Part shown: in pieces, positions 1-64,000 of the stretch
How positions within the stretch are numbered: the first letter of the stretch is position 1
Layout: each line of letters begins with the position of its first letter
NCBI GenBank assembly: GCA_902778855.1
Contig: CACYZM010000001.1
Coordinates: forward strand, 5,838-69,837
Direction: 5' to 3'
DNA: 64,000 nt
Source: an uncultured Bacteroidia bacterium
Lineage (GTDB): Bacteria > Bacteroidota > Bacteroidia > Bacteroidales > UBA932
Notes under the pieces: generated by a model
The model's input: the letters and a program-made list of their open reading frames with translations, nothing else
What the model was told of the DNA's origin: nothing
The model's database searches: none
Program-made: the position numbers and the translations under genes

Positions 1-560
1 TTTTCCTTGACGAACTGATAATCGGCCTCCTGCTTCTGTGCACGGATTTCATCCGCCTGCTTTTCCAGACGGGCGGATTCTTCGGCATCAGCCTCCCCGG
101 AGCGAAGACGGTCATAGATGGCCATGATCTGATCGCTCAGTCGTTCTTCTTGTTCGGCATTCTGCTGGACCAGGTCGTTGGCCGGAGTACCCGATACGCG
201 GGTCTTATGGTCCGCATCAGTAACTACGCTGATTTTGGCTCCGGGTTCGATGACGACCGTCGCGTGGCCGGCAAGATTGCCGCCGGTCAGGTCACCGACA
301 TAGATCGTACAGTAATCGGGGTCGGACACCTTGCCCGAGAACGTGTATTTTCCTTCCTGAACCAAGGTCGAATCCATCGGCATGGACTGCGTCGGATCCG
401 CGACCAAGTCGGAGATGTTGAAGCTGGCTACCTTATAAACTTTCGCCCCTTCCAGGGAAGGGTCTTCCACGACGCCTTCAATCGTGTAACTGTTCCCGCC
501 GCAGGCGGAAACAAGCAGGGCGGCCCCCAGGGCCGCCGCTACGAGTAAGAGATTTCTCAT
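1..560 (-). CDS. DUF4369-type lipoprotein, probable TlpA-like thiol:disulfide oxidoreductase (5' complete; 3' end runs off the window)
   Basis: Absent from the ORF track because no stop lies in the window. Reverse-strand ATG at 558-560 reads MRNLLLVAAALGAALLVSACGGNSYTIEGVVEDPSLEGAKVYKV... It has a lipobox (LVSAC) and the same N-terminal pattern as the neighbouring 575-1747 protein. Confidence 0.6.
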   Translation of the reverse strand, partial: MRNLLLVAAALGAALLVSACGGNSYTIEGVVEDPSLEGAKVYKVASFNISDLVADPTQSMPMDSTLVQEGKYTFSGKVSDPDYCTIYVGDLTGGNLAGHATVVIEPGAKISVVTDADHKTRVSGTPANDLVQQNAEQEERLSDQIMAIYDRLRSGEADAEESARLEKQADEIRAQKQEADYQFVKE

Positions 561-574
561 ATAGAAGATTTTGA

Positions 575-1747
575 TTAGTCAAGTAATTCAGCGAGTTTGG
601 CTTCCAATTCCTCGTGTTCCATCTTGCCGATGACCTTGCCTTCCTTATCCAGCAGGAAGTAGGAAGGGATGTAGTGGACGCCATAGAGCAGGCCGACGCG
701 GGCCGGCCGGTTCTCTACCGGGAATTCGTCCACCACGTGGATCCAGGGGGTCTGGTCCTGGGCGATGGCGTTTTTCCAGGCATTGTGGTCGGTATCGTCG
801 GAAACGCCGATGATCTCGAGGCCCTTGGGATGATACTTCTTGTAAAGTTCCTTCATGGCAGGCATACCGGCACGGCAAGGCTTGCACCAGGAGGCCCAGA
901 AGTCCACGATGACATACTGGCCGCGAAGCGACGAGAGGGTCACGGGATTGCCGTCCGGATCGTTGAGCGTGAAATCCGGAGCCTCGGCGCCGGGCTGCGT
1001 CGCCTTGCGGGCGGCGAGCTCTTCGCGGGCTTCCGCAGCCAGGAAACTGTTGCGGACTTTTTCGCTGTACTGATTGAAGGCTTCTTCGAATTCTTCCGTG
1101 GTGGCATCGTTGTAATAGCGGTTGAACAAATAGGCAGCGGCCTCGACATCCGGATTCCCGGCGATGACCTTTTTCGTCTCTTCTTCGAGGGCATCGTAAT
1201 AGGCCGGCAGTTGCTCGGCGAACTTACTCTGGATTTCAGCCTGTTTCTGCTGATAGGCGGCCATGTCGGCATAGCCCATCGACTCCACTTCCTCGATGGC
1301 GGCAGCCAGTTCCTTGAGTTCAGGGCGCTGGGCAATGACCGTACGGACATTCTGCATCTGATTCGCGAACTCGTTGTTCGGGCCGCCAGTCGTCGTGACA
1401 TCCGAAAGGAACTTACCGCCGTAGCGGGCATAGTCGATCACCTTGTCCAGGTTGACATTCATCGTCAACGGGCAGTTTTCGACATAGACATTGGCGCGCA
1501 GGGGGTCCTCACCGGCCGGAAGCAGGGAGACGGAGCCGATCACCACATCGGGCACCGAGCCCTTGAAGGTGAACTTGCCTTTGTTCATCGCCACCGTGTC
1601 GCTGAAGGGCGTACCATCGGGCAATGTATAGGCAAGAACGGCTTTGCCGTCCAATTCGCCGGCCTGGCCCTTGATGACATAACCGGGCTCTTTCGTGCAG
1701 GCGCTGAGGGCCGCGACGGCCACGATGATTGCGAGTATTTTTTTCAT
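575..1747 (-). CDS. TlpA-like thiol:disulfide oxidoreductase lipoprotein (DUF4369 N-domain + thioredoxin fold)
   Basis: Signal peptide and lipobox (AALSAC). C-terminal thioredoxin motif DFWASWCKPCRAGMP followed by IIGVSDD. ATG confirmed at 1745-1747. Confidence 0.85.
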   Translation of the reverse strand: MKKILAIIVAVAALSACTKEPGYVIKGQAGELDGKAVLAYTLPDGTPFSDTVAMNKGKFTFKGSVPDVVIGSVSLLPAGEDPLRANVYVENCPLTMNVNLDKVIDYARYGGKFLSDVTTTGGPNNEFANQMQNVRTVIAQRPELKELAAAIEEVESMGYADMAAYQQKQAEIQSKFAEQLPAYYDALEEETKKVIAGNPDVEAAAYLFNRYYNDATTEEFEEAFNQYSEKVRNSFLAAEAREELAARKATQPGAEAPDFTLNDPDGNPVTLSSLRGQYVIVDFWASWCKPCRAGMPAMKELYKKYHPKGLEIIGVSDDTDHNAWKNAIAQDQTPWIHVVDEFPVENRPARVGLLYGVHYIPSYFLLDKEGKVIGKMEHEELEAKLAELLD

Positions 1748-1753
1748 GATGTG

Positions 1754-3718
1754 TTACAGTTTTACGGTAAAGGTTTTGGTTTCGGGCACCAGGCAGGTGT
1801 TGTTGTTGCAGCACTGGTACGTGACCGTGACTTTGGCTTCGCCTTCGCCTTGGCCCTGGATGGACTGGCGGAATTCGCCGGTACCGCGATAGACGGTCGT
1901 ACCGGAGGCGTCGAGCAGGCTGGCTTCGGGAAGGTAGAGCGGGCCGACCTTCTCATATCCGGCGGGGAGCTCGATCTCGACGGTCGTCACCACGAAAACC
2001 TCGTCGGCCGGCACCACGGCGTAGGTATGGTAGCCCGGATGGATCTTCTGGAAGACTACGATGTCCTTGCCTTTGTCGGTATTGACAGCCCTGGCCTGGA
2101 GATACACAGGGTTGCGGTCATCGGTCAGCGAGGCCGACGCATCATTCCCGCGACGGCGGGAATCCTTGCCCAGCATATAGGCCTCTTCCTCCTCGGCGAG
2201 GCGGACACGGTAGTCGTTGCCCGGCACGTTTTCAAAGGTATTGACCAGCCACAGATAGCCGCCGTTCTCGGTAAAGAAGAGTTTGTCGTGGTAACGGTTG
2301 TACCAGTCGCGCCATTCTTTCGCCGTTTCGAAGCGGCAGAGCGTGTAGCGTTTCAGGACGGTCTCGGCGATGTCCTTTTCCGGATCGTTCTTCTCGAGCA
2401 TCGAGATGCACTTGTCGAGGATGCGGATGTCGTTGTTCGGAATGCCCAGATAGCGGACTTCGTCGTCGATGGCCAGTTCGTAGGAACCATTGGGGCACCA
2501 GAACCAGCCGTAGTTCTTGTCATAGAAGTCCTGATACGCCTTCTCGTCAGTGCCGAACACGGCATAGAGGCCCTTGCCGCGGTCATTTTGCATCAGGAAT
2601 TCCCGGTAGGTGAGCATCTTCTGCTCGGGGAAGTTTTCGTAGATGGCCATATTGGGATCGACCTTCTCGCCACGCGCCTTCTGGTCTTTGATGACGGCCT
2701 TCAGACTGTCGACCATCCGGTTGAAATCCGCATTGGACTTGTTGTAGGCTTCCCACATCGAACGGCTCATCCGGTTGCGCTCCATCCCGATATGGTCGCG
2801 GGTGGAAACGCCGTCGTTGAATTTCCGGGCGATGGGATGCTGTCCGGCAAACTGCTTCATATAGACCACGGCATTGACGAAGAGGGCCTTGGCGGTCTCG
2901 GTCATATAGGTCGGCGAAGCCGAGAAGCCCCAGGTAAACCAGTTGGCGTGGCGGCCAAGGGCCACGGCGTCGATGCTCTTGGCGCATTTGCCGCCGCTGA
3001 TGACTTCGGCTTCCGGCGAATCGGTGTAGCCGCCCGGGCGGGAGACCATACCGATGCGGTAGTCGCGGTTCTGCTCGTAATTCATCGTCTGCATCCGGAA
3101 CATCTCGGTCTCGGCAGGCAGGGGCTCACCCATCATTTCCGCGATTTCAGCAGCTGCGGGGGGCGTGGGCTGCATCGAGGTTTCGATGGTGACTTTCACC
3201 GGGCCCTGGAAAATGGGATGCGAGGCATTCCAGCCGAGGGCCATGTCTTCCAGGCAGAGGCAGTACCAGTCGTTCTTCGTGCCGATGCGACGGCCCATCT
3301 CTTCCCCGGCCTCGGCAATGGTAATCACCGGGCGGCTGAAGTCGAGCGGGAAGTACTGCGGACGCGCATAACGGACCATTCGGCCGTGATCGTCGACGTC
3401 GCGGATCCCCGGCGCGATGGGCGCCGGCGTGCCGTCAAGGATGGTCACGTCGTAGTAGTCGGACATCGAATAGTGATAGTCCTTGGCGTCGATGACCTTG
3501 ACGGTCTTGAAATTCTTTTTGAGGAATTTCTCAAACGCCGCGGTGCGCTCCGCCGCACTCTTGGCGACGACGGCCGGGTCGGGTTTCTCCGCCAGGCCAA
3601 AGGTCTCGATTTCAGGCGAGCCGCCCACATAGAGCACGCTCACCGCCTGCTTTTTCTGGGCGTGGAGGCCCAGAAAACAGCAGAGCAGCAGGGAAAGGGT
3701 CAGAAAGAACCTTTTCAT
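1754..3718 (-). CDS. exported protein of unknown function with a C-terminal nDsbD-like (DsbD alpha / DsbC-type) redox domain
   Basis: Signal peptide MKRFFLTLSLLLCCFLGLHAQ. The last ~100 aa (IHPGYHTYAV...VTVTYQCCNNNTCLVPE) match the nDsbD pattern seen in the DsbD at 9400-11421 (VTVEWQACNDENCIPP). I recognise no motif in the first ~530 aa. Confidence 0.75.
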   Translation of the reverse strand: MKRFFLTLSLLLCCFLGLHAQKKQAVSVLYVGGSPEIETFGLAEKPDPAVVAKSAAERTAAFEKFLKKNFKTVKVIDAKDYHYSMSDYYDVTILDGTPAPIAPGIRDVDDHGRMVRYARPQYFPLDFSRPVITIAEAGEEMGRRIGTKNDWYCLCLEDMALGWNASHPIFQGPVKVTIETSMQPTPPAAAEIAEMMGEPLPAETEMFRMQTMNYEQNRDYRIGMVSRPGGYTDSPEAEVISGGKCAKSIDAVALGRHANWFTWGFSASPTYMTETAKALFVNAVVYMKQFAGQHPIARKFNDGVSTRDHIGMERNRMSRSMWEAYNKSNADFNRMVDSLKAVIKDQKARGEKVDPNMAIYENFPEQKMLTYREFLMQNDRGKGLYAVFGTDEKAYQDFYDKNYGWFWCPNGSYELAIDDEVRYLGIPNNDIRILDKCISMLEKNDPEKDIAETVLKRYTLCRFETAKEWRDWYNRYHDKLFFTENGGYLWLVNTFENVPGNDYRVRLAEEEEAYMLGKDSRRRGNDASASLTDDRNPVYLQARAVNTDKGKDIVVFQKIHPGYHTYAVVPADEVFVVTTVEIELPAGYEKVGPLYLPEASLLDASGTTVYRGTGEFRQSIQGQGEGEAKVTVTYQCCNNNTCLVPETKTFTVKL

Positions 3719-3727
3719 AAAAGTTGA

Positions 3728-5158
3728 TTACAGATTGTTCGGTTTGATGTTCGGATTGTTGCTGATCGCGTTCTTCGGGAACGGGAAGATCCACATCTTG
3801 GAATCGGGCGCCAGCGTATAGGTATTGCCAGCCAGTTCGCGGGTGAAGGTCTCCTTCATATCGTCGAGCTGGTTCCAGCGCTTGCGGAAGATAAAGTTGT
3901 ACGGAGTGTACACGAATTCGCTGTGCTCCACTTGCTTCAGGTGGGCGATTGCCTCGGCTTTCGTCGACACGTTGCCCTGCAGCGGGGCGTACATCGCGGG
4001 CTCCACGCGCTTTACGCGGACGGCGTCGAGATACTTCATGGCTTCGCTGAAATTACCCTTGCGGATTTCGCACTCGGCGATGGTCAGGTACATATGCGGC
4101 GTCTTCAGGCCATACGTATTCCAGCTGGAGTTCAGGTCGAAGGTCATGAAACAGGGAACGCCGGTCATCATTTCGCCGCCCATCATATAGTCGTACATCA
4201 TATCCATGCTGGCCATACGGGAATAGGTGGCATAGCCCGGTTCGAAGCGGGCGATGCCTTCCTGGCTGACGGCTTCGTAGAAAATGATGTCATAGGTGTG
4301 GAAATAGTCTTCCTCCTGCTCGAGTTTGGCCAAGTACAGGGAAGGATACTGCCCGCCGATGATGTAGCCCGTCGTGATGACGGTATGCGCGGCATCCAGA
4401 TAATCGGAGACGGTGCTGTTGATGTCGAGCGCCTGCTTGGCGACGGTCTCGGCCTCGTCGAACTTCTGCATGGCCATCAGCGCCAGGGCCTTGACGGCGT
4501 ACGGGCAGGCTTTGCTCATACGCATCCGGTTGACATTGTTCAGCGGGAGGGCGTTCAGCGCGATGGCGGCGTCGCAGTCGGCGATGATCTGGTCGTAGAC
4601 CGCGGCGACCGTCCAGATTTCAGTGGGCTCGGAGATGTCCCAGTCTTCCAGCAGGATGGGAATGCCCGGCGTGTTGGCGGCGGTAGCCGGATTGTAGGCG
4701 GCCGCGAACTTGTTGACCAGGATGTACTCGGCCCAGGCGCGGAGGGTATAAGCCTCAGCCTTGAGCTGGTTCTTCTTGGCTTCGTCACCTGTGGCATCGG
4801 CCACGCGGCTCAGAATCGGGTTGGCAACCCGGCCGATGAAACCGTACATCGTGGAATAATCGCCGTCGCTGGCGGTCAGGTCGTTGAAGGTCTCGATCTT
4901 GGACTCGTCCCAGGTCAGCATGATGGTATAGCGCGACGGGGTCGGCGAAGCCAGTTCGTTGGGGATGTTGGCATAGCTGATCATATCGCCGCACATCCGT
5001 TTCATATCCGAAGTAGGACCTTCGAACTCGGCGTTGAGCAGGAGTTCCAGCTCTTCGGTGGTCGAAAGCAGGTTCTTGCCTTTGGGCTGCAGTTCGGTGA
5101 ACTCGGCGCAGGAGGCCAGCAGCAGGCAGGTGGTCAGGATAACAAATATCTTTTTCAT
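3728..5158 (-). CDS. susD: SusD/RagB-family outer-membrane lipoprotein
   Basis: Lipoprotein signal (LLLASC) and TPR-like helical sequence typical of SusD. It lies 12 nt downstream of the SusC gene. Confidence 0.85.
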   Translation of the reverse strand: MKKIFVILTTCLLLASCAEFTELQPKGKNLLSTTEELELLLNAEFEGPTSDMKRMCGDMISYANIPNELASPTPSRYTIMLTWDESKIETFNDLTASDGDYSTMYGFIGRVANPILSRVADATGDEAKKNQLKAEAYTLRAWAEYILVNKFAAAYNPATAANTPGIPILLEDWDISEPTEIWTVAAVYDQIIADCDAAIALNALPLNNVNRMRMSKACPYAVKALALMAMQKFDEAETVAKQALDINSTVSDYLDAAHTVITTGYIIGGQYPSLYLAKLEQEEDYFHTYDIIFYEAVSQEGIARFEPGYATYSRMASMDMMYDYMMGGEMMTGVPCFMTFDLNSSWNTYGLKTPHMYLTIAECEIRKGNFSEAMKYLDAVRVKRVEPAMYAPLQGNVSTKAEAIAHLKQVEHSEFVYTPYNFIFRKRWNQLDDMKETFTRELAGNTYTLAPDSKMWIFPFPKNAISNNPNIKPNNL

Positions 5159-5170
5159 GGCGCGGATGTC

Positions 5171-8100
5171 TTAGAAGTTGATGTGAAGACCGAAGATATA
5201 GGAGCTGCGCTGCGGGATGCCGAGGGTCTCGGGATCGAAGCGGACGCCCTTCTCATAGTACGGGATGTCGCGACCCGGGTTGAAAGCCGTCCAGAGCGCC
5301 GGAATGTTGTCGACCTGGAACTGCAGGTTCACGCGGGAAGCGCCGATCTTGCGGGCCCAGTTTTCGGGCAGTTCATAACCCAGCACGATGTTGCGGATCT
5401 TCAGGAAGGCCGCGTTACGGACGGAGATATCGCTGTATTTGCACTCGGGGCCGATGGAGCTTGAGGAATACCGGCCGATACCCGGGGTGTCGGTCTTGTG
5501 CTCGGGAGTCCAGGCATTGAGGAAGTAGCTGGGAACCGCTTGCCCCTGTGCCACGCCGAAAGTCTCATTCTCATTCAGCGCCCGCATCACGTGTCCGCCG
5601 TAGTAGGCCATCAGGATGCTCAGGCTCAAACCGTTCCAGGTGAAGCGGTTGTCGAGGCCGGCAATCACGACAGGCTCTGCCTGTCCGGAATACGCCATCG
5701 TTTCGACGCTGCCGCTTTGGGCGCTGTGCGTCTTGCGGTCGTTGTCGGAATACCAGAGGGTCTGGCCTTTTTCGCCATCGGCTTCACTGATGCCGGCAAA
5801 GCGCCAGCTCCACAGGGCGCTGGTCGGATAACCGACCCGGTACGGGTTGGAGAGCAATTCATAAGCCCGGGTGGAGGCATTCTCCACATTGGTGATCTTG
5901 TTCTTGTTGACGGCGAAGGTCAGGGTGCTGCTCCAACCGAAATCGCTGCGGCGGCGTTCGCGGATCCAGTCGCCCGTGAAGGTGAGTTCCACACCGTTGT
6001 TGACCATATCGGCCACGTTCATGAACATCGAGGTGAAACCGGTGGTCGGGTCAAGGGTCTTGTAGGAGAAGAGGTCCTTGCCGACCTTGCGGTAATAGTC
6101 GAGGGAACCGCGGAACCGGTTCTCCACGAACGAGAAATCGAGACCGACGTTGCTGGTCAGGGTCCGTTCCCATTTGAGGTTCGGGTTGGCCGGGCTCTGG
6201 ATGACGCCGAACGGTTCGTTGGTATAGTAGTTCAGGCCCGTGCTGGTAGCGGTCATATAGCTGGTGGCTCCCTGGTAGATGTTACCGGTGACACCGTAGC
6301 TGAGACGAAGCTTGAGGGCGTTGATCCAGTTGACGCCGCGCAGGAAGCTTTCATTGTTGATGTTCCAGGCCACACCGGCCGACCAGAGCGGACGGCCGCG
6401 GAGTTTCACGTTCAGACCGTACACGTCGGCATAGTCCTTACGGACGGAGCCGAAGACATTGTACTTTTCGTCGTACGTATAGGTGAAGTTCGCATAACCG
6501 GAAGCATAGCGGTGATGGTCCTCGACCACCGGGCTCATATTATCGGCGATATACGGCTCATAAGCGAACTGGATGGCCGGGAAGCCGCCGCCGAGCGCCA
6601 TATAGCTGTTGCTGTAGCGCATCTGGCTGATGGTGGAGAAGTCAATGGTCTGCGTCGAGGCGTTCTGCAGCTGGTCGTCATAGCCGAGCATCAGGGCGCT
6701 GGTACCGGAATACAGCGTCTCGCGGAATTCCATACCGGCCAGGGCCACGATTTCGTGCTTGCCGAACGTGCCGGCATAGTTGAGCTGGCCGCGGGCGGTC
6801 CAGTAACGGCCGTCCACGTTCTGGGCGGCGCGGAAACCGCCGGCAGCAGGCGTGATGTGCGTCACATTGCCGTAAGGGTCGATTTCGGTATAGGCATTGT
6901 AGATCGTCTTGGCAGCCTGGCTTTCCTGCGTAGCGTACCAATCAGCCGTGCGGTGATCAGTTTCATAAACGAACTGCGCATTGGCCGTCAGGCCTTTGAC
7001 AATCTTGAAAAGAAGGTCGCCGTGATAGCGCATATACTGGCGCTTGGTATTGATCACGTTGTTGTAGTACTCGTCCACCAGGTTGATGCCGGTTTCCTTG
7101 AAGTAACCGCCTTCCGTATTGTCGCGGTACTGGTTGCCGTTAAACCAGGTATAGAGCAGTTTGGCGGAACCGTCGTTGTTGTAGAGGCTCTCATAGGCCG
7201 GATAGTTCCACGGGCTGTCGAAGCCGTTGTAAGTATAGCCTTTCGCCCGCTGATTGCCGTAGATGCCGTTGACGGCCACGGTAGCGGTCAGCCATTTGGT
7301 GACATCATAGGAACCTTTGTAGCTGATCTGCATCTGCCGGTCGAAGGAGTTGATGACCCCCTGGTTGTCATTGCGCCAGTTGACGACGAAATTGCTCTGG
7401 AAACGGTCGGAGCGGCTGCGCAGGGCCAGGTTGTACTGCTGCATCAGCTGACGGCGATAGACCGCGTCGGCATACTGCTGCGCGAAATTGTTCTTCGAGA
7501 GCTGGTTGCAAAGCTGGTCGATCTCAGCCTGGGTGCCTTCGCCGATGAACATCCGGTAGTAGGCGTAATCGATGGGCGAAACGTAGCCGGTTCCGGCCAG
7601 CAGGTTCTGTTCCATCGTCTGGGCCGGATTGGTAACCTCGCCTTCATTGTGGAAATAATAGTAGTCGTAGTAGTTTTTCTCCAGCGCAATCTGCTGCTCG
7701 GCATTCATATAGAAGTTGCGCGCATAGTCCATGTCATGTTTGGAGAAGACCGTGACGTTGGAGGAGAAGTCCACGTCGATCTTGCCCTTTTCGCGGGCGC
7801 TCTTGGTCGTGATGACGATGATACCGTTGGAAGCGCGGGCACCGTAGATAGCCGCGGCGGCCGCGTCTTTCAGCACGTTGATGCTCTCGATGTCGTAGGG
7901 GTTCAAGTCATCGATGGAGCCTTCCATCGGCAGGCCGTCCACCACGAGGAGCGGATTGGCTTCGGCGTACATGGAGCTGACGCCACGGATGGTGAGTTTG
8001 CCGCCGTAGGTCGACAGACCGGCCACGCGGCCTTCGAGGTTCTGCATCAGGCTCGGCGTGTAGCGCTCTTCGATGGTCTTGGAATTGACCGTGGCGATGG

Positions 8101-8743
8101 CGCCGGTCACTTTCTTCTGCTGGATTTCCTGATAACCGGTCACCACCGCGCCCTCGATGAACATGCGGCTGTAGCTCATCTGCACGTCGAAGGTGCTGCG
8201 ACCGTTAAGCGGTTCGGTCACCGTGTCCATACCGAGGAAAGTCACCTCGATGGTGCTGTTGCGCGGATCCTTGACGGCCAGGGTGTAATTACCGTTGACG
8301 TCGGTGATGGCGTAGGTCTTTTCGGTCAGGTTCTGGATGGCGGCGCCGGCGACCGGCATGCCGTCCTGGTCGGTGATGCGGCCTTTGAGCATCACGGCCC
8401 CGCGACCGGACTGACCCTGCTGCTGGGCCGTCGTGGCGGCCGGCGAGAGGGCGATCTGTTTGTCAAGAATCTTGTAGTTGATGTTCAACGGTTTGAGCAT
8501 CTGGTCGAGAACGGCGGTCAGGCCGGCGTTCTGGACGTGGATGGTGACCGGTTTGTCGGCACCGACCTGCTGGTCGTTGTAGACAAACGTGTAGTCCACC
8601 TGCTTCTGGATCTCGTTCAGGACGGTCTTCAAGGGCGTCCTGTCGAAGTTCAGCGTGATGTTCTGTGCGGAGGCCAGCTGCGCGGAACCGAGCAGCAGCA
8701 CAAGCGCCAGCGACATCATCTTGAGGAAGTGTTTGACTGACAT
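5171..8743 (-). CDS. susC: SusC/RagA-family TonB-dependent receptor with N-terminal STN signalling domain
   Basis: 1190 aa with a signal peptide. Domains: STN (NITLNFDRTPLKTVLNEIQKQVDYTFVY), carboxypeptidase-regulatory-like (LKGRITDQDGMPVAGA), plug and barrel. The C-terminal end ...FGLHINF is typical of TonB-dependent receptors. Confidence 0.9.
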   Translation of the reverse strand: MSVKHFLKMMSLALVLLLGSAQLASAQNITLNFDRTPLKTVLNEIQKQVDYTFVYNDQQVGADKPVTIHVQNAGLTAVLDQMLKPLNINYKILDKQIALSPAATTAQQQGQSGRGAVMLKGRITDQDGMPVAGAAIQNLTEKTYAITDVNGNYTLAVKDPRNSTIEVTFLGMDTVTEPLNGRSTFDVQMSYSRMFIEGAVVTGYQEIQQKKVTGAIATVNSKTIEERYTPSLMQNLEGRVAGLSTYGGKLTIRGVSSMYAEANPLLVVDGLPMEGSIDDLNPYDIESINVLKDAAAAAIYGARASNGIIVITTKSAREKGKIDVDFSSNVTVFSKHDMDYARNFYMNAEQQIALEKNYYDYYYFHNEGEVTNPAQTMEQNLLAGTGYVSPIDYAYYRMFIGEGTQAEIDQLCNQLSKNNFAQQYADAVYRRQLMQQYNLALRSRSDRFQSNFVVNWRNDNQGVINSFDRQMQISYKGSYDVTKWLTATVAVNGIYGNQRAKGYTYNGFDSPWNYPAYESLYNNDGSAKLLYTWFNGNQYRDNTEGGYFKETGINLVDEYYNNVINTKRQYMRYHGDLLFKIVKGLTANAQFVYETDHRTADWYATQESQAAKTIYNAYTEIDPYGNVTHITPAAGGFRAAQNVDGRYWTARGQLNYAGTFGKHEIVALAGMEFRETLYSGTSALMLGYDDQLQNASTQTIDFSTISQMRYSNSYMALGGGFPAIQFAYEPYIADNMSPVVEDHHRYASGYANFTYTYDEKYNVFGSVRKDYADVYGLNVKLRGRPLWSAGVAWNINNESFLRGVNWINALKLRLSYGVTGNIYQGATSYMTATSTGLNYYTNEPFGVIQSPANPNLKWERTLTSNVGLDFSFVENRFRGSLDYYRKVGKDLFSYKTLDPTTGFTSMFMNVADMVNNGVELTFTGDWIRERRRSDFGWSSTLTFAVNKNKITNVENASTRAYELLSNPYRVGYPTSALWSWRFAGISEADGEKGQTLWYSDNDRKTHSAQSGSVETMAYSGQAEPVVIAGLDNRFTWNGLSLSILMAYYGGHVMRALNENETFGVAQGQAVPSYFLNAWTPEHKTDTPGIGRYSSSSIGPECKYSDISVRNAAFLKIRNIVLGYELPENWARKIGASRVNLQFQVDNIPALWTAFNPGRDIPYYEKGVRFDPETLGIPQRSSYIFGLHINF

Positions 8744-8753
8744 AGGTAGAAAA

Positions 8754-8794
8754 CTGTATTAGGTTAAAAATAGATTTCCTATTGATAATACAGA
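8754..8794 (-). promoter_or_regulatory. inverted repeat in the susC upstream/leader region
   Basis: CTGTATTA (8754-8761) and TAATACAG (8787-8794) are separated by 25 nt. The arms extend to ~12 nt with one mismatch. The repeat lies 11-51 nt upstream of the susC ATG. Confidence 0.35.
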
Positions 8795-8813
8795 TTTTCC
8801 ACACGCTCCCCTC

Positions 8814-8853
8814 AAAAAAAACGCGAGGCCGACGCATCACGCGCAGGCCCCGC
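8814..8853 (-). terminator. rho-independent terminator after the dsbD-trx operon
   Basis: The minus-strand RNA has stem GCGGGGCC...GGCCUCGC (one G-U pair) followed by 8 U (plus-strand A-run 8814-8821). It separates the Trx gene from susC. Confidence 0.65.
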
Positions 8854-8895
8854 ATTTCCTAATAACCAAATAACTTTTTTAATCTATTATATCGT

Positions 8896-9375
8896 CTAGT
8901 TAAGAACGGTATCCAAATAGGAGTAGAAGGCGGGATCTTCGCCCAAGATGATCTTGTCGATCTTTCCCTGGGGATCGATGATGATCTTCGTGGGAAAACC
9001 CTGAACCTGATAGACCTTGACCAGGTCGTTGTCAGCGGGGTTCAGGACGCTGATCCAGGGGAGTTCGTATTTCGCCGTGGCGGCTTTCCATTTCTCCTCA
9101 GTGTCGCGGCAGGCGACGCCGACGAATTCGACTTTGCCCTTGTGCTTGGCGTAGGCTTGCTTCATATCGGGGAAACCCTTGATGCACCATTTGCACCAGC
9201 TGCCCCAGAAATCAAGCACCACGTATTTTCCCTGGAGCGAGGAAAGGGTGAAGGTCGTCCCATCGACCTTTTTGGCAGTAAAATCGGGGGCCTGGACACC
9301 GGCGCGGATGTCCTGGGCGAAGCCGGCGCAGGAGAGTCCGGCGAGCAACAGGCAGCAAAGGAAAAATTTCTTCAT
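8896..9375 (-). CDS. thioredoxin-fold (TlpA/ResA-like) thiol:disulfide oxidoreductase
   Basis: DFWGSWCKWCIKGFPDM motif. The ORF-track start at 9396 is TTG. The ATG at 9373-9375 gives MKKFFLCCLLLAGLSCAGFA (signal/lipobox). Confidence 0.85.
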   Translation of the reverse strand: MKKFFLCCLLLAGLSCAGFAQDIRAGVQAPDFTAKKVDGTTFTLSSLQGKYVVLDFWGSWCKWCIKGFPDMKQAYAKHKGKVEFVGVACRDTEEKWKAATAKYELPWISVLNPADNDLVKVYQVQGFPTKIIIDPQGKIDKIILGEDPAFYSYLDTVLN

Positions 9376-9399
9376 AACGGAATAGCGTTCAAACAAATA

Positions 9400-11421
9400 T
9401 TATTCCAATCCCTTCTCCAGGAAGGTCACATATTCGTCCACGTCGAGATTGTAGCTGCGGGCCGGCACTTTGTTCTTTTCAGTGACCGGATCGAGGATCA
9501 CATAGTAGGGCTGGGCATTCACGTGATAACGCTTCATCATAAAGTATGAGTTGATCTTGCCCAGGCTCTTGAGCACCTTGCCGTCCTCGGTCGTGACCCA
9601 GTCTTTCTCGTCGAGCACTTTCTTGTCGTCACCGAAGAGCGAGCAGACCACATAGTCGTTCTTCATCATCTTCAGGACGCGGGGATCACTCCAGACGCGC
9701 GACTCCATTTCCCGGCAGTTCACGCAGCCGTGGCCGGTGAAGTCGAGCAGGACGGGCTTGCCGACCTTGGCGGCGTAGGCGCGGGCTTCCTCATAGTCGA
9801 AGAAGGCGGGAATGTCATAGGGCATATGCAGGAAATCGGCATATTTGCGGTGGGTCGGGATTCCGTTTTCGTCTTCCTGCGGCGTCTGGCCGACCACATA
9901 GGTTGTCCCGCCCCCGCCATGTTGGTTCGGGTCCAGCACGAAGTCCTGCGTGGTGATGGGCGGCAGATAGCCCGAGAGGGCCTTCAGCGGCGCACCCCAC
10001 ATACCCGGAATCATATAGACGACAAAGGTGAATACCACGATGACCAGGATCAGGCGGAAGACGCTCAGATGTTCGACCGGCGAGTCGTAGGCGAAACGGA
10101 TCTTGCCCAGCAGGTAGAGGCCCAGGAGGAAGAACACCACGATCCAGATGGCCAGATAGACCTCACGGTCGAGCAGGCCCCAGTGGTAGGTCTGGTCGGC
10201 AACGCTCAGGAACTTGAAGCCCAGCGCCACCTCGACGAAACCGAGCACCACCTTCACGCTGTTGAGCCAGCCGCCGCTCTTCGGGAGTTTGTCGAGCAGG
10301 CTCGGGGCGAAGGCCAGGAGCGTGAACGGCAGGGCGAAGGCGATCGAAAAGGCCAGCATCGTGATGATCGGCTCCCAGAACTGGCCCTGGGTACTCTTGA
10401 TCAGCACCGAGCCCACGATCGGACCCGTGCAGGAGAACGACACCAGCACGAGGGTCAGCGCGACGAAGAAGACGCCGCCCAGGCCGCCCTTGTTGGATTT
10501 CGCATCCGACTTGTTGAGCCAGGAACTCGGCAGCGTGATTTCGAAAGCGCCGAAGAACGAGGCCGCGAAGAGCATGAAGATCAGGAAGAAGATGATATTC
10601 GGAAGCCAGTGCGTGGCCAGCCAGTTGAAGATGTCGGCCGTCACGGCTTCGCCGCCGGCGAAGTACGTGATCAGAATGATGACGGCGATGGGGATGGTAT
10701 AGAGACCTACGATCGAGAGGCCGAAGATCGTGGCGAGCCACTTGCCGCGGCCTTTCTTCTTCTCCTCCCCTTCCGCGACCTGGTTCTGCTTCAGGAAGAA
10801 GCTGACGGTCATCGGAATCATCGGGAACACGCAAGGCGTCAGGAGCGCCACGAAACCCCAGGCGATGGCCTCGAGGATCAGGCCCCAGATGGACTTGCCT
10901 TCACCGGGCGCGGTCGCATTCGGATCCGGTTCGGGTTCCGCCGGTGCGAGAACCGGGAGGCCGGCGCCGCCCGGCAGGGTCACATCGACCGTGAAATCAT
11001 CCGGCGGAATGCAGTTCTCGTCGTTGCAGGCCTGCCATTCCACCGTCACGGGAACCGTGACTTCATTTCCCTGGAGAAGTTCCACCTTCTGGCAGATGAC
11101 CACCGGGCTGACGCAGGTGCCGATCTCGATGCCGAAGACATCGTCGAAACCTTTGTGTACCTCGGAAGCGATGTACGGGTCGCCGAGCAGTTTCACCTTG
11201 TCGCCGGCGTCGACCGTGAAGATCGTGCCGTTGGGGCCGCTGGAGCCGTAGTCGGTCAGGTCGTAGATGTGCCAGTTGCCGGCGATCGTGCCGGTCGCGC
11301 GGATCTCATAGGTGTTGCCTTCCACCTGGACGGCTTCGGCCTTCCAGGAGACGGGCTGCTGTTGCGCAAAAGCGGGAACAGCAAGCAGCAGGGTCAGGAT
11401 CAGAAGTCTGAAGGATCTCAT
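9400..11421 (-). CDS. dsbD: thiol:disulfide interchange protein DsbD (nDsbD + CcdA-like membrane core + C-terminal thioredoxin)
   Basis: N-terminal WQACNDENCIPP, multiple TM helices with the LTPCVFPMIP motif, and C-terminal FTGHGCVNCREME. The track start at 11451 is TTG; the ATG at 11419-11421 gives MRSFRLLILTLLLAVPAFA. Confidence 0.85.
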   Translation of the reverse strand: MRSFRLLILTLLLAVPAFAQQQPVSWKAEAVQVEGNTYEIRATGTIAGNWHIYDLTDYGSSGPNGTIFTVDAGDKVKLLGDPYIASEVHKGFDDVFGIEIGTCVSPVVICQKVELLQGNEVTVPVTVEWQACNDENCIPPDDFTVDVTLPGGAGLPVLAPAEPEPDPNATAPGEGKSIWGLILEAIAWGFVALLTPCVFPMIPMTVSFFLKQNQVAEGEEKKKGRGKWLATIFGLSIVGLYTIPIAVIILITYFAGGEAVTADIFNWLATHWLPNIIFFLIFMLFAASFFGAFEITLPSSWLNKSDAKSNKGGLGGVFFVALTLVLVSFSCTGPIVGSVLIKSTQGQFWEPIITMLAFSIAFALPFTLLAFAPSLLDKLPKSGGWLNSVKVVLGFVEVALGFKFLSVADQTYHWGLLDREVYLAIWIVVFFLLGLYLLGKIRFAYDSPVEHLSVFRLILVIVVFTFVVYMIPGMWGAPLKALSGYLPPITTQDFVLDPNQHGGGGTTYVVGQTPQEDENGIPTHRKYADFLHMPYDIPAFFDYEEARAYAAKVGKPVLLDFTGHGCVNCREMESRVWSDPRVLKMMKNDYVVCSLFGDDKKVLDEKDWVTTEDGKVLKSLGKINSYFMMKRYHVNAQPYYVILDPVTEKNKVPARSYNLDVDEYVTFLEKGLE

Positions 11422-11456
11422 GTATTGATTTGCTTTTGTTTTTCCGAACAATCTAT

Positions 11457-11464
11457 CAAATATA
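11457..11464 (-). promoter_or_regulatory. Bacteroidota -7 promoter box (TATATTTG) for dsbD
   Basis: The minus strand reads TATATTTG, matching the TAnnTTTG consensus, ~35 nt upstream of the dsbD ATG. Confidence 0.4.
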
Positions 11465-11522
11465 CAAATAATCGGCGGTTCCCCCTTTTTTTGTTTGCGA
11501 ATAATTGTCGTATCTTTACCTT

Positions 11523-12293
11523 ATGAATCATTTTTCCGTCTTCCTGCTCCTTTTTGTCTGCCTGGTGATCCCGCCGTTGGCGACGGCTCAGGAACACCGT
11601 TCCTATGATTGCTATCGCACCACCGGCCCGATCAGGATCGACGGGAAACTGAATGAGGCGGACTGGCAGGCGGCGCCCCTGTCCGAAGCTTTCGTGGATA
11701 TCCGCGGCATCGACTATCAGCCGGCGCCCGCCCAGGACACCTGGATGAAGATGCTTTGGGACGACGAGTGCCTGTATATCGCCGGCATCCTCCGGGAAAC
11801 CGATGTCACGGCTTCGCTCACCCAGCGCGACGCCATCATCTACCGCGACAACGACTTTGAGGTCTTCATCGACCCCGAGGGCGACGGCAAAGCCTACTTC
11901 GAGTTCGAGTGCAACGCCTTCGGCACCCTGATGGACCTGCTGATGGACCGGCCCTATTTCCGCGGCGGCAGTTTCTTCCTCCCCTGGGACTGCCGGGGCG
12001 TCCGCCTGAAAGTCCACGTGGACGGGAAGATCAACGACAACCGGCGGCCCGATCTGGGCTGGACCGTGGAGATGGCCATCCCCTTCGCCTCCCTCGCCTA
12101 CGGCTCCGCCAATCCTAAGTCTTTCCCGGTGTGGCGGATCAACTTCTCCCGCGTGCAGTGGGTGGTCAAGGAGGGCCCCGAAGAAAACTGGGTATGGAAT
12201 CCCACCGGCAAAGTGAACATGCACATGCCGGAAAACTGGGGTTACCTGAAACTCATCGACGAACCTGTCCGCGCAGCCGCTGCAAGCCGGTAA
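11523..12293 (+). CDS. carbohydrate-binding family 9 (CBM9/DOMON-like) protein
   Basis: Signal peptide, then YRTTGPIRIDGKLNEADWQAAP...WDDECLYIAG...DNDFEVFIDPEGDGKAYFEFECNAFGT, typical of CBM9-like proteins. The track start is TTG; ATG at 11523. Confidence 0.7.
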   Translation: MNHFSVFLLLFVCLVIPPLATAQEHRSYDCYRTTGPIRIDGKLNEADWQAAPLSEAFVDIRGIDYQPAPAQDTWMKMLWDDECLYIAGILRETDVTASLTQRDAIIYRDNDFEVFIDPEGDGKAYFEFECNAFGTLMDLLMDRPYFRGGSFFLPWDCRGVRLKVHVDGKINDNRRPDLGWTVEMAIPFASLAYGSANPKSFPVWRINFSRVQWVVKEGPEENWVWNPTGKVNMHMPENWGYLKLIDEPVRAAAASR

Positions 12294-13482
12294 CGATGCG
12301 GTCGAGACCTTCCTGCAGGCGGGCGGAAGGACAAGCCAGATTGATGCGGATGAAGCCGTCTGCGCCGTACAGCGAACCGGCGTTGATCCAGACCTGCTCC
12401 CCCCGGAGCAGTTCGGCTTCAATCTCTTCCGAAGAGAGCGGCAGGACCGAAGTATCGATCCAGGCCAGATAAGTGGCTTCCAGCGCGGCCACCGGGAACT
12501 CCGGCAGCGCGCTGCGGAACCGGTCGCACAGCATTTCGTAGTTCTTCCAGATGACTTCGTTCAGCGCCGCGAGCCAGCGGGCGCCCTCTTCTGAGTAGGC
12601 GGCCTCCAGCGCGACGGGGCCGAAGGGATTGACGTCGCAGATTTCGTTGATGTTGATGGCCTTGTCGATCTTCTCCCGCCATTCGGGGCGCTCACAGATG
12701 ATATTGGCGATCTGCAGGCCCGCGGTATTGAAACTCTTCGAGGGCGAGCCGAGCGTCACGGAATCGCGGCAGTAATCACCGCCAAGCGAAGCGTACGGCG
12801 TATAGGCCGTTCCGGGCGCGACGATTTCGCAATGGATTTCGTCGGAGACGACAATCACGCCGTGGCGCCGGGCGATATCGCCGGCGCGGCGGAGTTCCTC
12901 CGCCGTCCAGCGGCGGCCGGCCGGGTTGTGGGGATTGCACAGCAGCAGGATCCGATTCGCCGGATCGGCACAGGCCGCATCCAGCACATCAAAGTCCATC
13001 GCATAGGTGAAACGGCCGTCAGGCAGGTCGCGGCGCGAGAGCGGGGCGGGCATGATGCGGCAGCCATTGTTGCGGATCGACGAGAAGAAGCAGTTGTAGA
13101 CCGGCGTCTGGACGATCACGCCCTCGCCGGGCGCAGCCAGCGCCTTGATGACGGCCGACAGCGCCGGCACCACGCCGGTGGTGTACTGGATCCAATCGCG
13201 CTGCAGGGCCAGGCCGTGCCGCTGCCCGAACCAGCGGATGACCGATTCATAGTAGGAATCCGGCACGCGCGTATAGCCGAAGACTCCGTGCTCCACGCGC
13301 TGGCGCAGCGCGTCGCGAATGCAGGGCGCCGCCTGGAAATCCATATCCGCCACCCAGAGCGGAATGACGCGGTCGCGCTGCGCCGGCGTCAGGACGACGC
13401 CCTCCGGCAGGTCCGCATCCCATTTGTAGCTGCCGCTGTCGCGGCGGTTGACGGGCGTTTCGAAATCGAAAGAAGCTTTCAT
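12253..13482 (-). CDS. patB: PatB/MalY-family PLP-dependent C-S lyase (cystathionine beta-lyase type)
   Basis: N-terminus FDFETPVNRRDSGSYKWD plus class I/II aminotransferase features (SPSKSFNTAGL). The 409-aa length fits the family. Confidence 0.8.
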   Translation of the reverse strand: MKASFDFETPVNRRDSGSYKWDADLPEGVVLTPAQRDRVIPLWVADMDFQAAPCIRDALRQRVEHGVFGYTRVPDSYYESVIRWFGQRHGLALQRDWIQYTTGVVPALSAVIKALAAPGEGVIVQTPVYNCFFSSIRNNGCRIMPAPLSRRDLPDGRFTYAMDFDVLDAACADPANRILLLCNPHNPAGRRWTAEELRRAGDIARRHGVIVVSDEIHCEIVAPGTAYTPYASLGGDYCRDSVTLGSPSKSFNTAGLQIANIICERPEWREKIDKAININEICDVNPFGPVALEAAYSEEGARWLAALNEVIWKNYEMLCDRFRSALPEFPVAALEATYLAWIDTSVLPLSSEEIEAELLRGEQVWINAGSLYGADGFIRINLACPSARLQEGLDRIVTGLQRLRGQVRR

Positions 13483-13495
13483 GGCCGCAGGCTGG

Positions 13496-14341
13496 CTACT
13501 GACGAACCGTAATCACGCAGTTGGCCGGCTGACGGATGTTCTCGTCAAGCGTGACGCTGCCGATGCTGTCGGCCACGATATGGCCGGAGGTCGGATTCTT
13601 GATATTCTCGATATGGCCGCGGATGTCGGCCTCCACAGTCGAATACTCGAAGACCCGGTCGCAGGCCGCATCGAACGTACAGTTTTCCAGCACGAGGTCC
13701 TTCGCATAGCACAGCAGCTGCTCGCCGCTCAGCTTGCAGTTCACCAGCCGCACGTTTTTCGAATGCCAGGCCAGATACTCGCCGTTCAGTTCGGAATCAT
13801 AGATCGTGATGTTCTCGCACTCCCAGAAGGAGTCCTTGGTCGTGATCTTCGCGTTGCGGACCACCACGTCCTTGCAGTACTGGAACACGTACTTGGCGTC
13901 GCTCACCAGCCCGTCCACCTCGATATTGCGGGAGAACATAAAGGGATAGGTGCCGCCGCGCAGCTCCACGTCCTTGATCTTCAGGCCGTCCACTTTCCAG
14001 AAGGTCTCGTCGGCGTCGGTGATGAGCACGCGCTCGAGCGTGACGTTCTTCATCTCGCGGAAGAATTTCGGGCCGTCGATGGTGCAGTCGCGCATCACCA
14101 GGTCGTTGGTGTACCAGATGGCGGAGCGGGAGCCCGGCGCGAAATAGCAGTTCGTAATCAGGCAGCGGTCGACGTGCCACCAGGGATACTTGCCGTAAAA
14201 CTTGCAGCCGTCGGCTTCGATGTCGCTGCAATGCTTGATACCCGATTCGCCGTCGACGATGGTGATGTTCTCCAGGCGTGCGCCGTGGACCTCGAACAGC
14301 GGCCGTTCGCCGCCGAATTCTTGATTCTTAATGACTTTCAT
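13496..14341 (-). CDS. DUF3737-family protein (parallel beta-helix repeat)
   Basis: MKVIKNQEFGGERPLFEVHGARLENI... with repeated N/D-C/V-x-I motifs, as in the DUF3737 family as I remember it. It overlaps the upstream MATE gene by 14 nt. Confidence 0.65.
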   Translation of the reverse strand: MKVIKNQEFGGERPLFEVHGARLENITIVDGESGIKHCSDIEADGCKFYGKYPWWHVDRCLITNCYFAPGSRSAIWYTNDLVMRDCTIDGPKFFREMKNVTLERVLITDADETFWKVDGLKIKDVELRGGTYPFMFSRNIEVDGLVSDAKYVFQYCKDVVVRNAKITTKDSFWECENITIYDSELNGEYLAWHSKNVRLVNCKLSGEQLLCYAKDLVLENCTFDAACDRVFEYSTVEADIRGHIENIKNPTSGHIVADSIGSVTLDENIRQPANCVITVRQ

Positions 14342-15773
14342 ATGGTATTTCGGTTTTTGTCAGATTATGCTCCATCCAACGGTTCCCGTGAACCCGGAGG
14401 AGATAGAAGAGACCGCGGACATTCAGTTCGATGCACATCGCGATCCAGTAGCCCATCAGGCCCAGGCGCGGGGTAAGCACCAGCGCCAGCCCGATGCGGA
14501 CGATCCAGACACTGATGAGGTTCAGGGCCGCCGGGACTTTTGTGTCGCCGGCACCCACGAGGGCGCCGTTGGCTACGATGGCGGCCGCGTAGCCGGCCTC
14601 GGCGAACGCTTCGAGGCGCAGGCAGCGGGCACCGAGCGCCACGACGTCGGGATCGGCGCTCAGCAGCCGCATAATGGGAGCGGCCAGGAAGAACATCACC
14701 ACGGCCAGGGCGACCATGATTCCGATGCCCAGCGCGAGGGTCACCCGCGAGAAAGCGCGGGCCAGATCCTTCCGTTCCGCACCCAGACTCTGTCCGACCA
14801 GGGTCGTGGCGGCGTCGCCCATACCGTAGCCGGGCATATAGCAGAAACTCTCTGCGATGATGGCGAAGGAATTCGCCGCAATGGAAACAGCCCCGAGCGG
14901 CGCGACGATGAGCGTGCTCATCACATAGGCGCCCCGCATCACGAGGTTCTGCAGCCACATCGGACCGGTGATGCCGAAAGCCTTTTTCAGGCAGTCGCGC
15001 TGCGGGCGGAAAGAGCCCGGCTCGCCGGCGATGGCCAGGTTCCGGTTGCGGACCAGCAGGAAATACAGGATGAGGATCGCGACGATGGTTTCCGCCAACC
15101 CTGTGCCCAGCGCGGCGCCGCGGACGCCCATCCCGGCGCCCGGCAACGTGATGTCGGCGCCGAACAGCCGGACCTCCCGGGTAGGGAAAATCAGCAGGAA
15201 ATTGAAAATCACGTCGAGTACGCACATCAGGATGTTGAGCAGGCTGGGCAGTTTCATCTCGCCGCTGCACTGCAGCATCGTGCTGGCGAAAAAGCCGAGC
15301 TGCATCATCGGCAGGAAGCAGGCGTAAATGCGGAAATAGGCGGTCCCGTCGGCGCGGATGGCCTCTTCCCCGCCCAGCCAGTGCGGCAGCGGGCCGGCGA
15401 TGCCGATGGCGATCAGCGAAAGCGCCAGGGAAAACAGGGCGACGGACACAATGCCTTGCCGGAGTACCTGCCGGGCGCCAAAAAAGTCGCCGGCTCCGAT
15501 GCGGTGGGCGACCTGGACGGAGAAACCCTGGGCCAACGCGATACAGAAGCCGTTGCAAAGCCACGTGCTGGTCGAAACCAGGCCGATCGAAGCCGAAGGC
15601 CCGGCGCCCAGGCTGCCGACCATCGACGCATCGATGAACTGCAGCAGTACCGATGCCAGCTGGGCGAGGATCGCAGGACCGCTGAGCAGCAGCGTGAGCC
15701 GCACACGGTCGCGGAGCGCCAACGGCGCCCCGATGCGGATGTCGTTCAGCAGAACATCTTTGGTGGCTGACAT
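14328..15773 (-). CDS. MATE-family efflux transporter
   Basis: 481 aa with ~12 predicted TM helices. The N-terminus LSGPAILAQLASVLLQFIDASMVG is typical of MATE transporters. Confidence 0.85.
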   Translation of the reverse strand: MSATKDVLLNDIRIGAPLALRDRVRLTLLLSGPAILAQLASVLLQFIDASMVGSLGAGPSASIGLVSTSTWLCNGFCIALAQGFSVQVAHRIGAGDFFGARQVLRQGIVSVALFSLALSLIAIGIAGPLPHWLGGEEAIRADGTAYFRIYACFLPMMQLGFFASTMLQCSGEMKLPSLLNILMCVLDVIFNFLLIFPTREVRLFGADITLPGAGMGVRGAALGTGLAETIVAILILYFLLVRNRNLAIAGEPGSFRPQRDCLKKAFGITGPMWLQNLVMRGAYVMSTLIVAPLGAVSIAANSFAIIAESFCYMPGYGMGDAATTLVGQSLGAERKDLARAFSRVTLALGIGIMVALAVVMFFLAAPIMRLLSADPDVVALGARCLRLEAFAEAGYAAAIVANGALVGAGDTKVPAALNLISVWIVRIGLALVLTPRLGLMGYWIAMCIELNVRGLFYLLRVHGNRWMEHNLTKTEIPYESH

Positions 15774-15782
15774 ATGCAGGCG

Positions 15783-16790
15783 TTATCCCTGCAAAGATAG
15801 GAACTTTTTCCGAAGGAGGACTTCGGCGATCTGGACGGCGTTGGTGGCGGCGCCTTTGCGGAGATTGTCGGCCACGCACCAGAAGTTCAGGCCACTGGGA
15901 ACCGTGGAATCGCGGCGGATACGGCCGACGAAGACTTCGTCGCGGCCTTCGGCATAGAGCGGCATGGGATAGACGTTGCGGGCGGGATCGTCCTGTACGA
16001 CGACGCCCGGCGTTTCCGCCAGCAAGCGACGGACTTCTTCCAGTTCAAACGGCTTCTCAAATTCCACGTTCACCGACTCGCTGTGGCCGCCGCGGACGGG
16101 AACGCGTACGGTCGTGGCACTCACGGCGATGGCGGGATCGAGGATCTTGTGGGTCTCATTGACCATCTTCATCTCCTCCTTCGTGTAGCCGTTGTCCAGG
16201 AAACTGTCGATGTGCGGCAGGATGTTGCCGTCGATGGGATAGGGATATACGGCCGGGTATTCGCCCCAGGCCTTCCCTTCCCGTTCGGCGGCCATCTGGA
16301 CCACGGCCTTCTGGCCGGTTCCGGTAATGCTCTGGTAGGTCGAGACGACGACGCGTTTGATGGTGAAGGCCCTGTGGAGCGGCGCCAGCGGCAGCAGCAT
16401 CTGGATGGTGGAACAGTTGGGGTTGGCGATGATCCGGTCGTCGGCCGTCAGGACGTCGGCATTGATTTCGGGAACGACAAGCTTTTTGTCGGGGTCCATC
16501 CGCCAGCAGGAGGAGTTGTCGACGACGCGGCAGCCGGCGGCGGCGAAGCGGGGCGCCAGCTCCCGCGAAGCCGCGGCTCCGGCGGAGAAGATCGCCAGCG
16601 CCGGCCGGCGGGCAATCGCTTCGTTGGCACTTACGACGGTATAGGGCTGGCCGCGGAAAACGACGGTCTTTCCGACCGACCGCTCGGAAGCGACCGGGAT
16701 GAATTCATCGACAGGGAACTGCCTCTCTTCGAGGACTTGGATCATGCGGGTGCCCACCAGTCCGGTGGCGCCTACAATGGCTACTTTCAT
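15783..16790 (-). CDS. asd: aspartate-semialdehyde dehydrogenase
   Basis: MKVAIVGATGLVG NAD-binding motif, active-site region NPNCSTI, and a 335-aa length. Confidence 0.9.
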   Translation of the reverse strand: MKVAIVGATGLVGTRMIQVLEERQFPVDEFIPVASERSVGKTVVFRGQPYTVVSANEAIARRPALAIFSAGAAASRELAPRFAAAGCRVVDNSSCWRMDPDKKLVVPEINADVLTADDRIIANPNCSTIQMLLPLAPLHRAFTIKRVVVSTYQSITGTGQKAVVQMAAEREGKAWGEYPAVYPYPIDGNILPHIDSFLDNGYTKEEMKMVNETHKILDPAIAVSATTVRVPVRGGHSESVNVEFEKPFELEEVRRLLAETPGVVVQDDPARNVYPMPLYAEGRDEVFVGRIRRDSTVPSGLNFWCVADNLRKGAATNAVQIAEVLLRKKFLSLQG

Positions 16791-16816
16791 TGTTGTACGT
16801 ACGATATTAGTTATTC

Positions 16817-16938
16817 CTTTTGCGCTGCAACGGACGCACCTGATTTACAGTTGTTTATAGGAAGTGATCCCCCTCGGAATCAGAGGGATCAGGTTACATA
16901 AGTCACTGATTGACAAGTGTGTACATTGCAGCAAAAAG
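16817..16938. repeat. ~120-bp imperfect palindromic element (family 'CTGCAATGTA', copy 1) between thrA and asd
   Basis: The ends CTTTTGCGCTGCAA (16817-) and TACATTGCAGCAAAAAG (-16938) are inverted copies. The central hairpin GATCCCCCTC/GAGGGATC lies at 16866-16890. A second copy lies at 40457-40575. Confidence 0.55.
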
Positions 16939-16954
16939 ATGGGAGGACAGTCGG

Positions 16955-19297
16955 TTAGAGTGCCAGGATGTCGTGAAGGACGCCGGCGGCGGTTTGGCGG
17001 GGGCCGGCGCCGGCGCCGCGGATGACTTGCGGCGACGGATAGTCGGCGGTCGTGATGACGGCACAGTTATCGGTGCCGGTAAGCGTATACAGCGGACTGT
17101 CGGGGCCGACGGCCTGCAAGCCGACGGTGGCGCGGCCCTGCCCGTCCAGCCGGGCGACATAGCGCAGGCGAAGGCCTTGGGCTGTGGCTTCCGCGAAAGC
17201 GGCAGCCAGCTCGGCCTCGGCGGGGAATGGCGTCAGACACACGTCTTTTTCCTCCAGCGGGAAGCCGGCCACACGGGCGAGGATAAGCGTTTTGCGCAGG
17301 ACGTCGCGGCCGCTCAGGTCGATCGAAGGATCGGGTTCGGTGTAGCCTTTCTGCCGGGCTTCTTCCACCAGGGCGGCGAAATCGTGTCCTTCATAGCGGT
17401 CGCAGAGATAGTTGAGCGTCCCCGAAAGGACGGCCTCGACCGACACGACCGTGTCGCCCGAAACGGCTGCCCGCTCCAGCGTCGCGAGGATCGGCAGCGC
17501 GGCGCCAACCGTCGTCTCATAGCGCAGGCCCACGTGCTCGCGGGCCGCCGTGCCGACCAACGCGGCATAGCGGGCTTCACTTCCGGCGAACGGGATCTTG
17601 TTGCAGGCCACGATGCTATAGCCGGCTTTCATCAGCTGCGGATACCGCAGGCCCGTTTCCTCGCTGGCCGTACAGTCGACAAACACGGAATTGGCCAGCG
17701 ACAAATCGGCCAAAGCGCCGAAGAAGGAACCGGCGACTCCGTCGGCCAAAGCGGCGGGATCTACCCCGGCGGTATCGATCAGATAGCGGCGGCTGTTGGC
17801 CAGGCCGCAGATGCGCAGGTCCTTGCCGGTGCGCGCCGCAATGGCGTCGTGATTCTCGAAGATCATTTTTACCAGCGCCTTGCCGACCGTCCCGTACCCG
17901 GCGATGAACAAGTTCACCGTCTGCAGCGGCGAGCGGTCGAAGAACTCGTTGTGGATGGCCCGGATGGCCTCGTCAGCCTTGTCGGAAGCGACGATCACCG
18001 AAATGTTCCGTTCGGAAGAGCCTTGCGCCGTGGCGCGGACCGGGATGCCGCGGGCGCCGAGCGCCGCGAGCATCCGCCCTGTCGCACCACTGTGCCCCAG
18101 GATGTCGTCGCCCACCAGGCAGACGATCGAATAGCCTTTCTCTACCTTGAGCGGCTGGAGCTTGCCGAGCGAGATTTCGTAGGCGAAACAGGTGTCGGCG
18201 GCCTTTTTGGCGGCCGGCGCGTCGGCCTCGGCGATGGCGATGCACATCGTGTGGACCGACGAGGCCTGCGTGATCAGGATGATGTTGATGCCGGCCCGGG
18301 TCAGGGCGTCGAACAGCCGTGACGAAAAGCCTGGGATGCCGACCATCCCGCTGCCTTCCAGCGAGATGAGGGCGATCTTGTCGGAATTGGCGATGCCCAG
18401 CAGCGCCTCTTCGCGCCGCGGCGGATTCTTTTCCACTAGCGTTCCGGGATCGTCGGGCGTAAACGTATCTTTCACATAGATCGGAATCCCCTCGTTGACC
18501 ACGGGCTGGATGGTCGGCGGGAAGATGACTTTCGCCCCGAAGTGCGAAAGCTCCTGCGCCGCCCGGTAGGAAATGTTGCGGATGGTTCGCGCGGTCGGAA
18601 CGGTCTTGGGATTGGACGTCATGATGCCGGGTACGTCGGTCCAGATCTCGACCAGCCGGGCGTTGACGCCGACCGCGAAGAGCGACGCGGTGTAGTCGCT
18701 GCCCCCGCGGCCCAGGGTCGTGACGCGGCCCTGCTCGTCGGAGGCAATGAAACCGGGGGCGATGAACAGGGACGTATGAGGATACGCATCGATGGCTGCC
18801 GCCACGTTGGCGTAGGTTTTCGCGGTATCTACGACGCCGCCGACCGTCCGGATGATTTCGCGAGAATCGAGCCAGCGGCAGGGAATGCCGAGCGAGGTGA
18901 ATTTGTCGGCGAGGATTTTCGTCGAGAACAGTTCACCATAGCTCTGCACGGCGTCGAGACTCGTCGGACTGAGTTCGCCCAGAAGGAACACGCCGTGAAG
19001 GATGCCCCGCAGGGAGTCGAAGAGTCCGTCGACCGTCTCGGTGACAGCCGGCAGCCGGTCGGCCGGCAGCAGGCCTTCCATCAGGCGGCGATGTTTCTGA
19101 TACAAGGCGTCGAGCTCCGCCAGATAGGCCTCGTCGCGTGCCGCGGCCAGCCGGCCGAGCCGGATCAGGGCGTCGGTGCAGCCGCTGATGGCCGAGCAGA
19201 CGAGCAGGGTCCGGTCGCGCTCGAGCGACGTACGGACAATCTCGATGATTCTTTCCGGGCGCGCCACCGACGTGCCGCCAAATTTCAATACTTGCAT
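16955..19297 (-). CDS. thrA: bifunctional aspartokinase / homoserine dehydrogenase
   Basis: 780 aa. N-terminus MQVLKFGGTSV (aspartokinase), ACT region, and a C-terminal homoserine dehydrogenase domain (FIAGYGTVGKAL). Confidence 0.9.
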   Translation of the reverse strand: MQVLKFGGTSVARPERIIEIVRTSLERDRTLLVCSAISGCTDALIRLGRLAAARDEAYLAELDALYQKHRRLMEGLLPADRLPAVTETVDGLFDSLRGILHGVFLLGELSPTSLDAVQSYGELFSTKILADKFTSLGIPCRWLDSREIIRTVGGVVDTAKTYANVAAAIDAYPHTSLFIAPGFIASDEQGRVTTLGRGGSDYTASLFAVGVNARLVEIWTDVPGIMTSNPKTVPTARTIRNISYRAAQELSHFGAKVIFPPTIQPVVNEGIPIYVKDTFTPDDPGTLVEKNPPRREEALLGIANSDKIALISLEGSGMVGIPGFSSRLFDALTRAGINIILITQASSVHTMCIAIAEADAPAAKKAADTCFAYEISLGKLQPLKVEKGYSIVCLVGDDILGHSGATGRMLAALGARGIPVRATAQGSSERNISVIVASDKADEAIRAIHNEFFDRSPLQTVNLFIAGYGTVGKALVKMIFENHDAIAARTGKDLRICGLANSRRYLIDTAGVDPAALADGVAGSFFGALADLSLANSVFVDCTASEETGLRYPQLMKAGYSIVACNKIPFAGSEARYAALVGTAAREHVGLRYETTVGAALPILATLERAAVSGDTVVSVEAVLSGTLNYLCDRYEGHDFAALVEEARQKGYTEPDPSIDLSGRDVLRKTLILARVAGFPLEEKDVCLTPFPAEAELAAAFAEATAQGLRLRYVARLDGQGRATVGLQAVGPDSPLYTLTGTDNCAVITTADYPSPQVIRGAGAGPRQTAAGVLHDILAL

Positions 19298-20286
19298 AGC
19301 AATTGTTTCAATTGTTCGGTCTCCAGGAGAAAACCGTCGTGACCGAAAGACGAGGTTAAACGTTTATACACGGCTCCGGGGATGCTGGAAGCCCAGGCTT
19401 CGACTTCGGCGGGCGGGAAGATGCTGTCGGTGTCGATCGAGGCGACGACCGTCTTCGCCCGGATGCGGCCCAGCGCCGCGGCTACGCCGCCGCGGCCGCG
19501 GCCCACGTTATGGCTGTCTACGGCATTGCAAAGATAATAATAAGAATATGCATCGAACCCGCGCCGGACCAGCTTTTCTCCCTGATAGCGTTCATAGGAA
19601 GCCGCCCGGGAGGCAAAGAGCGTGTCGTCGTCAGGCTCGGCCTGCGTGAGGCCATAGCCTTCGAAGCAGCGGTAGGAGATCAGCGCCTGGGCGCGGGCGC
19701 AGCGGAGGCCGGCGGCGCCGCCCGCGAGCGAGGCGGCCGGCCGGAACGTCGCGTCGGCCTCGAGGGCCATCCGCTGCGTCTCGATGCCCGCCGACAGGTA
19801 CGGGGACACCCGCGGCGAGGTGGCGATGAAAGCGGCCCGGTCGAACAGATCGGGCTCCGAAACCGCCCACTCCACCGCCTGGAACCCGCCGATGGAACTA
19901 CCCACCAGCAGGTCGATCCGGTCGATGGCCAGCTCCCGCCGGACGGCGGCCATCGCCGCCACCATATCGCGGACCGTGACGGCCGGAAAGTCGAAGAAGT
20001 ACGGCCGCCCCGTCACCGGGTCGACCGACGCCGGCCCCGAGGAACCGTAGGGCGAAGCGAGCATATTGACACAGACGATGTAATCCCGCTCCGTATCGAA
20101 AAACTTGCCCGCGCCCACCATCTCCGGCCACCAGTCTTCCGGATCGCTATTGGCCGTCAGGGCGTGGCAGATCCACACGATGCGGCCGCGCCGCTCGGGC
20201 GAAGTGTGGTACACCACCTTCACCCGGTCGAGCCGGCCGCCCGCTTCGAAGGCGAAATCGTCCAGGAACAGTTCGTGCCGGATCAT
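19285..20286 (-). CDS. metX: homoserine O-acetyltransferase
   Basis: Alpha/beta hydrolase with ICHALTANSD and GSSIGG motifs. The track ORF extends to 20544, but that extension overlaps metY. The ATG at 20284-20286 forms an ATGA overlap with the metY stop. Confidence 0.85.
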   Translation of the reverse strand: MIRHELFLDDFAFEAGGRLDRVKVVYHTSPERRGRIVWICHALTANSDPEDWWPEMVGAGKFFDTERDYIVCVNMLASPYGSSGPASVDPVTGRPYFFDFPAVTVRDMVAAMAAVRRELAIDRIDLLVGSSIGGFQAVEWAVSEPDLFDRAAFIATSPRVSPYLSAGIETQRMALEADATFRPAASLAGGAAGLRCARAQALISYRCFEGYGLTQAEPDDDTLFASRAASYERYQGEKLVRRGFDAYSYYYLCNAVDSHNVGRGRGGVAAALGRIRAKTVVASIDTDSIFPPAEVEAWASSIPGAVYKRLTSSFGHDGFLLETEQLKQLLCKY

Positions 20287-21572
20287 GCCTGATGGGCCGC
20301 CTCCAGCGCCTGGGACAAATCGTCGATGATGTCTTCGACATCTTCCAGTCCGATGCTCAGGCGCATCAGGCCGGGGTCGATGCCCGCGGCGCGCAACTGC
20401 GTGTCGCTGAGCTGCCGGTGCGTATGCGAAGCGGGGTGCAGGATGCAGCTGTGGCAATCCGCCACGTGCGTCTCGATGGTGATGAGCCGCAGGGCGTCCA
20501 TAAAGCGGTTGTCGAAATCCCGCCCGCCCTTCAGGCCCAGGCACAGCACGCCGCTGGTGCCTTCCGGCAGGTATTTCAGGGCTTTCGCGTGCTCTTTGTC
20601 GCCCGGCAGGCCGGGATACTTCACCCAGGCCACGTCGGGATGGCGTTCGAGGAACCGCGCCACTTCAAGTGCGCTTTCGCAGTGGCGGGGCATCCGCAGG
20701 TGCAGCGTCTGCAGGCCGAGGTTCAGGTAGAAGGCGTTCTGGGGGCTCTGGATCGAGCCGAGGTCGCGCATCAGGTGCGTGGTGGCCTTGGTGATGTAGG
20801 CAGCTCTGCCGAAGGCCTTCGTATAGACGAGTCCGTGGTACGAAGCGTCGGGCGTGCAGAGGCCGGGGAACTTGTCGGCGTGCGCCTCCCAGTCGAAGTT
20901 GCCGCTGTCGACCAGCGCACCGCCCACGGCCACGCCGTGGCCGTCCATATATTTCGTGGTGGAATGGGTCACGATGTCGGCGCCCCATTCGAAAGGCCGG
21001 CAGTTCACCGGCGTGGGGAAGGTATTGTCGACGATCAGCGGCACGCCGTGCGTATGGGCGAGGCGGGCGAATTTCTCGATGTCGAGCACTTCCACGCCCG
21101 GGTTGGAGAGGGTTTCGCCGAACAGGAGTTTGGTTTCGGGGCGGAACGCCGCGGCGATTGTTTCCTCAGGGTCGTCGGGATTGACGAAGGTCACGTCGAT
21201 GCCCATTTTCGTGAGGGTGACGCCCAGGAGGTTGAAGGTGCCGCCGTAAATGTTGGCGGCGCTGACGATATGGTCGCCGGCCTGGCAGATGTTCAGGCAG
21301 GCGAACAGGTTCGCCGCTTGGCCCGAGGAAGTAAGCATCGCGCCCACGCCGCCCTCGAGGTCGGCGATTTTGGCTGCCGCGTGGTCGTTGGTCGGGTTCT
21401 GGAGGCGGGTGTAGAAGTACCCGCTTTCTTCGAGGTCGAACAACCGGCCCATCTGGTCGGAGGTCTCGTATTTGAAGGTCGTACTTTGGATGATCGGGAT
21501 CTGTCGGGGCTCCCCCTTCCCGGGCTTGTAGCCCGCCTGCACGCAACGCGTGCCGATGCCTTGTTTCTTCAT
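20283..21572 (-). CDS. metY: O-acetylhomoserine aminocarboxypropyltransferase (sulfhydrylase)
   Basis: A 429-aa PLP enzyme. TRCVQAGY...QSTTFKY...YTRLQNPT is typical of MetY/Cys-Met metabolism enzymes. Confidence 0.9.
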   Translation of the reverse strand: MKKQGIGTRCVQAGYKPGKGEPRQIPIIQSTTFKYETSDQMGRLFDLEESGYFYTRLQNPTNDHAAAKIADLEGGVGAMLTSSGQAANLFACLNICQAGDHIVSAANIYGGTFNLLGVTLTKMGIDVTFVNPDDPEETIAAAFRPETKLLFGETLSNPGVEVLDIEKFARLAHTHGVPLIVDNTFPTPVNCRPFEWGADIVTHSTTKYMDGHGVAVGGALVDSGNFDWEAHADKFPGLCTPDASYHGLVYTKAFGRAAYITKATTHLMRDLGSIQSPQNAFYLNLGLQTLHLRMPRHCESALEVARFLERHPDVAWVKYPGLPGDKEHAKALKYLPEGTSGVLCLGLKGGRDFDNRFMDALRLITIETHVADCHSCILHPASHTHRQLSDTQLRAAGIDPGLMRLSIGLEDVEDIIDDLSQALEAAHQA

Positions 21573-21587
21573 AGCTTTCTTTTTATT

Positions 21588-21613
21588 TCCGACATCTATG
21601 CATGGATGTCGGA
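21588..21613. promoter_or_regulatory. 26-bp near-perfect palindrome (candidate operator) at the metY transcription start
   Basis: TCCGACATC-TATGCATG-GATGTCGGA has 9-bp perfect arms and an ATGCAT core. It lies directly downstream of the metY -7 box, in the metY/lrp divergent intergenic region. Confidence 0.45.
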
Positions 21614-21615
21614 TA

Positions 21616-21623
21616 CAAAGATA
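21616..21623 (-). promoter_or_regulatory. Bacteroidota -7 promoter box (TATCTTTG) for the metY operon
   Basis: The minus strand reads TATCTTTG, ~44 nt upstream of the metY ATG. Confidence 0.5.
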
Positions 21624-21674
21624 GATGTCAGCATCTACGCAGACAATAGTCTACGATAATTCGGAAAATATTTC

Positions 21675-21682
21675 TATTTTTG
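21675..21682 (+). promoter_or_regulatory. Bacteroidota -7 promoter box (TATTTTTG) for lrp
   Basis: TAnnTTTG match ~36 nt upstream of the ATG at 21718. Confidence 0.45.
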
Positions 21683-21717
21683 CCATAATTATTGATTCAA
21701 TTAGAAAATTATTCTAA

Positions 21718-22197
21718 ATGATTGACGAAATTGATATAAAAATTCTCCGTGCTTTGCAGGAGGATGCGCGGCAGACGACGAAGGAGCTGGCGGCGAAGGT
21801 CAACCTTTCGACGACGCCGGTGTTTGAACGGCTGAAGCGGCTGGAACGGGAGGGGTATATCCGGCAGTATGTCGCGATTCTCGATGCGGAGAAACTCGAC
21901 CTGGGCTTCGAAGTGTATTGTTCCGTCAAGCTGAAACAGATGTCGCGCGACGTGGCCCGCGACTTCACCCGGATGATCCGCCAGATTCCGCAGGTGGCCG
22001 AGTGCTACAACATCTCGGGCGAGTACGACTACCTGCTCAAGATCCGGGCGCGCAATATGAAACAGTACAACGATTTCATCATCAATACCCTCGGTACCCT
22101 CGACACCATCGGCAGCATCCAGTCGTCCTTCGTGATGGACGAGATCAAACACTCCTACGGACTGTATCTCTCCGATTCCCCCGTCGTAAAAAGCTGA
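21718..22197 (+). CDS. Lrp/AsnC-family transcriptional regulator
   Basis: IDEIDIKILRALQEDARQTTKELAAKVNLSTTPVFERLKRLEREGYI HTH followed by a RAM domain; 159 aa. Confidence 0.85.
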   Translation: MIDEIDIKILRALQEDARQTTKELAAKVNLSTTPVFERLKRLEREGYIRQYVAILDAEKLDLGFEVYCSVKLKQMSRDVARDFTRMIRQIPQVAECYNISGEYDYLLKIRARNMKQYNDFIINTLGTLDTIGSIQSSFVMDEIKHSYGLYLSDSPVVKS

Positions 22198-22200
22198 GCT

Positions 22201-22938
22201 ATGAAAAAGTCCTTCCTGTGCCTTCTCTTTTTGCTGGCAGCCGCCCTGCCGGGGCGGTGCGACGGAATCGATTCCTGGTTTGCGGGACTGGATACCACGG
22301 CCTTCCTGCTGGTCGACAAGCAGAAACTGACGCTGACGCTGGTAGCGCTGGGCGGCCGGATTGAACGGGACTACCGCATCGCCTGCGGCGAAAACTTCGG
22401 CAACAAGACCCAAAAGGGCGACCATCGGACGCCCGAAGGGCGATTCCCCATCAACCAGTTGCTCAACGCCGCCGGACTGAGCCATGACTTCGGCGACGGG
22501 AAAGGGCCCATAGCCAATGCCTACGGACCGTGGTTCCTCCGGCTCGACGTCCCCGGCTTCATCACCATCGGCATCCACGGGACCCATCTCCCGGAATCCA
22601 TCGGGAACCGGGCCACGGAAGGGTGCATCCGCCTGCGCAACGAAGACATTCTCGACCTGAAGGAACGCGTCGCGGTCGGCATGCCCGTGGTCATCCTGCC
22701 CGACTCGCTCACGCAACCCGTCGGCGCCCTGCTCGCAATCCTGGGCAGACCCGAACCTGCCGAAGCGATCGAGCCGGCCGAAGCAGAAACGGTCGTGACC
22801 ACCGAGACAGCCGATAATACCACTGCGGCCAACAACGGACCCAACTGGGCCCTGGTGGCCCTTGCGGCCGTGGCCGGCATCGCGGCCGGCGTCGCAGCCG
22901 TCCGAATCTTCAACAAGAAACGCCATGCAAACCTTTGA
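22201..22938 (+). CDS. L,D-transpeptidase (YkuD) family protein with C-terminal membrane anchor
   Basis: IGIHGTH...ATEGCIRLRNEDI catalytic motif and a C-terminal hydrophobic segment WALVALAAVAGIAAGVAAV. Confidence 0.8.
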   Translation: MKKSFLCLLFLLAAALPGRCDGIDSWFAGLDTTAFLLVDKQKLTLTLVALGGRIERDYRIACGENFGNKTQKGDHRTPEGRFPINQLLNAAGLSHDFGDGKGPIANAYGPWFLRLDVPGFITIGIHGTHLPESIGNRATEGCIRLRNEDILDLKERVAVGMPVVILPDSLTQPVGALLAILGRPEPAEAIEPAEAETVVTTETADNTTAANNGPNWALVALAAVAGIAAGVAAVRIFNKKRHANL

Positions 22939-25189
22939 TACCATCCGCATCCGCGGGGCGCGGGAGAATAACCTCCGCAACCTGTCGCTCGACATTCCCA
23001 AATACCAGATCACCATTTTCACGGGCGTCTCGGGCTCCGGCAAGAGTTCGCTGGTGATGGATACCATCGCGGCGAAGAGCCGGCGGGAGCTCAACGACAC
23101 CTTCCCTACCTTCGTCCAGCAATATCTCCCGAAATACGGGCGGCCGAAGGTCGATTCCATCGAAGGCCTGCCCATCGCCATCGTCATCGACCAGAAGAAG
23201 CCGGCGCAGAACTCCCGTTCCACGGTCGGCACCTATACCGATATATACGCGTTGCTGCGACTGCTCTTCTCGCGCGTGGGAAAACCCTTCGTCGGCTATT
23301 CCGACAGCTTCAGCTTCAACCACCCGCAGGGCAGCTGCCCGCGCTGCGCCGGCCTGGGCGAGATCCGCGAACTCGACATCCACAAGCTCGTGGACTTCGA
23401 CAAGAGCCTCAACGACGAGGACACCATCCACTACATCGCCTTCGGCAAGGGCGGCTGGCGCTGGATCCGCTACGCGCACAGCGGCCTGTTCGACCTCGAC
23501 AAGAAGATCAGGGACTATTCGCCCGAAGAACTCGATCTCTTCCTCAACAGCCCGCAGATCCGCCTCAAGAACCCGCCGAAGAACTGGCCGAAAACCGCCA
23601 AGTACGAAGGCCTGATTCCCCGGATGTACCGCAGCATCATCAATTCGGAAGAAGGGCTGCTGCACGCGGCCGTGCTGAATCCCATGCTTACGATGGGCAC
23701 CTGCCCCGACTGCGGCGGCACGCGCCTCAACCCGAAAGTGCTGACCTGCAAGATCGAAGGCAAGAACATCGCCGAGGTCTGCGCGATGAGCGTCACGCGG
23801 CTGAACGCCTGGGTGCAGGGACTCACCGATCCGCTGGCGGCCGACCTGAAAGCCGCCATCGGAGCGCGCCTTTCCGCGCTGGAGGAAATCGGACTGGGCT
23901 ATCTCTCGCTCAGCCGACCTGTCGGCACACTTTCCGGCGGCGAAGCGCAGCGCTGCAAGATTGCCAAGTACATCAATTCTTCGCTGGCCGACGTGCTCTA
24001 CATCCTCGACGAACCGAGCGTGGGGCTGCACCCGCGCGACATCGAGCGCCTGAAGCGCTCGGTGCGCCGGCTGCGCGACGCGGGCAACACCGTCCTGCTG
24101 GTGGAGCACCATCCCGAGATGATCCGCATCGCCGACCACATCGTGGACCTGGGGCCGGGCCCCGGCATCGACGGCGGCCGGATCCTGTTCGAGGGATTGT
24201 TCGACGACCTGCTGCGAAGCGACACGGCCACGGGACACCTGATGGAGGAGCGCCTGCCCTTCAAAACAGCTCCGCGGACAGGGACCGGCGCCTTCCGCGT
24301 GGAAAACGCCACGCTCAACAACCTCCGTGGCCTGACCGTCGATTTCCCCCTCGGGGTCTTCGGCGTCATCGCCGGCGTGGCCGGGTCCGGCAAGAGTTCG
24401 CTGATGGAGTGCTTCCGGCAGCAGTATCCCGATCCCGACAAGGTGATCTACATCAGCCAGAAAAACATCGGCGTGAGCCTCCGCTCCACGCCCGGCACCT
24501 ATATGGACGTGGCGGGCGACATCCGCAAGGCCTTCGCCAAGGCCCATAAACTGAAGGAAGCCTATTTCACCTTCAATGGCGCCGGCGCCTGCCCCGTATG
24601 CGGCGGAAAGGGCGTCATCGTCTCCGAAATGGCTTTCATGGACGCCATCGAAACCACCTGCGAGGCCTGCGGCGGCCTCCGCTACCGCCCCGAGGCGCTG
24701 GCCTACACGCTGACCAGCCCGGCAACAGGCGAGACGCTCAACATCGCCCAGACCTTTGACCTGTCGGTCCGGCTGGCTTCGGCCTTTTTCAAGGGAACCG
24801 TCATCGAGAAGAAACTCAAGCCGCTGGTCGACGTCGGCTTGCAGTACCTCCACCTCAACCAGGCGCTCTCCACCCTCTCGGGCGGCGAGCTGCAGCGGCT
24901 CAAGCTGGCCTCCTACCTCGGCGTCGAAGACAAGATCTTCATCGTCGACGAACCCACCGACGGCCTCCACATCCAGGACATCCGCCACATCATCCGCCTG
25001 TTCGACTCCCTGGTGGACCGCGGCAACACGGTCTATATGATCGAGCACAACCTCGACGTCATCCGCAGCGCCGACTTCGTCCTCGAACTCGGCCCCGGCG
25101 CCGGCGAGGCCGGCGGCGAAGTCCTATACAAAGGGCTCCCGGCCGCAATGGCCGGGAGCCCCGATTCAGTGACGGCAAAATACCTCTGA
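22925..25189 (+). CDS. UvrA-like ABC ATPase (short UvrA paralog, ~754 aa)
   Basis: IRIRGARENNLRNL N-terminus. Two Walker A motifs (GVSGSGKSS, GVAGSGKSS), two LSGGE signatures, and Zn-finger CxxC pairs (CPRCAGLG, CPDCGG, CPVCGG, CEACGG). The ATG at 22925 was chosen over the track start at 22862. Confidence 0.85.
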   Translation: MQTFDTIRIRGARENNLRNLSLDIPKYQITIFTGVSGSGKSSLVMDTIAAKSRRELNDTFPTFVQQYLPKYGRPKVDSIEGLPIAIVIDQKKPAQNSRSTVGTYTDIYALLRLLFSRVGKPFVGYSDSFSFNHPQGSCPRCAGLGEIRELDIHKLVDFDKSLNDEDTIHYIAFGKGGWRWIRYAHSGLFDLDKKIRDYSPEELDLFLNSPQIRLKNPPKNWPKTAKYEGLIPRMYRSIINSEEGLLHAAVLNPMLTMGTCPDCGGTRLNPKVLTCKIEGKNIAEVCAMSVTRLNAWVQGLTDPLAADLKAAIGARLSALEEIGLGYLSLSRPVGTLSGGEAQRCKIAKYINSSLADVLYILDEPSVGLHPRDIERLKRSVRRLRDAGNTVLLVEHHPEMIRIADHIVDLGPGPGIDGGRILFEGLFDDLLRSDTATGHLMEERLPFKTAPRTGTGAFRVENATLNNLRGLTVDFPLGVFGVIAGVAGSGKSSLMECFRQQYPDPDKVIYISQKNIGVSLRSTPGTYMDVAGDIRKAFAKAHKLKEAYFTFNGAGACPVCGGKGVIVSEMAFMDAIETTCEACGGLRYRPEALAYTLTSPATGETLNIAQTFDLSVRLASAFFKGTVIEKKLKPLVDVGLQYLHLNQALSTLSGGELQRLKLASYLGVEDKIFIVDEPTDGLHIQDIRHIIRLFDSLVDRGNTVYMIEHNLDVIRSADFVLELGPGAGEAGGEVLYKGLPAAMAGSPDSVTAKYL

Positions 25190-25193
25190 GTCC

Positions 25194-26162
25194 TTACCAG
25201 GCCAGGGCGCTGGCGCCGAGGATGGCGGCGTCGGAGTCCTTGAGGGAGGAGTAGAGGATCTTGATGCGGCCTTTCCAGATCTGGAGCTGGTTCTCTTCCA
25301 TGGCGGCGACCATGTCGTCGTGGAAGAACTTCTTGGCCTTGGCCAGACCGCCGAAGAGGACGATGGCCTCGGGGGCGCTGAACTTCACGAAGTCAGCCAG
25401 CGAACGGCCCAGGATCTGACCGGTGGTCTTGAAGATCTCGACGGCGATCTCGTCGCCCTTGGAGGCGGCGTCGAACACGTCTTTCGACGAGATGGTCTCG
25501 AAATCGACCTCGCGGAGCAGACTCGGCTTGTCGGGATTCTGGGAAAGGATCTTCTGCGCCGTGCGGCGGACGCCCATGGCGCTGCAGTACGTCTCCAGAC
25601 AGCCCTTGAGGCCGCAGTTGCACTGACGGCCGTCGCGGATGGCGATGGTGTGGCCCAGCTCGCCGGCGAAGCCGTCGTGGCCGTAGACGATCTCGCCGTT
25701 GATGACGATACCGCTGCCCACGCCCGTGCCCAGGGTGATCATGATGAAGTTCTTCATGCCGCGCGCCACGCCGTAGGCCATTTCACCCATAGCCGCCGCG
25801 TTCGCGTCGTTGGTGACGGTGACGGGGAGGTTGGTGAAGCTCTTGACCAGGCTGGCCAGCTGCACGATGGTCGGATTGCCGTGCCCGTCGTAGCTCCACT
25901 TCAGGTTGGGGGCGTATTCGACGGTGCCGTTGTAGTAGTTGCCGTTGGGAGCGCCGATGCCGATGCCCTTCACCTTGCCTTCCTTGGCCGTGTCGGCGAT
26001 CAGGGTCTTGATGGCTTTGGTCAGCTCCGTGATATAGTCGATCAGCTCTTCCTGCAGGGAGGAGATGACGGTCTGGGCGATGATTTCGCCTTCTTCATTG
26101 ACGACGCCGAGTTTGGTGCTCTGACCGCCGACGTCGATACCCATAACGAGTTCCTTGGCCAT
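25194..26162 (-). CDS. ROK-family sugar kinase (glucokinase-like)
   Basis: GIDVGGQSTKLGVV N-terminus plus the ROK Zn motif GHTIAIRDGRQCNCGLKGCLE. Confidence 0.85.
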   Translation of the reverse strand: MAKELVMGIDVGGQSTKLGVVNEEGEIIAQTVISSLQEELIDYITELTKAIKTLIADTAKEGKVKGIGIGAPNGNYYNGTVEYAPNLKWSYDGHGNPTIVQLASLVKSFTNLPVTVTNDANAAAMGEMAYGVARGMKNFIMITLGTGVGSGIVINGEIVYGHDGFAGELGHTIAIRDGRQCNCGLKGCLETYCSAMGVRRTAQKILSQNPDKPSLLREVDFETISSKDVFDAASKGDEIAVEIFKTTGQILGRSLADFVKFSAPEAIVLFGGLAKAKKFFHDDMVAAMEENQLQIWKGRIKILYSSLKDSDAAILGASALAW

Positions 26163-26170
26163 ACGTCCGC

Positions 26171-27454
26171 TTATTTAGCTTTCTTGACGACGCGGGAACC
26201 GGCCACGGCAAAGAAGAAGATGAACGCCAGACCGGCGACGATCACCCAGTAGCTGGGCATATAGCCGGCCTTGTCGGCGACGAAGTTCTGGAGGAGCGGC
26301 AGGATGCCACCGCCGACGACCATCGCCATGAAGATACCGGAAGCCTTGTTGGTGGCGGCACCGAGGCCTTCGACCGCGAGGTCGAAGATCGTACCCCACA
26401 TCACGGACGTGCAGAGACCGACCAGGACGAGCAGCAGGGCCGAGAGCGGCACTTCCACCATCGAGAAGCCGGAGCCGGTGAAGGCGGGCATCGAGGCCTT
26501 GTTGGAGACCGGGATGAACATGGCGCAGAGAACCAGGATGAGGGCCACCGTGGAAACGGTGATCAGCTGGGCGCGCGACGAGACCTTACCGCTGATGAAG
26601 CTGGAGATGAGTCGGCCGATGAGCATCAGGAACCAATAGGTACCGGCCACGAAGCCGGCCGTACGGACGGCCACGGACGGGTCGAGACCCGCACCGTTGA
26701 CGGAGTCGGACAGGAAGAAGTTGAGCGTGCCCGGGATGCCGACCTCGACGCCGACATACAGGAAGATGGCGATCACACCGTAGACGAAGTGACGGTAGTT
26801 CATCGGGTTCTCGGCCTTGACCTGGGTCTTGACCGCTTCAGGATCTTCGATCGGGATAAAGAGCAGGGCGATGAAAGCCGCGGCGAAGACGCCCATGGCG
26901 ATGAATAGCACGGGGTTGACGTCGGCGATCTTCGACTGGGCCGTGAGGGTGCCGATCAGGGCGCCGACGAGCATCGGGGTGAGGGTACCCATCAGGGAGT
27001 TGAAGCTGCCGCCGATCTGGATGTACTGGTTGGAACGCCGGCCGCCCAGGAGCTTCAGCATCGGGTTGACCACGGTGTTGAGCATGCACACGGAGAAGCC
27101 GCTGATGAAGGCACCGAGGAGGTAGACGATGAAGTTGGCGGGGAAGGAGGCGACCACGCCGGAGAGGAACTGGACGAGTACGCCGCAGAAGCCCACCGCG
27201 ATGGCGATCAGGGCGGTCTTCTTGTATCCGAACTTGGTCAGCATGTTGCCGGCCGGAATACCCATGATGGCATAGGCCAGGAAGTTCATCATGTTGCCCA
27301 TCATGCCGAGGGCGTTGGAGCCGGCGATCTGCGGCTGCATCTTCCAGATGTTGCCGATCGGGGCGGCCAGGTTCGTCACGAAGGAGATCATTCCGAAGAG
27401 GAAGATCATCACGAGGATCGGGACGAACGAAGTTTTCTGCTTGGTAGTAGTCAT
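26171..27454 (-). CDS. sugar MFS transporter (glucose/galactose/fucose permease family)
   Basis: A 427-aa protein with 12 TM helices and sequence typical of the FucP/GluP subfamily, directly upstream of the ROK kinase. Confidence 0.8.
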   Translation of the reverse strand: MTTTKQKTSFVPILVMIFLFGMISFVTNLAAPIGNIWKMQPQIAGSNALGMMGNMMNFLAYAIMGIPAGNMLTKFGYKKTALIAIAVGFCGVLVQFLSGVVASFPANFIVYLLGAFISGFSVCMLNTVVNPMLKLLGGRRSNQYIQIGGSFNSLMGTLTPMLVGALIGTLTAQSKIADVNPVLFIAMGVFAAAFIALLFIPIEDPEAVKTQVKAENPMNYRHFVYGVIAIFLYVGVEVGIPGTLNFFLSDSVNGAGLDPSVAVRTAGFVAGTYWFLMLIGRLISSFISGKVSSRAQLITVSTVALILVLCAMFIPVSNKASMPAFTGSGFSMVEVPLSALLLVLVGLCTSVMWGTIFDLAVEGLGAATNKASGIFMAMVVGGGILPLLQNFVADKAGYMPSYWVIVAGLAFIFFFAVAGSRVVKKAK

Positions 27455-27478
27455 ATTGGATCGTAAGATGATTTCAGA

Positions 27479-27952
27479 TTAACGGGAACCGCCGAGGATC
27501 TTGCCGAGCAGGCCGCCGAGGAGGCCGCCGCCCGTCTTCTGGGCCTGGGTCTTGTTGCCGCCCTTGAGGGTGATGATGATGTCCTGGAAATCGACGTCGC
27601 CGTCGCCGTCCTGGTCTTTCAGGATGCCGGAGAGGCCGCCCATGACGGCGGGAACCAACGCGGCGAGCTTGCCGTTGAGCAGGCTGCCCAGATTGAGCTT
27701 CTTCAGGATGTTGGCGTTGAACATGTTGCCGGCCAGCGCGGTGATCGGGCTGGAAGCGGCCGCCGTTTTGCCCGTGAGCAGGTTCTTGATCAGGTCGACG
27801 CCGCCGGGTTTGGCCACCGTCTGGGTAAGGCTGCCGAAGATGGAGTCGGTCAGGCCGTTGAGAACCGTGTTTTTCGCTTGTGCGGGGATTTCCACATTGC
27901 CCGCCTGGGCTGCGACCTGGTTTTTAATCAGGTCAAGGATGGATGCTGCCAT
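27479..27952 (-). CDS. hypothetical Gly/Leu-rich protein with one EF-hand-like loop
   Basis: 157-aa ORF with ATG confirmed and no signal peptide. It contains a canonical 12-residue loop, DQDGDGDVDFQD. It is co-oriented with the MFS gene, 24 nt upstream of it. Confidence 0.5.
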   Translation of the reverse strand: MAASILDLIKNQVAAQAGNVEIPAQAKNTVLNGLTDSIFGSLTQTVAKPGGVDLIKNLLTGKTAAASSPITALAGNMFNANILKKLNLGSLLNGKLAALVPAVMGGLSGILKDQDGDGDVDFQDIIITLKGGNKTQAQKTGGGLLGGLLGKILGGSR

Positions 27953-28027
27953 AATGATATTGTTTAGTTTTAGTTGTAATTTGCCTTTTGAAGTGGCTAA
28001 GTTATAAAAAAAAAGTGAAAAATTGAT

Positions 28028-28035
28028 TATCTTTG
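28028..28035 (+). promoter_or_regulatory. Bacteroidota -7 promoter box (TATCTTTG) for the atp operon
   Basis: Exact TAnnTTTG match 22 nt upstream of the atpD ATG. Confidence 0.5.
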
Positions 28036-28038
28036 TGA

Positions 28039-29577
<1,539 letters not shown>

Positions 29578-29585
29578 GCCGGACC

Positions 29586-29812
29586 ATGAAGATCACCCTC
29601 AGGATCCTCTCGCCGGAACGGGAAGTGCTCTCCGCGGAAGTCGACCTGGTCGAACTCCCCGGATCGCAGGGCCGTTTCGAAGTCCTCAAGGACCACGCGC
29701 CGCTGATCTCCTCGCTCGACAAAGGCGTCATCCGCTATGTCGTGGGAGCCGAAAGCCGCGAGGTCCCCTGCCCCGGCGGTTTCGTAGAAGTAGGCAACAA
29801 CCTCGTGACGGT

Positions 29813-29825
<13 letters not shown>
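29586..29825 (+). CDS. atpC: F0F1 ATP synthase subunit epsilon (short form, beta-sandwich only)
   Basis: 79 aa. Its position after atpD and the N-terminal epsilon pattern (ILSPEREV...V.LPG..G.F.VL..H.PLI) support the call. Confidence 0.8.
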
Positions 29826-31142
<1,317 letters not shown>

Positions 31143-31145
31143 GCC

Positions 31146-31655
31146 ATGTCGCTCATTACACCGGACTTCGGGCTTCTGTTCTGGATGACGCTGATCTTCG
31201 CCATCGTGTTCTTCATTCTGGCGAAGTTCGGTTTCCCGCTCATCACGGGAATGGTCAAAAAGCGCTCCGACCTCATCGAACAGTCGCTGCGCGACGCCGA
31301 AGAGGCCCGGAAAGCCCTGAAGGAGCTGGCTGAAGAGCAGAAACGGATGATCGAGGAAGCCCGCAAGGAGCAGGCCCGCATCCTCAACGAAGCGGCGACG
31401 GCCGGCGACAAGATCGTCCAGGAAGCCAAAGACCAGGCCCGGGAACAGACCACCGCGATGATCGAAAAAGCCCGGGAAGACATCCGCATCGAGCAGGAAA
31501 CCGCCCGGCGCGAGATCGCCGGTGAAGTCGCGACCCTGTCGGTCGAAGTGGCCGAGAAACTGGTCCGCAGCCACCTCGATTCCGCCCAACGCCAAAGCGA
31601 GCTGATCGACAAACTGATCGAAGAGGCCCGCGCCTCCCACGGACAAGTCAATTAA
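31146..31655 (+). CDS. atpF: F0F1 ATP synthase subunit b
   Basis: An N-terminal TM helix followed by a long charged coiled coil; operon position fits. Confidence 0.85.
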   Translation: MSLITPDFGLLFWMTLIFAIVFFILAKFGFPLITGMVKKRSDLIEQSLRDAEEARKALKELAEEQKRMIEEARKEQARILNEAATAGDKIVQEAKDQAREQTTAMIEKAREDIRIEQETARREIAGEVATLSVEVAEKLVRSHLDSAQRQSELIDKLIEEARASHGQVN

Positions 31656-31666
31656 CCGAAGTGCCC

Positions 31667-32162
31667 ATGAACGCCGGACTCATCGCTTCGCGCTACGCCA
31701 ACGCCCTCTATCTCTTCGCCTGCGAAACAGGCGAAGAGAAGAAGGTGTATGAAGATGCTTCCGCACTCAAACGGGCCGTCCTGGCCAACGACGACGTGAC
31801 CGGCTGCATCGAGCGCCTGTCGGTGCCGATGCAACGCTTCCTGGCGCTGGTCATCCGCAACAAGCGGGTGGAATGCCTGCCGGCCATCCTGCACAATTAC
31901 CGGGTGCTCTACCGCAAGGAAAAAGGCATCACGCGCGCCTGGCTCACCACCGCCACCGAAAATCCGGAACTGGCCGGAAGGCTCGCCGAACTGATGAAAC
32001 TGCAGGGTCTGACGGAAGTCGACTTCAAGACCGAAGTCGATCCCAATCTGATCGGCGGCTTCATCGTACAGGTCGAAGACAAGCGGCTCGACGCCTCCAC
32101 CGCCTCCCAGCTCAAGCAGATCCGCAAGGACCTGGAAACAAGTATCAGAAAAACACGCAACA

Positions 32163-32170
<8 letters not shown>
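31667..32170 (+). CDS. atpH: F0F1 ATP synthase subunit delta (OSCP)
   Basis: [11 protein letters not shown]-terminal OSCP motif. The ATG at 31667 is preferred over the GTG at 31661. Confidence 0.8.
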
Positions 32171-33752
<1,582 letters not shown>

Positions 33753-33754
33753 CC

Positions 33755-34633
33755 ATGGCATCGCTCAAGGAGACAAAGACCCGGATCGCATCGGTCAAGA
33801 GCACGCTGCAGATCACCTCGGCCATGAAGATGGTCGCGGCGGCCAAGCTGCACCGCGCCCAGCAGGCCATTGCGGGCATGGCTCCCTACCAGGACAAACT
33901 CCACGAGATCCTGCACGACCTGCTCACCGACGGCAGCGTGCGCGCCGCGGCCGACACGCCGCTGCTCGCGGGCAACGAGAGCAAGCGCGTGGCCGTGGTG
34001 GCCTTCTCCTCCAACAGTTCGCTCTGCGGCGGCTTCAACGCCACCGCCGTCAAATCGCTCCTCACCGAACTGGAATCCCTGCGGAAACAGGGGCTCGATC
34101 CCGAAAAGGATGTCGATTTCTGGCCGGTCGGCCGGAAAGTGGCCGAAGCCGGCCGGAAAGTGGGCCTGAAAGCCCGCCGCGACTCCTCCGCAATGCTCGA
34201 CCATCCCGCCTACGACCCGGCGGCCGAACTGGCCGCGCAACTGATCGAGAGTTTCACGCAAGGTGAGATCGGTTCCGTGGTAATTCTCTACAACCACTAT
34301 AAATCCAACGCCGCCCAACCGCCGGTCCGCGAGGCTTACCTGCCGTACAGCCTCCCGCAGGAGGACGGGGCGGCCGTCGATGAGGAACTCATCGTCGAAC
34401 CCGGCCGACGGGAAGTGCTCGAGGCGCTCCTCCCGAAGGTCCTGTTGCTGAAAATCTACACCGTGCTGCTCGATAGCTGCGCCGCCGAGCACGCCGCCCG
34501 CACCGTCGCCATGCAACTGGCCAGCGACAATGCCGACGAGCTCCTCGAGCAACTCACGCTCGAGTACAACAAGCGCCGCCAGCAGGCCATCACCAGCGAG
34601 CTTCTCGACATCGTCGGCGGCAGCATGAGCTAA
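33755..34633 (+). CDS. atpG: F0F1 ATP synthase subunit gamma
   Basis: MASLKETKTRIASVKSTLQITSAMKMVAAAKL N-terminus and C-terminal ITSELLDIVGG. Confidence 0.9.
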   Translation: MASLKETKTRIASVKSTLQITSAMKMVAAAKLHRAQQAIAGMAPYQDKLHEILHDLLTDGSVRAAADTPLLAGNESKRVAVVAFSSNSSLCGGFNATAVKSLLTELESLRKQGLDPEKDVDFWPVGRKVAEAGRKVGLKARRDSSAMLDHPAYDPAAELAAQLIESFTQGEIGSVVILYNHYKSNAAQPPVREAYLPYSLPQEDGAAVDEELIVEPGRREVLEALLPKVLLLKIYTVLLDSCAAEHAARTVAMQLASDNADELLEQLTLEYNKRRQQAITSELLDIVGGSMS

Positions 34634-34647
34634 TAAAAAACCGCTCC

Positions 34648-35745
34648 ATGAAAAGATTCTTTTACGCATTCGTCGTCCTGCTGCTTGCCGCCGCCTGCGG
34701 CCAGGACAAATTCGTCGTCAAAGGCACCGTCGCCGAAGGCGAGACTTTCCCCGAAAACGCCCTCGTCTGTCTGTACGACGGCGACAATCTGCTCGACAGC
34801 TGCGCCGTGGTCGACGGCGCCTTCACCCTCAAGGGCCCGGCCAATCCGGAGAAACTCTACCGTATTTCGGCCAAATACGACCGCCCGCAGCGCGACCGCT
34901 CCTGGAACTTCGGCGTGATCCCCGAAAAGGGCACTTTCCCCGTAACCTTCGCCAAGAACGCCCTCGACTGCACCATCGACTCGCAGGTCAACCGCGACTT
35001 CCTGGATTTCAACCTGAAGATGCAGGATGTCGCCAAAGAATACCGCGATCGATTCATGGCCCTCGAGGATAAGTCCGAAGAAGCCGTCGACGCCCTGATG
35101 GACGACATCAACGGCAAGATGAAGGCACTGAGCCTCGACGCCATCGGCAAGAACGCCAACAATTACATCGCCAAGAACGCCCTCCAGAACATCATCTACG
35201 ACCTGCCGCTCGACGAACTCAAGGAGATCATCGGCAAGTGCGGCAAATTCGTGGGCGAAGACGAAGGCATCTCCCGCATCGTCCGCAGCAAGGAAGCCGA
35301 ACTCGAGACCGCCGAAGGCAAGCCTTTCGTCGACTTCGCCGGCAAGACCCCCGACGGCGCCGACATCAAGCTCTCCGACTATGTGGGCAAGGGCAAATGG
35401 GTGCTTACCGATTTCTGGGCGTCCTGGTGCGGCCCGTGCATGGGCGAGATCCCCAACATCAAGAAGGTCTTTGAAACCTTCGAAGGCGACGACTTCATGG
35501 TGCTCGGCGTAGCCGTCTGGGAACGTGACGGCGACAATACCGCCAGCGCCAAAAAGATGGAGGAGAAAGAGATGAAGTGGCACCAGATTTTCGTAGGAGA
35601 CGACAAAACTCCGACCGATTCCTACGGCATCGTCGGCATTCCGACCATGATCCTCTTCGCGCCCGACGGCACAATCTACAAGCGCGGCGAAGTGCTCCGC
35701 GGCGAATCGATGTACAAGACCGTGGCCGAGGCCCTCGGTAAATAA
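34648..35745 (+). CDS. TlpA-like thiol:disulfide oxidoreductase lipoprotein (DUF4369 + thioredoxin)
   Basis: Lipobox LLAAAC and motif DFWASWCGPCMGEIP. It starts 14 nt after the atpG stop. Confidence 0.85.
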   Translation: MKRFFYAFVVLLLAAACGQDKFVVKGTVAEGETFPENALVCLYDGDNLLDSCAVVDGAFTLKGPANPEKLYRISAKYDRPQRDRSWNFGVIPEKGTFPVTFAKNALDCTIDSQVNRDFLDFNLKMQDVAKEYRDRFMALEDKSEEAVDALMDDINGKMKALSLDAIGKNANNYIAKNALQNIIYDLPLDELKEIIGKCGKFVGEDEGISRIVRSKEAELETAEGKPFVDFAGKTPDGADIKLSDYVGKGKWVLTDFWASWCGPCMGEIPNIKKVFETFEGDDFMVLGVAVWERDGDNTASAKKMEEKEMKWHQIFVGDDKTPTDSYGIVGIPTMILFAPDGTIYKRGEVLRGESMYKTVAEALGK

Positions 35746-35754
35746 CCCGCAGCC

Positions 35755-37134
35755 ATGAAACGTTTCTGGATGATGATGGCCTGCGCACTTACCCTGGCCG
35801 GCTGTACGGACTACAAGGCCTACTACAACGGCGTGCTGGAGGAGATTTCCAGTGAACGCTACAACGGCCGCAGCGTGTACCACGACGGCGACGTGCGCGC
35901 CGCCAAGTATCTCATCGACCAGCTCGCTTCGATCGAGGGCATCGTGCCCTGCGAGGCGGCCGGCCCGGAAGACGCTTCGGTTCAGCCCTATAAGAAAAGC
36001 CTCGTGGAACCGGCCGATGCGGGCCGTTGGAATGCCGTGGAAGGCAAGGAGAAATATCTCCCCTACCTCCAGCACTTCCAGTTCCCGATGAACGTGATGC
36101 GCGGCGCGATGTCGCTCTCCGTCGACGGCGTGGCCTACGCCCCGACCTTCGACTTCATCGCCAAGGAGTTCTCACCCACCTGCCACGGCTTTTTCAAGGT
36201 CACCTATCTTGACGAAGAAGCCTACCACCGCGAGGGCTTTATGGAACACCTCAGCAGCGGGATGTACAAGGACCAGTTCGTGGTCATCGACTGGAACCGT
36301 TATCTGGAGACCGTCCAGCCCGATCCCTTCGACAAGTACAAGCCCTGGCTCACGGACCTCGAAAACATCGGCGGCATCATCCTCCGGCAGGAGGAGCAGT
36401 TCCCCTACTTCAAGGCCCGCACCTGGTACCAGAGCCCGCACCCGGTCCTGTTCGTGAACGGATCGTTCCCCAACGACGCCCGTGAGATCGAACTGCACAT
36501 CGACGCCGAGATGCTGCCCACCCGCGACGCCCACAACGTCGTGGCCTGGCTGCCCGGCACCGATCCGAACTGCGACACTTACTACACCTTCATCGCCCAC
36601 TACGACCATCTGGGTTATATGGGCGCCGACCAGGTGTTCCCGGGTGCCAACGACAACGGCTCCGGCTCCGCGATGGTGGTCACGCTGGCCAAATACTTCA
36701 GCAAGAACCGGCCGCGGCACGGCATCCAGTTCATTCTGGTCGACGCCGAGGAGGAAAACCTCCTGGGCTCGTTCTTCTACTGCGAGAATCCCCGTCTGCC
36801 GCTCGACAAACTCGAATACCTGATCGACCTCGATATGGTGGCCGATGACACCGACCACCTGTCCACGCAGATCACGCCGGGCGGCGAAGCCGGCCTGGAG
36901 CAGTTCCGCGCCATCAACGCCGACGGCAAATACCCGCCCTTCGACTTCGTGATGGAAGAGATGAACGACGACAGCGACCACTTCTCCTTCGCCCAGAAAG
37001 GCGTCCCCGGCATCTACCTCGAAACCGAAGGCAACATTATCCAATACTACCACACCCCCCGCGACAACTTCCAGAACACCCGCGATAGCAACTTCGACCG
37101 CCTGTTCCACCTGATCACGGAGTTCGTGAAATAA
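35755..37134 (+). CDS. M28-family metallopeptidase (aminopeptidase-like) lipoprotein
   Basis: Lipobox LTLAGC and M28 motifs AHYDHLG, GANDNGSGSAMV, VDAEEENLLGS. Confidence 0.85.
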   Translation: MKRFWMMMACALTLAGCTDYKAYYNGVLEEISSERYNGRSVYHDGDVRAAKYLIDQLASIEGIVPCEAAGPEDASVQPYKKSLVEPADAGRWNAVEGKEKYLPYLQHFQFPMNVMRGAMSLSVDGVAYAPTFDFIAKEFSPTCHGFFKVTYLDEEAYHREGFMEHLSSGMYKDQFVVIDWNRYLETVQPDPFDKYKPWLTDLENIGGIILRQEEQFPYFKARTWYQSPHPVLFVNGSFPNDAREIELHIDAEMLPTRDAHNVVAWLPGTDPNCDTYYTFIAHYDHLGYMGADQVFPGANDNGSGSAMVVTLAKYFSKNRPRHGIQFILVDAEEENLLGSFFYCENPRLPLDKLEYLIDLDMVADDTDHLSTQITPGGEAGLEQFRAINADGKYPPFDFVMEEMNDDSDHFSFAQKGVPGIYLETEGNIIQYYHTPRDNFQNTRDSNFDRLFHLITEFVK

Positions 37135-37159
37135 CGGAGGAATAGCCCACTATTGACAA

Positions 37160-37190
37160 CCGCCCCGGAACGTTTTCGGGGCGGTTTTTA
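37160..37190 (+). terminator. rho-independent terminator ending the atp-tlpA-M28 transcription unit
   Basis: Stem CCGCCCCG (37160-37167) / CGGGGCGG (37177-37184) followed by TTTTT. Confidence 0.7.
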
Positions 37191-37201
37191 ATGATGCTCC
37201 G

Positions 37202-37342
37202 GGGGTAGGTCCCCGGTTGTTATGGGATAGGTCCAATAAAAGAATCGGGATCTACCCCGTAATATGGTATCAGATGGCGATTTACGGGGTAGGTCTCGGG
37301 GGATTCATCCGACCTACCCCAAAAGATGGCGGGACCTACCCC
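37202..37342. repeat. two-fold symmetric array of six GGGGTAGGTC / GACCTACCCC boxes (REPIN-like inverted doublet)
   Basis: Boxes start at 37202(F), 37224(F, 1 mismatch), 37249(R, 1 mismatch), 37286(F), 37311(R) and 37333(R). Start-to-start spacing is 22-25-37-25-22. The left ~70 bp aligns to the reverse complement of the right ~70 bp. Confidence 0.65.
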
Positions 37343-37357
37343 GATTATCCCCGTCGA

Positions 37358-38203
37358 TCAGGGAATGGCAGTGCCGTGGAATTCGGTGGCGTGGGTAATG
37401 GCGGCCAGGGCAGCGAGATTGTCGGGCTTGACGCCGCAGCCGGGCATCACGATGAGGCGGCTGCCGGCGCGACGGACCAGAAGGGTGATCAGGCCGCGGC
37501 CGTCCCAGGCGTTCGGGGCCTGGCCGGAAGTGAGCAGGCGGGTGCAGCCGAGGGCGATGATCTGATCGAGGGCGATGAACGGGTCGGCCGTGCAGACGTC
37601 ATAAGCGCGGTGGAAAGTCACCGGCAGCGGGCTGGCGGCGGCGATCAGTCGGCGCATGGCCGCCCGGTCGATGGCGCCTTCCGGCGTCAAGGCGCCGACA
37701 ACGATCCCGGCCACACCGACCGATTTGCAATACCCGATATCCTCGATCATCTGTTGCAGATCGACTTCATCATAGACAAAATCTGCTGCGGAGAATCCGC
37801 CATCCCCAACCGGATCGGGGGTCTGGGGTTCCCGGTCAAGCCGGGAATGACGATCGGGGCGGATCAACACGTTGACGGGAATTGTCAGAGACGCAACGAC
37901 ATCGCGGATGAGGTCGCGGGGCGGCGTCACGCCGCCGACCGAAAGATCGACGCAGAGTTCGATGCGGCCCGCGCCGCGGGACTGGGCCGACCGGGCCTGT
38001 TCGAGGGTGGTGCAGCAGGTCTCGATGAAGAGAGATGCCCGGTCAGGCCGGGCATGACGGTCGTCGGGAATCGGCGACGGGGTGCCGCCGGAGCCAGATT
38101 CCAGGTCAAGCCGGGAATGACGCTCATCGGGGGCTGCCGACGGGTTATTTTCGTCATCTTTGGGATAGCGCTGGGCGAAGCCGGGGACGAGGGAGAAGGT
38201 CAT
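37358..38203 (-). CDS. cutC: CutC-family protein (copper homeostasis protein CutC) carrying three in-frame hairpin-repeat insertions
   Basis: Core motifs IETCC...GAGRIELC...GGVTP...IPVNVLIRP...TFHRAYD...RLLTSGQ...IMPGCGV match CutC. Extra segments ERHSRLDLES, DRHARPDRAS and DRHSRLDREP are encoded by the repeats. The ATG forms an ATGA overlap with the upstream stop. Confidence 0.8.
   Translation of the reverse strand: MTFSLVPGFAQRYPKDDENNPSAAPDERHSRLDLESGSGGTPSPIPDDRHARPDRASLFIETCCTTLEQARSAQSRGAGRIELCVDLSVGGVTPPRDLIRDVVASLTIPVNVLIRPDRHSRLDREPQTPDPVGDGGFSAADFVYDEVDLQQMIEDIGYCKSVGVAGIVVGALTPEGAIDRAAMRRLIAAASPLPVTFHRAYDVCTADPFIALDQIIALGCTRLLTSGQAPNAWDGRGLITLLVRRAGSRLIVMPGCGVKPDNLAALAAITHATEFHGTAIP
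37829..37859. repeat. hairpin repeat copy 1 (TTCCCGG-TCAAG-CCGGGAA + TGACGATCGGGG) inside cutC
   Basis: A perfect 7-bp stem with a 5-nt loop, plus a conserved 3' tail. It is translated on the minus strand as PDRHSRLDRE, between the conserved LIRP and DFVY segments. Confidence 0.7.
38035..38068. repeat. hairpin repeat copy 2 (ATGCCCGG-TCAGG-CCGGGCAT + GACGGTCGTCGGG) inside the cutC 5' region
   Basis: 8-bp stem with the same architecture and tail as copy 1. Translated as DDRHARPDRAS. Confidence 0.65.
38098..38133. repeat. hairpin repeat copy 3 (ATTCCAGG-TCAAG-CCGGGAAT + GACGCTCATCGGGGG) inside the cutC 5' region
   Basis: Same element with one stem mismatch. Translated as DERHSRLDLES, in the same frame as the other two copies. 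Confidence 0.65.
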
Positions 38204-40563
38204 AGCTGGGGGATGACGCGTTTGAGGTCTTCGGCCAGGGAGGTGTTGTAGCCTTGGGAGAAGTAGACGATGCGGCCGAAGCTGTCGCAGATCGTGACGA
38301 CCGGCAGTTGGCGGGATTCGCTTTTACAGCCGGCGCAGAGCATCTCCAGGATCGAGCCGTCTGGGTCATCGATCGGGATGAGTTTCGACAGGCGACCCAA
38401 AGATGCGTCGGTCGAAGAGGCCATCGACCGGCCGACGGCGGGCCCGGCCATCAGCAGCGGCCTGCCCCATTCTTCCAGTTGGGGAATGATGGAACCCAGT
38501 TGGCGGACGCAGTGGTTGGTCGGCTCGTCGCGGTCGCCCAGGACGGCCAGCAGATAATAGCCGCGGCCGGTCTGGGGCAGGAAGCGGTCGGCATCCATCG
38601 TGCCCAGCACCGTGATCTTGTCGTCGGCGACGCGCATCACCAGCGGCACTTCCGTGTCGGCATCGGCCGCTACCGGGAAGAATTCCGCGTGCGAGAGCAC
38701 GCTGCCGTCGGCCAGACGGGTTCCGGAGGTCAGCATATAGTAGCCGGTATCGACCTTCAGCGGGAAGACCTGCTTCCAGGAGTTATGGTCGGAATCTTCG
38801 TCGATGGTCAGCAATTTCGCCGTTCCGTCTTCCACCTTGGCCAAAGTGAAATGATGGTAGTACTCCGGATCGCCGCGGCCGTCGAGCGCCACGGAGACGG
38901 TGCCCTGCGCCCGGGGCGCCAGCTGCGCGCCGCCGGTCAGGGCGTCGAGCTCCGCCTCGAGGCCCATGGCCCGGCAGAGCGCGACATAGAAGATGTCGCG
39001 GTTGTGGGCATCGGCTTTCCGGCTGGTCCACACGTCAATGGGGGCCATCCGGAGTTCCTGGGGATTGCGTTCCGTGTCGAGTTCGATATGCTTTTCCACC
39101 CAGTCGGCCACTTCCTCGCGGGAAGTGAGCGACAGGCCGGCGCCCAGCTCGGCGAAATAAGGTTTGAGCGGCTCGAGCTCGACCCGCGGGCAATCGCGCA
39201 GCGGATTGAACGCGCCGTCGATGTGGGCGTAGGCGTCTTCCAGCACGTCGGCGGTCACGTCACCCATATCTTTGGCCGAGAGCGAACGCAGCAGGGCGTG
39301 GGCATTGGCGTCGTCGTGCGCCGCCAGGAAAGCGTCGATCACCGCATGGTTCCCTTTCGGACGGGTCTCGCGGATGATGTCTTCCTGTTTGAAGCGCTCC
39401 GCATTGCGGGCCACTTCCTCGGGAGACGCGCCGGACGGAAGCGGATTCTCGGCGGGCGGCACGATATCCAGGTCGAGCGAGAAGCGCTCGCCGACCTGAT
39501 GATCGAGCGTCACGGACACTGCTTCGCCGTCGATCACGGCCAGGCCGAAGCGGTCGCCCTTCGAGGCCCAGGCCACCATATCGCCGCAGCCCATATCGAG
39601 GGCCGCCTGGCCCTTGCGGTCGGTCTGATAGGTAGCCACCGTATAGTATTCACCGTAGTTATAGATCTTGAACTCCACCCGGGCGTCGGCCACCGGCTTG
39701 CCGGCCGCATCCACGACCGTCACGACGCTCCGCCGCGCCGGCACGTAACCCCGGATGACGTTGATTTCCGTATAGCAGGGCGTCCGTTCGATGACATCCT
39801 CGTCGCCGTGATAGTCGCCGAAAACCTTCGTATGGAGGATCAGCGCCCGCGACACCGGCGCCGTAAACCAGGCCATGTTGAGCCGGGGCTCCGGCTCACA
39901 GGCTCCCATAAACTGCCACTTGCCGTCGACGAAGACCTCCACCCAGGCGTGGTTGTCGTCGGTGTGGGCCCAGCGCGGCGTATAGACCTGCCGGGCGGGA
40001 ATGCCCGCGGCGCGCAGCGCGGCCACGGCCAGCGTGGACTCCTCGCCGCAGCGCCCTACGCCGCGCTGAATCGTCTGCAGCGGCGACGACGTACGGCCGT
40101 CGGAAGGCTGGTAAGTAGCCATTTCGTGACACCAGTGGTTGATCTCCAGGGCCGCCTGCTCCAGCGTCATGCCCGCCACGCGGGCGCAGAGCGAATCGGC
40201 ATACAGCGTCCGAAAATCGTCGAGCGGTTCATTGTTCACCCGCAGCGGCAGCACGAAGTGCCGGAACTCCCGTTCGGGAACGTCCCAGCCCATCCGCTCG
40301 CGCACTTCGAGCGTCTTTTCGACATTGGCCTGCCAGTAGGCCAACGGCTGCGCCGCAAAATCAGGATGCGGCATATTGGCATACAGGAAATTCACATAGG
40401 CGTCCGCATCGCTCCGCGGCTCGCTGCCGCAGGCTGTCAGTATCAACGCCAGCAATAAAGCCTGCAATGTAAGCTTCAGAAAATGAGGCAGAAACGCAAG
40501 TTGATCCCCTCTCCCGGAGCGGGGATCATTTTTAATAAACGATTGATTATCAGATGTGTACAT
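38200..40563 (-). CDS. transglutaminase-like (Cys-protease / PNGase superfamily) lipoprotein with additional C-terminal domains
   Basis: Core GVGRCGEESTLAVAALRAAGIPARQVY...DNHAWVEVFVDGKWQF and lipobox LILTAC. The start is uncertain: the ATG at 40563 lies inside a repeat element, and 45 aa precede the lipobox Cys. Confidence 0.75.
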   Translation of the reverse strand: MYTSDNQSFIKNDPRSGRGDQLAFLPHFLKLTLQALLLALILTACGSEPRSDADAYVNFLYANMPHPDFAAQPLAYWQANVEKTLEVRERMGWDVPEREFRHFVLPLRVNNEPLDDFRTLYADSLCARVAGMTLEQAALEINHWCHEMATYQPSDGRTSSPLQTIQRGVGRCGEESTLAVAALRAAGIPARQVYTPRWAHTDDNHAWVEVFVDGKWQFMGACEPEPRLNMAWFTAPVSRALILHTKVFGDYHGDEDVIERTPCYTEINVIRGYVPARRSVVTVVDAAGKPVADARVEFKIYNYGEYYTVATYQTDRKGQAALDMGCGDMVAWASKGDRFGLAVIDGEAVSVTLDHQVGERFSLDLDIVPPAENPLPSGASPEEVARNAERFKQEDIIRETRPKGNHAVIDAFLAAHDDANAHALLRSLSAKDMGDVTADVLEDAYAHIDGAFNPLRDCPRVELEPLKPYFAELGAGLSLTSREEVADWVEKHIELDTERNPQELRMAPIDVWTSRKADAHNRDIFYVALCRAMGLEAELDALTGGAQLAPRAQGTVSVALDGRGDPEYYHHFTLAKVEDGTAKLLTIDEDSDHNSWKQVFPLKVDTGYYMLTSGTRLADGSVLSHAEFFPVAADADTEVPLVMRVADDKITVLGTMDADRFLPQTGRGYYLLAVLGDRDEPTNHCVRQLGSIIPQLEEWGRPLLMAGPAVGRSMASSTDASLGRLSKLIPIDDPDGSILEMLCAGCKSESRQLPVVTICDSFGRIVYFSQGYNTSLAEDLKRVIPQL

Positions 40564-40575
40564 TGCAGCGAAAAA
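40457..40575. repeat. ~120-bp imperfect palindromic element (family 'CTGCAATGTA', copy 2)
   Basis: Left end AAAGCCTGCAATGTA (40458-40471), right end TGTACATTGCAGCGAAAAA (40557-40575), central hairpin GATCCCC/GGGGATC (40503-40527). It shares the 15-mer TGTGTACATTGCAGC with 16918-16932. Confidence 0.5.
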
Positions 40576-43512
40576 TTATAAGACTGTGACTTCGTCGACA
40601 AACAGATGGGCTTCGCCGCCGGCGCCCTGGTGCCAGTCGGGCAGGACGCCGAAATTCTTGGCCACCACCCGCACGTAGCGGGCGTCGGCGCGGAGGTCGA
40701 GGGGGAACTCGAAGATCTGGACCTTCGGGTCCTTCGGATCGACTGCGTGCTTCATCTGGCCCTGCTTCACGAATTTCTTGCCGTCGGTCGACGTGTAGTA
40801 TTCCACCCACTGCGGCATCAGGATCCAGGCGCGGCTGTCCTGCAGGAAGCCGGCCGCGATGCGGGTGATGCGCCGAATCTTGCCCAGGTCGATCGTCGCG
40901 TCGAAATCGCAGCCCTGATAGCCCTGCCAGCCGCCCAGGCGGAAGTTGGTATTGCCGCGCACACCGTCGACGATGGCATTGTCGCCGCCGGCGTTGTAGG
41001 TCGGCTCATATTTATTGGCCAGTTTGACCTTGAAAGTATTGTCAAATTTCCGGAGCGTGGTGGTCGTGATGAAGCTGTGGGTGGCGCCGGTTTCGTCGGT
41101 GCAGTAGGCCTCGATGGTCGAGGTACGGCTGATTGTGAACGGGCGCTGGTAGCGGATCCAGTCGGGCTGGGCGCCGCCCTTCTCGGACAGCACGCGGTAC
41201 CAGATGCGGTAGCGCTTGTCAGCCGCCCCGAGGGCGACAGTCGTCGAGCCGGAGAAGGTCTGCGACGGCACGTCGAACCAGGGGTTCTCGACGATGGTGT
41301 GCGGCACGGCGGCCACGGGCCGGTCGTCCGGCTTGCTGCCGAAGCGCGGGTTGGGCTTGCCGTCCATACCCAGGATGAAGGTATGGCCCTGTTCGATGTC
41401 GGAGAAGCGGAGGTACGACTTGCTGTACGGCACGCCGTCGCGCATCACGTGGTTGATGTAGGGATTCTTCTGGCTGGTGCGCGGAGCGCGGACGGTGAAG
41501 TCCTTGCCGTTCTCGAGGTGGATCACGGCGTTGCGGAACAGCGGCGTGCCGAAGACCAGCACGTCGGAACCGGGCGTCACGGGATAGAAGCCGAGGGCGC
41601 TCATCACGTACCAGGCCGACATCTGCCCGCAGTCCTCGTTGCCGCAGAGGCCGTCGGGCCGGGAAGTGAAGAGGTCGTCCATAATGCCGCGCAGCACGCG
41701 TTGCGCCTTCCAGGGAGCGCCAGCATAGGCGTAGAGATAGGCGATGTGGTGGCTGGGCTCATTGCCCTGGGCGTACTGCCCCACCATACCCGTCATATCG
41801 GCCACCTTCCAGGCGCCGCCGGTGTCGCTCGACGAGGTGAACAGTTCATCGAGCCAGTCGATCATCGAGTCGTCGCCACCGCTGACGCCGATCAGGCCGT
41901 TCACATCGTGCTGCACGTGGAAGGAGTACTGCCAGGAGTTGGCCTCGGTGTAGTGGACGTTGACGTCGGTGGGATTGAAGGGCGAGAGCCAGATGCCGTT
42001 GATGCGCGGGCGCATGAAGCCCGTGGTGGGATCGTAGACATTGCGCCAGTACTGGGCGCGTTTCTGGTACTGCGCTTCGGTCTGGCGGTCGCCGGCGAAA
42101 TGGGCCACCTGGGAGATGCACCAGTCGTCGAGGGCGTATTCCAGGGTCTTCGACACGGATTCGTGCTCGCGCTCGGCGAGCACCAGGCCGTTGTCGCGGT
42201 ACACGTCGATGCCGAATTCGGCCCGGTTCGAGGTGGCCACCAGCGCCTTGAGGGCCTTCTTCACGTCGAAGTCGTCGATGCCCTTGGCCAGGGCGTCGGC
42301 GATCATCGGGGCGGAGCTGTAGCCGATCATGCAGTTGGTCTCATAGCCGCAGAGCTCCCAGACGGGGAGCTTGCCGCCTTCGTCGTAGATCGAGATCATC
42401 GACTTGATGAAGTCGACGGTCCGCTTCCGCTCGATGATGTTGAACAGCGGATGCAGGGTCCGGTAGGTGTCCCAGAGGGAGAAGATGTGATAGCGGTCGA
42501 ATCCCACAGCCTTGTGGACGCGCCGGTCCATACCCAGGTACATCCCGTCGCTGTCGGAGTAGAGGCTCGGCGCGATGGCCGCGTGGTAGAGCGCCGTGTA
42601 GAAGACCTTCATTGCTTCGGCGTCGCCCTCCACCTCGATTTTCGAGAGGAAATCGTTCCAGGCGACGCGGGTGGACTGGCGCAGCAGGTCGAACGAGAAC
42701 AGGCCGTTCTGTTTCCAGCCGTCCTCCGATTTGAGGTTGGCCTTGGCGCCTTCTTCGGAGACCGAAGAGATGGCGGCCTTGACCACCAGCTCGCGGGCGC
42801 GCGACTGGCCGGCCGAACGGTCGAAGCTCAGCAGGGCCGTGGCGCCGTGCGGCGACTGGGCGATGGTGATGCCCGTGATCGGGCGGGAGAATTCCATATA
42901 AAAGTAGCACATCTGGCCGTCCGCCCAGGAGCGGGACGACCGGAAGCCCTGGATGGCGTTTTCACCGGCCAGTTCGATCTTGGAATCCAGCACGCGGTCG
43001 CGCGGGCCCAGGTCGACGACCAGCTGCGGGGTCGCATCCTTGGGATAGGTATAGCGATGGGCGCCGATACGGCGGCCGACCGTCAGCTCCGCCTCCACGT
43101 CCCAGCGGTCGAGATGCACGCTGTAGTAGCCGGCCGAGGCGTGCTCGTTGCGGTGCGAGAAGGGCGACTGGTAGTTCTCTTCCTTCACCAGGCCTTCGTA
43201 GCCCACCACCGGCATGATGCGGATGTCGCACAGGTCGGCGCAGCCGGTGCCGCTCAGGTGGGTGTGCGAGAAACCCTTGATCAGGGAGTCGCTGTAATGG
43301 TAACCCGAGCAGCCGTCCCAATTGTCCTCGCGGGTATCGGGACTGAGCTGGATCATACCGAAGGGATAGGTCGCGCCGGGGAACGTATGCCCGTGGAAGT
43401 CGGTTCCCACCATCGGATTGACCATATCGGCATATTTTGTGCGGAGTACGCCCGCGTCGAGCAGGCCGGGGATGCCCGCCAGCAAGACAAAGAGGATCAG
43501 AAGCTTTTTCAT
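40576..43512 (-). CDS. GH92-family alpha-mannosidase with C-terminal F5/8 type C (discoidin) domain
   Basis: MVNPMVGTDFHGHTFPGATYPFGMIQLSPDT is a GH92 hallmark, and a discoidin-like domain lies in the last ~140 aa. The ATG at 43512 (MKKLLILFVLLAG) is preferred; an alternative ATG is at 43530. Confidence 0.9.
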   Translation of the reverse strand: MKKLLILFVLLAGIPGLLDAGVLRTKYADMVNPMVGTDFHGHTFPGATYPFGMIQLSPDTREDNWDGCSGYHYSDSLIKGFSHTHLSGTGCADLCDIRIMPVVGYEGLVKEENYQSPFSHRNEHASAGYYSVHLDRWDVEAELTVGRRIGAHRYTYPKDATPQLVVDLGPRDRVLDSKIELAGENAIQGFRSSRSWADGQMCYFYMEFSRPITGITIAQSPHGATALLSFDRSAGQSRARELVVKAAISSVSEEGAKANLKSEDGWKQNGLFSFDLLRQSTRVAWNDFLSKIEVEGDAEAMKVFYTALYHAAIAPSLYSDSDGMYLGMDRRVHKAVGFDRYHIFSLWDTYRTLHPLFNIIERKRTVDFIKSMISIYDEGGKLPVWELCGYETNCMIGYSSAPMIADALAKGIDDFDVKKALKALVATSNRAEFGIDVYRDNGLVLAEREHESVSKTLEYALDDWCISQVAHFAGDRQTEAQYQKRAQYWRNVYDPTTGFMRPRINGIWLSPFNPTDVNVHYTEANSWQYSFHVQHDVNGLIGVSGGDDSMIDWLDELFTSSSDTGGAWKVADMTGMVGQYAQGNEPSHHIAYLYAYAGAPWKAQRVLRGIMDDLFTSRPDGLCGNEDCGQMSAWYVMSALGFYPVTPGSDVLVFGTPLFRNAVIHLENGKDFTVRAPRTSQKNPYINHVMRDGVPYSKSYLRFSDIEQGHTFILGMDGKPNPRFGSKPDDRPVAAVPHTIVENPWFDVPSQTFSGSTTVALGAADKRYRIWYRVLSEKGGAQPDWIRYQRPFTISRTSTIEAYCTDETGATHSFITTTTLRKFDNTFKVKLANKYEPTYNAGGDNAIVDGVRGNTNFRLGGWQGYQGCDFDATIDLGKIRRITRIAAGFLQDSRAWILMPQWVEYYTSTDGKKFVKQGQMKHAVDPKDPKVQIFEFPLDLRADARYVRVVAKNFGVLPDWHQGAGGEAHLFVDEVTVL

Positions 43513-43565
43513 AATTGTAAAAATAGGCATTTTTTATTATTTTTACCGAATAATTGTTTGGAATC

Positions 43566-44600
43566 ATGAAAAGAACCCTGCTTGCCCTGCTCGTGCTCGC
43601 GTGCTGTTTCCCGACCCTCGCCAGCGCCCAGTCCGGCGCCGTGGTTTACAGCCTGCCCCAGACCGTTCTCTCGTTGAAAGTCAAGGTGCAGCGCGAAGCC
43701 TTCACGGCGGGGCCGTATGCCGCCTACGCCCAGAAATACCTCGGCGTGGCCGCCAAGGCCGAAAACGGCGTGACCGTCACCCCGCTCGAAATCACCGTCA
43801 CCCCGTATGTCGAGGCCGATCCCAAGGCCCGTTTCGCCGTGACGATCCCCGAGAAATCCTCCGCGGGCTTCCTGCAGCTCTGCGCGCAGGGGCTGGTCGT
43901 GATGGCCGACAATTATACCGGCAAACCCGCTCCCTGGCGTTTCCAGAGCCAGGCCGGAACCGCCAGCTTCGAAGGCGTCGACCCGCTGGGCAACCTGGGC
44001 TCTGAAACCACGACCCTCTACAAAGCCGTCCGCACCGACGACGGCTATGAACGCGTCCCCGTGACCCAGGACAACGTCGTCGAGAAATCGCCCGACCGCA
44101 AGGCCGCCGACGCGGCCGCCGTGATCTTCAGCCTGCGCGAGAAGCGCCAGCAGATCGCTACCGGCGACACCGACGCCACCTTCAGCGGCGAAGCCCTCCA
44201 GGCCGCCATCGAAGAGATCACCCGCCTCGAAGAGCGCTACCTGAGCCTCTTCTACGGCATCCGCGACGTCTCCATCGAAGAGAAGACCTTCGACATCGTA
44301 CCCGATCCCGCCAACACCACGGGCCGCTACAACGCTTTCCGCGTCGGCGACACCCTCCTGCCCGGCTCCGCCAAGGAAGGCCGCGCCTTCACGCTGGAAC
44401 TCCAGAAAGAAGAGCTCTCCGCCCCCGATGCGGTCGGCGACAATCGCGCCCGCGAGGCCGCCGCGGTCCGCTACCGCATCCCCGCCATCACCCGCTGCCG
44501 CCTTCTCGACGGCTCGAAACTGCTGCTCGAAACCCGCGTGCCCGTGTACCAGCTCGGCGAGGAAGCCGCCTTCCCCCTCAATGCGCTACTGACGAAATAA
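43566..44600 (+). CDS. DUF4831-family exported protein
   Basis: MKRTLLALLVLACCFPTLASAQ signal peptide, then VYSLPQTVLSLKVKVQREAFTAGPYAAYAQKYLG, typical of DUF4831 as I remember it. The track start is TTG. Confidence 0.65.
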   Translation: MKRTLLALLVLACCFPTLASAQSGAVVYSLPQTVLSLKVKVQREAFTAGPYAAYAQKYLGVAAKAENGVTVTPLEITVTPYVEADPKARFAVTIPEKSSAGFLQLCAQGLVVMADNYTGKPAPWRFQSQAGTASFEGVDPLGNLGSETTTLYKAVRTDDGYERVPVTQDNVVEKSPDRKAADAAAVIFSLREKRQQIATGDTDATFSGEALQAAIEEITRLEERYLSLFYGIRDVSIEEKTFDIVPDPANTTGRYNAFRVGDTLLPGSAKEGRAFTLELQKEELSAPDAVGDNRAREAAAVRYRIPAITRCRLLDGSKLLLETRVPVYQLGEEAAFPLNALLTK

Positions 44601-44621
44601 AACCATAATCATCCATCTGTT

Positions 44622-46085
44622 ATGCCTATCCGCAAATTAGAACCCAAGAGCGTCTGGAACAACTTCTATTCGCTCACCCAGATTCCCCGTCCTTCGGGAC
44701 ATACCCAGAAAGTAGCCAAGTTCCTCGTCCAGTGGGCGAAAGACCTCGGTATGGAAGCCTTCCAGGATGAATGCGGCAACGTCATCATCCGCAAGCCCGC
44801 CACCCCGGGTATGGAAGACCGCAAAGGCATCGTGCTCCAGGCCCATATGGACATGGTCCCGCAAAAGAACAACGACAAGAAACACGATTTCACCAAAGAT
44901 CCGATCGAAACCCGCATCGTCCACCAGGACGACGGCGACTGGGTGTATGCCAACGGCACGACCCTCGGCGCCGACGACGGCCTCGGCGTGGCCGCCGCGA
45001 TGTCGGTCCTCGAATCCAAGACCCTGAAGCACGGTCCGCTCGAAGCCCTCTTTACCGTCGATGAAGAAACCCGCATGGTCGGCGCCAAGGCCCTGAAGCC
45101 GGGCGTCCTCAAGGGCGAGATCCTGCTCAACCTCGACTCCGAGACGGAAGGCGAACTCTACGTGGGCTGCGCCGGCGGTCTCGACGCCAACGTCACCTTC
45201 AAATACAAAGAAGCCCCGATGCCGAAAGGCTACAAGGCTTTCCAGGTGATCGTCACCGGTCTCCGCGGCGGCCACTCCGGCATGGAGATCAACGAAGGCC
45301 GCGGCAACGCCAACAAGGTGATGGCCCGCATGCTGCTCCCGATGGTCCGCCATCTCAAAGGCAAACTCGTGAGCTTCAACGGCGGCAATATGCGCAACGC
45401 CATCCCGCGCGAAGCCGAAGCCATCATCGCCCTCCCGGCCGAGGCCGAGAACTCCGCGCTCAAGCTGGTCGGCTCCACCCTGTCCACCGTCAAGTCGGAA
45501 CTCGCCGCCATCGACCCGAACGTCTCGATCACCATCGCGCCCGCCAAGGCTTCGAAGATCATCGCCGGCACCACCGGCCTCAAGCTCCTGAAAGCCCTCT
45601 ACGCTTGCCCGAACGCCGTCGACCGCATGAGCCTCGAGGTAAAGGATCTCGTGGAGACCTCCAACAACCTGGCCATCGTCCACACCGGCAAGGGCGAGAT
45701 CACCGTCAACACGCTGCTGCGCGGCTCCACCGACTCCCTGAAGGAAGACCTCGCCGAATCCGTCCGCTGCGCCTTCGAACTGGCCGGCGCCAAGGTGTTC
45801 TTCGACGGCGGTTACTCCGGCTGGGTGCCCAACATGAAGTCGCCCATCCTCAAGACCATGAAGGAGCAGTACAAGAAACTCTTCGGCAAGGAGCCGGCCG
45901 TGATGGCCATCCACGCCGGCCTCGAGTGCGGCATCCTCGCGGGCGCCTATCCCGAATGGGATATGATCTCCTGCGGCCCGACCCTCAAGTCGCCCCACTC
46001 CCCGGACGAGCGCTGCTTCATCCCCTCGGTCGAGAAATGGTGGACCTTCATCAAGGCCGTCATCGAAGACGCTCCGAAGAAATAA
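44622..46085 (+). CDS. pepD: aminoacyl-histidine dipeptidase (M20C, PepD)
   Basis: LEPKSVWNNFYSLTQIPRPSGH...LQAHMDMV...GADDGLG motifs; 487 aa. Confidence 0.9.
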   Translation: MPIRKLEPKSVWNNFYSLTQIPRPSGHTQKVAKFLVQWAKDLGMEAFQDECGNVIIRKPATPGMEDRKGIVLQAHMDMVPQKNNDKKHDFTKDPIETRIVHQDDGDWVYANGTTLGADDGLGVAAAMSVLESKTLKHGPLEALFTVDEETRMVGAKALKPGVLKGEILLNLDSETEGELYVGCAGGLDANVTFKYKEAPMPKGYKAFQVIVTGLRGGHSGMEINEGRGNANKVMARMLLPMVRHLKGKLVSFNGGNMRNAIPREAEAIIALPAEAENSALKLVGSTLSTVKSELAAIDPNVSITIAPAKASKIIAGTTGLKLLKALYACPNAVDRMSLEVKDLVETSNNLAIVHTGKGEITVNTLLRGSTDSLKEDLAESVRCAFELAGAKVFFDGGYSGWVPNMKSPILKTMKEQYKKLFGKEPAVMAIHAGLECGILAGAYPEWDMISCGPTLKSPHSPDERCFIPSVEKWWTFIKAVIEDAPKK

Positions 46086-46109
46086 TTTTGTGGATTGAAA
46101 AATAATCCA

Positions 46110-46117
46110 TACATTTG
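46110..46117 (+). promoter_or_regulatory. Bacteroidota -7 promoter box (TACATTTG) for rpsF-rpsR-rplI
   Basis: TAnnTTTG match 53 nt upstream of the rpsF ATG. Confidence 0.45.
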
Positions 46118-46119
46118 CA

Positions 46120-46150
46120 GCCCTTTGGGAAAATCCCGAAGGGCTTTATT
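46120..46150 (+). terminator. hairpin + T-tract after pepD
   Basis: GCCCTTTGGGA / TCCCGAAGGGC stem (one G-U pair) followed by TTTATT. Confidence 0.55.
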
Positions 46151-46169
46151 AATTCATTTATCCACTGAA

Positions 46170-46550
46170 ATGTTAAAACAGTACGAAACCGTTTTCATTG
46201 CAACTCCCGTTTTGTCTGATGTCCAGATGAAGGAAGCGGTTGCCAAGTACACCGGTCTGATCACCGAAAACGGTGGCAAGATCGTGTGCCAGGAGGACTG
46301 GGGTCTGAAGAAACTGGCTTACCCCATCCAGAAGAAAACTACCGGCTTCTACACCCTGATTGAATTTCAGGCTGAACCGGAGTTCATTGCCAAATTTGAA
46401 ACGCAGTTCAAGCGGGACGAGCGCATCCTCCGCTTCCAGACTGTATCTATGGACAAGCACGCCATCGCCTACGCCGAGCGCCGTCGCGCCAAGATGAATG
46501 GCACTGCAACGGCCGCCGAGGAACCCGCCGAGGCCCCCGTCAACGAATAA
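46170..46550 (+). CDS. rpsF: 30S ribosomal protein S6
   Basis: [17 protein letters not shown]... is the conserved S6 N-terminus. The track ORF start at 46095 is upstream of the promoter-proximal ATG. Confidence 0.9.
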
Positions 46551-46562
46551 GGAGATACCATT

Positions 46563-46829
46563 ATGGCACAGAACGATGACATCCGCTATCTGAACCCCGT
46601 CAATGTCGAGGTCAAGAAGAAGAAGTACTGCCGCTTCAAGAAGGCAGGCATCAAATATGTGGACTACAAGGACGCCGAGTTCCTGAAGAAGTTCCTCAAC
46701 GAACAGGGCAAGATCCTTCCCCGCCGCATCACCGGCACTTCGCTGAAATTCCAGAAGAAGGTCTCCCAAGCTGTCAAGCGGGCTCGCCACCTGGCGCTTC
46801 TCCCGTATGTAACCGACCTGATGAAATAA
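46563..46829 (+). CDS. rpsR: 30S ribosomal protein S18
   Basis: KKKYCRFKK...[10 protein letters not shown]...[19 protein letters not shown]. Confidence 0.95.
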
Positions 46830-46841
46830 GGAGGAAACACC

Positions 46842-47297
46842 ATGGAAGTCATTCTCAAACAAGACATTCAGAACCTTGGCAACAAAGACGACATCGTGAC
46901 CGTCCGCAACGGTTACGGCGCCAACTGGCTGATCCCTCAGGGCCTGGCCATCATGGCCACCCCCACCGCCAAGAAGATCCACGCTGAGAACATGCGCCAG
47001 CGCGCTCACAAAGAGCAGGCTCTGCGCGACGCCGCCGAGAAACTCGCCGCCCGTCTCGCCGAGACGACCGTGAAGGTCCCCGCCAAGGTGAGCGAGACCG
47101 GCAAGGTGTTCGGTTCCGTGAGCAACATCCAGGTCGCCGAGGCCCTCGTGGCCGCCGGTTTCGACGTGGACCGCAAGAACATCGCCCTCGTGGGTGAACC
47201 CCTGGTCAAACAGGTCGGCACCTACGAAGCCGCTGTCAAGTGCTACAAGGACATCAAAGCCACCGTCAAATTCGAGGTGGTCCCCGAAGAAGCCTAA
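46842..47297 (+). CDS. rplI: 50S ribosomal protein L9
   Basis: MEVILKQDIQNLGNKDDIVTVRNGYGANWLIPQGLA. Confidence 0.95.
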   Translation: MEVILKQDIQNLGNKDDIVTVRNGYGANWLIPQGLAIMATPTAKKIHAENMRQRAHKEQALRDAAEKLAARLAETTVKVPAKVSETGKVFGSVSNIQVAEALVAAGFDVDRKNIALVGEPLVKQVGTYEAAVKCYKDIKATVKFEVVPEEA

Positions 47298-47347
47298 ACC
47301 GCACGGTTCGCTGATCAGCGCCCTCGGCGCCGCCGCTCGACGGCCCA

Positions 47348-47457
47348 GCTGGAGACTAACCAACTGATTAGCAATACTTTTCGCGAAATCGCCCTCCCCC
47401 TGCAAGGGGAGGGCGATTTCTCGTTATCGATTGATAGTCTGGAAGTTAGCCTCCACC
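47348..47457. repeat. ~110-bp long-hairpin REP-like element (family 'GCTGGAG...GGGGAGGGCGA', copy C), adjacent to the Y1 transposase gene
   Basis: Perfect 15-bp central stem GAAATCGCCCTCCCC / GGGGAGGGCGATTTC (47385-47420) and outer inverted ends GCTGGAGACTAAC / GTTAGCCTCCACC. Confidence 0.7.
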
Positions 47458-47485
47458 GGTCAATGGGTCGCGTTGACCGAACGGG

Positions 47486-48421
47486 CTACCGGGAAGGCTT
47501 GAGACGGAGATATTTCTCCAACTGACGACGGCTGGCTCCGGTGCGGAGGCCCAGGGGCTCCAGCAGCTCGCGGCGCTCGGCTTCCGACATACGGATAAGG
47601 TCGTCGGTGCTTTGAATCCGATGGGATTGCAGCAGGAACATCGTCATCTGGCTATAGATGAGGTCGGATCGGCCGACGAATTCTTCCCGAATCGCATATT
47701 CGCTTCCCGTTGTGGTGTTGATGGCCGTCACCAGATCGGCATAATTTCCGAAACGGTAGAACAAGTCCTGATAGTCAACGCAGTTGTAGATGCTGATGAT
47801 CAAATCATAAAGCTGCTTTCTCTCCTGCGGGGTCAATGGAGCGGTTATCCGTTTAAGTTTCGCATAGTTGAGCGGAAGTTCCTCCTTCCGGGAACTCTTG
47901 ACTTCTTCGACGGCCCGGCGCATCGGCGCCCGGGCCTTGTCGAGCCTGACCGGCGATGAAAAAGGGAAACGGCTGTCGGCATACGCCAGGATATTCCAGG
48001 GATACTGTTCTGCCCGCTTGCAGATGAGACGCTCGACGGGATTGTTGTAGAGATAGGCAATGGCGCTGCGCTGCTTTTTGTCGTCGACTTTCGACGCCAC
48101 GCCGTATTTCGCTGTAAAGAGGGGTCCGCGCAAGCCATACCATTTGTTGTAAGTGTTCGCAAACCAACTGGTATAGAGACTTACGAACTGATCCATTTCC
48201 TCTTTGCTCCTGACCTCGACCAGGACGTGAATATGGTCGACCATCAGGCAGATGCCGAGAATCCGGATGTTGTAACGCCGGGCGGCCGTGGCAATGAACG
48301 TAAAGAAGACCACGCAGTCCCGCACTGAGTAAAAAATCAGGAAACCATTTACGGTTTTTTGACAGATGTGCTGAATGGCACCGTCGGAAAAAAACAATCG
48401 TCCCTTCATACCTCGCTGCAT
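47486..48421 (-). CDS. HUH/Y1 single-strand DNA transposase family protein (IS200/RAYT-like) with C-terminal extension
   Basis: HUH motif LMVDHIHVLVEV and Tyr motif AIAYLYNNPVERL. The start is ATG 48421 or 48409, just downstream of a TATCTTTG box; the track ORF extends to 48517. Confidence 0.75.
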   Translation of the reverse strand: MQRGMKGRLFFSDGAIQHICQKTVNGFLIFYSVRDCVVFFTFIATAARRYNIRILGICLMVDHIHVLVEVRSKEEMDQFVSLYTSWFANTYNKWYGLRGPLFTAKYGVASKVDDKKQRSAIAYLYNNPVERLICKRAEQYPWNILAYADSRFPFSSPVRLDKARAPMRRAVEEVKSSRKEELPLNYAKLKRITAPLTPQERKQLYDLIISIYNCVDYQDLFYRFGNYADLVTAINTTTGSEYAIREEFVGRSDLIYSQMTMFLLQSHRIQSTDDLIRMSEAERRELLEPLGLRTGASRRQLEKYLRLKPSR

Positions 48422-48432
48422 TTGGTTACGTA

Positions 48433-48440
48433 CAAAGATA
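48433..48440 (-). promoter_or_regulatory. Bacteroidota -7 promoter box (TATCTTTG) for the Y1 transposase gene
   Basis: The minus strand reads TATCTTTG, 11 nt upstream of ATG 48421 and 23 nt upstream of ATG 48409. Confidence 0.45.
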
Positions 48441-48545
48441 CGATCGGGAACCGCCGTTTTCCAAATTCTTTTTGTATGCCGACGATATCCGCGCAACATT
48501 TTCCCGCGATTCTGCATCTATAGAACAGATTGCTCCCGTTGACCT

Positions 48546-49238
48546 ATGAAAAGAACCTGTTATCTTCAAGCTTTTCTCCTGCTGGCCATTTCCTTCGCGG
48601 CCGTATCCTGCGATTGGCTGGCTCCTACGCCCGATCCGGAACCGGAAATGAAAATCGACCTCGCTTCACCCCTGAATGTCAGTGCGGAAGGCGGAAAGGT
48701 TTCCGCACAAATCGAATCGAATTGTCCCTGGCAGGCTCAGGCCTTTCCTGGCAATGGCTTCTATTTCATCACGATGGTCACCACCAAGGGAGAATCGGGC
48801 ACGTCCACCCTTGATTTTGTGGTCAAACCGAACCTGCTGGCAATACAGAAGATCGGTTCGGTCCAGGTGACAGCCTCGAATGAGATAGGGCAGAGGACGT
48901 TCGAAATCGTGGTTACGCAATCCGGCGCCGAGCCTTTTGCGGAACTCCTCGACTGGCAGGATCCTCTTGTGCCCTCCGAAGGCGGAACGGTTTCCTTGAG
49001 AATCCTGAGCAACACGGCGGCTTACCTTAACTGCCGCGATCAGGGCATTAGGATAACGATTGAAGATGCCCCGGGCGGTTTCAGCGGCGAGCAGCCCGTA
49101 ACCAGCAAGGTAACCATCACTGTCCCCGCCAATCCGAAACCGGAAGCCCGTTCCTTTAATCTTGAGCTGGTTTGCTTTACCAAGCCCAAAATGGTCACTA
49201 TGGGCACCTTCGTCCTCCGTCAGGCCGCTGGAGCTTAA
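48546..49238 (+). CDS. BACON-domain lipoprotein
   Basis: Lipobox FAAVSC and two BACON-like repeats (LNVSAEGGKVSAQIESNCPWQAQ...; LVPSEGGTVSLRILSN...). The last codons (AAGA-stop) lie inside REP copy A. Confidence 0.7.
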   Translation: MKRTCYLQAFLLLAISFAAVSCDWLAPTPDPEPEMKIDLASPLNVSAEGGKVSAQIESNCPWQAQAFPGNGFYFITMVTTKGESGTSTLDFVVKPNLLAIQKIGSVQVTASNEIGQRTFEIVVTQSGAEPFAELLDWQDPLVPSEGGTVSLRILSNTAAYLNCRDQGIRITIEDAPGGFSGEQPVTSKVTITVPANPKPEARSFNLELVCFTKPKMVTMGTFVLRQAAGA

Positions 49239-49335
49239 GTCGCTGATCCATAGCCAATAATGCAAAATCGCTCTACCCTGATAGGGGAGGGCGATTCTAC
49301 GGAAAGTGCTGATAATCAATGCTTTAAACTCCAGC
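49227..49335. repeat. REP-like long-hairpin element, copy A (degenerate left arm)
   Basis: GCTGGAGCTTAAG...AATCGCTCTACCC-TGATA-GGGGAGGGCGATT...TTTAAACTCCAGC. It aligns along its length to copy B (53088-53196). Confidence 0.65.
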
Positions 49336-49366
49336 CGCCAATCAGGGCGGCCGGAGAGCAGCCGCC

Positions 49367-49443
49367 GGACGGGAGCGGACGGGAGCGGCCGAGCCGGGCG
49401 GGAGTGGCCGGGCCGGACGGGAGTGGCCGGGCCGGACGGGAGC
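49367..49443. repeat. GC-rich tandem repeat (2 x GGACGGGAGC, then 3 x ~19-bp GGCCGGGCCGGACGGGAGT)
   Basis: Direct tandem units read off the sequence, between REP copy A and the folP stop codon. Confidence 0.7.
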
Positions 49444-49452
49444 GAAAGCCTG

Positions 49453-50205
49453 TTAGAGATGCGTGCGGATGATGGCGGCGCCCATGGCGGCGGCGCGTTC
49501 TTCGTATTCGCGGACGACGGCGTCGCAGGTGGCAGGGGTCAGGAGGCGGGGGCGCCAGATGAAGCGCTTGCGGGAGACGCCGACCAGGATGGGGCGGCGG
49601 AACGATTTGAGTTCGTCGAGGCGGTCGAAGAGCGTCTGGTTGTCGCGGTCGCTCTTGGAAAAGCCGAAACCGGGATCGAGGACCCAGTCGGTCACGCCGG
49701 CGTCTTTGGCGCGGAGCGCGAAGTCGCGGAAGAATTGCTTGACGCTTTCCACCACGTCGTCGTAGACATAGTCGTTGTGCATCGTCTCGAAGGTGCCCTG
49801 ATGATGCATGGCCACATAGCGGAGGCCGAGCCGGCCGACGACCGGCAGCATGGCTTCGTCCCATTCACCCGCGGAGATGTCGTTGACCCAGAAGCGGCCG
49901 AACTCCTGATAGGCCATGATCACGATCGACGAGCGGAAGGTGTCGATCGAGACGGGGACGCCGGGGTAATGGAGCCGGAGCGTCTCGAGGGCGGGCTCGA
50001 GGCGCGACCATTCTTCATCGACTTCGACGTCGGTCGCCCCGGGCCGGGACGACACGGCGCCCAGGTCCAGAATGTCGGCGCCCTGGGCGAGGAGCGCGTC
50101 GACGCGGCGGCGGAAAGCCGCTTGCGTCGCGGCGCGGGAAGGCTCGTAGAAGGAGTCGGCGTTGAGATTGACGATTCCCATGATTTTCGTTGTTCCGCTT
50201 TCCAT
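49453..50205 (-). CDS. folP: dihydropteroate synthase (C-terminally short)
   Basis: IMGIVNLNADSF, DILDLGAVSSRPGA, VSIDT, VNDISAG, LDPGFGFSK and LVGVSRK motifs. The ORF stops at ...AAIIRTHL, right at the conserved RVHDV position. Confidence 0.8.
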   Translation of the reverse strand: MESGTTKIMGIVNLNADSFYEPSRAATQAAFRRRVDALLAQGADILDLGAVSSRPGATDVEVDEEWSRLEPALETLRLHYPGVPVSIDTFRSSIVIMAYQEFGRFWVNDISAGEWDEAMLPVVGRLGLRYVAMHHQGTFETMHNDYVYDDVVESVKQFFRDFALRAKDAGVTDWVLDPGFGFSKSDRDNQTLFDRLDELKSFRRPILVGVSRKRFIWRPRLLTPATCDAVVREYEERAAAMGAAIIRTHL

Positions 50206-50231
50206 ATTTTCTTAACTTTACAAGTCAGATA

Positions 50232-50239
50232 CAAAGATA
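50232..50239 (-). promoter_or_regulatory. Bacteroidota -7 promoter box (TATCTTTG) for folP
   Basis: The minus strand reads TATCTTTG, 27 nt upstream of the folP ATG. Confidence 0.45.
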
Positions 50240-50246
50240 ACATTTT

Positions 50247-50924
50247 ATGTTGATCGTACTTGAAGGTTTGGACGGCGCCGGCAAATCGACGCAACTCAAG
50301 ATGGTGACGTCGTATTTCGCTTCGCTCGGCCGCAAGGTGGATTACCTGCATTTCCCGCGCTACTCCGCGCCGCTCTATGGCGAACTCATCGCCAAGTTCC
50401 TGCGCGGCGATTTCGGCGCCATCGACCAGGTGCATCCGCAGCTCGTGGCCCTGCTCTTCGCAGAAGACCGCCGCGACGCGGCCGGCCTTCTCCGCAGCTG
50501 GACCGACCAGGGCCACGTCGTCGTCCTCGACCGCTACGTCTATTCCAACATCGCCTTCCAGTGCGCCAAACTCGCCGACCCGCAGGAAGCGGCCGAACTG
50601 CGCGACTGGATCCTCGACCTGGAATACGTCCGCTTCGGCATTCCGCGCCCGACGCTCAACCTCTTCCTCGACGTCCCCGTGGAATTCGTCGACGCCAAGC
50701 TCCGGCAGAACCGCCAGGGCGGCGACCGCCGCTACCTGGAAGGAAAATCTGACATCCACGAAGCCGACATCGCGTTCCAGATCCGGGTCCGCGACCTGTA
50801 CCGCGAGCAGTGCGGCCTGGACGCATCCTTCCTGCGCATCGACTGCGCCGACGCCGAGGGGCATATGCTCCCCGCCGCCGACATCTTCCTGCGCATCCGC
50901 CAGCAAATCGACCGCGGCCTATGA
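50247..50924 (+). CDS. tmk: dTMP (thymidylate) kinase
   Basis: MLIVLEGLDGAGKSTQ P-loop and DRY motif (VLDRYVYSN). Confidence 0.85.
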   Translation: MLIVLEGLDGAGKSTQLKMVTSYFASLGRKVDYLHFPRYSAPLYGELIAKFLRGDFGAIDQVHPQLVALLFAEDRRDAAGLLRSWTDQGHVVVLDRYVYSNIAFQCAKLADPQEAAELRDWILDLEYVRFGIPRPTLNLFLDVPVEFVDAKLRQNRQGGDRRYLEGKSDIHEADIAFQIRVRDLYREQCGLDASFLRIDCADAEGHMLPAADIFLRIRQQIDRGL

Positions 50925-52063
50925 GATTCCTCCGCGGCCTGTGCCGGGTGCTCTTCGCCCTGACCTTCATCCTTTCCGGCATTCTGAAGCTCCTCGATCC
51001 GGTCGGCACCGGCCTGATCGTCCACGAGTATCTGAGTTTCATGCACCTGGATTTCCTCGATTCCGGGGCCATCGTGCTGGGCATCGCCCTGGCCACGCTC
51101 GAGTTCCTCATCGGCATCTGCGTGCTCAGTGGCCTGCGGCTGCGCATCGTGGCGTGGGTCGCCCTCATCCTGACAGCCTTTTTCACGATCCTGACCTTCT
51201 ACCTGATGCGCTTCAACCCCATCAGCGACTGCGGCTGTTTCGGCGAAGCCATCCACCTGACCAATACCCAGACGTTCATCAAGAACGTGGTGCTGCTCGT
51301 GCTGGCCATCCTGATCTTCCTGGGGCGGAAGCGGGCCACGCGCGTCGCTCCCGCGCCGCTCGAGTGGGTGTTCATCGCCCTCTTCGCGCTGGTCGGCCTT
51401 TCGGTCGCCCTCCGGGCGCTGGCCACCATCCCGCAGGTCGATTTCACGGCCTACCGCGTGGGCAGCAGCCTCGACGAGCTGGCGCAGGAAAACCAAGCCC
51501 GCTTCGAGACAACCTTCATCTATACCAAAGACGGCCATACCGAAGAATTCACGCTCGACAACCTGCCCGACGACAGCTGGACCTACCTCGACAGCAAGAC
51601 GGTGCAGCTGGGCGGTTCCACCCGGATGGCGCAGGTCGATTTCACGCTCGACCCGATGGAAGGGCCCGTGCTGGCCATTTCGGTGCACCATCCCGATGCC
51701 CTGCGCGCCGAGATTGTCGAGCGGATCGAAGCGTTCCGCGCAGCCGCCCTGGCGGCGGGCATCCAGCCCGTCGTCTATGGCCCGACCGAAACCTATGAGA
51801 CGGCCGACTGGAAATCGCTGCTGACGCTCAACCGCAGCAACGGCGGCGCCGTGTATTTCAACGACGGCACGATCGTGGCCAAATGGGCCAATTCCGAACT
51901 CCCGAAGGTCGATCTGCCCGCCGTGCTGCAGGAAGATCCCGACGTCCTGATCCTGAAACACCGCATCCGCGAACAACTCTACGTGAGCATCCTCATCGCC
52001 GGCGTCCTGGTCCTGCTGGTCCTGATGCGCGTGCTCTGCAAACTCCTGATCAAAAAACGCTGA
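50921..52063 (+). CDS. MauE/DoxX-family membrane protein fused to an extracytoplasmic domain and a C-terminal TM anchor
   Basis: MRFLRGLCRVLFALTFILSGILKLLDP, four TM helices, and the SDCGCFGE motif typical of MauE. Its ATG forms an ATGA overlap with the tmk stop; the track start at 50810 lies inside tmk. Confidence 0.75.
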   Translation: MRFLRGLCRVLFALTFILSGILKLLDPVGTGLIVHEYLSFMHLDFLDSGAIVLGIALATLEFLIGICVLSGLRLRIVAWVALILTAFFTILTFYLMRFNPISDCGCFGEAIHLTNTQTFIKNVVLLVLAILIFLGRKRATRVAPAPLEWVFIALFALVGLSVALRALATIPQVDFTAYRVGSSLDELAQENQARFETTFIYTKDGHTEEFTLDNLPDDSWTYLDSKTVQLGGSTRMAQVDFTLDPMEGPVLAISVHHPDALRAEIVERIEAFRAAALAAGIQPVVYGPTETYETADWKSLLTLNRSNGGAVYFNDGTIVAKWANSELPKVDLPAVLQEDPDVLILKHRIREQLYVSILIAGVLVLLVLMRVLCKLLIKKR

Positions 52064-52064
52064 C

Positions 52065-53078
52065 ATGGACATTGCCGTCGTCATCCTCAACTGGAACGGG
52101 CTGAAGATGCTTCAGACCTATCTGCCCGACCTCGTGGCGCACACCACCTGCTGCGGAGCCTTCGTCGTCGTGGCCGACAACGGCTCCACCGACGGCTCCG
52201 TGGAATGGCTGGAGGCGGAATGGCCTGCCGTCAAGCTGATCCGTTTCGACAAGAACTACGGCTTCACCGGCGGCTACAACCGCGCCTTCCAGGAGATCGA
52301 CGCCGACTACTACGTGCTGATCAACTCCGACGTGCGCGTGTCGCAAGGCTGGCTCGAGCCTCTGATCGGCTTTATGGAAGAAAACCCCGACGTGGGCGTC
52401 TGCCAGCCGAAGGTCCTGTCCGTCGCCGCGCCCGACACTTTCGAGTATGCCGGCGCCGCGGGCGGCTTCATCGACCGCTTCGGCTACCCGTTCTGCCGCG
52501 GCCGCATCCTCTCGAATCTGGAGAAAGACCACGGCCAGTACGACGAGCCCGTGGAATGCTTCTGGGCCACCGGCGCCTGCCTGGTGGTCCGCAGCGCGCT
52601 CTACCACCATCTCGGCGGCCTCGACGAGCTGTTCTTCGCCCATATGGAGGAGATCGATTTCTGCTGGCGCGCCAAGCTCCTGGGCTACCAGGTCTGGTGT
52701 GTCCCCGCCTCCACGGTCTGGCACGTCGGCGGCGGCACGCTGCCCAACGATTCGCCCCGCAAGCTGTACTTCAACTACCGCAACAACCTGCTGATGCTCT
52801 ATAAGAACCTGCCCGAACGCATCCGACGCCGCCGGATCTTCGCCCGCATGTGTCTCGACGGAGCCTCGGCCGCCGCCTATCTCCTGTCGGGCCGCTGGTC
52901 CTTCTTCCAGGCCGTCTGGAAAGCCCACCGCGACTACCGCCGCCTCCGCCGCGAAGAAGACCCGTCCCCCTTCGAGGAAGAGCGCAACAACATCGGCCTC
53001 TACGACCGCAGCATCGTCCTGCAATTCTTCCTCTCCCGCCGCAAACTCCGCTGGAGCGACATCGAACGAGATCTCTAG
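52065..53078 (+). CDS. family 2 glycosyltransferase
   Basis: DIAVVILNWNG...VVADNGSTDGS...LINSDV... GT2 signature. It starts 1 nt after the upstream stop. Confidence 0.85.
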   Translation: MDIAVVILNWNGLKMLQTYLPDLVAHTTCCGAFVVVADNGSTDGSVEWLEAEWPAVKLIRFDKNYGFTGGYNRAFQEIDADYYVLINSDVRVSQGWLEPLIGFMEENPDVGVCQPKVLSVAAPDTFEYAGAAGGFIDRFGYPFCRGRILSNLEKDHGQYDEPVECFWATGACLVVRSALYHHLGGLDELFFAHMEEIDFCWRAKLLGYQVWCVPASTVWHVGGGTLPNDSPRKLYFNYRNNLLMLYKNLPERIRRRRIFARMCLDGASAAAYLLSGRWSFFQAVWKAHRDYRRLRREEDPSPFEEERNNIGLYDRSIVLQFFLSRRKLRWSDIERDL

Positions 53079-53087
53079 CAACATCGC

Positions 53088-53196
53088 GCTGGAGCTTAAG
53101 CTCCTGATACACAGCTGCTAACGCAAAGTCGCCCTCCCCAAACAAGGGAGGGCGACTTTGCGTAAGATGCTGCTGATCAGCGCGATAGCCTCCAGC
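53088..53196. repeat. REP-like long-hairpin element, copy B
   Basis: Perfect 17-bp central stem CGCAAAGTCGCCCTCCC / GGGAGGGCGACTTTGCG (53122-53162) and outer ends GCTGGAGCTTAAG / GATAGCCTCCAGC. Confidence 0.7.
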
Positions 53197-53219
53197 GGCC
53201 TCGAGCTTCCAGCGGCCGG

Positions 53220-55220
53220 CTACAGCGTGCGGTACTTCTTGCCGTAGTAGAGCTGCTGGGCGAGGAAGTCGTCGCCGTAGACGATCTGGTAGTCGATGGT
53301 CTTGCCGTCTTTGACGACGGGAACGATTTCGGGGTTGATGAAGCCGCGGTAGGGTTTGAGTTCGAGGCTGGCGTAGCGCTCGAGCACTTCCTTGTGGAGT
53401 TCGGGGTCGATGTCGACGGCGTACTTGAGGACCAGTTCCTTGCCGGCTTCGTAGTCGCCTTCCGACTTGATGCGCTGGACTTCGGCGAGGAGTTCGCCAA
53501 AGAGGCCGCGGAGTTTTTCGAAGTCGTTGACGACGAAATAGGTCTTGCCGTCGCGGACTTTCTTCTCGATGACGTTTTCGGCGCGGCCGTGCTCATAGCA
53601 CCAGTCGGCGATGAGCTTGCGGTTCTGCATATGGGCCTCGGTGTTCTTCTTGCCGAGTTCGACGCGGCTGAACTGGGTCATGATGCCGTTGCGGATGTAG
53701 CTCATATAGGCGGCCTTGTAGGCGTCGGGGCTGTCGAGCAGGCCGAGTTCCACGAGCTTCGGATCGGCGACGTAGTAGAGGCCGAACAGGTCGGCGCGAG
53801 CTTCTTCGAGCGTGGAGGTGAATTCCTTGAGGGCGTTGGCCGGGGTTTCGGGCAGCAGCTGGCCGGAGCCGTGGCCGAGGCATTCGTGGAGGTCGGTGTG
53901 GAGGTTGTCGGTGATGCTGCCGTATTTCTTGCAGAGGTCGATTTCGGCCTGGTCCCAGGCGAATTCCGACAGGACGCTCTTCGGCCGCTGTTCGGAGGCC
54001 ATTTCATAGGCGTCGGTGATGTTGGCGATGGTCACGCTCTTGGAACCGTACTCCTTGCGGATCCAGTCGGCGTTGGGCAGATTGATGCCGATGGCCGTGG
54101 CCGGATAGTTGTCGCCCGCGATGACCGCCACGTTGATGACCTTGGCCGATACGCCCTTGACTTCTTCCTTCTTGAAGCGGGGATCCACCGGCGAGTTGTC
54201 CTCGAACCACTGGGCGTTGCGGCTGATGATTTCCGTGCGGCGCGAAGCCTCGCGGTCGCGGAAGTTGACGATGCCCTCCCAGGAAGCCTTGCGGCCGAGC
54301 GGGTCGTCGTAGTCCTCGACGAAGCCGTTGACGAAGTCCACGTCACTTTCGGTGTCGGCCACCCAGGTGATGTTGTACTGGTCCCACATCCGCAGGTCGC
54401 CGGACCGGTAGTAGGCGATCAGTTCGTCGATGTATTTCTTCTGGGTGTCATTCTCAGCCACGGCCTTGGCCGCTTCGAGATGGCCGATGATCACTTCGAG
54501 AGCGGGGCCGTAGATGCCGCCGACCTTCCAGGTCTTCTCCACCACTTTCCCGTCTTCCTTGACGACCTTGCTGTTCAGGCCATAGCTGATGGGGTGCGGG
54601 TCGCTGGGGTTCTCCATCTTGGTGTAGAAGGCGTTGACCTCGTCGGCCGTCACGCCTTCGTAGAAGTTCACGGCCGAGGCCTCGACCAGGTCTTTCTCCG
54701 TGCCCTGGTACTGCAGGGTCGGATAGAGGTCGGGATCGTAGATCACCTGCAGCAGGAACTCGGCGCGGCCGGGTTCGGTGCCGACGGCGTCCATCAGGCT
54801 GGCGAAATAGGAACGCGAGCAGGCGGGCAGGATCTTGTCGTTGGCGTAGTGATGGTGGATGCCGTTGCTGAAGAACACGCGCTTGGCATAGACCAGGAAG
54901 TCGTTCCACTCGGCCGCGGAGCGGTCAATGGTCTGATTCTCGAGGATGGCCTCGAGGACGTGGCGGATTTCCAGGTTGTACTTGAAATTCTGGTCCCAGG
55001 TGATGTCGCGGCCGGCTTTGGCCGCTTCGCTGAGGTGATAGATATATTCTTTTTGCTGCAGGGAAAGGTCTTCCCAGCCCGGCACCTGGTAGCGGAGTAC
55101 CTCGATGTCGGCGAATTCGTCGATGGAATACTGGAAACCGGGATCGCCTGTCTTCGATCCGCAGGCTGTCAGGGCGAGGCCCAGTCCGGTGAGAAGGATC
55201 ATGGTTCTAAGATGTCTCAT
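53220..55220 (-). CDS. dipeptidyl-peptidase III (M49) lipoprotein
   Basis: HECLGHGSG zinc motif and second motif EEARADL. The ATG at 55220 gives MRHLRTMILLTGLGLALTAC. The track start at 55253 is TTG and overlaps the promoter box. Confidence 0.85.
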   Translation of the reverse strand: MRHLRTMILLTGLGLALTACGSKTGDPGFQYSIDEFADIEVLRYQVPGWEDLSLQQKEYIYHLSEAAKAGRDITWDQNFKYNLEIRHVLEAILENQTIDRSAAEWNDFLVYAKRVFFSNGIHHHYANDKILPACSRSYFASLMDAVGTEPGRAEFLLQVIYDPDLYPTLQYQGTEKDLVEASAVNFYEGVTADEVNAFYTKMENPSDPHPISYGLNSKVVKEDGKVVEKTWKVGGIYGPALEVIIGHLEAAKAVAENDTQKKYIDELIAYYRSGDLRMWDQYNITWVADTESDVDFVNGFVEDYDDPLGRKASWEGIVNFRDREASRRTEIISRNAQWFEDNSPVDPRFKKEEVKGVSAKVINVAVIAGDNYPATAIGINLPNADWIRKEYGSKSVTIANITDAYEMASEQRPKSVLSEFAWDQAEIDLCKKYGSITDNLHTDLHECLGHGSGQLLPETPANALKEFTSTLEEARADLFGLYYVADPKLVELGLLDSPDAYKAAYMSYIRNGIMTQFSRVELGKKNTEAHMQNRKLIADWCYEHGRAENVIEKKVRDGKTYFVVNDFEKLRGLFGELLAEVQRIKSEGDYEAGKELVLKYAVDIDPELHKEVLERYASLELKPYRGFINPEIVPVVKDGKTIDYQIVYGDDFLAQQLYYGKKYRTL

Positions 55221-55250
55221 AGGGTTTAGGATTGGCACGATATTTCTTGA

Positions 55251-55258
55251 CAAAGATA
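55251..55258 (-). promoter_or_regulatory. Bacteroidota -7 promoter box (TATCTTTG) for the DPP-III gene
   Basis: The minus strand reads TATCTTTG, 31 nt upstream of ATG 55220. Confidence 0.45.
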
Positions 55259-55281
55259 AATAATTTTCATATCATTGCCGC

Positions 55282-56493
55282 ATGAAACGCTTTGCCGCCC
55301 TGCTGACAGCCCTGTGCGCGACCCTGCTCACGGTCACTTCCTGCGACTGGTTCTCCCCCCGGGAAAAGGACCGTCAGGTGCTGCTCATCTACTTTGCCGG
55401 CAACAATTCCCTGACCCAGGAAGGCCAAGGCGACTTTGAGGACCTTCGCGGCGCCTGGCTCCCGGGCCAGAAAGAAACCGACAAGATCGTCCTGGTCTAT
55501 CACCACTTCATGGACCGCACCCCGACCCTGGTCCGCCTGAGCCGTGACAAGAAAGGCGTCCTCGTGGAGGAGACCATCCAGGAATATCCCTTCTCGACCA
55601 ATTCCGCGACCCAAGAGACGCTCACCACCGTGCTGAACGATGCCGAAGAAGCCTGGCCCGCCACCCGGCGGAGCCTCATCCTCTGGTCGCACGCCACGGG
55701 CTATCTGCCCGCCGGCTACTATTCCGACCCGAAAGACCAGGAACCGAAAGGACCCGTCCAGTGGAGCGTTCCCGGCAACACCCTCGAGAACGATCCCTAC
55801 GCCCATATGGTCAAAAGCTTCGCCGAAGACCACGGCACCGAGATGGAACTGGCCGACCTGCGCAGCGCCCTCAGCAGCCGGCACTACGAGTTCGTCCTCT
55901 TCGACTGCTGCTTCATGGCCGACGTGGAAGTGGCCTATGAACTGCGGAACGTCTGCGACTATGTGCTCTTCTCCCCCACGGAAATCCTCTCCGACGGCTT
56001 CCCCTACGAGACCATGGTCCAGCCCGTCTTTACCCAGAAGCCGGAAGAAGCCATGCGCACCATCGCGCAAAACTTTATGGCGCACTACCGCGCGATGTCC
56101 GGCGTCTACTGCTCCGCCACGGTGTCGGTGGTCCGCACCGCCGGCCTGGAGCCGCTCGCAGCCGCCTGCCGCCCCATTTTCCAGAACCACCGGGACCAGA
56201 TCCTGACGATCAACCGCTCGTCAATCCAGGCCTATCACCGGTTCAGCAACCAATACTGGTATTACGATCTCGACGACTTCGTCGGCCGCGTGGCCAGCGA
56301 CGCCGAGTATGCGGCTTTCCTGTCCGCCCTCAATGGCGCCGTCATTTTCAAGGACGCCACCGATTCCTTCCTCGGCCTGACCATCAGACACTATTCGGGC
56401 CTGGGAAGTTATATCCCCAGGCCCTCCTATACGGTGCTCAACAATTATTACAAGACCTTGCAGTGGAACAAAGCCACCGGGCTGGTCCAATAA
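55282..56493 (+). CDS. clostripain-like (C11 family) cysteine peptidase lipoprotein
   Basis: Lipobox LLTVTSC, His motif LILWSHATGY and Cys motif VLFDCCFMA. Confidence 0.8.
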   Translation: MKRFAALLTALCATLLTVTSCDWFSPREKDRQVLLIYFAGNNSLTQEGQGDFEDLRGAWLPGQKETDKIVLVYHHFMDRTPTLVRLSRDKKGVLVEETIQEYPFSTNSATQETLTTVLNDAEEAWPATRRSLILWSHATGYLPAGYYSDPKDQEPKGPVQWSVPGNTLENDPYAHMVKSFAEDHGTEMELADLRSALSSRHYEFVLFDCCFMADVEVAYELRNVCDYVLFSPTEILSDGFPYETMVQPVFTQKPEEAMRTIAQNFMAHYRAMSGVYCSATVSVVRTAGLEPLAAACRPIFQNHRDQILTINRSSIQAYHRFSNQYWYYDLDDFVGRVASDAEYAAFLSALNGAVIFKDATDSFLGLTIRHYSGLGSYIPRPSYTVLNNYYKTLQWNKATGLVQ

Positions 56494-56496
56494 CGA

Positions 56497-57051
56497 TTAT
56501 TTCTTGAAGTAACGGTTGTAGAGGCCTTCAAAGCCTTTGCCGTGGCGTGCCTCATCCTTGGCCATCTCGTGGATGGAGTCGTGGATGGCGTCGTAGTTGA
56601 GCTGTTTGGCCTTCGTGGCGATGGCTTTCTTGCCCTCGCAGGCGCCGGCTTCGGCTTCCATCCGTTTCTTCAGGTTGGTCTTGGTGTCCCAGACCATTTC
56701 GCCTAGCATCTCGCAGATGCGCGCGGCGTGGTCGGCTTCCTCGAAGGCGTAGCGGCGGAAGGCTTCGGACACTTCGGGATAGCCCTCGCGGTCGGCCTGG
56801 CGCGCCATGGCCAGGTACATGCCCACCTCGGAGCATTCGCCCCGGAAGTGATCCTGCAGGCCCTGCCAGATTTCGGGGTCGCAGCCCTTGGCCACGCCGA
56901 TCTTGTGTTCATCGACGAAGGTCAGACCGCCTTCGCTCTCGACGAGTTCGTTGAATTTCTCCTTGGGAGCCTTGCAGAGCGGGCAGCGCTCGGGCGCTTC
57001 GGGACCCTCATGCACATAACCGCAAACGGTGCAGATCCATTTCTTTGCCAT
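56497..57051 (-). CDS. rubrerythrin, 'reverse' domain order (N-terminal rubredoxin, C-terminal ferritin-like)
   Basis: N-terminal [12 protein letters not shown]...CPLCKAPK, then di-iron ExxH motifs (EEADHAA, DEARHGK). Confidence 0.9.
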
Positions 57052-57100
57052 AGTTTTACGAATTATCAGATTGTGGTTTTTGATTGTTTGTCAGGTCTCA

Positions 57101-57108
57101 CAAATTTA
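57101..57108 (-). promoter_or_regulatory. possible -7 promoter box (TAAATTTG) for rubrerythrin
   Basis: The minus strand reads TAAATTTG, ~50 nt upstream of ATG 57051. Confidence 0.35.
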
Positions 57109-57140
57109 TGGATTATAATATGATTTGCAAAAAAAATTCA

Positions 57141-57148
57141 TATCTTTG
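57141..57148 (+). promoter_or_regulatory. Bacteroidota -7 promoter box (TATCTTTG) for rplY-pth
   Basis: Exact match 87 nt upstream of the rplY ATG. Confidence 0.5.
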
Positions 57149-57234
57149 CGGCCTGCTGAAAAGGGTAACCTTTTGGTGCAATGGGAGCCGGACCCGTTTC
57201 CGGCTTGAGTAACACATTTTTTAAAACATCCATC

Positions 57235-57813
57235 ATGAAACATTTGGAACTTCAGGGTAAGAAGAGAATTACCGGCAAGAAAGCTGACGTCAAGAACGTC
57301 CGCAACGAACAGAGAGTGCCTTGCGTCATCTACGGCGCCGGCGTCGAGAACACCTCTTTCTCGGTCGACGAGAAGGAACTCAAGAACCTCACCCACACTC
57401 CCTATTCCCACATCGTGGACCTCAACATCGAAGGTGAATGCCACCAGGCCGTCCTCAAGGCCATCCAGTATCACCCGGTAACCGACCGCGCCCTCCACGT
57501 GGACTTCCTCGCCCTCGATCCGGCCAAGCCCGTGACCATCGAAGTGCCCATCAAGATCACCGGCAACTCCATCGGTGTCCGCCAGGGCGGTAAACTCAAC
57601 GTCCCCACCCGCAAGCTGAAGGTCTGCGGTATGATCGAGAATCTTCCCGACGAACTCCCGGTCGACATCACCGAACTGGGTCTGGGCAAACAGATCAACG
57701 CCGGCGACCTCAAGTTCGACGGTTTCCAGATCGTGTCGCCGAAGGGTACGCTGGTCTGCGCTGTCCGCGCAACCCGCAACTCCGCCGCCGCTGCCACCGA
57801 GGCCGCTCAATAA
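57235..57813 (+). CDS. rplY: 50S ribosomal protein L25/general stress protein Ctc
   Basis: MKHLELQGKKRITGKKADVKNVRNEQRVPCVIYG is a conserved L25 N-terminus. The track start at 57181 lies upstream in the leader. Confidence 0.9.
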   Translation: MKHLELQGKKRITGKKADVKNVRNEQRVPCVIYGAGVENTSFSVDEKELKNLTHTPYSHIVDLNIEGECHQAVLKAIQYHPVTDRALHVDFLALDPAKPVTIEVPIKITGNSIGVRQGGKLNVPTRKLKVCGMIENLPDELPVDITELGLGKQINAGDLKFDGFQIVSPKGTLVCAVRATRNSAAAATEAAQ

Positions 57814-57822
57814 GCCCTGCTT

Positions 57823-58446
57823 ATGAACTACCTGGTGGTCGGTCTGGGCAATATCGGCGCAGAATACGCCGCCACCCGACACAACATGGGATTTATGGTA
57901 TTGGATGCCTGGGCTCAGGCATCCAATGCTGTTTTTACCGTCGGCCGCTACGGCGCCACGACGGAAATCAGCTTCAAGGGCCGCAAGTTCACCCTGCTGA
58001 AGCCTTCCACCTATATGAACCTCAGCGGCAAGGCCGTCCGCTACTGGCTCCAGAAGACCCGCATCCCGCAGGAAAACCTGCTCGTGGTCGTCGATGACTT
58101 CGCCATCCCCTTCGGCACGCTACGTATGCGCAAGCGCGGATCGGCCGGCGGGCACAACGGGCTCAAGAGCATCGACTATGAACTGGTCAGCGACGACTAC
58201 GCCCGCCTGCGCGTCGGTACGGGCAACGGCGGCTTCGCAGAAGGCCATCAGGTGGACTTCGTACTGGGAGAACTGCTGCTGGAAGAAAAGCGGATGCTTC
58301 CCTTGGTGCTGGAACGCGCCGTCGAAGCCATCAAGTGCTACGGCACCGAAGGCATCGACCGGGCGATGACCCGGTTCAACCGCGCGGTCGTGACGGAAGA
58401 TCAGTCGTCTCCGTCGACCCCCTCATCCGAAAAGAAGGAACCGTAG
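57823..58446 (+). CDS. pth: peptidyl-tRNA hydrolase
   Basis: LVVGLGNIGAEYAATRHNMGF...GSAGGHNGLKSI motifs. Confidence 0.9.
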   Translation: MNYLVVGLGNIGAEYAATRHNMGFMVLDAWAQASNAVFTVGRYGATTEISFKGRKFTLLKPSTYMNLSGKAVRYWLQKTRIPQENLLVVVDDFAIPFGTLRMRKRGSAGGHNGLKSIDYELVSDDYARLRVGTGNGGFAEGHQVDFVLGELLLEEKRMLPLVLERAVEAIKCYGTEGIDRAMTRFNRAVVTEDQSSPSTPSSEKKEP

Positions 58447-58808
58447 AGCGAATCCATGTCGCGCCGCTCCTTTTTCGTGGGGCGGCCCGAACCGCGGTCG
58501 CGCCGGATGAAGAATGTCTCCACCGGGGCGTGGAGCTTGTCGAGCTCCGCCTGCGGCGTCAGGTTTTCCGCATAGGTCGCCACGTCTTTGGCGCCGACCC
58601 GTTTCTCCAACGGAGCCAATACTTTATAGGTATAGGAGACCGGCCCTTTGCGGATGCCGATCACATCGCCTGCCTTGACTTCGCGGGCCGGCTTGGCGGC
58701 GGCGCCGCCAACCGTCACCTTGCCGCCCTTGCAGGCGTCGGTCGCATCCGTGCGGGTCTTGTACACGCGAATCGACCAGAGGAATTTGTCTATTCTTACG
58801 GAATCCAT
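58401..58808 (-). CDS. hslR: S4-domain RNA-binding protein (Hsp15/HslR-like)
   Basis: MDSVRIDKFLWSIRVYKTRTDATDACKGGKV S4 motif. The ATG at 58808 is preferred to the track start at 58868, which lies inside a terminator. Confidence 0.8.
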   Translation of the reverse strand: MDSVRIDKFLWSIRVYKTRTDATDACKGGKVTVGGAAAKPAREVKAGDVIGIRKGPVSYTYKVLAPLEKRVGAKDVATYAENLTPQAELDKLHAPVETFFIRRDRGSGRPTKKERRDMDSLYGSFFSDEGVDGDD

Positions 58809-58826
58809 GATGGCGTCTTGCCCTGC

Positions 58827-58857
58827 AAAAAAGGGACCGCCCCGCAGGGGCAGTCCC
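58827..58857 (-). terminator. rho-independent terminator after the histone-H1-like gene
   Basis: The minus-strand RNA has stem GGGACUGCCCC-UGC-GGGGCGGUCCC followed by UUUUUU. Confidence 0.65.
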
Positions 58858-58880
58858 ATTTTTTTCAATGGAGGCGAGAA

Positions 58881-59054
58881 TTACTTCGCAGCTTCCACGG
58901 AAGCCTTGCGGAAGTCCTTCATCAGCTTGCAGATGTTGAGGGCGTTCTTGCGGGCGCGGGTACCGGCGGCCTTGTTGCCTTTGGTCACCTGCAGGTCGGC
59001 GTTCTTCTGGAACTGCTCGATCTCGGCATTGATTTTTTCAACGAGTTCTTTCAT
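58881..59054 (-). CDS. histone H1-like small basic DNA-binding protein (57 aa)
   Basis: Below the ORF-track length cutoff. Manual translation: MKELVEKINAEIEQFQKNADLQVTKGNKAAGTRARKNALNICKLMKDFRKASVEAAK. The KGNKAAGTRARK core is typical of Bacteroidota H1-like proteins, and the ORF is followed by a terminator. Confidence 0.75.
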   Translation of the reverse strand: MKELVEKINAEIEQFQKNADLQVTKGNKAAGTRARKNALNICKLMKDFRKASVEAAK

Positions 59055-59183
59055 GGTTGTTTTGGGTTAATTATGATTGATAAAGAATAAAAATTTCTCT
59101 AACCATTTGATTACGAAGTTAGGTGGTTTCTACGAATTCTCCAAATTTTCGCACGAAAAAACCGCAAAAATCAACGAGAATTG

Positions 59184-60656
59184 CTAAAAAAACCGTTCGC
59201 GGACACGGTAAGACCCGTAATTCGGCCTATCTTCTTCCGTATCAACCCGATATCCGGATTTTGATCTGGGCGTCGCCACGGAGGCCGGACGCGGGGAAAC
59301 GGACGGGTAAGCGCCGGTTGAAAGATGGGTCAGACAGGCCTTGACAGCCGCCTCTCCGACGCCGAAATCGTGGTACAGATCGTCGGGGCAATAGTAGTCG
59401 GGAACGAAGCCCGTTTCGGGGATCGCTTCGCCGCGGGAGTTGTTGTTGAAGAAACAAATGGGAAGGAACACCCACTCGAGCCGGGAGAAATCGTCGTTGT
59501 TATAGCGCTTGATGTCATCCTTCGTACTGGGATACATCAACACGTACATTCCGTTGGGTTTGCCGTAGGTCGTGTCGCCCACCATCTGCAGTTTCTCGCC
59601 CATATACGGCTTCAGGCCGTTGATTACCATCTCGCTGGCGGAAGCGGAGCCGGCACCGGTGATGAAATAGATGTGGTCGAGATTGAGCGCATGGGCGTTG
59701 GCCCCGACGGCAATCGTGTTCGCCTCGTCGCTGTAATCCTTGTCGAGGGAGGCCAGATAGCTGTTGTGGTGACGGACCACATAAGGTTTGCCCACGGCCG
59801 ACGAGGGGGCGAGATAGGTCATCAGCGTGTCGCTGGCCCGGGAGTCGCCGCCGCCGTTGTAGCGGAGGTCGACGATCAGGTCGCGGATGCCCTGGTCGTG
59901 GAAATAGGTCATGGACTGGGCGATGTCGTCGAGGAAATTCGCCTTGAAGGCCAGGTAGTGGAAATAGCCCACCGGCCGGGTCAGGCCCGGGTAGTCGCCG
60001 GGCTGGATGACGCGGGTGATCAGGTTGGTATGGGTCTGCAGATTGTCCTTCATCGTGGCCGTGAAGGTCGTTTCGGTGCCGTCGGCCAGGCGGAAGGTGA
60101 AGGTCTGCGTCTTTTTCGAATAGAAATTGTCGTTGAAGTATTTCGCCTTCTCACTGGTGAAGCCCTGATCGTCGTCTTCCACGCTGAAGCCGTCCATTTT
60201 GGTCAGCACGGCGCCGCGCGTCACACCGTGGGATTCGAACGGCGAGCCGGGGTAGATGTAGCGGATGTGGAGGCCGTAGTCGCCGTAGCCTTCGATGGCC
60301 TGGCCGATGCTCACGCCCCAGGTTCCGCTGATCACGCCGGTTTCGTCGGCAATGTAGTCCTCCCGGTCGCACATCCAGCTCCAGCGGTCGCGGGAATAGA
60401 GCAACTCGTCGAAGTACTCGTAGATATCGTAATTGTAGGGTTTGATCGTCTTGTTGCGGGCCATGACTTCGTCCCGCCAGTAGTAGAACACTTCCATGCA
60501 CTGATCACGCAGGAACACTTTGGCCTGGTAGTCGGGATCGGCATCGATCCTTTCCTGTTCCTCCTTCTCCTGCGGATCCGGGCAGGCCTGGAGCAGGAAG
60601 AGGGCGGGGAGCCAGCAGAGCAGCAGCAGGAAACGGGCGTACTTTTTCACTTTCAT
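59184..60656 (-). CDS. S41-family peptidase (tail-specific protease-like) lipoprotein
   Basis: LIVDLRYNGGGDSRA and ITGAGSASASEMVINGLK motifs. The ATG at 60656 gives MKVKKYARFLLLLCWLPALFLLQAC. Confidence 0.85.
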   Translation of the reverse strand: MKVKKYARFLLLLCWLPALFLLQACPDPQEKEEQERIDADPDYQAKVFLRDQCMEVFYYWRDEVMARNKTIKPYNYDIYEYFDELLYSRDRWSWMCDREDYIADETGVISGTWGVSIGQAIEGYGDYGLHIRYIYPGSPFESHGVTRGAVLTKMDGFSVEDDDQGFTSEKAKYFNDNFYSKKTQTFTFRLADGTETTFTATMKDNLQTHTNLITRVIQPGDYPGLTRPVGYFHYLAFKANFLDDIAQSMTYFHDQGIRDLIVDLRYNGGGDSRASDTLMTYLAPSSAVGKPYVVRHHNSYLASLDKDYSDEANTIAVGANAHALNLDHIYFITGAGSASASEMVINGLKPYMGEKLQMVGDTTYGKPNGMYVLMYPSTKDDIKRYNNDDFSRLEWVFLPICFFNNNSRGEAIPETGFVPDYYCPDDLYHDFGVGEAAVKACLTHLSTGAYPSVSPRPASVATPRSKSGYRVDTEEDRPNYGSYRVRERFF

Positions 60657-60673
60657 TTTCTTCTCCCTTTTTG

Positions 60674-60681
60674 TATATTTG
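60674..60681 (+). promoter_or_regulatory. -7 promoter box (TATATTTG) for alsT
   Basis: Exact TAnnTTTG match 20 nt upstream of ATG 60701. Confidence 0.5.
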
Positions 60682-60689
60682 CAAAGATA
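60682..60689 (-). promoter_or_regulatory. -7 promoter box (TATCTTTG) for the S41 peptidase gene
   Basis: The minus strand reads TATCTTTG and directly abuts the alsT box; 26 nt upstream of ATG 60656. Confidence 0.5.
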
Positions 60690-60700
60690 AAGGTTTTTCC

Positions 60701-62089
60701 ATGAATTCAATCGCAACCCTCATCGAAAAGATCTCCTCGGCCGTATGGGGCTGGCCGATGATCATTCTGCTCCTGGGCACCCACGTATTCATGACCATCC
60801 GCCTGCGGTTTCCGCAGCTGAAAGTCGGCAAAGCCATCCGGCTGTCCCTGACCAAGGACAGCCAGTCGCACGGCGACGTCAGCCAGTTCGGCGCCCTGGC
60901 CACCGCTCTGGCGGCCACCATCGGCACCGGCAACATCGTGGGCGTGGCCACGGCCGTGGCCCTCGGCGGGCCCGGCGCAGTGCTCTGGTGCTGGATCACC
61001 GGCGTCTTCGGTATGGCCACCAAGTATTCGGAAGGGTTGCTGGCCGTCAAATACCGCGTCAAGACGAAAGACGGCCGTATGCTCGGCGGCCCGATGTTCG
61101 CCCTCGAGCGCGGCCTCCACGCCAAGTGGCTGGCCATCCTCTTCGCCGCGTTCACGGCCATCGCCGCCTTCGGCATCGGCAACACGGTGCAGGCCAATTC
61201 CATCTCGCTGCTCCTCAACGAGACTTACGGCGTCTCGCAGGTCCTGGTGGGCGTCATCCTGGCCCTGCTGGTGCTGCTAGTCATCGTCTTCGGCGTGAAG
61301 GGCATCTCGCGGGTCTGCTCCGCCCTGGTGCCGTTCATGGCCATTTTCTATGTGCTCGGCTGTCTGGTGATCCTCGGCCTCAACTGGCCGTATCTGGGCG
61401 AGAGCATCCGGCTCATCTGCCGCTCCGCCTTCACGGCCCGCGCGGCAGGCGGCGGCTTCGTCGGCACGACCGTGCTGATGGCGTGCCGTTTCGGTATCGC
61501 CCGCGGCCTGTTCTCCAACGAGTCCGGTCTCGGCTCCGCCCCCATCGTGGCGGCAGCCGCCCAGACCCGCAACCCCGTGCGGCAGGCCCTGGTCTCCTCC
61601 ACCGGCACGTTCTGGGACACCGTCGTGGTGTGCGCCATCACCGGCCTGGTGCTCGTGAGCAGCATCGTGGCCCATCCCGACATCGACTATACGCAGGGCG
61701 CCGCCCTTACCAAGGCCGCTTTCGACAAGCTGCCTTACGTGGGCCCGATCATCCTTTCCGTGGGTATCGTCACCTTCGCCTTCTCCACCATCCTGGGCTG
61801 GTCGTACTACGGCGAGCGCGCCATCGAATACCTGGCCGGCCGCAACGTCAAGGCTGGCAAGATCGTGGTTGCCATCTACCGCGTCCTCTTCATCGGCGCC
61901 GTCTTCGCCGGCTCCGTGCTGAGCCTCTCGGTCGTGTGGAACCTGGCCGACATCGCCAACGCCCTGATGGCCATCCCGAACCTGATCGCCATCCTGCTGC
62001 TCAGCGGGGTGATCGTGGCCGACACCCGGAAATATCTGTGGAACAATCGTCTGGACGACGACAGCGGAGAAGTACCTCCTACTCTATAA
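60701..62089 (+). CDS. alsT: alanine/glycine:cation symporter (AGCS family)
   Basis: MNSIATLIEKISSAVWGWPMIILLLGTHVFMTIRLRFPQ... and ATIGTGNIVGVATAV are typical of AGCS transporters. Confidence 0.85.
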   Translation: MNSIATLIEKISSAVWGWPMIILLLGTHVFMTIRLRFPQLKVGKAIRLSLTKDSQSHGDVSQFGALATALAATIGTGNIVGVATAVALGGPGAVLWCWITGVFGMATKYSEGLLAVKYRVKTKDGRMLGGPMFALERGLHAKWLAILFAAFTAIAAFGIGNTVQANSISLLLNETYGVSQVLVGVILALLVLLVIVFGVKGISRVCSALVPFMAIFYVLGCLVILGLNWPYLGESIRLICRSAFTARAAGGGFVGTTVLMACRFGIARGLFSNESGLGSAPIVAAAAQTRNPVRQALVSSTGTFWDTVVVCAITGLVLVSSIVAHPDIDYTQGAALTKAAFDKLPYVGPIILSVGIVTFAFSTILGWSYYGERAIEYLAGRNVKAGKIVVAIYRVLFIGAVFAGSVLSLSVVWNLADIANALMAIPNLIAILLLSGVIVADTRKYLWNNRLDDDSGEVPPTL

Positions 62090-62405
62090 CATAGACGTCC
62101 TCACCGTCCTGGTGATAGTAGTATTCTTCGCGGGCGAACTTCTCGAGGGAGTCGCGCTCGGAGCGAAGTTGCTGCAGTTTGCGGTCCATGTTGGAGATCT
62201 CGCGCTTGTAGAACTCGATCTGCCGCTGCTGGCGGCGCAGGGTCACGCGCGCGCGGATCATCTGCCCCACGTTGTTGGTGTCGAGGAAGCAGATCCAGAC
62301 CAGGAAAATGAAGCCCACGACAAAGTACTTGTTGAGCAGTACTTTCCCCACGGGATGCTGTTTCCATTCCCGGTACTTTTCCCCGATTTTGGTGAAGATC
62401 GACAT
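62079..62405 (-). CDS. septum formation initiator (FtsB/DivIC-like) protein
   Basis: 108 aa with one TM helix (FVVGFIFLVWICFL) followed by a coiled coil (RRQQRQIEFYKREISNMDRKLQQLRSERDSLEKFAREEY). The rest of the 331-aa track ORF is antisense shadow of the CPBP gene. Confidence 0.75.
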   Translation of the reverse strand: MSIFTKIGEKYREWKQHPVGKVLLNKYFVVGFIFLVWICFLDTNNVGQMIRARVTLRRQQRQIEFYKREISNMDRKLQQLRSERDSLEKFAREEYYYHQDGEDVYVIE

Positions 62406-62447
62406 GGCGGCGGATGTTTTCACAAAAATAATGATTATTTTTGACGG

Positions 62448-63272
62448 ATGATTCAACAATTCAAATATTGCAAACCCGGGGTGGGAGCTTCGTGGCTGCT
62501 GGTCGCCCTGGTTTTTGTCGGAAGCCTGGTGGGAGGTATGTTGACGTTTGCCTGGCAGGCCGTTCCGCAATCGCTCACCTATCTGATTATGATGTGTTTC
62601 CCGCTGGCGGCCTGCTGGTGGATGGGGGCGCAGGCCCAGCTGCGCGGCGAGCCGGCGCTCCGGATCGATGCGCCGCATTTCGGCAAGCTGGGCGCCTTCG
62701 GCGTCCTGGCGCTGGCGGCCATCGCCATGTTGTCCCTGTCGGTCGTCATCGAACCGACCACGTCGTTCATTCCGATGCCCGATTCCATCAAGGCCATCTT
62801 TGAGAAAGCCTTCGTCGAATCCGCCCTGTGGGACATGATCGTCTCGACCTGCATCCTGGCGCCACTGCTCGAAGAGCTGCTCTGCCGCGGCATCATGCTG
62901 CGCGGCATGCTGGCCCGCAGAAAGGCCCCGTGGAAGGCCATCGTCTGGTCGGCCCTGATCTTCGCCGTGATGCATATGAATCCCTGGCAGTCCATCCCCG
63001 CCTTCCTCATCGGGCTGCTGCTGGGCTGGGTCTATTACCGCACCCACTCGCTGTGGGCCACCATTTTCCTGCACTGCCTCAACAATTCCATTTCGACGGT
63101 CATTTCACGCGTCTGGGCCGACCTGCCCATCGATGCCGGGCTTAAGGATGTGCTGCCGGAAACCACTTACTGGATCGTATATGTAGCCGCAGCCCTGCTG
63201 CTGGCCATCACCCTTGTCATACTCAATGAAAAAACTGTATCCTCTCAAGTTCAAGCCCCAGTGGATGCCTAA
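62448..63272 (+). CDS. CPBP-family intramembrane glutamic endopeptidase (CAAX protease-like)
   Basis: Motifs LLEELLCRG, FAVMH and FLHCLNN. Confidence 0.8.
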   Translation: MIQQFKYCKPGVGASWLLVALVFVGSLVGGMLTFAWQAVPQSLTYLIMMCFPLAACWWMGAQAQLRGEPALRIDAPHFGKLGAFGVLALAAIAMLSLSVVIEPTTSFIPMPDSIKAIFEKAFVESALWDMIVSTCILAPLLEELLCRGIMLRGMLARRKAPWKAIVWSALIFAVMHMNPWQSIPAFLIGLLLGWVYYRTHSLWATIFLHCLNNSISTVISRVWADLPIDAGLKDVLPETTYWIVYVAAALLLAITLVILNEKTVSSQVQAPVDA

Positions 63273-64000
63273 GGCCTGGGGCGGCGAGTTCTGGGATCTC
63301 TGCGGATTCGACAAAGAGGCCTCCGTGGTCTCCGAAGGCTACCTGGCCGAAAACGACCTGCCCGACATTCTGGAAACCTATATGGGCGACCTGGTCGGCG
63401 ACGAGATCTTCGAATGGCATAACCTGTATTTTCCGCTGCTGATCAAGCGGCTCGTCGTCAAGGACCGCCTGTCGGTGCAGGTGCACCCCGACGACACGGT
63501 GGCCGCCGAACGCTTCGGCGAGTACGGCAAGACGGAATTCTGGTATGTCCTGGAAGCGGAACCCGATGCCCGGATCTGGATGGGCTTTCGGGAAGACACC
63601 GACGCCGGCGCGCTCTATAAGGCCTGCCAGGAGGGTACGGCCGATCAGTTGATGAACGCCTACGCGCCCCGGCCGGGCGACTGTTTCTTCATTCCGACCG
63701 GCACGGTGCACGCTGCCGGCGGCGGCCTGAAGATCGCCGAGATCCAGGAATCCTCCGATATGACGTTCCGGCTGTACGACTGGGGGCGCGAGCACAATCC
63801 CGCCACCCGGCGCGAAATGCACCTCGACCAGGCGCTCGACTGCATCGACTACCGGAAATACGATGAAGCCACCTTCAGCTGCCATCTGGGCGGTGCGGAG
63901 GATGGCGTGCGGGTGCTGGTCAACGATCCGCACTTCGTGATTACGAGCGTGAAACTCTCGGCCCCGGCGCACGTGCCGGTCGCCTCGTTCAAGAGCTGTA
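63226..64000 (+). CDS. manA: type I phosphomannose isomerase (partial; continues beyond the window)
   Basis: Not in the track because no stop lies in the window. The ATG at 63226 reads MKKLYPLKFKPQWMPKAWGGEFW...; later QVHPDDTVAAERFGEYGKTEFWYVLEAEP. Confidence 0.8.
   Translation, partial: MKKLYPLKFKPQWMPKAWGGEFWDLCGFDKEASVVSEGYLAENDLPDILETYMGDLVGDEIFEWHNLYFPLLIKRLVVKDRLSVQVHPDDTVAAERFGEYGKTEFWYVLEAEPDARIWMGFREDTDAGALYKACQEGTADQLMNAYAPRPGDCFFIPTGTVHAAGGGLKIAEIQESSDMTFRLYDWGREHNPATRREMHLDQALDCIDYRKYDEATFSCHLGGAEDGVRVLVNDPHFVITSVKLSAPAHVPVASFKSC

Follow-up and report, generated by a model that had tools for sequence, protein, structure and literature searches.

A SusCD importer locus of Bacteroidales linked to an exported nDsbD-containing protein family and thioredoxin-like lipoproteins

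The DNA analyzed here, a window of 64,000 nucleotides, carries within positions 1 to 11,421 seven genes that are all encoded on the minus strand, as established by reading out the open reading frames and by profile search (Table 1). In the direction of transcription, genes for DsbD and a Trx-fold protein are followed by a terminator and then by those for STN-SusC, SusD, an exported protein referred to as X654 and two DUF4369-TlpA lipoproteins, with gaps of 12, 9, 6 and 14 nt from SusC to the second lipoprotein. This gene set and order, the narrow spacing and the terminator had been described in an earlier note, and annotation with HMMs and structure prediction bore out the gene identities. Hairpin and T-run of the terminator are retained in four relatives (L004, L006, L012, and L007), albeit with differing stem sequences. 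Just past it on the minus strand, conserved blocks at 8744-8812 may represent the susC promoter region. Judged from the conserved terminator, the dsbD-trx pair is a predicted transcription unit of its own, with the Trx-fold gene probably residing on one transcript with dsbD. The susC operon ends just past window position 1, as can be seen from identical metagenome contigs including L001, where only the remainder of the second DUF4369-TlpA gene and then a convergent pair of genes encoding FecR (349 aa) and an ECF sigma factor (192 aa) are found. In most relatives, the FecR and sigma factor genes are located upstream and are co-directional.

Table 1. Features of the locus, listed in the direction of transcription (window coordinates).
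Feature	Position	Strand	Description
DsbD-type inner-membrane electron transporter	9400..11421	-	673 aa from ATG; ORF to 11451
Small exported ResA/TlpA-type Trx-fold protein	8896..9375 (or to 9396)	-	159 aa, WCKWC
Intrinsic terminator, dsbD-trx unit versus susC operon	8814..8853	-	GCGGGGCC...GGCCTCGC then T8
STN-SusC TonB-dependent transporter	5171..8743	-	1190 aa; N-terminal STN signalling domain, Plug, barrel
SusD-family surface lipoprotein	3728..5158	-	476 aa
X654, exported protein with SPI-type signal	1754..3718	-	654 aa; only Pfam match DsbD_N
DUF4369 + TlpA/ResA-type thioredoxin-fold lipoprotein	575..1747	-	390 aa, WCKPC, lipobox LSAC
Second DUF4369 + TlpA-type lipoprotein, 5' part	1..560 (partial ORF 3-560)	-	DUF4369 54 bits

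The DsbD product, called at the same length in the identical contig L001, shows the domain order nDsbD, CcdA-like transmembrane core and C-terminal Trx-like domain, with Pfam matches to DsbD_TM (76 bits), Thioredoxin_7 (49 bits) and, below the cut-off, DsbD_N (20 bits). As the score against the NCBIfam model PRK00293 (112 bits) is under the curated cut-off, the protein is considered a divergent DsbD member. The motifs EWQACNDENCIPP, LTPCVFPM, SFSCTGP and GHGCVNC can be read directly, and Cys pairs are found in all three domains (ACNDENC with C-x4-C spacing, PC/SC in the transmembrane core, and GCVNC), as predicted for a DsbD composed of alpha, beta and gamma domains with one pair each. The Trx-fold protein encoded next to it matches AhpC-TSA (77 bits) and Thioredoxin_8 (70 bits) in Pfam and has ResA as top NCBIfam match (92.8 bits, below cut-off). 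For the first lipoprotein, AhpC-TSA (83.5 bits) and DUF4369 (39 bits) were found, with ResA and TlpA as the top NCBIfam and PDB matches, while the second one, the product of the final operon gene, comprises 384 aa in the identical contigs and at full length in L001 matches AhpC-TSA with 67 bits. All three are exported Trx-fold proteins of the TlpA/ResA/CcmG type with a WCxxC motif, as evidenced by matches to AhpC-TSA, Redoxin or Thioredoxin_8, by WCKPC or WCKWC and by a lipobox or signal peptide. None of these TlpA-type proteins reaches an NCBIfam equivalog cut-off; their closest solved relatives are ResA and TlpA, and Etrx is also among the PDB relatives. The lipoproteins are probably periplasmic.

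The transporter scores 531.5 bits against TIGR04056 (cut-off 368) and 39.7 bits against STN, and its partner lipoprotein matches SusD-like_3 (50.6 bits) and SusD_RagB (24.7 bits). With susC-like and susD-like genes adjacent at a 12-nt distance, a transporter bearing an STN domain, nearby genes for a FecR-like anti-sigma factor and an ECF sigma factor, and tight spacing, the locus resembles Sus-like PULs with ECF-sigma/anti-sigma control as represented by the Bacteroides thetaiotaomicron paradigm. Unlike in these, however, glycoside hydrolases, lyases, sulfatases and peptidases are missing in the operon and the relatives examined, and the accessory genes encode thiol-redox proteins and an uncatalogued family instead. 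None of the operon products matches a corresponding Pfam or NCBIfam profile, and GH, PL, CE and sulfatase Pfam families, and hence co-localized carbohydrate-active enzymes, are absent from the operon products, the L001 continuation and the relatives examined. Likewise, no CAZyme or peptidase gene is present in the continuation past window position 1 in L001 or in any operon examined. The locus has no conserved inner-membrane transporter and no conserved gene for downstream catabolism that would indicate what becomes of the cargo. The SusD belongs to a clade of more than 120 clusters at least 50% identical over full length, of which the Segatella copri cluster has 1773 member sequences. Both of two sampled clade members are encoded in X654 loci, suggesting a tightly conserved SusD clade traveling with X654.

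In X654, residues 547-652 match DsbD_N (E 5.5e-11, 43 bits, cut-off 25) with the motif YQCCNNNTC, whereas residues 1-540 have no family profile match in Pfam and NCBIfam; as far as profiles can tell, X654 is an uncatalogued family. Three domains can be distinguished, a GATase1/ThuA-like alpha/beta domain (residues ~24-290) with an invariant C153-x-C155, a helical domain (~300-500) and an nDsbD domain (~535-654) with the catalytic pair C637/C642. The latter combines the Ig-like fold (Foldseek E 8.6e-6, target-normalized TM-score, TMt, of 0.61-0.65 to 3pfu/1jpe) with a Cys pair in a Y-Q-x-C...C-x-x-P motif, aligning to the E. coli active site YQGC..FCYPP at a spacing one residue shorter and with its pair at E. 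coli Cys103/Cys109. This pair is at least 90% conserved among 103 sequences, and the CxC is present in every full-length member, the most distant included. The N-terminal domain is modeled with a pLDDT of 93.2 and contains many invariant charged residues, and profile and fold searches revealed no detectable relative of known function. The N-terminal 500 residues are thus predicted by the model to be well-folded, highly conserved and enzyme-like. Consequently, the earlier claim that the locus lacks a degradative enzyme holds for known families, but is unsafe in view of this enzyme-like region with its invariant CxC.

The alpha/beta fold is shared with ThuA-like and class I glutamine-amidotransferase-like proteins (BACUNI_01602, PDB 4jqs; lin1909, 3fij), albeit with weak matches (E 3e-4 to 1e-2, query TM-score 0.2-0.26), 3fij being the top one among the class I glutamine-amidotransferase-like structures returned. 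X654 shows no sequence-level similarity to these proteins and no conserved catalytic-elbow Cys, and an additional helical domain, a CxC motif and an nDsbD fusion are found in X654 alone. Assignment to class I glutamine amidotransferases or peptidase C26 was rejected, as the likeness is confined to the fold and both the nucleophile-elbow Cys and the His-Glu triad are missing. The residue following strand 131-134, which corresponds to the canonical elbow according to sequence and secondary-structure order rather than superposition, is E, N, S or D across the family, and no H-P-E motif is found.

X654 might also act on the cargo as a non-reductive periplasmic enzyme or binding protein, either as hydrolase or transferase with a Cys nucleophile or with a Cys metal site on the GATase1/ThuA-like scaffold, while nDsbD and TlpA would only protect or repair its cysteines and the cargo need not hold a disulfide. 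A precedent for such protection is the DsbD-DsbG system, which in E. coli guards L,D-transpeptidases at their one catalytic cysteine. The GATase1-like fold family, from which the top match 3fij derives, includes cysteine hydrolases, the invariant charged residues are typical of an active site, the strand-borne C-x-C places both thiols on one face, and the tightly conserved SusD clade suggests a single, chemically defined ligand. However, the residue at the canonical nucleophile elbow, as located by secondary-structure order without superposition, is not conserved, no hydrolase family profile matches, and as many as five TlpA genes on top of a built-in nDsbD (L093) would be a heavy maintenance cost in strict anaerobes, so that we consider this explanation rather unlikely.

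As the CxC of X654 sits in a predicted strand, its modeled geometry would be compatible with a metal site and with a redox disulfide alike. Cu(I) binding by CxC motifs is known from other proteins, and FecIR-type signaling was first described for metal uptake. Both would fit an envelope redox-stress or metal-homeostasis system, in which TlpA-type proteins and X654 repair oxidized envelope proteins or handle a thiophilic metal while SusCD imports or senses a relevant compound. TlpA/ResA-type domains and DsbD-family relays have such roles elsewhere, with Scs (copper), TlpA-Sco and ScsB-TlpA-PprX as models (PMC3322552). Nevertheless, a peroxiredoxin, Msr, Sco or metal-binding family is not encoded in the operons examined, a conserved SusD lipoprotein dedicated to the system speaks for an organic ligand captured from outside, and the host bacteria live as strict anaerobes in gut and rumen, all of which makes a stress or metal function improbable.

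Relatives of X654 are encoded in 154 GTDB species genomes, and 80 loci were retained. Nearly all of these are labeled Bacteroidales, and the five labeled otherwise (Lachnospiraceae, Paenibacillus, Acutalibacteraceae, Waltera, and 'bacterium') have the same gene content. The module occurs in the highly prevalent Segatella copri, in Muribaculaceae, Phocaeicola, Alistipes, Odoribacter and rumen lineages. Of the species-level loci, 42 have flanks of at least 6 kb on each side, and among them X654 is adjacent on the same strand to SusC in 41, to SusD and to FecR in 34 each and to TlpA/Trx genes in 28, whereas DsbD is encoded nearby in only six. One third of the loci consist of sigma/FecR-SusC-SusD-X654 without any TlpA gene. 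The proposed coupling of SusCD to redox genes is therefore substantiated by linkage and by gene fusions, yet it is X654, rather than the Trx genes, that constantly accompanies the importer. DsbD, counted as part of the locus in the earlier note, lies together with Trx between FecR and SusC inside one sigma-FecR...SusC gene string without terminator in L010, but its adjacency is lineage-specific. Gene order varies by family, with SusC-SusD-(TlpA)-X654 contrasting with X654-SusC-SusD-TlpA in Segatella copri, and such shuffling indicates that the linkage is selected and not inherited by inertia. Conserved across Bacteroidales families and accompanied by gene fusions, the linkage is far above chance. 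A continuation into CAZymes or peptidases past position 1 with merely sporadic Trx association, which would have spoken against the coupling, was not found. Altogether, ECF sigma factor, FecR-type anti-sigma factor, STN-SusC, SusD and the dedicated, presumably periplasmic partner X654 constitute a conserved Bacteroidales module, to which one to five DUF4369-TlpA lipoproteins are usually added and, in some lineages, DsbD as well.

Fusions point in the same direction. X654 and DUF4369-TlpA are joined in both orders, as DUF4369-TlpA-X654 (P0278 and P0267) and X654-DUF4369-like-Trx (P0274) single polypeptides, without an internal signal peptide at the junction. Where X654 is reduced to its N-domain, lacking nDsbD, TlpA or stand-alone nDsbD genes are found alongside in all four cases checked, namely three TlpA genes in L089, four or five TlpA genes along with a complete X654 in L093, Trx, TlpA and a stand-alone nDsbD in L094, and a stand-alone nDsbD overlapping the gene start in L095/L096. 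Many predicted PULs are devoid of CAZymes, and dsbD-trx is a separate transcription unit here, so that an ordinary PUL with enzymes encoded elsewhere and thiol-redox genes as unrelated neighbors could be envisaged. This is, however, very hard to reconcile with X654 lying beside SusC in nearly every locus across families despite rearranged order, with the TlpA-X654 fusions and 6-14 nt operon gaps and with DsbD inside the L010 operon, and is accordingly regarded as highly improbable.

With SusCD paired to X654 and thioredoxin-like lipoproteins but not to digestive enzymes, the cargo is probably processed using the cell's reducing power. Gene content, conserved linkage, fusions, folds and the conservation of three cysteine motifs are borne out by the data. 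Our preferred reading, in which a SusCD importer under sigma/anti-sigma control delivers its cargo to a periplasmic thiol enzyme fed by DsbD, is in our view about as likely to be right as wrong. Binding of the ligand to SusD/SusC would be signaled to the anti-sigma factor via the STN domain and would thereby induce the operon, and the ligand, once imported into the periplasm, would be acted on by the CxC-bearing N-terminal domain of X654. The cysteines of this domain would be kept reduced or recycled by electrons from the cytoplasm, passing from thioredoxin through the DsbD membrane core and its C-terminal Trx domain to the X654 nDsbD and/or the TlpA-type lipoproteins and finally to CxC and cargo, a direction we infer from the analogous E. 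coli DsbD and Caulobacter ScsB-TlpA-PprX systems. The CxC would accordingly be redox-active and the chemistry on the cargo presumably a reduction, with disulfide-bonded peptides or low-molecular-weight disulfides, for example, cystine and glutathione disulfide, as candidates. The redox partners could equally recycle or protect the N-domain cysteines. As a third of the loci have no TlpA and 36 of the 42 no DsbD nearby, the relay there would depend on genes elsewhere, which counts against the proposed scheme. Further observations that speak against it are the separate dsbD-trx transcription unit in this window, the N-domain/nDsbD pair of L095 outside any SusCD context, the weak fold matches of the N-domain, a CxC geometry also suited to metal and the missing conserved genes for onward transport and catabolism of the cargo.

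A full-text literature search did not reveal a characterized SusCD-thiol-redox locus, in agreement with what had been supposed. RagAB of Porphyromonas gingivalis, BtuG-BtuB (B12) and XusB (siderophores) are SusCD-type or lipoprotein-assisted TonB-dependent import systems for non-polysaccharide cargo which, as here, have no degradative enzymes in the operon; to our knowledge, none of them possesses a reductive relay or an nDsbD-containing partner. In Neisseria PilB (Trx-MsrA-MsrB) and pneumococcal Etrx1/2-MsrAB2, an envelope enzyme is fused to or paired with its own Trx-type reductant fed by DsbD/CcdA. The TlpA-X654 fusions share this logic, whereas the terminal protein is here no Msr, and no activity has been described for it. 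With E. coli DsbD (to DsbC/DsbG/CcmG) and with ScsB-TlpA-PprX and ScsB-ScsC, the system has a three-domain DsbD with a Cys pair per domain in common (PMC3322552). In these pathways, and presumably in the present system, the Ig-like alpha (nDsbD) domain is the hub to Trx-fold proteins and TlpA-type reductants are intermediate carriers, and stand-alone alpha domains as well as a ScsB-TlpA-peroxiredoxin relay are documented (PMC3322552). In contrast, the second nDsbD is here fused to a non-Trx CxC domain, the genes as a set belong to an operon for outer-membrane import, and cytochromes, isomerases and peroxiredoxins are not among the proposed clients.

The dominant gut phylum takes up its nutrients mainly through SusCD systems, and those that are understood are almost all dedicated to glycans. 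It is conceivable, although we rate it slightly below an even chance, that the locus represents the first TonB-dependent (SusCD) import whose cargo is processed at a periplasmic reductase station of its own that draws on cytoplasmic power via DsbD, with X654 as a new class of terminal thiol reductase (CxC on a GATase1-like scaffold, a built-in nDsbD electron inlet and TlpA carriers) by which gut Bacteroidales, Segatella copri among them, gain access to host or dietary compounds locked by disulfides. With a conserved, regulated SusCD module centered on a thiol-redox relay and an enzyme-like family, the Sus-like systems would gain a new functional class, and outer-membrane import would be tied to cytoplasmic reducing power. 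Moreover, the module would provide an entry point to the DUF4369-TlpA lipoproteins, whose large expansion in Bacteroidota has had no explanation so far, and, with the CxC domain joined to nDsbD, a new domain partnership reaching beyond SusCD loci.

The seven genes at the start of the window all lie on the minus strand (see table), with gaps of 12, 9, 6 and 14 nt from susC to the last gene, and in profile searches none of the seven products matched any family of glycoside hydrolases, lyases, sulfatases or peptidases. Each part of DsbD can be read to carry its cysteine pair, i.e., ACNDENC, PC and SC in the membrane core, and GCVNC. A GC-rich hairpin with a T8 tail is found 3' of the Trx gene. 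Hairpin and T-run are retained in four relatives despite an altered stem sequence, and short conserved blocks are present between the hairpin and the susC start. Hence, the terminator is real and the susC operon appears to possess its own promoter region. The arrangement, terminator, gaps and motifs described in the earlier note thus proved accurate throughout. Structurally, the hallmarks of a SusCD pair, trans-envelope signaling, DsbD, the DsbD alpha domain (nDsbD) and TlpA-type reductants are all present; with a PUL the locus shares the SusCD pair but not the co-localized CAZymes. Elsewhere in the window, a gene with CBM9-like domains between dsbD and an aminotransferase gene, on the opposite strand, has no apparent link to the locus, and another TlpA-type gene, directly 3' of ATP synthase alpha/gamma and 5' of an M28 peptidase gene, adjoins no SusCD pair.

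Features of the locus, its surroundings and related loci (positions refer to the window unless a locus is named)
Feature	Position	Strand	Size	Characteristics
Second DUF4369 lipoprotein, start only	1-560	minus	partial	DUF4369 54 bits
DUF4369-TlpA lipoprotein	575-1747	minus	390 aa	WCKPC
X654	1754-3718	minus	654 aa	sole Pfam match DsbD_N, residues 547-652
SusD	3728-5158	minus	476 aa	SusD-like_3 50.6 bits
STN-SusC	5171-8743	minus	1190 aa	TIGR04056 531 bits; STN 39.7 bits
Hairpin with T8 tail	~8853-8814
Trx-fold protein	8896-9375	minus	159 aa	ResA/TlpA-type, WCKWC
DsbD	9400-11421	minus	673 aa from ATG	ORF continues to TTG at 11451; DsbD_TM, C-terminal Thioredoxin_7, weak DsbD_N
CBM9-like protein	11505-12293	plus	256-262 aa
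ATP synthase alpha/gamma	32163-34633
TlpA-type protein	34648-35745	plus	365 aa	DUF4369 + AhpC-TSA
M28 peptidase	35755-37134
Tandem exported proteins	L001 15982-18714	opposite to locus	453 and 454 aa	weak inosine-uridine nucleoside hydrolase domains
TonB-dependent receptor, XusB-family lipoprotein	L001 18984-21965
DUF4369-TlpA-X654 fusion locus	L088 1-7833
X654 C-terminal half fusion (P0373)	L092 3576-6671		1031 aa
Richest module	L093 1-16390
Stand-alone nDsbD, N-domain-only X654	L095 8393-10518		203 aa (nDsbD)	overlapping genes
Stand-alone nDsbD, N-domain-only X654	L096 1066-3191		203 aa (nDsbD)	overlapping genes

Two 177-kb metagenome contigs (L001 and L002) encoding an identical 654-aa protein were used for extending the locus past position 1. 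On these, the gene cut at the window edge encodes a 384-aa DUF4369-TlpA lipoprotein and is the last of the operon, followed by convergent genes for a FecR-type anti-sigma factor (349 aa) and an ECF sigma factor (192 aa), the partners expected for an STN-bearing SusC. The earlier note had named a continuation into ordinary CAZymes or peptidases as evidence against its view; none was found past position 1 on these contigs. Upstream of the sigma/FecR pair of L001 and co-directional with it, two nucleoside hydrolase-like genes are located, which were rejected as part of the system since they are missing at the equivalent site in the related loci L004-L007 and displaced in L012. A few kb past the locus, a TonB-dependent receptor gene is followed by that of a XusB-family lipoprotein, resembling a siderophore-type uptake pair.

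The X654 family is conserved over its full length and comprises 445 clusters at 90% identity, with relatives in 154 GTDB species genomes; an exhaustive HMM search yielded 364 representative clusters at E ≤1e-30. From relatives, 80 X654 loci were kept and their genes labeled by tblastn with the proteins of the window. The great majority of these loci belong to Bacteroidales (Segatella/Prevotella, Phocaeicola, Bacteroides, Muribaculaceae, Odoribacter, Alistipes, Dysgonomonadaceae and rumen lineages), while five are labeled generically or as something other than Bacteroidales (Lachnospiraceae, Paenibacillus, Acutalibacteraceae, Waltera and "bacterium") at the same gene content. Among the 42 loci extending at least 6 kb on each side of X654, a same-strand SusC is encoded in 41, SusD in 34 (a count limited by search sensitivity), FecR in 34, a TlpA/Trx protein in 28, sigma in 24 and DsbD in 6. 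The constant partner of the importer is the 654-aa protein, and about one-third of the loci consist of sigma/FecR-SusC-SusD-X654 alone. Segatella copri strains (L053, L056, L061 and L062 versus L054, L055 and L058) vary in their possession of the DUF4369-TlpA gene after susD, its site being filled by unrelated genes when it is missing. Adjacency of DsbD is seen only in the clade of the window and in L010, where sigma, FecR, DsbD, Trx, SusC, SusD, X654 and TlpA form one unbroken gene string with only about 20 nt and no terminator ahead of susC. The order sigma-FecR-SusC-SusD-(TlpA)-X654 found in many families is replaced by FecR-X654-SusC-SusD-TlpA in S. copri, and this variability argues for selection on linkage. 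A merely coincidental neighborhood of SusCD and redox genes is effectively excluded; a role of the module in stress or metal homeostasis is the less likely of the functional alternatives. The SusD of the locus itself shows unusual conservation: full-length identity is 50% or higher for over 120 clusters, and both sampled members of this clade reside in X654 loci.

Residues 1-540 of X654 have no match in Pfam, NCBIfam or PDB sequences. A first model based on 20 sequences was discarded, as its most conserved region was poor (pLDDT 76) and nDsbD remained the sole fold match. The AlphaFold model rebuilt from a 103-sequence alignment (pLDDT 93.2, pTM 0.89) shows an alpha/beta domain (residues ~24-290) followed by a helical domain. 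With Foldseek, the N-domain gave only weak to moderate matches (E 3e-4 to 1e-2) to class I glutamine-amidotransferase-like folds, namely lin1909, the amidotransferase domains of GMP synthase and PabA, and a Bacteroides ThuA-like protein. In contrast to this predicted likeness to class I amidotransferases, their conserved nucleophile is absent from X654, the corresponding position, deduced from the order of secondary-structure elements, being occupied variably by E, N, S or D. Consequently, X654 is not a classical amidotransferase, and the reading as a C26 hydrolase was likewise rejected, as neither the elbow nucleophile nor the amidotransferase triad is conserved. In the strand after the nucleophile position, a C-x-C motif (DWYCLCL, C153/C155) is kept by all full-length members, including the most distant ones (LCQCL, YCHCL, ECVCL and GCWCL). 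Many family representatives (P0322, P0335-P0337, P0340, P0352 and similar) begin at position 153 with the sequence MCL; a subfamily starting at this profile position was rejected, as these N-terminally truncated entries result from gene calls at a methionine within a C-M-C motif. Also rejected as a third redox cysteine was C461 (RYTLCRF), the conservation of which does not extend beyond Bacteroidales. X654 has an SPI-type signal peptide and no conserved lipobox, from which a soluble protein of the periplasm is predicted.

The C-terminal part (residues ~535-654) is an nDsbD (Pfam 43 bits versus a cut-off of 25) of the same fold as those of E. coli and Neisseria (Foldseek E 8.6e-6, target-normalized TM-score 0.61-0.65), also matching the ScsB N-domain. 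In the profile alignment, YQCC...CLVPE of X654 is placed on YQGC..FCYPPE of E. coli, thus aligning its cysteine pair, at least 90% conserved among the 103 X654 sequences, with the catalytic Cys103/Cys109. The C-x4-C spacing is shared with the DsbD of the locus, but otherwise the domain is no recent copy of the latter.

Exhaustive search revealed X654 fused to reductant modules in a single chain, as DUF4369-TlpA-X654 (P0278 and P0267) and, in P0274, with X654 preceding a DUF4369-like region and then a Trx domain. As the junctions contain neither signal peptide nor lipobox, read-through artifacts were rejected and the fusions are considered genuine. They are located in SusCD loci (L088 and L090). 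In L088, the fusion gene comes after those for SusC, a distant SusD and proteins with DUF4843 and PKD_2, an accessory set differing from the Bacteroidales module. Assignment of this SusD to the clade of the window was rejected at only 23% identity, so outside Bacteroidales X654 does not keep to one SusD lineage. In a further putative fusion, P0373, an SMP-30/gluconolactonase-like propeller and a BD-FAE esterase domain accompany the X654 C-terminal half with its nDsbD, the alternative being an assembly or gene-call artifact.

Besides, X654 forms with the N-domain only (~485-506 aa) exist, adjoined by reductant genes in all four cases examined. Such a form is encoded beside three TlpA genes in L089, beside Trx, TlpA and a stand-alone nDsbD in L094, and, in L093, between the genes for full X654, SusC and SusD on one side and four or five TlpA genes on the other. 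The latter module, which starts with sigma and FecR, is the richest one; one of its TlpA-type genes encodes a 760-aa double DUF4369-Trx protein, and an unannotated 714-aa protein follows. In L095 and L096, a stand-alone nDsbD gene overlaps the start of the N-domain-only gene among MFS, PhyH, epimerase and SnoaL-like genes. As SusCD is missing there, the partnership of N-domain and nDsbD also exists outside import loci. The N-domain is thus consistently found beside at least one periplasmic reductant module, a pattern expected of a relay client or a terminal enzyme. According to the main rival explanation, the redox partners would only maintain a cysteine- or metal-dependent enzyme and the cargo would be of non-disulfide nature. 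The earlier interpretation stands in part: functional coupling of SusCD to the thiol-redox set is strongly supported by conserved linkage and fusions, whereas a disulfide cargo and the absence of any enzyme are putative.

In the open full-text literature (PMC and bioRxiv, most subscription journals being outside this scope), no description of a SusCD locus with TlpA, DsbD_N or DUF4369 proteins was found, in agreement with the earlier note, which knew of no characterized example. Importer and relay are each familiar, unlike the X654 family and the conserved coupling of the two. The relay logic proposed here follows established DsbD biology and the ScsB-TlpA-PprX relay, a precedent that includes stand-alone alpha domains (PMC3322552). 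The direction in which electrons would flow, a redox function of C-x-C and the nature of the cargo are inferred. Best supported is a SusCD importer controlled by the ECF sigma/anti-sigma pair, the cargo of which would be processed in the periplasm by the C-x-C domain of X654, a domain that DsbD would feed via nDsbD and/or TlpA-type carriers.

Follow-up and report, generated by a model that had tools for sequence, protein, structure and literature searches.

In-frame CGTC-tagged palindromic repeat units in the cutC gene of an uncultured Bacteroidales bacterium

Described repeat families and the placement of the cutC hairpins

Rickettsia palindromic elements (RPE) were reportedly described by Ogata et al. 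in 2000 and by Claverie and Ogata in 2003; the classic RPE-1 measures approximately 100-150 nt and is not known outside Rickettsia. The Neisseria repeat dRS3 lies mostly between genes and acts as a target for integration. The superfamily of CGTC-tagged REPs includes dRS3, which is a CGTC-1 unit, together with RPE-4 (a CGTC-4 unit) and RPE-6 (a CGTC-1 unit) (Di Nocera, De Gregorio & Rocco 2013, BMC Genomics 14:522, PMC3733652). CGTC REPs are defined by a hairpin that has an unpaired CGTC, or its variants TGTC and CCTC, on one side, a stem of 8-9 bp whose positions one and two are complementary A and T, a loop of 4-5 nt, and an unpaired 3-nt tail with the consensus CCA (PMC3733652). Many dispersed copies are present per genome, head-to-head dimers prevail and are often heterodimers, tail-to-tail dimers are rare, and no dedicated transposase gene flanks the units (PMC3733652). 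Known hosts are Proteobacteria, Chlorobi, Bacteroidetes (with Gramella forsetii in the strain list), Spirochaetes and Thermotogae, and intragenic units have already been described, with uvrA and other repair genes among their hosts (PMC3733652).

The locus considered here lies in a 64-kb stretch of DNA from an uncultured ruminant-gut Bacteroidales bacterium (hereafter the window). A reading of the sequence alone had proposed that three hairpin copies sit in frame in cutC, and a pattern scan, shuffles and a hairpin scan all found these copies to be real. By their architecture, the cutC hairpins are CGTC-tagged REPs. All three window units possess the CGTC head on the coding strand, and 125 copies elsewhere end in ATGAC(G/A), equivalent to CGTC or TGTC, the latter head being carried by many Fibrobacter copies. 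The window stems, AT(T/G)CCCGG/CCGGG(A/C)AT, are 8 bp long, start with AT and contain 0-1 mismatch, and the loops are 5 nt, both within the published definition; judged by stem and loop length alone, the units appear closest to family CGTC-2. Head-to-head heterodimers in the relatives L202, L208 and L209 likewise fit CGTC REPs, whereas the probable pair in the window looks tail-to-tail. Further likenesses are intragenic units that encode VIPGL.., ..VKPG(H/M)(D/T) or RH..., the presence of uvrA among the hosts, and the lack of a flanking transposase. The differences are the hosts, which here are ruminant-gut Bacteroidales and Fibrobacter, and the tail, which is CT(C) or CC here but CCA in the consensus; cutC is absent from the target genes of PMC3733652.

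The RPE-like behaviour suggested by the sequence-only reading is supported. As with RPE, palindromic repeats stand in frame in a functional gene, at exposed or permissive positions, the host cutC is intact, and the repeats would be translated. The link to the Rickettsia elements may be closer than analogy, since RPE-4 and RPE-6 are counted among the CGTC units (PMC3733652). The window units differ from RPE-1 itself in their length of 28 nt and their Bacteroidales host; a 155-nt element found at the cutC loop of relatives resembles RPE-1 in size and behaviour. Neisseria dRS3 shares the ATTCCC...GGGAAT stem and the CGTC head, and is likewise short, abundant and often clustered, but its loop is 4 nt by the CGTC-1 definition. 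REPIN/RAYT systems (Bertels & Rainey 2011; Nunvar 2010; Quentin 2018, PMC6006769) likewise rest on short hairpins, which frequently come as inverted pairs; however, the tag here is CGTC rather than GTAG and no REPtron is present, the Y1 gene in the window having no flanking units. MITEs are marked by terminal inverted repeats and a target-site duplication; the unit here is itself a hairpin.

Hairpin units in the window and beyond

Exact matches to CCNGGTCARGCCGGGNATGACG lie at 37831, 38038 and 38101 (plus-strand coordinates), and the 64 kb contain one further match, bearing three mismatches; 0.03 matches were expected by chance and none of 100 shuffles reached four. A scan of the 64-kb window for GTCAT-anchored hairpins returned the three units as its sole matches, with none outside cutC. 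The units are approximately 28 nt long (Table 1).

Table 1. Features of the cutC locus and of the candidate mobility gene (window positions unless residues are stated)
Feature	Position	Strand	Description
CGTC-REP unit 1	37825..37852	-	CGTC ATTCCCGG cttga CCGGGAAC ccc; after ...PVNVLIRP; read (D)RHSRLDRE(P)
CGTC-REP unit 2	38032..38059	-	CGTC ATGCCCGG cctga CCGGGCAT ctc; read (D)RHARPDRAS; adjoins first CutC strand LFIETCC
CGTC-REP unit 3	38095..38122	-	CGTC ATTCCCGG cttga CCTGGAAT ctg; read (E)RHSRLDLES
Probable degenerate second unit, opposite orientation	37798..37825	+	CGCC ATCCCCAA ccgga TCGGGGGT ctg
Two adjacent 63-nt segments, 71% identical	38018..38143	-	Repeat search; each holds one unit and codons PS..P(D/E)(D/E)
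cutC ORF, 281 aa (846 bp)	37358..38203	-	ORF list; matches Pfam CutC over two stretches (E 3.9e-56)
cutC N-terminal extension	residues 1-57
cutC core part 1	residues 58-116
cutC insert	residues 117-139
cutC core part 2	residues 140-281
ATGA overlap of cutC start and stop of upstream gene	38200..38203	-	ORF list
Upstream transglutaminase-like gene	38200-40563
RAYT-like Y1 (HUH) transposase-like gene	47486-48517		9 kb from units; among NCBIfam models, REP-associated tyrosine transposase matches best

The stem of unit 2 is perfect and those of units 1 and 3 contain one mismatch each, with more in the relative L202, which is taken as decay. As RNA, unit 2 folds at -16.4 kcal/mol (z -3.1); the fold of unit 3 does not surpass that of shuffled sequence, which also indicates decay. 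The proposed common frame, (D)RH(S/A)R(L/P)D, is indeed used by all three units, as DRHSRLDRE, DRHARPDRA and ERHSRLDLE, and one frame per orientation is closed by TGA (TCA TTC CCG GCT TGA), as had been claimed for the coding strand. A long tail, GACG.TC.TCGGGG, had been assigned to the element; its GACG is the CGTC tag and belongs to the unit, but the remainder was rejected because the flanks of the other 125 copies are unrelated, and the CGGGGCGG bases of copy 1 are CutC codons for Arg-Pro. The stretch beside unit 1 matches the L202 unit at approximately 20 of 28 bases by eye, and the 78-nt insert region folds as a single long hairpin in which unit 1 pairs with this stretch, with a z of only -1.2. 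The internal insert is therefore read as probably two units and not one, which would form a tail-to-tail dimer making up most of the inserted residues.

A scan of other genomes for the 22-nt core recovered at least 120 loci, which in related MAGs include 3-5 contigs per MAG and which lie in Bacteroidota, Fibrobacterota, Proteobacteria and candidate phyla. The core is common in ruminant-gut Bacteroidales and Fibrobacter, where it is present in unrelated genes and in intergenic DNA. Among the matches listed, 125 copies entered a flank comparison, and their borders are sharp, with unrelated flanks beyond ATGAC(G/A). Inside genes elsewhere, all four open frames are used, and 14 of 17 tested unit-spanning ORFs are real genes with domain matches around or across the unit (MutS2, GH3, GH31, UvrA, HrpB, FtsK, MtaB-like, SpoIID, FGGY kinase, OEP, PD40, DnaX, MnmA and Fer4). 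A 6-nt loop variant, CCCCGA, is found in relatives, and the 2-3-nt tail is conserved, being CT(C/G) or CC in Bacteroidales and Fibrobacter and CCA in Proteobacterial copies.

The RAYT-like Y1 gene in the window is a candidate copier of CGTC REPs. It is single-copy and vertically inherited, and its protein has no PDB sequence match. With the NCBIfam RAYT model it reaches 42.4 bits, below the cut-off of 80, no units lie in its flanks, tblastn over 850 kb detected no homologue near the 125 copies elsewhere among the matches listed, and the gene is missing from its syntenic position in L209, which keeps units in cutC. On these grounds it was rejected as the mobiliser and retained as a lead. An all-against-all clustering of 2243 ORFs from 120 loci among the matches listed revealed no recurrent transposase or recombinase near the units, the largest cross-locus cluster being ABC-F/ABC ATPases.

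cutC and its orthologues

Pfam and PDB matches to CutC split between residues 116 and 140, where E. coli and human CutC possess two residues. The proposal that one copy interrupts the CutC core and adds roughly 20 residues is thus upheld, the insert measuring 23 residues. Units 2 and 3 lie, as suggested, in an N-terminal extension, here of 57 residues, whose ATG at 38203 overlaps the upstream stop; the same 4-nt ATGA overlap is called in the relatives L202, L205, L207, L209, L210 and L211. In the AlphaFold model, the core forms a confident barrel (pLDDT 85-98), and both insert regions come out as disordered, with a pLDDT below 50 at residues 1-50 and 122-134. The unit-derived peptide is likely to be made as part of CutC, as judged from frame conservation and the lack of an alternative start codon; the junction peptides at the inserts would include ...NNPSAAPDERHSRLDLESGSGGTPSPIPDDRHARPDRASLFIETCC... 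and ...NVLIRPDRHSRLDREPQTPDPVGDGGFSAADFVYDE... A tRNA or integration-site explanation of the region was also tried and was rejected, with no tRNA found in 35000-41000.

The cutC DNA of close relatives, which are 'Bacteroidales bacterium' MAGs from ruminants, was obtained by exact-protein look-ups. Their labels go no further than this, and the kinship with Alistipes/Rikenellaceae assumed in the sequence-only reading is tentative. A metagenome scan with the pattern VTFHRA[FY]D returned nearly exclusively distant CutC, because the pattern was too general, and only L121-L123 were close. Empty sites among orthologues were found at both places. The internal site is empty in L204 (IRP-ISKL-DFVY) and L205 (IRP-SAP-DFVY), and the N-terminal linker is free of units in P0070, P0073, P0083, P0100 and others, so that the inserts are derived and do not represent an ancestral loop. 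An ancestral loop was one of two refuting outcomes named in the sequence-only reading, neither of which was borne out. Across orthologues, the linker holds 0-4 units, and the internal site is empty, occupied by a unit in the orientation of the window, or occupied by a head-to-head heterodimer that lies the other way round, its heads 5, 51 or approximately 140 nt apart (L202, L208 and L209). No target-site duplication could be defined, the available empty orthologous sites being too diverged. The 20-kb cutC flanks of the relatives contain no units, and Rfam matched nothing at the inserts of the relatives' loci, its sole match there being a tRNA in L211.

In some relatives, the loop after PVN(V/I)LIRP carries the 155-nt palindromic element, which is absent from the window; between two genomes it is 99.4% identical yet inverted, and the flanks are only 92.6% identical. 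CGTC units lying either way, dimers growing from the middle and this inverted element are the loop contents behind the idea that palindromic DNA lands or flips preferentially in this loop, beyond mere tolerance, which is unlikely at present. Were the elements to invert or re-insert in place, cutC would contain an intragenic invertible segment, open both ways, that yields alternative protein isoforms.

Origin of the units and their meaning

The cutC hairpins are very probably dispersed CGTC-REP units that landed at two tolerant places in cutC, were partly duplicated locally, and are translated and decaying. This explanation draws direct support from the identity of the element, its dispersal, the alternative and empty states of the sites, the integrity of the gene, and the predicted disorder. 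The family is a non-autonomous dispersed palindrome whose unpaired CGTC head is followed by an 8-bp stem starting with AT, which encloses 5 loop nucleotides, and by a short tail; its units would have arrived by transposition-like copying rather than by origin in place. The landing places would be a clade-specific N-terminal linker and the loop following the strand PVNVLIRP, at both of which added peptide would be harmless, and the inserts are presumably neutral. Two of three frames are open per orientation and the encoded peptide is hydrophilic and rich in Pro, Gly, Asp and Arg, so that frame-keeping insertions and indels can survive purifying selection. Some units would then have been duplicated locally after landing, and the units would be translated as disordered segments and slowly decay.

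All three window copies are located in one 846-bp gene, with none in the other 63 kb, an observation counted against dispersed insertion; it leaves a choice between cutC as a hotspot and a greater weight of local duplication than of new insertion. The lack of a definable target-site duplication and of a transposase linked to the units counts against it too. A mainly local origin of the cutC copies, perhaps from one founder, by a 63-nt tandem duplication, hairpin-promoted slippage generating half-units, or gene conversion, would complement the preferred reading and is a serious possibility, if somewhat short of probable. The two 63-nt segments of units 2 and 3 are alike down to their flanking codons and possibly represent a local tandem duplication, L201 possesses one such segment at the place of the window's two, an additional 8-residue half-unit, PDRHARLD, is present in P0033 and P0046, many further genomes show a half-unit behind a full one, and extra material accumulates between the dimer heads of L208 and L209. 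However, unit 1 is set apart from units 2 and 3 by 180 nt, with conserved core between them, the stems differ (ATT versus ATG), and close relatives exhibit opposite unit orientations at the internal site, which local duplication cannot yield. It is unlikely that the hairpins are instead kept for a function, whether as RNA (ribosome pausing, protection of the upstream transcript, or a processing mark) or as peptide modules that tune CutC. REPs are usually found directly behind ORFs and are regarded as RNA elements (PMC3733652), units 2 and 3 lie 80-170 nt past the stop codon of the upstream gene, unit 2 is a strong hairpin, and the three-unit state is invariant across 28 near-identical protein clusters (each exactly 281 aa, 94-99% identity, from separate assemblies); yet the mismatched stems of units 1 and 3, the shuffled-level fold of unit 3, the predicted disorder of the unit regions, and the variation in unit number, orientation and presence among close relatives with a conserved core all argue against such a function.

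Two alternatives concern the gene itself. Typical CutC begins near residue 58, most distant relatives match from residues 57-60, and the RGG of E. coli 'IRPRGGDF' is missing, features that could indicate a pseudogene broken at the loop or a downstream start that leaves units 2 and 3 intergenic. Decay or mis-annotation of this kind, which the sequence-only reading had itself named as an alternative, is nevertheless largely refuted and very improbable. From its substitution pattern, cutC is under purifying selection, with dN/dS of 0.05-0.23 against four orthologues and low values on both sides of the internal insert, the frame stays open across many gains and losses of units, and more than 100 relatives lack stop codons and frameshifts despite many indels. 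The 28 clusters of 281 aa from separate assemblies likewise speak for an intact gene. Between codon 1 and LFIETCC, the first strand of CutC, there is no in-frame ATG, GTG or TTG; residues 1-15 vary little or not at all among 34 relatives, with mostly synonymous codon changes, and RGG is likewise absent in relatives with an empty site. The peptide segments do always occur in the same two protein regions, as would be expected of an ancestral low-complexity motif of the CutC clade in which the DNA palindrome is incidental, but this account is refuted and retains next to no probability: identical 22-nt DNA is found in unrelated genes, intergenic DNA and other phyla in four open frames, orthologous sites are empty in some relatives, and the internal site of L202 reads the other strand of the unit DNA, as SPVKPGMT.

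The in-frame palindromic units in cutC constitute a clear new example of a phenomenon already described and open no new field of biology. In the annotation of these genomes, RHSRLDRES, VIPGLTGN, IPGQAGND, PVKPGMT and similar peptides mark repeat-derived segments and not domains, and short-read assemblies may be broken or confused by such hairpins. CGTC-tagged REPs and their intragenic habit are extended to abundant ruminant-gut Bacteroidales and to Fibrobacter. The many metagenome assemblies provide a population-level view of a short selfish hairpin that lengthens a conserved enzyme without breaking it, in which the same two cutC sites range among close relatives from empty and filled to duplicated, flipped and expanded.

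Three hairpin units in a functional cutC gene

The cutC gene carries three hairpin units of about 28 nt, all in one common reading frame, unit 1 in an internal loop and units 2 and 3 near the N-terminus. The pattern CCNGGTCARGCCGGGNATGACG matches exactly at units 1-3 and finds one further match in 64 kb, which has 3 mismatches; by chance 0.03 matches would be expected, and no shuffle gave four. A hairpin scan of the 64 kb recovered GTCAT-anchored hairpins at these units only. Together with the translation, these results bear out the sequence-only reading of three palindromic copies in frame in cutC. Of the long tail which that reading gave the element, GACG (the CGTC tag) stands and the remainder falls: the bases after GACG at unit 1 are Arg-Pro codons of the CutC core, and flanks of other copies are unrelated.

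Features of the window and of related loci (L-numbers denote loci elsewhere; other positions are those of the window)
Feature	Position	Strand	Description
cutC ORF	37358-38203	minus	281 residues; Pfam PF03932, E 3.9e-56
Hairpin unit 1	37825-37852	minus (cutC coding strand)	CGTC ATTCCCGG cttga CCGGGAAC; RHSRLDRE
Hairpin unit 2	38032-38059	minus (cutC coding strand)	CGTC ATGCCCGG cctga CCGGGCAT; RHARPDRA
Hairpin unit 3	38095-38122	minus (cutC coding strand)	CGTC ATTCCCGG cttga CCTGGAAT; RHSRLDLE
N-terminal CutC peptide	38159-38203	minus	MSFSLVPGFAQRYPK; clade-specific
Half-unit-like codons in the peptide	38178-38190		CTC GTC CCC GGC TTC; repeat search, 85%
Motif cluster, spacer of cutC and M28 peptidase gene	37202-37342	both strands	six GGGGTAGGTC motifs
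Y1 (HUH) transposase-like gene	47486-48517	minus	343-aa ORF; Pfam Y1_Tnp 4e-8
Hairpin just past the Y1 stop codon	47458-47480		CGGTCAA...TTGACCG, 7-bp stem
155-nt element at cutC loop	L210:2249-2403; L211:2251-2405; L207:10310-10465; L122:1718-1849		outside the window
UvrA gene with units	L072:1-4596		single gene, several units at two sites
Other peptide repeat	L028:3051-3560		GPATPERTEGRKPLLVPRGFTDLRQKPR, ~28 residues, four to five copies

An alignment to solved CutC structures leaves a gap from residue 116 to 140 of the window protein, where E. coli and human CutC have 2 residues at the insertion point; the DNA at this internal loop of the window's cutC reads CGTCATTCCCGGCTTGACCGGGAAC, after which comes what may be a degenerate second unit. 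The N-terminal extension of 57 residues contains units 2 and 3, and the cutC start overlaps the stop of an upstream transglutaminase-like gene (ATGA). There is no in-frame ATG, GTG or TTG from codon 1 to the first barrel strand, so a complete CutC must include units 2 and 3. Comparison with four orthologues gave dN/dS values of 0.05-0.22 for the core before the internal insert, 0.12-0.23 for the core after it and 0-0.31 for the first 16 codons, and cutC is under purifying selection. An assembly artefact is ruled out by 28 clusters of CutC of exactly 281 residues, 94-99% identical and from separate assemblies, among the best 120 of 2668 relatives. AlphaFold, run with an alignment of 34 relatives, gave the barrel a pLDDT of 85-98 and residues 1-50 and 122-134 values below 50. 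The units occupy two parts of a functional cutC that are predicted to be disordered.

Empty and filled sites among CutC relatives

A protein search returned 2668 CutC relatives, the best 120 of which have 212-338 residues (the shortest few being partial or on very short contigs), and 34 of these 120 were aligned. The first 15 residues and the barrel are conserved across the alignment, which has two hypervariable places. The linker from the N-terminal peptide to LIETCC holds 0 to 4 (D)RH(S/A)R(L/P)D units, and the loop after PVNVLIRP is short in some of the 34 relatives, holds a window-type insert in others, and elsewhere reads SPVKPGMT...VMPGPDRAS or consists of longer material. In DNA, the loop is 9-12 nt at two relatives' loci, L204 and L205, and these empty sites indicate that the inserts are derived rather than an ancestral loop. 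The loop of L202 reads AGATCCCCGGTCAAGCCGGGGATGACG aatgg CGTCATGCCCGGCCCCGACCGGGCATCT, two head-to-head units with the first on the opposite strand; this type of dimer recurs in L209 (51 nt between heads) and L208 (~140 nt). Among relatives, the two cutC sites are found empty, filled, flipped or expanded.

The N-terminal peptide is (nearly) invariant in 34/34 aligned relatives, with or without units, and the resemblance of five of its codons to half a hairpin unit could be coincidental or the mark of a very old unit. The loop of L207, L122/L123, L210 and L211 holds a long-palindrome element of 155 nt, whose terminal inverted repeats measure 12 nt (TTCAACGCGTGA/TCACGCGTTGAA). This element has an RNA fold of -94.7 kcal/mol (z -5.7) and no Rfam match, and it is read in frame whichever way round it lies. 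The L210 and L211 copies are inverted relative to each other yet 99.4% identical, with flanks 92.6% identical; either in-place inversion or repeated site-specific insertion could explain these sequences. Downstream of cutC, the six GGGGTAGGTC motifs of the spacer form two 61-nt inverted arms; the window as a whole has 12 matches with at most 1 mismatch, against 3.1 expected. This cluster is kept and expanded in L202 and L209, with further repetition of a 22-nt unit (GGACCTACCCCAGAACCATCGA), and is missing from L211, where the spacer carries a tRNA.

Kinship and distribution of the units

The window units and the copies of their 22-nt core share the architecture of the CGTC-tagged REPs defined by Di Nocera, De Gregorio and Rocco 2013 (PMC3733652), in which an unpaired head of CGTC (or TGTC/CCTC) precedes an 8-9 bp stem starting AT with a 4-5 nt loop. 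Those REPs also have a 3-nt tail, are mostly head-to-head dimers, include intragenic units and have no associated transposase (PMC3733652). The window stem of 8 bp and loop of 5 nt fit CGTC-2 by length, and on these lengths the units are provisionally assigned to that family. The published tail is CCA (PMC3733652), whereas the units here have CT or CC; CCA is present in Proteobacterial copies of the core among the matches listed. Neisseria CGTC-1 is dRS3, and Rickettsia conorii CGTC-1 and CGTC-4 are RPE-6 and RPE-4 (PMC3733652), so the earlier label of "RPE-like", after Rickettsia palindromic elements, points to the right superfamily.

A scan for the 22-nt core, with one genome per species, found at least 120 loci and at least 125 copies. 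Among the matches listed, a hand count of record titles gave ~73 loci in Bacteroidota, 22 in Fibrobacter and ~25 in other phyla (Proteobacteria, candidate phyla, Omnitrophota, Planctomycetota and Dehalococcoidia), proportions that are not quantitative. The Bacteroidota loci listed are mostly from ruminant-gut "Bacteroidales bacterium" MAGs and Candidatus Cryptobacteroides, and single MAGs contribute several contigs. Subfamilies among these matches are lineage-specific: in Fibrobacter the head is mostly TGTC (ATGACa) and the flank GGAGAT, in Bacteroidales the head is mostly CGTC, and Proteobacterial copies have the CCA tail, a pattern that speaks against contaminated bins as the origin of the cross-phylum matches. 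The borders of the 125 copies listed are sharp, (A/G)GAT...ATGAC(G/A), and their flanks unrelated, and many are followed by half-units or a second hairpin type (GTCATGGCCGGCTCCGATCGGCCATC).

For 76 of the 125 copies listed, the surrounding reading frame runs for 150 codons or more without a stop. The copies use four frames, two per orientation (IPGQAGND, FPVKPGMT, VIPGLTGN and RHSRLDRE), and the third frame of each orientation contains TGA. When 17 unit-spanning ORFs were compared with Pfam, 14 proved to be real genes, with domains flanking or crossing the unit: MutS2, GH3, GH31, UvrA (several units), HrpB (Fibrobacter), FtsK, an MtaB-like protein, SpoIID, an FGGY kinase, an outer-membrane efflux protein, a PD40 protein, DnaX, MnmA and a ferredoxin-domain protein. 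One (PP-loop, TilS-like) has a domain on one side only, and two have no Pfam match. For this CGTC-tagged REP family, residing in frame inside genes is general behaviour in these hosts. A different repeat, at L028 from a reindeer-rumen Bacteroidales MAG, occupies the N-terminal portion of an ABC-F-like ORF, where it precedes the ABC ATPase in the same frame.

Origin and fate of the copies

The Y1 transposase-like gene was considered as a mobiliser. Among NCBIfam models it matches the REP-associated tyrosine transposase best, at 42 bits where the cut-off is 80, and its product contains DHIH and YLYNNP motifs as well as a C-terminal tail of ~170 residues. It adjoins rplI and is syntenic in L202 and L203. 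The evidence weighs against this role and leaves the gene a lead at most: no hairpin units flank it, L209 has a glycosyltransferase (GT2) gene in its place and still carries units in cutC, and no Y1 homologue lies near the 125 copies listed elsewhere. Clustered ORFs of the 120 loci listed contain no recurrent transposase, and no copying enzyme was found in the window or these loci, which agrees with the lack of a dedicated transposase in CGTC-tagged REPs (PMC3733652).

Units would have arrived by some copying process, those breaking frame or fold would have been purged by selection, and survivors would be translated as neutral peptide. Copies within genes are decaying, with stem mismatches in units 1 and 3 and more of them in L202; the RNA fold of unit 3 is no better than that of shuffled sequence. 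Local processes also appear clearly to contribute to the copies in cutC. The 63-nt segments around units 2 and 3 share 71% identity, a similarity that takes in the flank codons, and L201 has one such segment against two in the window. Half-units are common among the 34 aligned relatives and the 125 copies listed; at six loci (L002, L009, L010, L046, L088 and L089) full units are often trailed by at least one half-unit (GTCAAGCCGGGAATGAC plus a 6-10 nt spacer), an arrangement that suggests growth by slippage. Copies in the window (n=3) and in the relatives' 20-kb loci occur in cutC only, which points to clustering; by analogy with REP dimers and clusters, new units may arise beside old ones, or duplication may dominate.

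The supplement of PMC3733652 lists similar REP-encoded peptides, and cutC is absent from its list. The hosts and the target gene are new here; the kind of element, including its intragenic residence, is already known as CGTC-tagged REPs. The cutC case is a clean, well-resolved example and a possible hotspot of insertion or inversion, and involves no new mechanism.

Follow-up and report, generated by a model that had tools for sequence, protein, structure and literature searches.

The locus analyzed here raises the question of whether a gene for a Y1/HUH protein and the long hairpin repeats beside it form a system of the REP/RAYT kind, or whether they have to be explained as an insertion sequence, as host elements that merely adjoin the gene, or as a recombinase with its sites. 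Long-lived mobile DNA that bacteria inherit vertically is exemplified chiefly by REP/RAYT systems and, to our knowledge, work on these has been almost entirely on Proteobacteria. We examined a 64-kb stretch of Bacteroidales DNA, referred to below as the window, together with related loci from metagenome-assembled genomes (MAGs), and revisited a sequence-only reading of the same DNA that had proposed a candidate REPIN-RAYT system.

The window contains only one Y1 gene (47486-48409, minus strand). The ORF around it spans 47486-48517 on the same strand; a start at 48409, which begins the protein with MKGR and is conserved in 31 homologs, gives a product of 307 aa, and the other possible ATG is at 48421. 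The protein consists of a catalytic domain (approximately residues 1–145) and a C-terminal domain (approximately residues 146–307). Both motifs named in the sequence-only reading, the HUH motif DHIHVLV and the Tyr motif AIAYLYNNPV (followed by E), were found, and an alignment of 32 family sequences (42–91% identity) showed that D62, H63, H65, Y123, N127, P128, V129 and E130 are invariant. Within YLYNNP, the two remaining residues, Leu at 124 and Asn at 126, are conserved in at least 90% of these sequences. The family consensus at the guide-recognition segment is G-x-L-F-x-x-P-Y-G, in which L-F occupies the place of W94/Q95 of E. coli TnpA_REP, the residues that contact the guide sequence (PMC6006769). 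Values of dN/dS were 0.07–0.19; the gene is under purifying selection and its catalytic residues are intact.

Profile and structure searches placed this protein closest to RAYT. Pfam Y1_Tnp (PF01797) matched residues 41–124 with 34 bits (gathering score 23). The top NCBIfam model was REP_Tyr_transpos (NF047646; residues 13–142), with 42.5 bits against a RAYT equivalog cut-off of 80 bits, which the protein misses, and the IS200 model NF033573 gave 17.7 bits against a cut-off of 55. The AF2 model (pLDDT 90.9) had as its top PDB fold match 4ER8, the E. coli TnpA_REP in a RAYT-REP complex (E 1e-4, TM 0.63), and the Foldseek matches were 4ER8, 2XM3, 2F4F and 2A6M, with target TM values of 0.55–0.67; the protein thus has the beta-sheet/helix fold of TnpA. 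Among PDB sequences, phmmer detected no relevant match and a profile search matched IS200/IS605 TnpAs weakly, around the HUH motif. Because these sequence searches were empty or weak, it is the NCBIfam ranking, together with the motif and the fold, that carries the assignment to RAYT.

The C-terminal extension, previously put at ~150 aa, is about 160 aa long and is encoded by 47486-47974 (minus strand). It is all-helical, with a helix-turn-helix-like motif, TGASxRQIxKYLHL, at its end. The domain had no match in Pfam (HTH_23 was matched weakly by 2 of 17 family members) and none among PDB sequences, and a Foldseek search against PDB gave nothing better than E = 3. It occurs in 454 clusters at 50% identity; the best 150 of the listed matches were all either proteins of ~300–320 aa with the domain at ~146–305 or shorter fragments. 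This C-terminal helical domain is family-specific and has no known relative. At the other end of the gene, we found the promoter box that had been placed 11–23 nt before the ATG: TATCTTTG, a predicted Bacteroidetes-type -7 box, occupies 48433-48440 on the minus strand, 11 nt before the ATG at 48421 and 23 nt before that at 48409. The pattern TAnnTTTG was present no more than 70 nt upstream of the start in 34/74 related loci, compared with 0/74 in an intragenic control. Judged by sequence and by this recurrence in relatives, the Y1 gene has its own predicted promoter box.

Five copies of the hairpin, belonging to two types, were detected in the 64 kb by iterated nhmmer, which was used in place of a gapless palindrome scan that caught 2 of the 5. 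One type A copy, c1 (47346-47458), lies where rplI and the Y1 gene meet with convergent 3' ends. It corresponds to the 110-bp element noticed earlier past the Y1 stop and is a 113-nt imperfect hairpin, 27 nt from that stop. As had been claimed, its central stem of 15 bp is perfect and its ends are inverted (here GCTGGAG/CTCCACC); folded as single-stranded DNA it gave -28 kcal/mol (z = -6.2), and it is 75% identical to the orthologous copy in a related contig, L002. Two further copies no more than 6 kb away, formerly placed at 49227-49335 and 53088-53196, were confirmed by nhmmer (E 1e-30 to 1e-33; pairwise identity ~58–75%) and by folding, with boundaries at 49225-49336 (c2) and 53086-53197 (c3). 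Copy c2 (fold z = -3.1) forms the upstream flank of the Y1 cassette, with a 230-aa lipoprotein-like ORF (48546-49238) lying between it and the gene. In L002, which carries a 92% identical Y1 ortholog, no ORF intervenes and the equivalent of c2 precedes the Y1 start by ~110 nt, and the ORF beside the element in L004 is not homologous to the lipoprotein-like gene of the window. Copy c3 (-41.9 kcal/mol, z = -10.3) is a solo element flanked by a GT2 gene and an M49 peptidase gene whose 3' ends converge on it, and L002 carries it at this site as well.

The other two copies, which are more diverged, are type C solos, found at 16822-16932 (iterated nhmmer E 3e-16) and 40459-40570 (E 1e-13), and no type C Y1 gene is present in the window. 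The former has the same architecture, with the foot GCTGCAA..TTGCAGC and the stem GTGATCCCC, and is of the type that flanks 41–43% paralogs in L029, L033, L034, L070 and L071. The latter lies 5 nt after the stop of an ORF on the minus strand (40576-43530). In the window, each of the five copies has a stop codon no more than 50 nt away, and three lie where two genes converge. An Rfam scan of the whole window gave no family at gathering score, and the hairpins represent no described RNA. A simple terminator scan did not flag c1–c3, and we therefore do not claim that these copies are terminators.

The elements are imperfect hairpins of fixed length (110–113 nt) with fold z values of -3 to -10. 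In 110 elements of this length, 70.8% of cells pair, compared with 36–40% in slid controls. Pairs of the terminal and central stems are mostly paired in >90% of elements (about 70–100% per pair), and 20–64 double changes were observed at most stem pairs, two pairs of the terminal stem being invariant. Compensatory substitutions maintain both the terminal and the central stem. The foot is CTGG in type A, CTGC in type C and GTGG in type B, and GT[AG]G fits type B only. T5, G6, C110 and A111 are invariant or nearly so across elements, and the general foot pattern is [C/G/T]TG[G/C]...[G/C]CA[G/A/C]. Inside the element there are conserved boxes, CTGAT/ATCAG, one CTG-N5-CAG box in each arm, and a G+C-rich central stem with an A-run on its 5' side and a T-run on its 3' side. 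No half-length copy was present among 141 matches of the iterated nhmmer search, which was not aimed at singlets. Flanking elements showed no consistent orientation relative to the Y1 gene, and the element was therefore treated as effectively symmetric.

Hairpins bracket the gene in ~45 related Bacteroidales loci, ~60 nt upstream and 0–40 nt downstream. An element was found no more than 300 nt upstream in 42/75 loci and no more than 300 nt downstream in 37/79; 32 elements end 40–100 nt before the ATG and 24 begin 0–40 nt after the stop. The sequence-only reading had tied the hairpins to the gene, and their distribution bears this out: density was 6.7–7.6 per kb at the two ends of the gene versus 0.01–0.09 per kb further off, an enrichment of ~100-fold over nearby sequence. 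The same reading had taken the Y1 gene to be single-copy. It is probably not the sole one in its genome, as sister MAGs hold 2–4 divergent Y1 paralogs (40–67% identical) and the window itself has a second hairpin type. In each of RGIG3317, UBA3290 and Tb.RUG.407, hairpins of types A, B and C, which differ in foot and central stem, adjoin the 67%, 44–47% and 41–43% paralogs, respectively; each co-resident Y1 paralog is paired with a hairpin type of its own. Flanks shared 68% identity when they belonged to one gene and 46% when they came from different loci, and Y1 identity was correlated with flank identity (Spearman 0.44, Mantel 0/999). In a human-gut clade of the family (38–40% identity), no strong flanking hairpins were detected. 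A 2.7-kb contig with 100% identity (L001) carries a 'Selenomonadaceae' MAG label, which probably reflects misbinning, since the 92% ortholog and all neighbor genes are of Bacteroidales.

Elements also occur away from Y1 genes. In a metagenome sample collected blind to Y1 genes, 13 of 20 type A elements did not adjoin one, corresponding to ~2 solo copies per flanking copy. The dispersed repeats of the sequence-only reading thus exist as solo copies, but the family is low-copy and diverged and does not form a near-identical swarm. Type A copies are 55–78% identical (67–75% at orthologous sites), and a concerted-evolution test gave 66% identity within genomes and 61% between genomes. As this difference is small, we do not claim that type A has recently been amplified within genomes, and with copies so few and diverged, recent type A transposition is not demonstrated. 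No empty sites of type A elements were seen among the loci, all orthologous sites being occupied. One orthologous site clearly varies between presence and absence of an element (L066 versus L074 and L077), the sole such case, and it involves a distant, shorter type. One related contig, designated L124, contains two hairpin-Y1-hairpin units at a distance of 6.8 kb; they are 86% identical, and their homology does not extend beyond the outer feet. Homologs lie inside contigs of 100–470 kb. Among MAG contigs, synteny of the Y1 locus is common to the window and L002–L005, and the 67% homologs in L007–L009 are located elsewhere.

Taken together, the locus is probably a REPtron-like system composed of a RAYT-like Y1 single-stranded DNA endonuclease/transposase and a putative cognate family of ~110-nt imperfect hairpins. 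The REPIN-RAYT-like interpretation proposed earlier is supported by the fold, which is closest to RAYT, by the enrichment of hairpins at the gene, by the covariation of hairpin type with Y1 clade and by solo copies away from Y1 genes. In such a system, the enzyme would recognize the hairpin folded in single-stranded DNA, such as the lagging-strand template, and may read both a clade-specific foot with a TG/CA core and a clade-specific central stem. Tyr123 and a metal bound by the HUH motif would then carry out cleavage and rejoining at the feet, and hairpins could thereby be excised and reinserted, or otherwise maintained. The C-terminal helical domain may add binding to DNA or to a host factor, and the whole hairpin-gene-hairpin unit might occasionally be copied.

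A different reading takes the locus for an autonomous IS200/IS605-superfamily insertion sequence, of which the two 110-nt hairpins are the left and right ends; the solo copies would be MITE-like relics or one-ended products, and the gene itself would be mobile and not domesticated. We consider this unlikely. The complete unit is indeed present twice in L124, with homology that stops exactly at the outer feet; the 67% homologs have different contexts (L007–L009 versus L004 and L005), genomes contain several Y1 paralogs, and the weak PDB profile matches around the HUH motif are to IS200/IS605 TnpAs. However, no identical or near-identical copies were seen, even the L124 units differing by 14% at the nucleotide level, and the loci are internal to 100–470-kb contigs, which multi-copy insertion sequences would break. 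The many identical copies of an ordinary insertion sequence are thus not what long contigs, paralogs of 40–67% identity and a dN/dS of 0.07–0.19 indicate. In addition, distinct LE and RE are lacking, each end being a full palindromic element like the solo copies, the NCBIfam IS200 score is far below its cut-off (17.7 versus 55 bits), the Tyr motif is YxxxNP and not Y[IV]ENQ, and orthologs keep the rplI/folP neighborhood across genomes whose Y1 proteins are 67–92% identical. The least likely of the readings considered treats the hairpins as host elements, either bidirectional terminators or stabilizers of mRNA 3' ends, that are independent of the Y1 protein and near which the cassette merely lies or inserts. 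Their position close to stop codons and between convergent genes in the window, the G+C-rich central stem with its A- and T-runs, and the persistence of orthologous-site copies whose sequence drifts while pairing is kept would all suit such a role. Termination, however, leaves unexplained the conserved outer foot, the fixed length of 110–113 nt and the CTGAT/ATCAG boxes, as well as the presence of both flanks of its own type at each Y1 paralog within one genome and the precise spacing to the Y1 gene at which elements are ~100-fold enriched; the negative results of the terminator scan for c1–c3 and of Rfam also argue against it.

Gene order around the locus bears on a further reading: the blocks rpsF-rpsR-rplI, folP-tmk-membrane-GT2 and M49 are arranged differently in the window and L002 than in L003, L004 and L005, and all resolvable breakpoints fall at an element. 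Compared with L002, L003 has the Y1 cassette in the opposite orientation between its two elements, and elements are denser than elsewhere up to 5 kb from the Y1 gene. The protein might be a domesticated hairpin-specific recombinase that mainly inverts or permutes hairpin-bounded gene blocks and does not propagate elements, but we regard this as very unlikely. The comparison comprises five genomes only, repeat recombination independent of Y1 would also put breakpoints at elements, and no single population showed both orientations. Moreover, we know of no Y1 enzyme that performs double-strand inversion. It is only a slim chance, too, that the family is a distinct Y1 lineage in which the C-terminal helical/HTH domain turned a propagator of selfish hairpins into a resident recombinase, with the hairpins as its recombination sites. 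If true, Bacteroidales would possess a Y1-based site-specific rearrangement system that inverts or permutes local gene blocks, the enzyme's own cassette among them.

Under the REPtron-like interpretation, the family, with ~450 clusters at 50% identity so far found almost only in MAGs of rumen and gut Bacteroidales, offers a compact test case in which three or more enzyme/hairpin pairs reside in one genome and in which a short foot and a covarying stem appear to determine specificity. It adds a new protein domain, the C-terminal one, and may be used to ask how Y1 enzymes tell their own hairpins apart and whether hairpins drive local rearrangement. Annotators should avoid labeling Y1 genes of this family as ordinary transposases of the IS200 type, and in Bacteroidales MAGs they should either mask the hairpins or record them as features.

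The present system has much in common with the REPtrons of E. coli YafM (4ER8) and Pseudomonas RAYT, including the HUH/Y1 domain, the YxxxNP Tyr motif and the fold, imperfect palindromes that bracket the gene, solo copies in intergenic 3' regions, a separate repeat family for each paralog, low gene copy number, purifying selection and partly conserved synteny. The sequence YLYNNP also fits Yxx[x]NP, the Tyr signature of class-2 TnpA_Y1 (PMC6006769). Compared to classical RAYTs of about 150–165 aa, however, the protein has 307 aa, with an extra helical C-terminal domain of ~160 aa, and L-F replaces W-Q in the guide-recognition segment; the foot at the window locus is CTGG, whereas that of classical REPs is GTAG. 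In contrast to REPINs, which occur in tens to hundreds of near-identical copies, the element is one fixed-length 110-nt hairpin with no evidence of REP singlets; copies in the 64-kb window are few, and type A copies are 55–78% identical. With IS200/IS605 elements such as IS608 and ISDra2, which recognize DNA hairpins at their ends, the system shares fold and chemistry and, in L124, duplication of a complete unit. It differs from them in having no multi-copy identical set, a class-2 Tyr motif, no tnpB, and ends that are complete palindromes identical in kind to the solo copies.

The host phylum, which the sequence-only reading had set against systems described mainly in Proteobacteria, is not new in this respect, because REPtron-like arrangements have already been reported in Bacteroidetes, in subclasses 2.4 and 2.6 (Quentin et al. 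2018, PMC6006769). Subclass 2.4 (Bertels group 4) occurs in Cyanobacteria and Bacteroidetes with 'long' and 'double foot' REPs, and is characterized by NH[IFV]H, WQ and YIxNNP and a median length of 194 aa (PMC6006769). Our family resembles it in host and in the Tyr motif (YLYNNP against YIxNNP), and the type B ends, GTGG...CCAC, correspond to a 'double foot', that is, a foot tetranucleotide and its reverse complement. In contrast to subclass 2.4, it has DHIH, lacks WQ, is 307 aa long, shows no REP insertions inside the gene and has a C-terminal domain that is absent from subclass 2.4 as described. Large C-terminal domains (Bac_DnaA_C/HTH) are known from subclasses 2.1 and 2.3, which were reported without REP-like association (PMC6006769). 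The long extension here, probably ending in a helix-turn-helix, is similar, but the present family is accompanied by REP-like hairpins, and the motifs of those subclasses are NHVH/NHYH and YIELNP/YVDLNP. By its motifs, its length and the published descriptions, the family appears to be a previously undescribed branch of the REP/RAYT kind in rumen Bacteroidales.

The span in which the sequence-only reading had placed a HUH/Y1 transposase contains a single gene on the minus strand (ORF 47486..48517). Translation from 48409 (MKGR), a start common to 31 homologs, yields a 307-aa protein that carries both the HUH motif (DHIHVLV) and the tyrosine motif (AIAYLYNNPVE), and residues D62, H63, H65, Y123, N127, P128, V129 and E130 were invariant in 32 sequences with identities down to 42%, which bears out the proposed assignment. 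The gene is under purifying selection (dN/dS of 0.07–0.19 against orthologs). The promoter box noted ahead of the likely ATG was also present: TATCTTTG occurs at 48440-48433, 23 nt upstream of the ATG at 48409 of this minus-strand gene. Of 74 related loci, 34 had a TAnnTTTG box in the 70 nt preceding the start, usually 19–27 nt from the ATG, compared with none of 74 intragenic control stretches.

A 113-nt imperfect palindrome whose ends are inverted and whose 15-bp central stem is perfect (c1, 47346-47458) lies 27 nt past the Y1 stop codon, and copies were located at 49225-49336 (c2) and 53086-53197 (c3), confirming the downstream hairpin and the two further copies that had been reported. Their single-stranded DNA fold energies were −28, −18.9 and −41.9 kcal/mol (z = −6.2, −3.1 and −10.3), respectively. 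After iteration over the window and 80 loci, an nhmmer profile built from these three copies settled on 141 elements, 110 of which aligned nearly without gaps over 114 columns and had a common architecture. The foot, [C/G][C/G/T]-T-G-[G/C]..., has its complement at the opposite end, with TG and CA invariant or nearly so; the arms hold CTGAT/ATCAG boxes, and the G+C-rich central stem-loop is bordered by an A-run on one side and a T-run on the other. When the alignment was treated as a single long hairpin, 70.8% of its cells paired versus 36–40% with partners slid by 1–3 columns, and the covariation score was 0.435 versus 0.195 in shuffles (none of 500 shuffles reached 0.435). Pairing was mostly above 90% (about 70–100% per pair) in the terminal stem (columns 3-9 with 107-113) and in the central stem (41-53 with 62-75), and double changes occurred in 20–64 sequences at most stem pairs; two terminal-stem pairs never varied. 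This conservation of structure, in which pairing is kept through double changes, indicates that the conserved entity is the folded single strand. The 5–9 nt outside the feet were T-rich on the 5' side (∼45% T) and A-rich on the 3' side (∼42% A) across all copies; these flanks may extend the palindrome or reflect a T(n)A(n) target.

The hairpins were associated with Y1 genes. Elements ended 40–100 nt before the Y1 start codon in 32 cases and started 0–40 nt past the stop in 24, corresponding to 6.7–7.6 elements per kb at gene ends, against 0.06–0.09 per kb at 1–5 kb and 0.01–0.02 per kb at 5–10 kb. The upstream partner of the window gene is c2, with a 230-aa lipoprotein-like ORF (48546-49238) in between; this ORF is absent there from the 92% ortholog (L002), whose upstream element lies ∼110 nt before the Y1 start. 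A 23%-identical relative of the ORF was observed just outside the downstream hairpin of another related locus (L003, 2122-2808, minus strand).

Three hairpin types could be distinguished by foot and central stem. Type A (foot GCTGGAG...CTCCAGC; central stem T[CT][GA]CCCTCCCC) flanks Y1 genes whose products are 67–100% identical to that of the window, type B (CGTGGCA...TGCCACG; ATCGGTTGCG, ATCGTGTGCG or CCGCTTGCG) flanks a 44–47% clade, and type C (GCGCTGCAACGGACGCA...TGCGTACATTGCAGCG; GTTGATCCCC or GTCCTCCCC) flanks a 41–43% clade. Further types had TTGG feet or occurred around loci L014, L064 and L079. The foot tetranucleotide is CTGG at the window locus and GTGG in type B, with its complement at the far end; GT[AG]G is the canonical REP tag. 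The two flanks of one gene averaged 68% identity versus 46% between loci, and Y1 identity correlated with flank identity (Spearman 0.44; none of 999 Mantel permutations as high). Types A, B and C each adjoin their own paralog within the same MAGs, and because these co-resident paralogs differ in type, the correlation is not a genome effect.

Solo hairpin copies were also detected. Two type C elements are present in the window (16822-16932 and 40459-40570), in which the sole Y1 gene belongs to clade A; both thus stand alone, no closer than 16 kb to any cognate gene. Each of the five window copies had a stop codon no more than 50 nt away. When metagenome contigs were searched with a type A pattern, blind to Y1, 44 stretches were recovered with 20 confirmed elements, 7 of which abut a Y1 gene and 13 of which do not; several of the latter (in L092, L104 and L123) had 2–9 kb of Y1-free sequence on each side, and in L120 the distance to a Y1 gene was 5.8 kb. 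L074 and L077 have an element at an orthologous intergenic site where L066 has none. The empty site in L066 reads CATCTTTTTAAAG, and the same site in L075 (5990-6260) holds tandem arrays of two partly complementary ∼21-nt units, TTGTCATTCTGAGCTTCTCTG and GTATGTTCAGGATGACAGA. Type A copies were 55–78% identical overall and 67–75% identical at orthologous positions of the window and L002, a divergence exceeding that of flanking coding DNA, suggesting an old, low-copy, structure-conserving family with no recent burst.

Two other repeats were observed in the window. An intergenic region (37195-37345) is crowded with copies of GGGTAGGTC/GACCTACCC in direct and inverted orientation, forming 61-nt arms with 72% complementarity according to a repeat finder, and is unrelated in sequence to the 110-nt family. 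A 27-nt unit, TTCCCGGTCAAGCCGGGAATGACG, itself a hairpin with a 7-bp stem, occurs three times at 37829-38125 inside a minus-strand ORF (37358..38203); its spacings (207 and 63 nt) are each divisible by three, and a repeat inserted in frame into a gene is one possibility.

Metagenomes yielded more than 200 full-length homologs (41–91% identical). In a one-genome-per-species collection, relatives were encoded on 166 stretches, nearly all from rumen/gut Bacteroidales MAGs, including Candidatus Cryptobacteroides and 'Alistipes sp. CAG:435'. Many MAGs had 2–4 paralogs that were only 40–67% identical to each other, such as RGIG3317 (L004, L014, L028, L070), UBA3290 (L007, L020, L071) and Tb.RUG.407 (L005, L024, L034). 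The sole 100%-identical public copy of the Y1 gene is on a 2.7-kb contig binned as a 'Selenomonadaceae' MAG (L001, JAEEGN010000146.1), which is probably misbinned, since all other relatives and the neighboring genes are from Bacteroidales. A human-gut MAG clade, 38–40% identical to the window protein (L042, L046, L047, L051, L055, L056, L058, L059, L060 and L065), showed no strong hairpin at distances up to 300 nt from the gene ends; these enzymes may be orphans or have elements of a very different kind.

The best-supported reading, which we consider probable, is a REPtron-like system in which a RAYT-like Y1 enzyme is paired with cognate hairpin elements. On single-stranded DNA, the enzyme would presumably recognize the elements and cut them at their feet, whereby they could be moved or maintained; the catalysis, the positions of the cuts and the C-terminal domain's role are all putative. 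An autonomous insertion sequence with hairpin ends appears unlikely given copy number, end structure and synteny. Among MAGs with relatives, identical Y1 copies within one MAG were not seen; the genes are internal to contigs of 100–470 kb, and multi-copy insertion sequences normally break contigs. The window neighborhood (pepD, rpsF-rpsR-rplI, folP, tmk, a membrane protein, a GT2 glycosyltransferase and an M49 peptidase) was shared by the 92%, 83% and 67% orthologs (L002, L003, L004, L005), and was not found around the 67% homologs L007-L009. What favors an insertion sequence is L124, in which two hairpin-Y1-hairpin units 6.8 kb apart are 86% identical over 1.18 kb (proteins 91% identical, dN/dS 0.10), with homology starting and stopping at the outer feet of the elements, so that a complete unit can be copied. 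One of these units is bracketed by a ∼22-nt inverted repeat, GTCTTTCATCAGCAGGCTGGC/GCCAGCCTGCTGATGAAAGAC (2410-2435 and 3647-3672), and looks as if it sits in the loop of another palindrome.

That the hairpins are host terminators unrelated to the enzyme is highly improbable in view of their type specificity and conserved feet. A domesticated recombinase that rearranges local gene blocks is scarcely more plausible. Element-bounded blocks do vary in order and orientation among genomes with the common neighborhood: the window and L002 are colinear except for the lipoprotein-like ORF, the Y1 cassette of L003, lying between its two elements, has the reverse orientation with respect to rplI, and the folP-GT2 block and M49 gene are inverted or moved in L004 and L005. 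All breakpoints that could be placed in these five genomes coincided with an element, a lead for elements as rearrangement breakpoints; ordinary recombination between repeats would give the same breakpoints.

The catalytic core resembles RAYTs. The protein matched Pfam Y1_Tnp (34 bits, cut-off 23), and the best NCBIfam model was REP-associated tyrosine transposase (42.5 bits over residues 13-142, under the equivalog cut-off of 80), whereas the IS200 model gave 17.7 bits in the HUH region only. Sequence profiles by themselves found weak IS200/IS605 similarity near HUH and nothing else. The confident AlphaFold2 model (32 homologs; pLDDT 90.9, pTM 0.89) had as its top solved-structure match 4ER8 (E 1e-4, 140 columns, TM 0.63), the E. 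coli RAYT in complex with a REP hairpin, followed by ISDra2, IS200 and IS608 transposases. The protein continues as an all-helical domain (residues ∼146-307) with an HTH-like motif (TGASxRQIxKYLHL) at its end. In Pfam this domain gave only weak HTH_23 matches, in 2 of 17 members; it matched no PDB sequence, and no fold match had an E better than 3. Among 1.84 billion cluster representatives, the domain was detected in 454 clusters (390 at E ≤ 1e-10); the best 150 of these matches were all ∼300–320-aa proteins carrying the domain at ∼146-305, or partial versions of these, and among them the domain is thus confined to the Y1 architecture.

The tyrosine motif YLYNNP is of the Y-x-x-x-N-P type that marks RAYT-like class 2 in Quentin et al. 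2018 (PMC6006769), in which class 1 (IS200) has Y[IV]ENQ. The combination of DHIH, L-F in place of W-Q, YLYNNP and 307 aa matched none of their 11 subclasses, as described. The sequence-only reading had proposed a candidate REPIN-RAYT system in a Bacteroidota genome. The REPtron-like part was supported by the gene association, hairpin types and solo copies, but REPtron-like arrangements were already described in Bacteroidetes (subclasses 2.4 and 2.6, PMC6006769), so the phylum is not the new point. The 'double foot' long REPs of subclass 2.4 are matched by the type B hairpin, with GTGG and its complement at the other end. In contrast to the subclasses with large C-terminal domains, in which Quentin et al. 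found no REPs (PMC6006769), this family has both such a domain and cognate hairpins. A full-text literature search found no paper on this Y1/hairpin family. New features are the RAYT-like core joined to a 160-aa domain without known relative in a hairpin-bearing family, the set of motifs, the double-foot hairpin of fixed 110-nt length whose foot and stem are specific to each clade, and the coexistence of three or more enzyme/hairpin pairs per genome.
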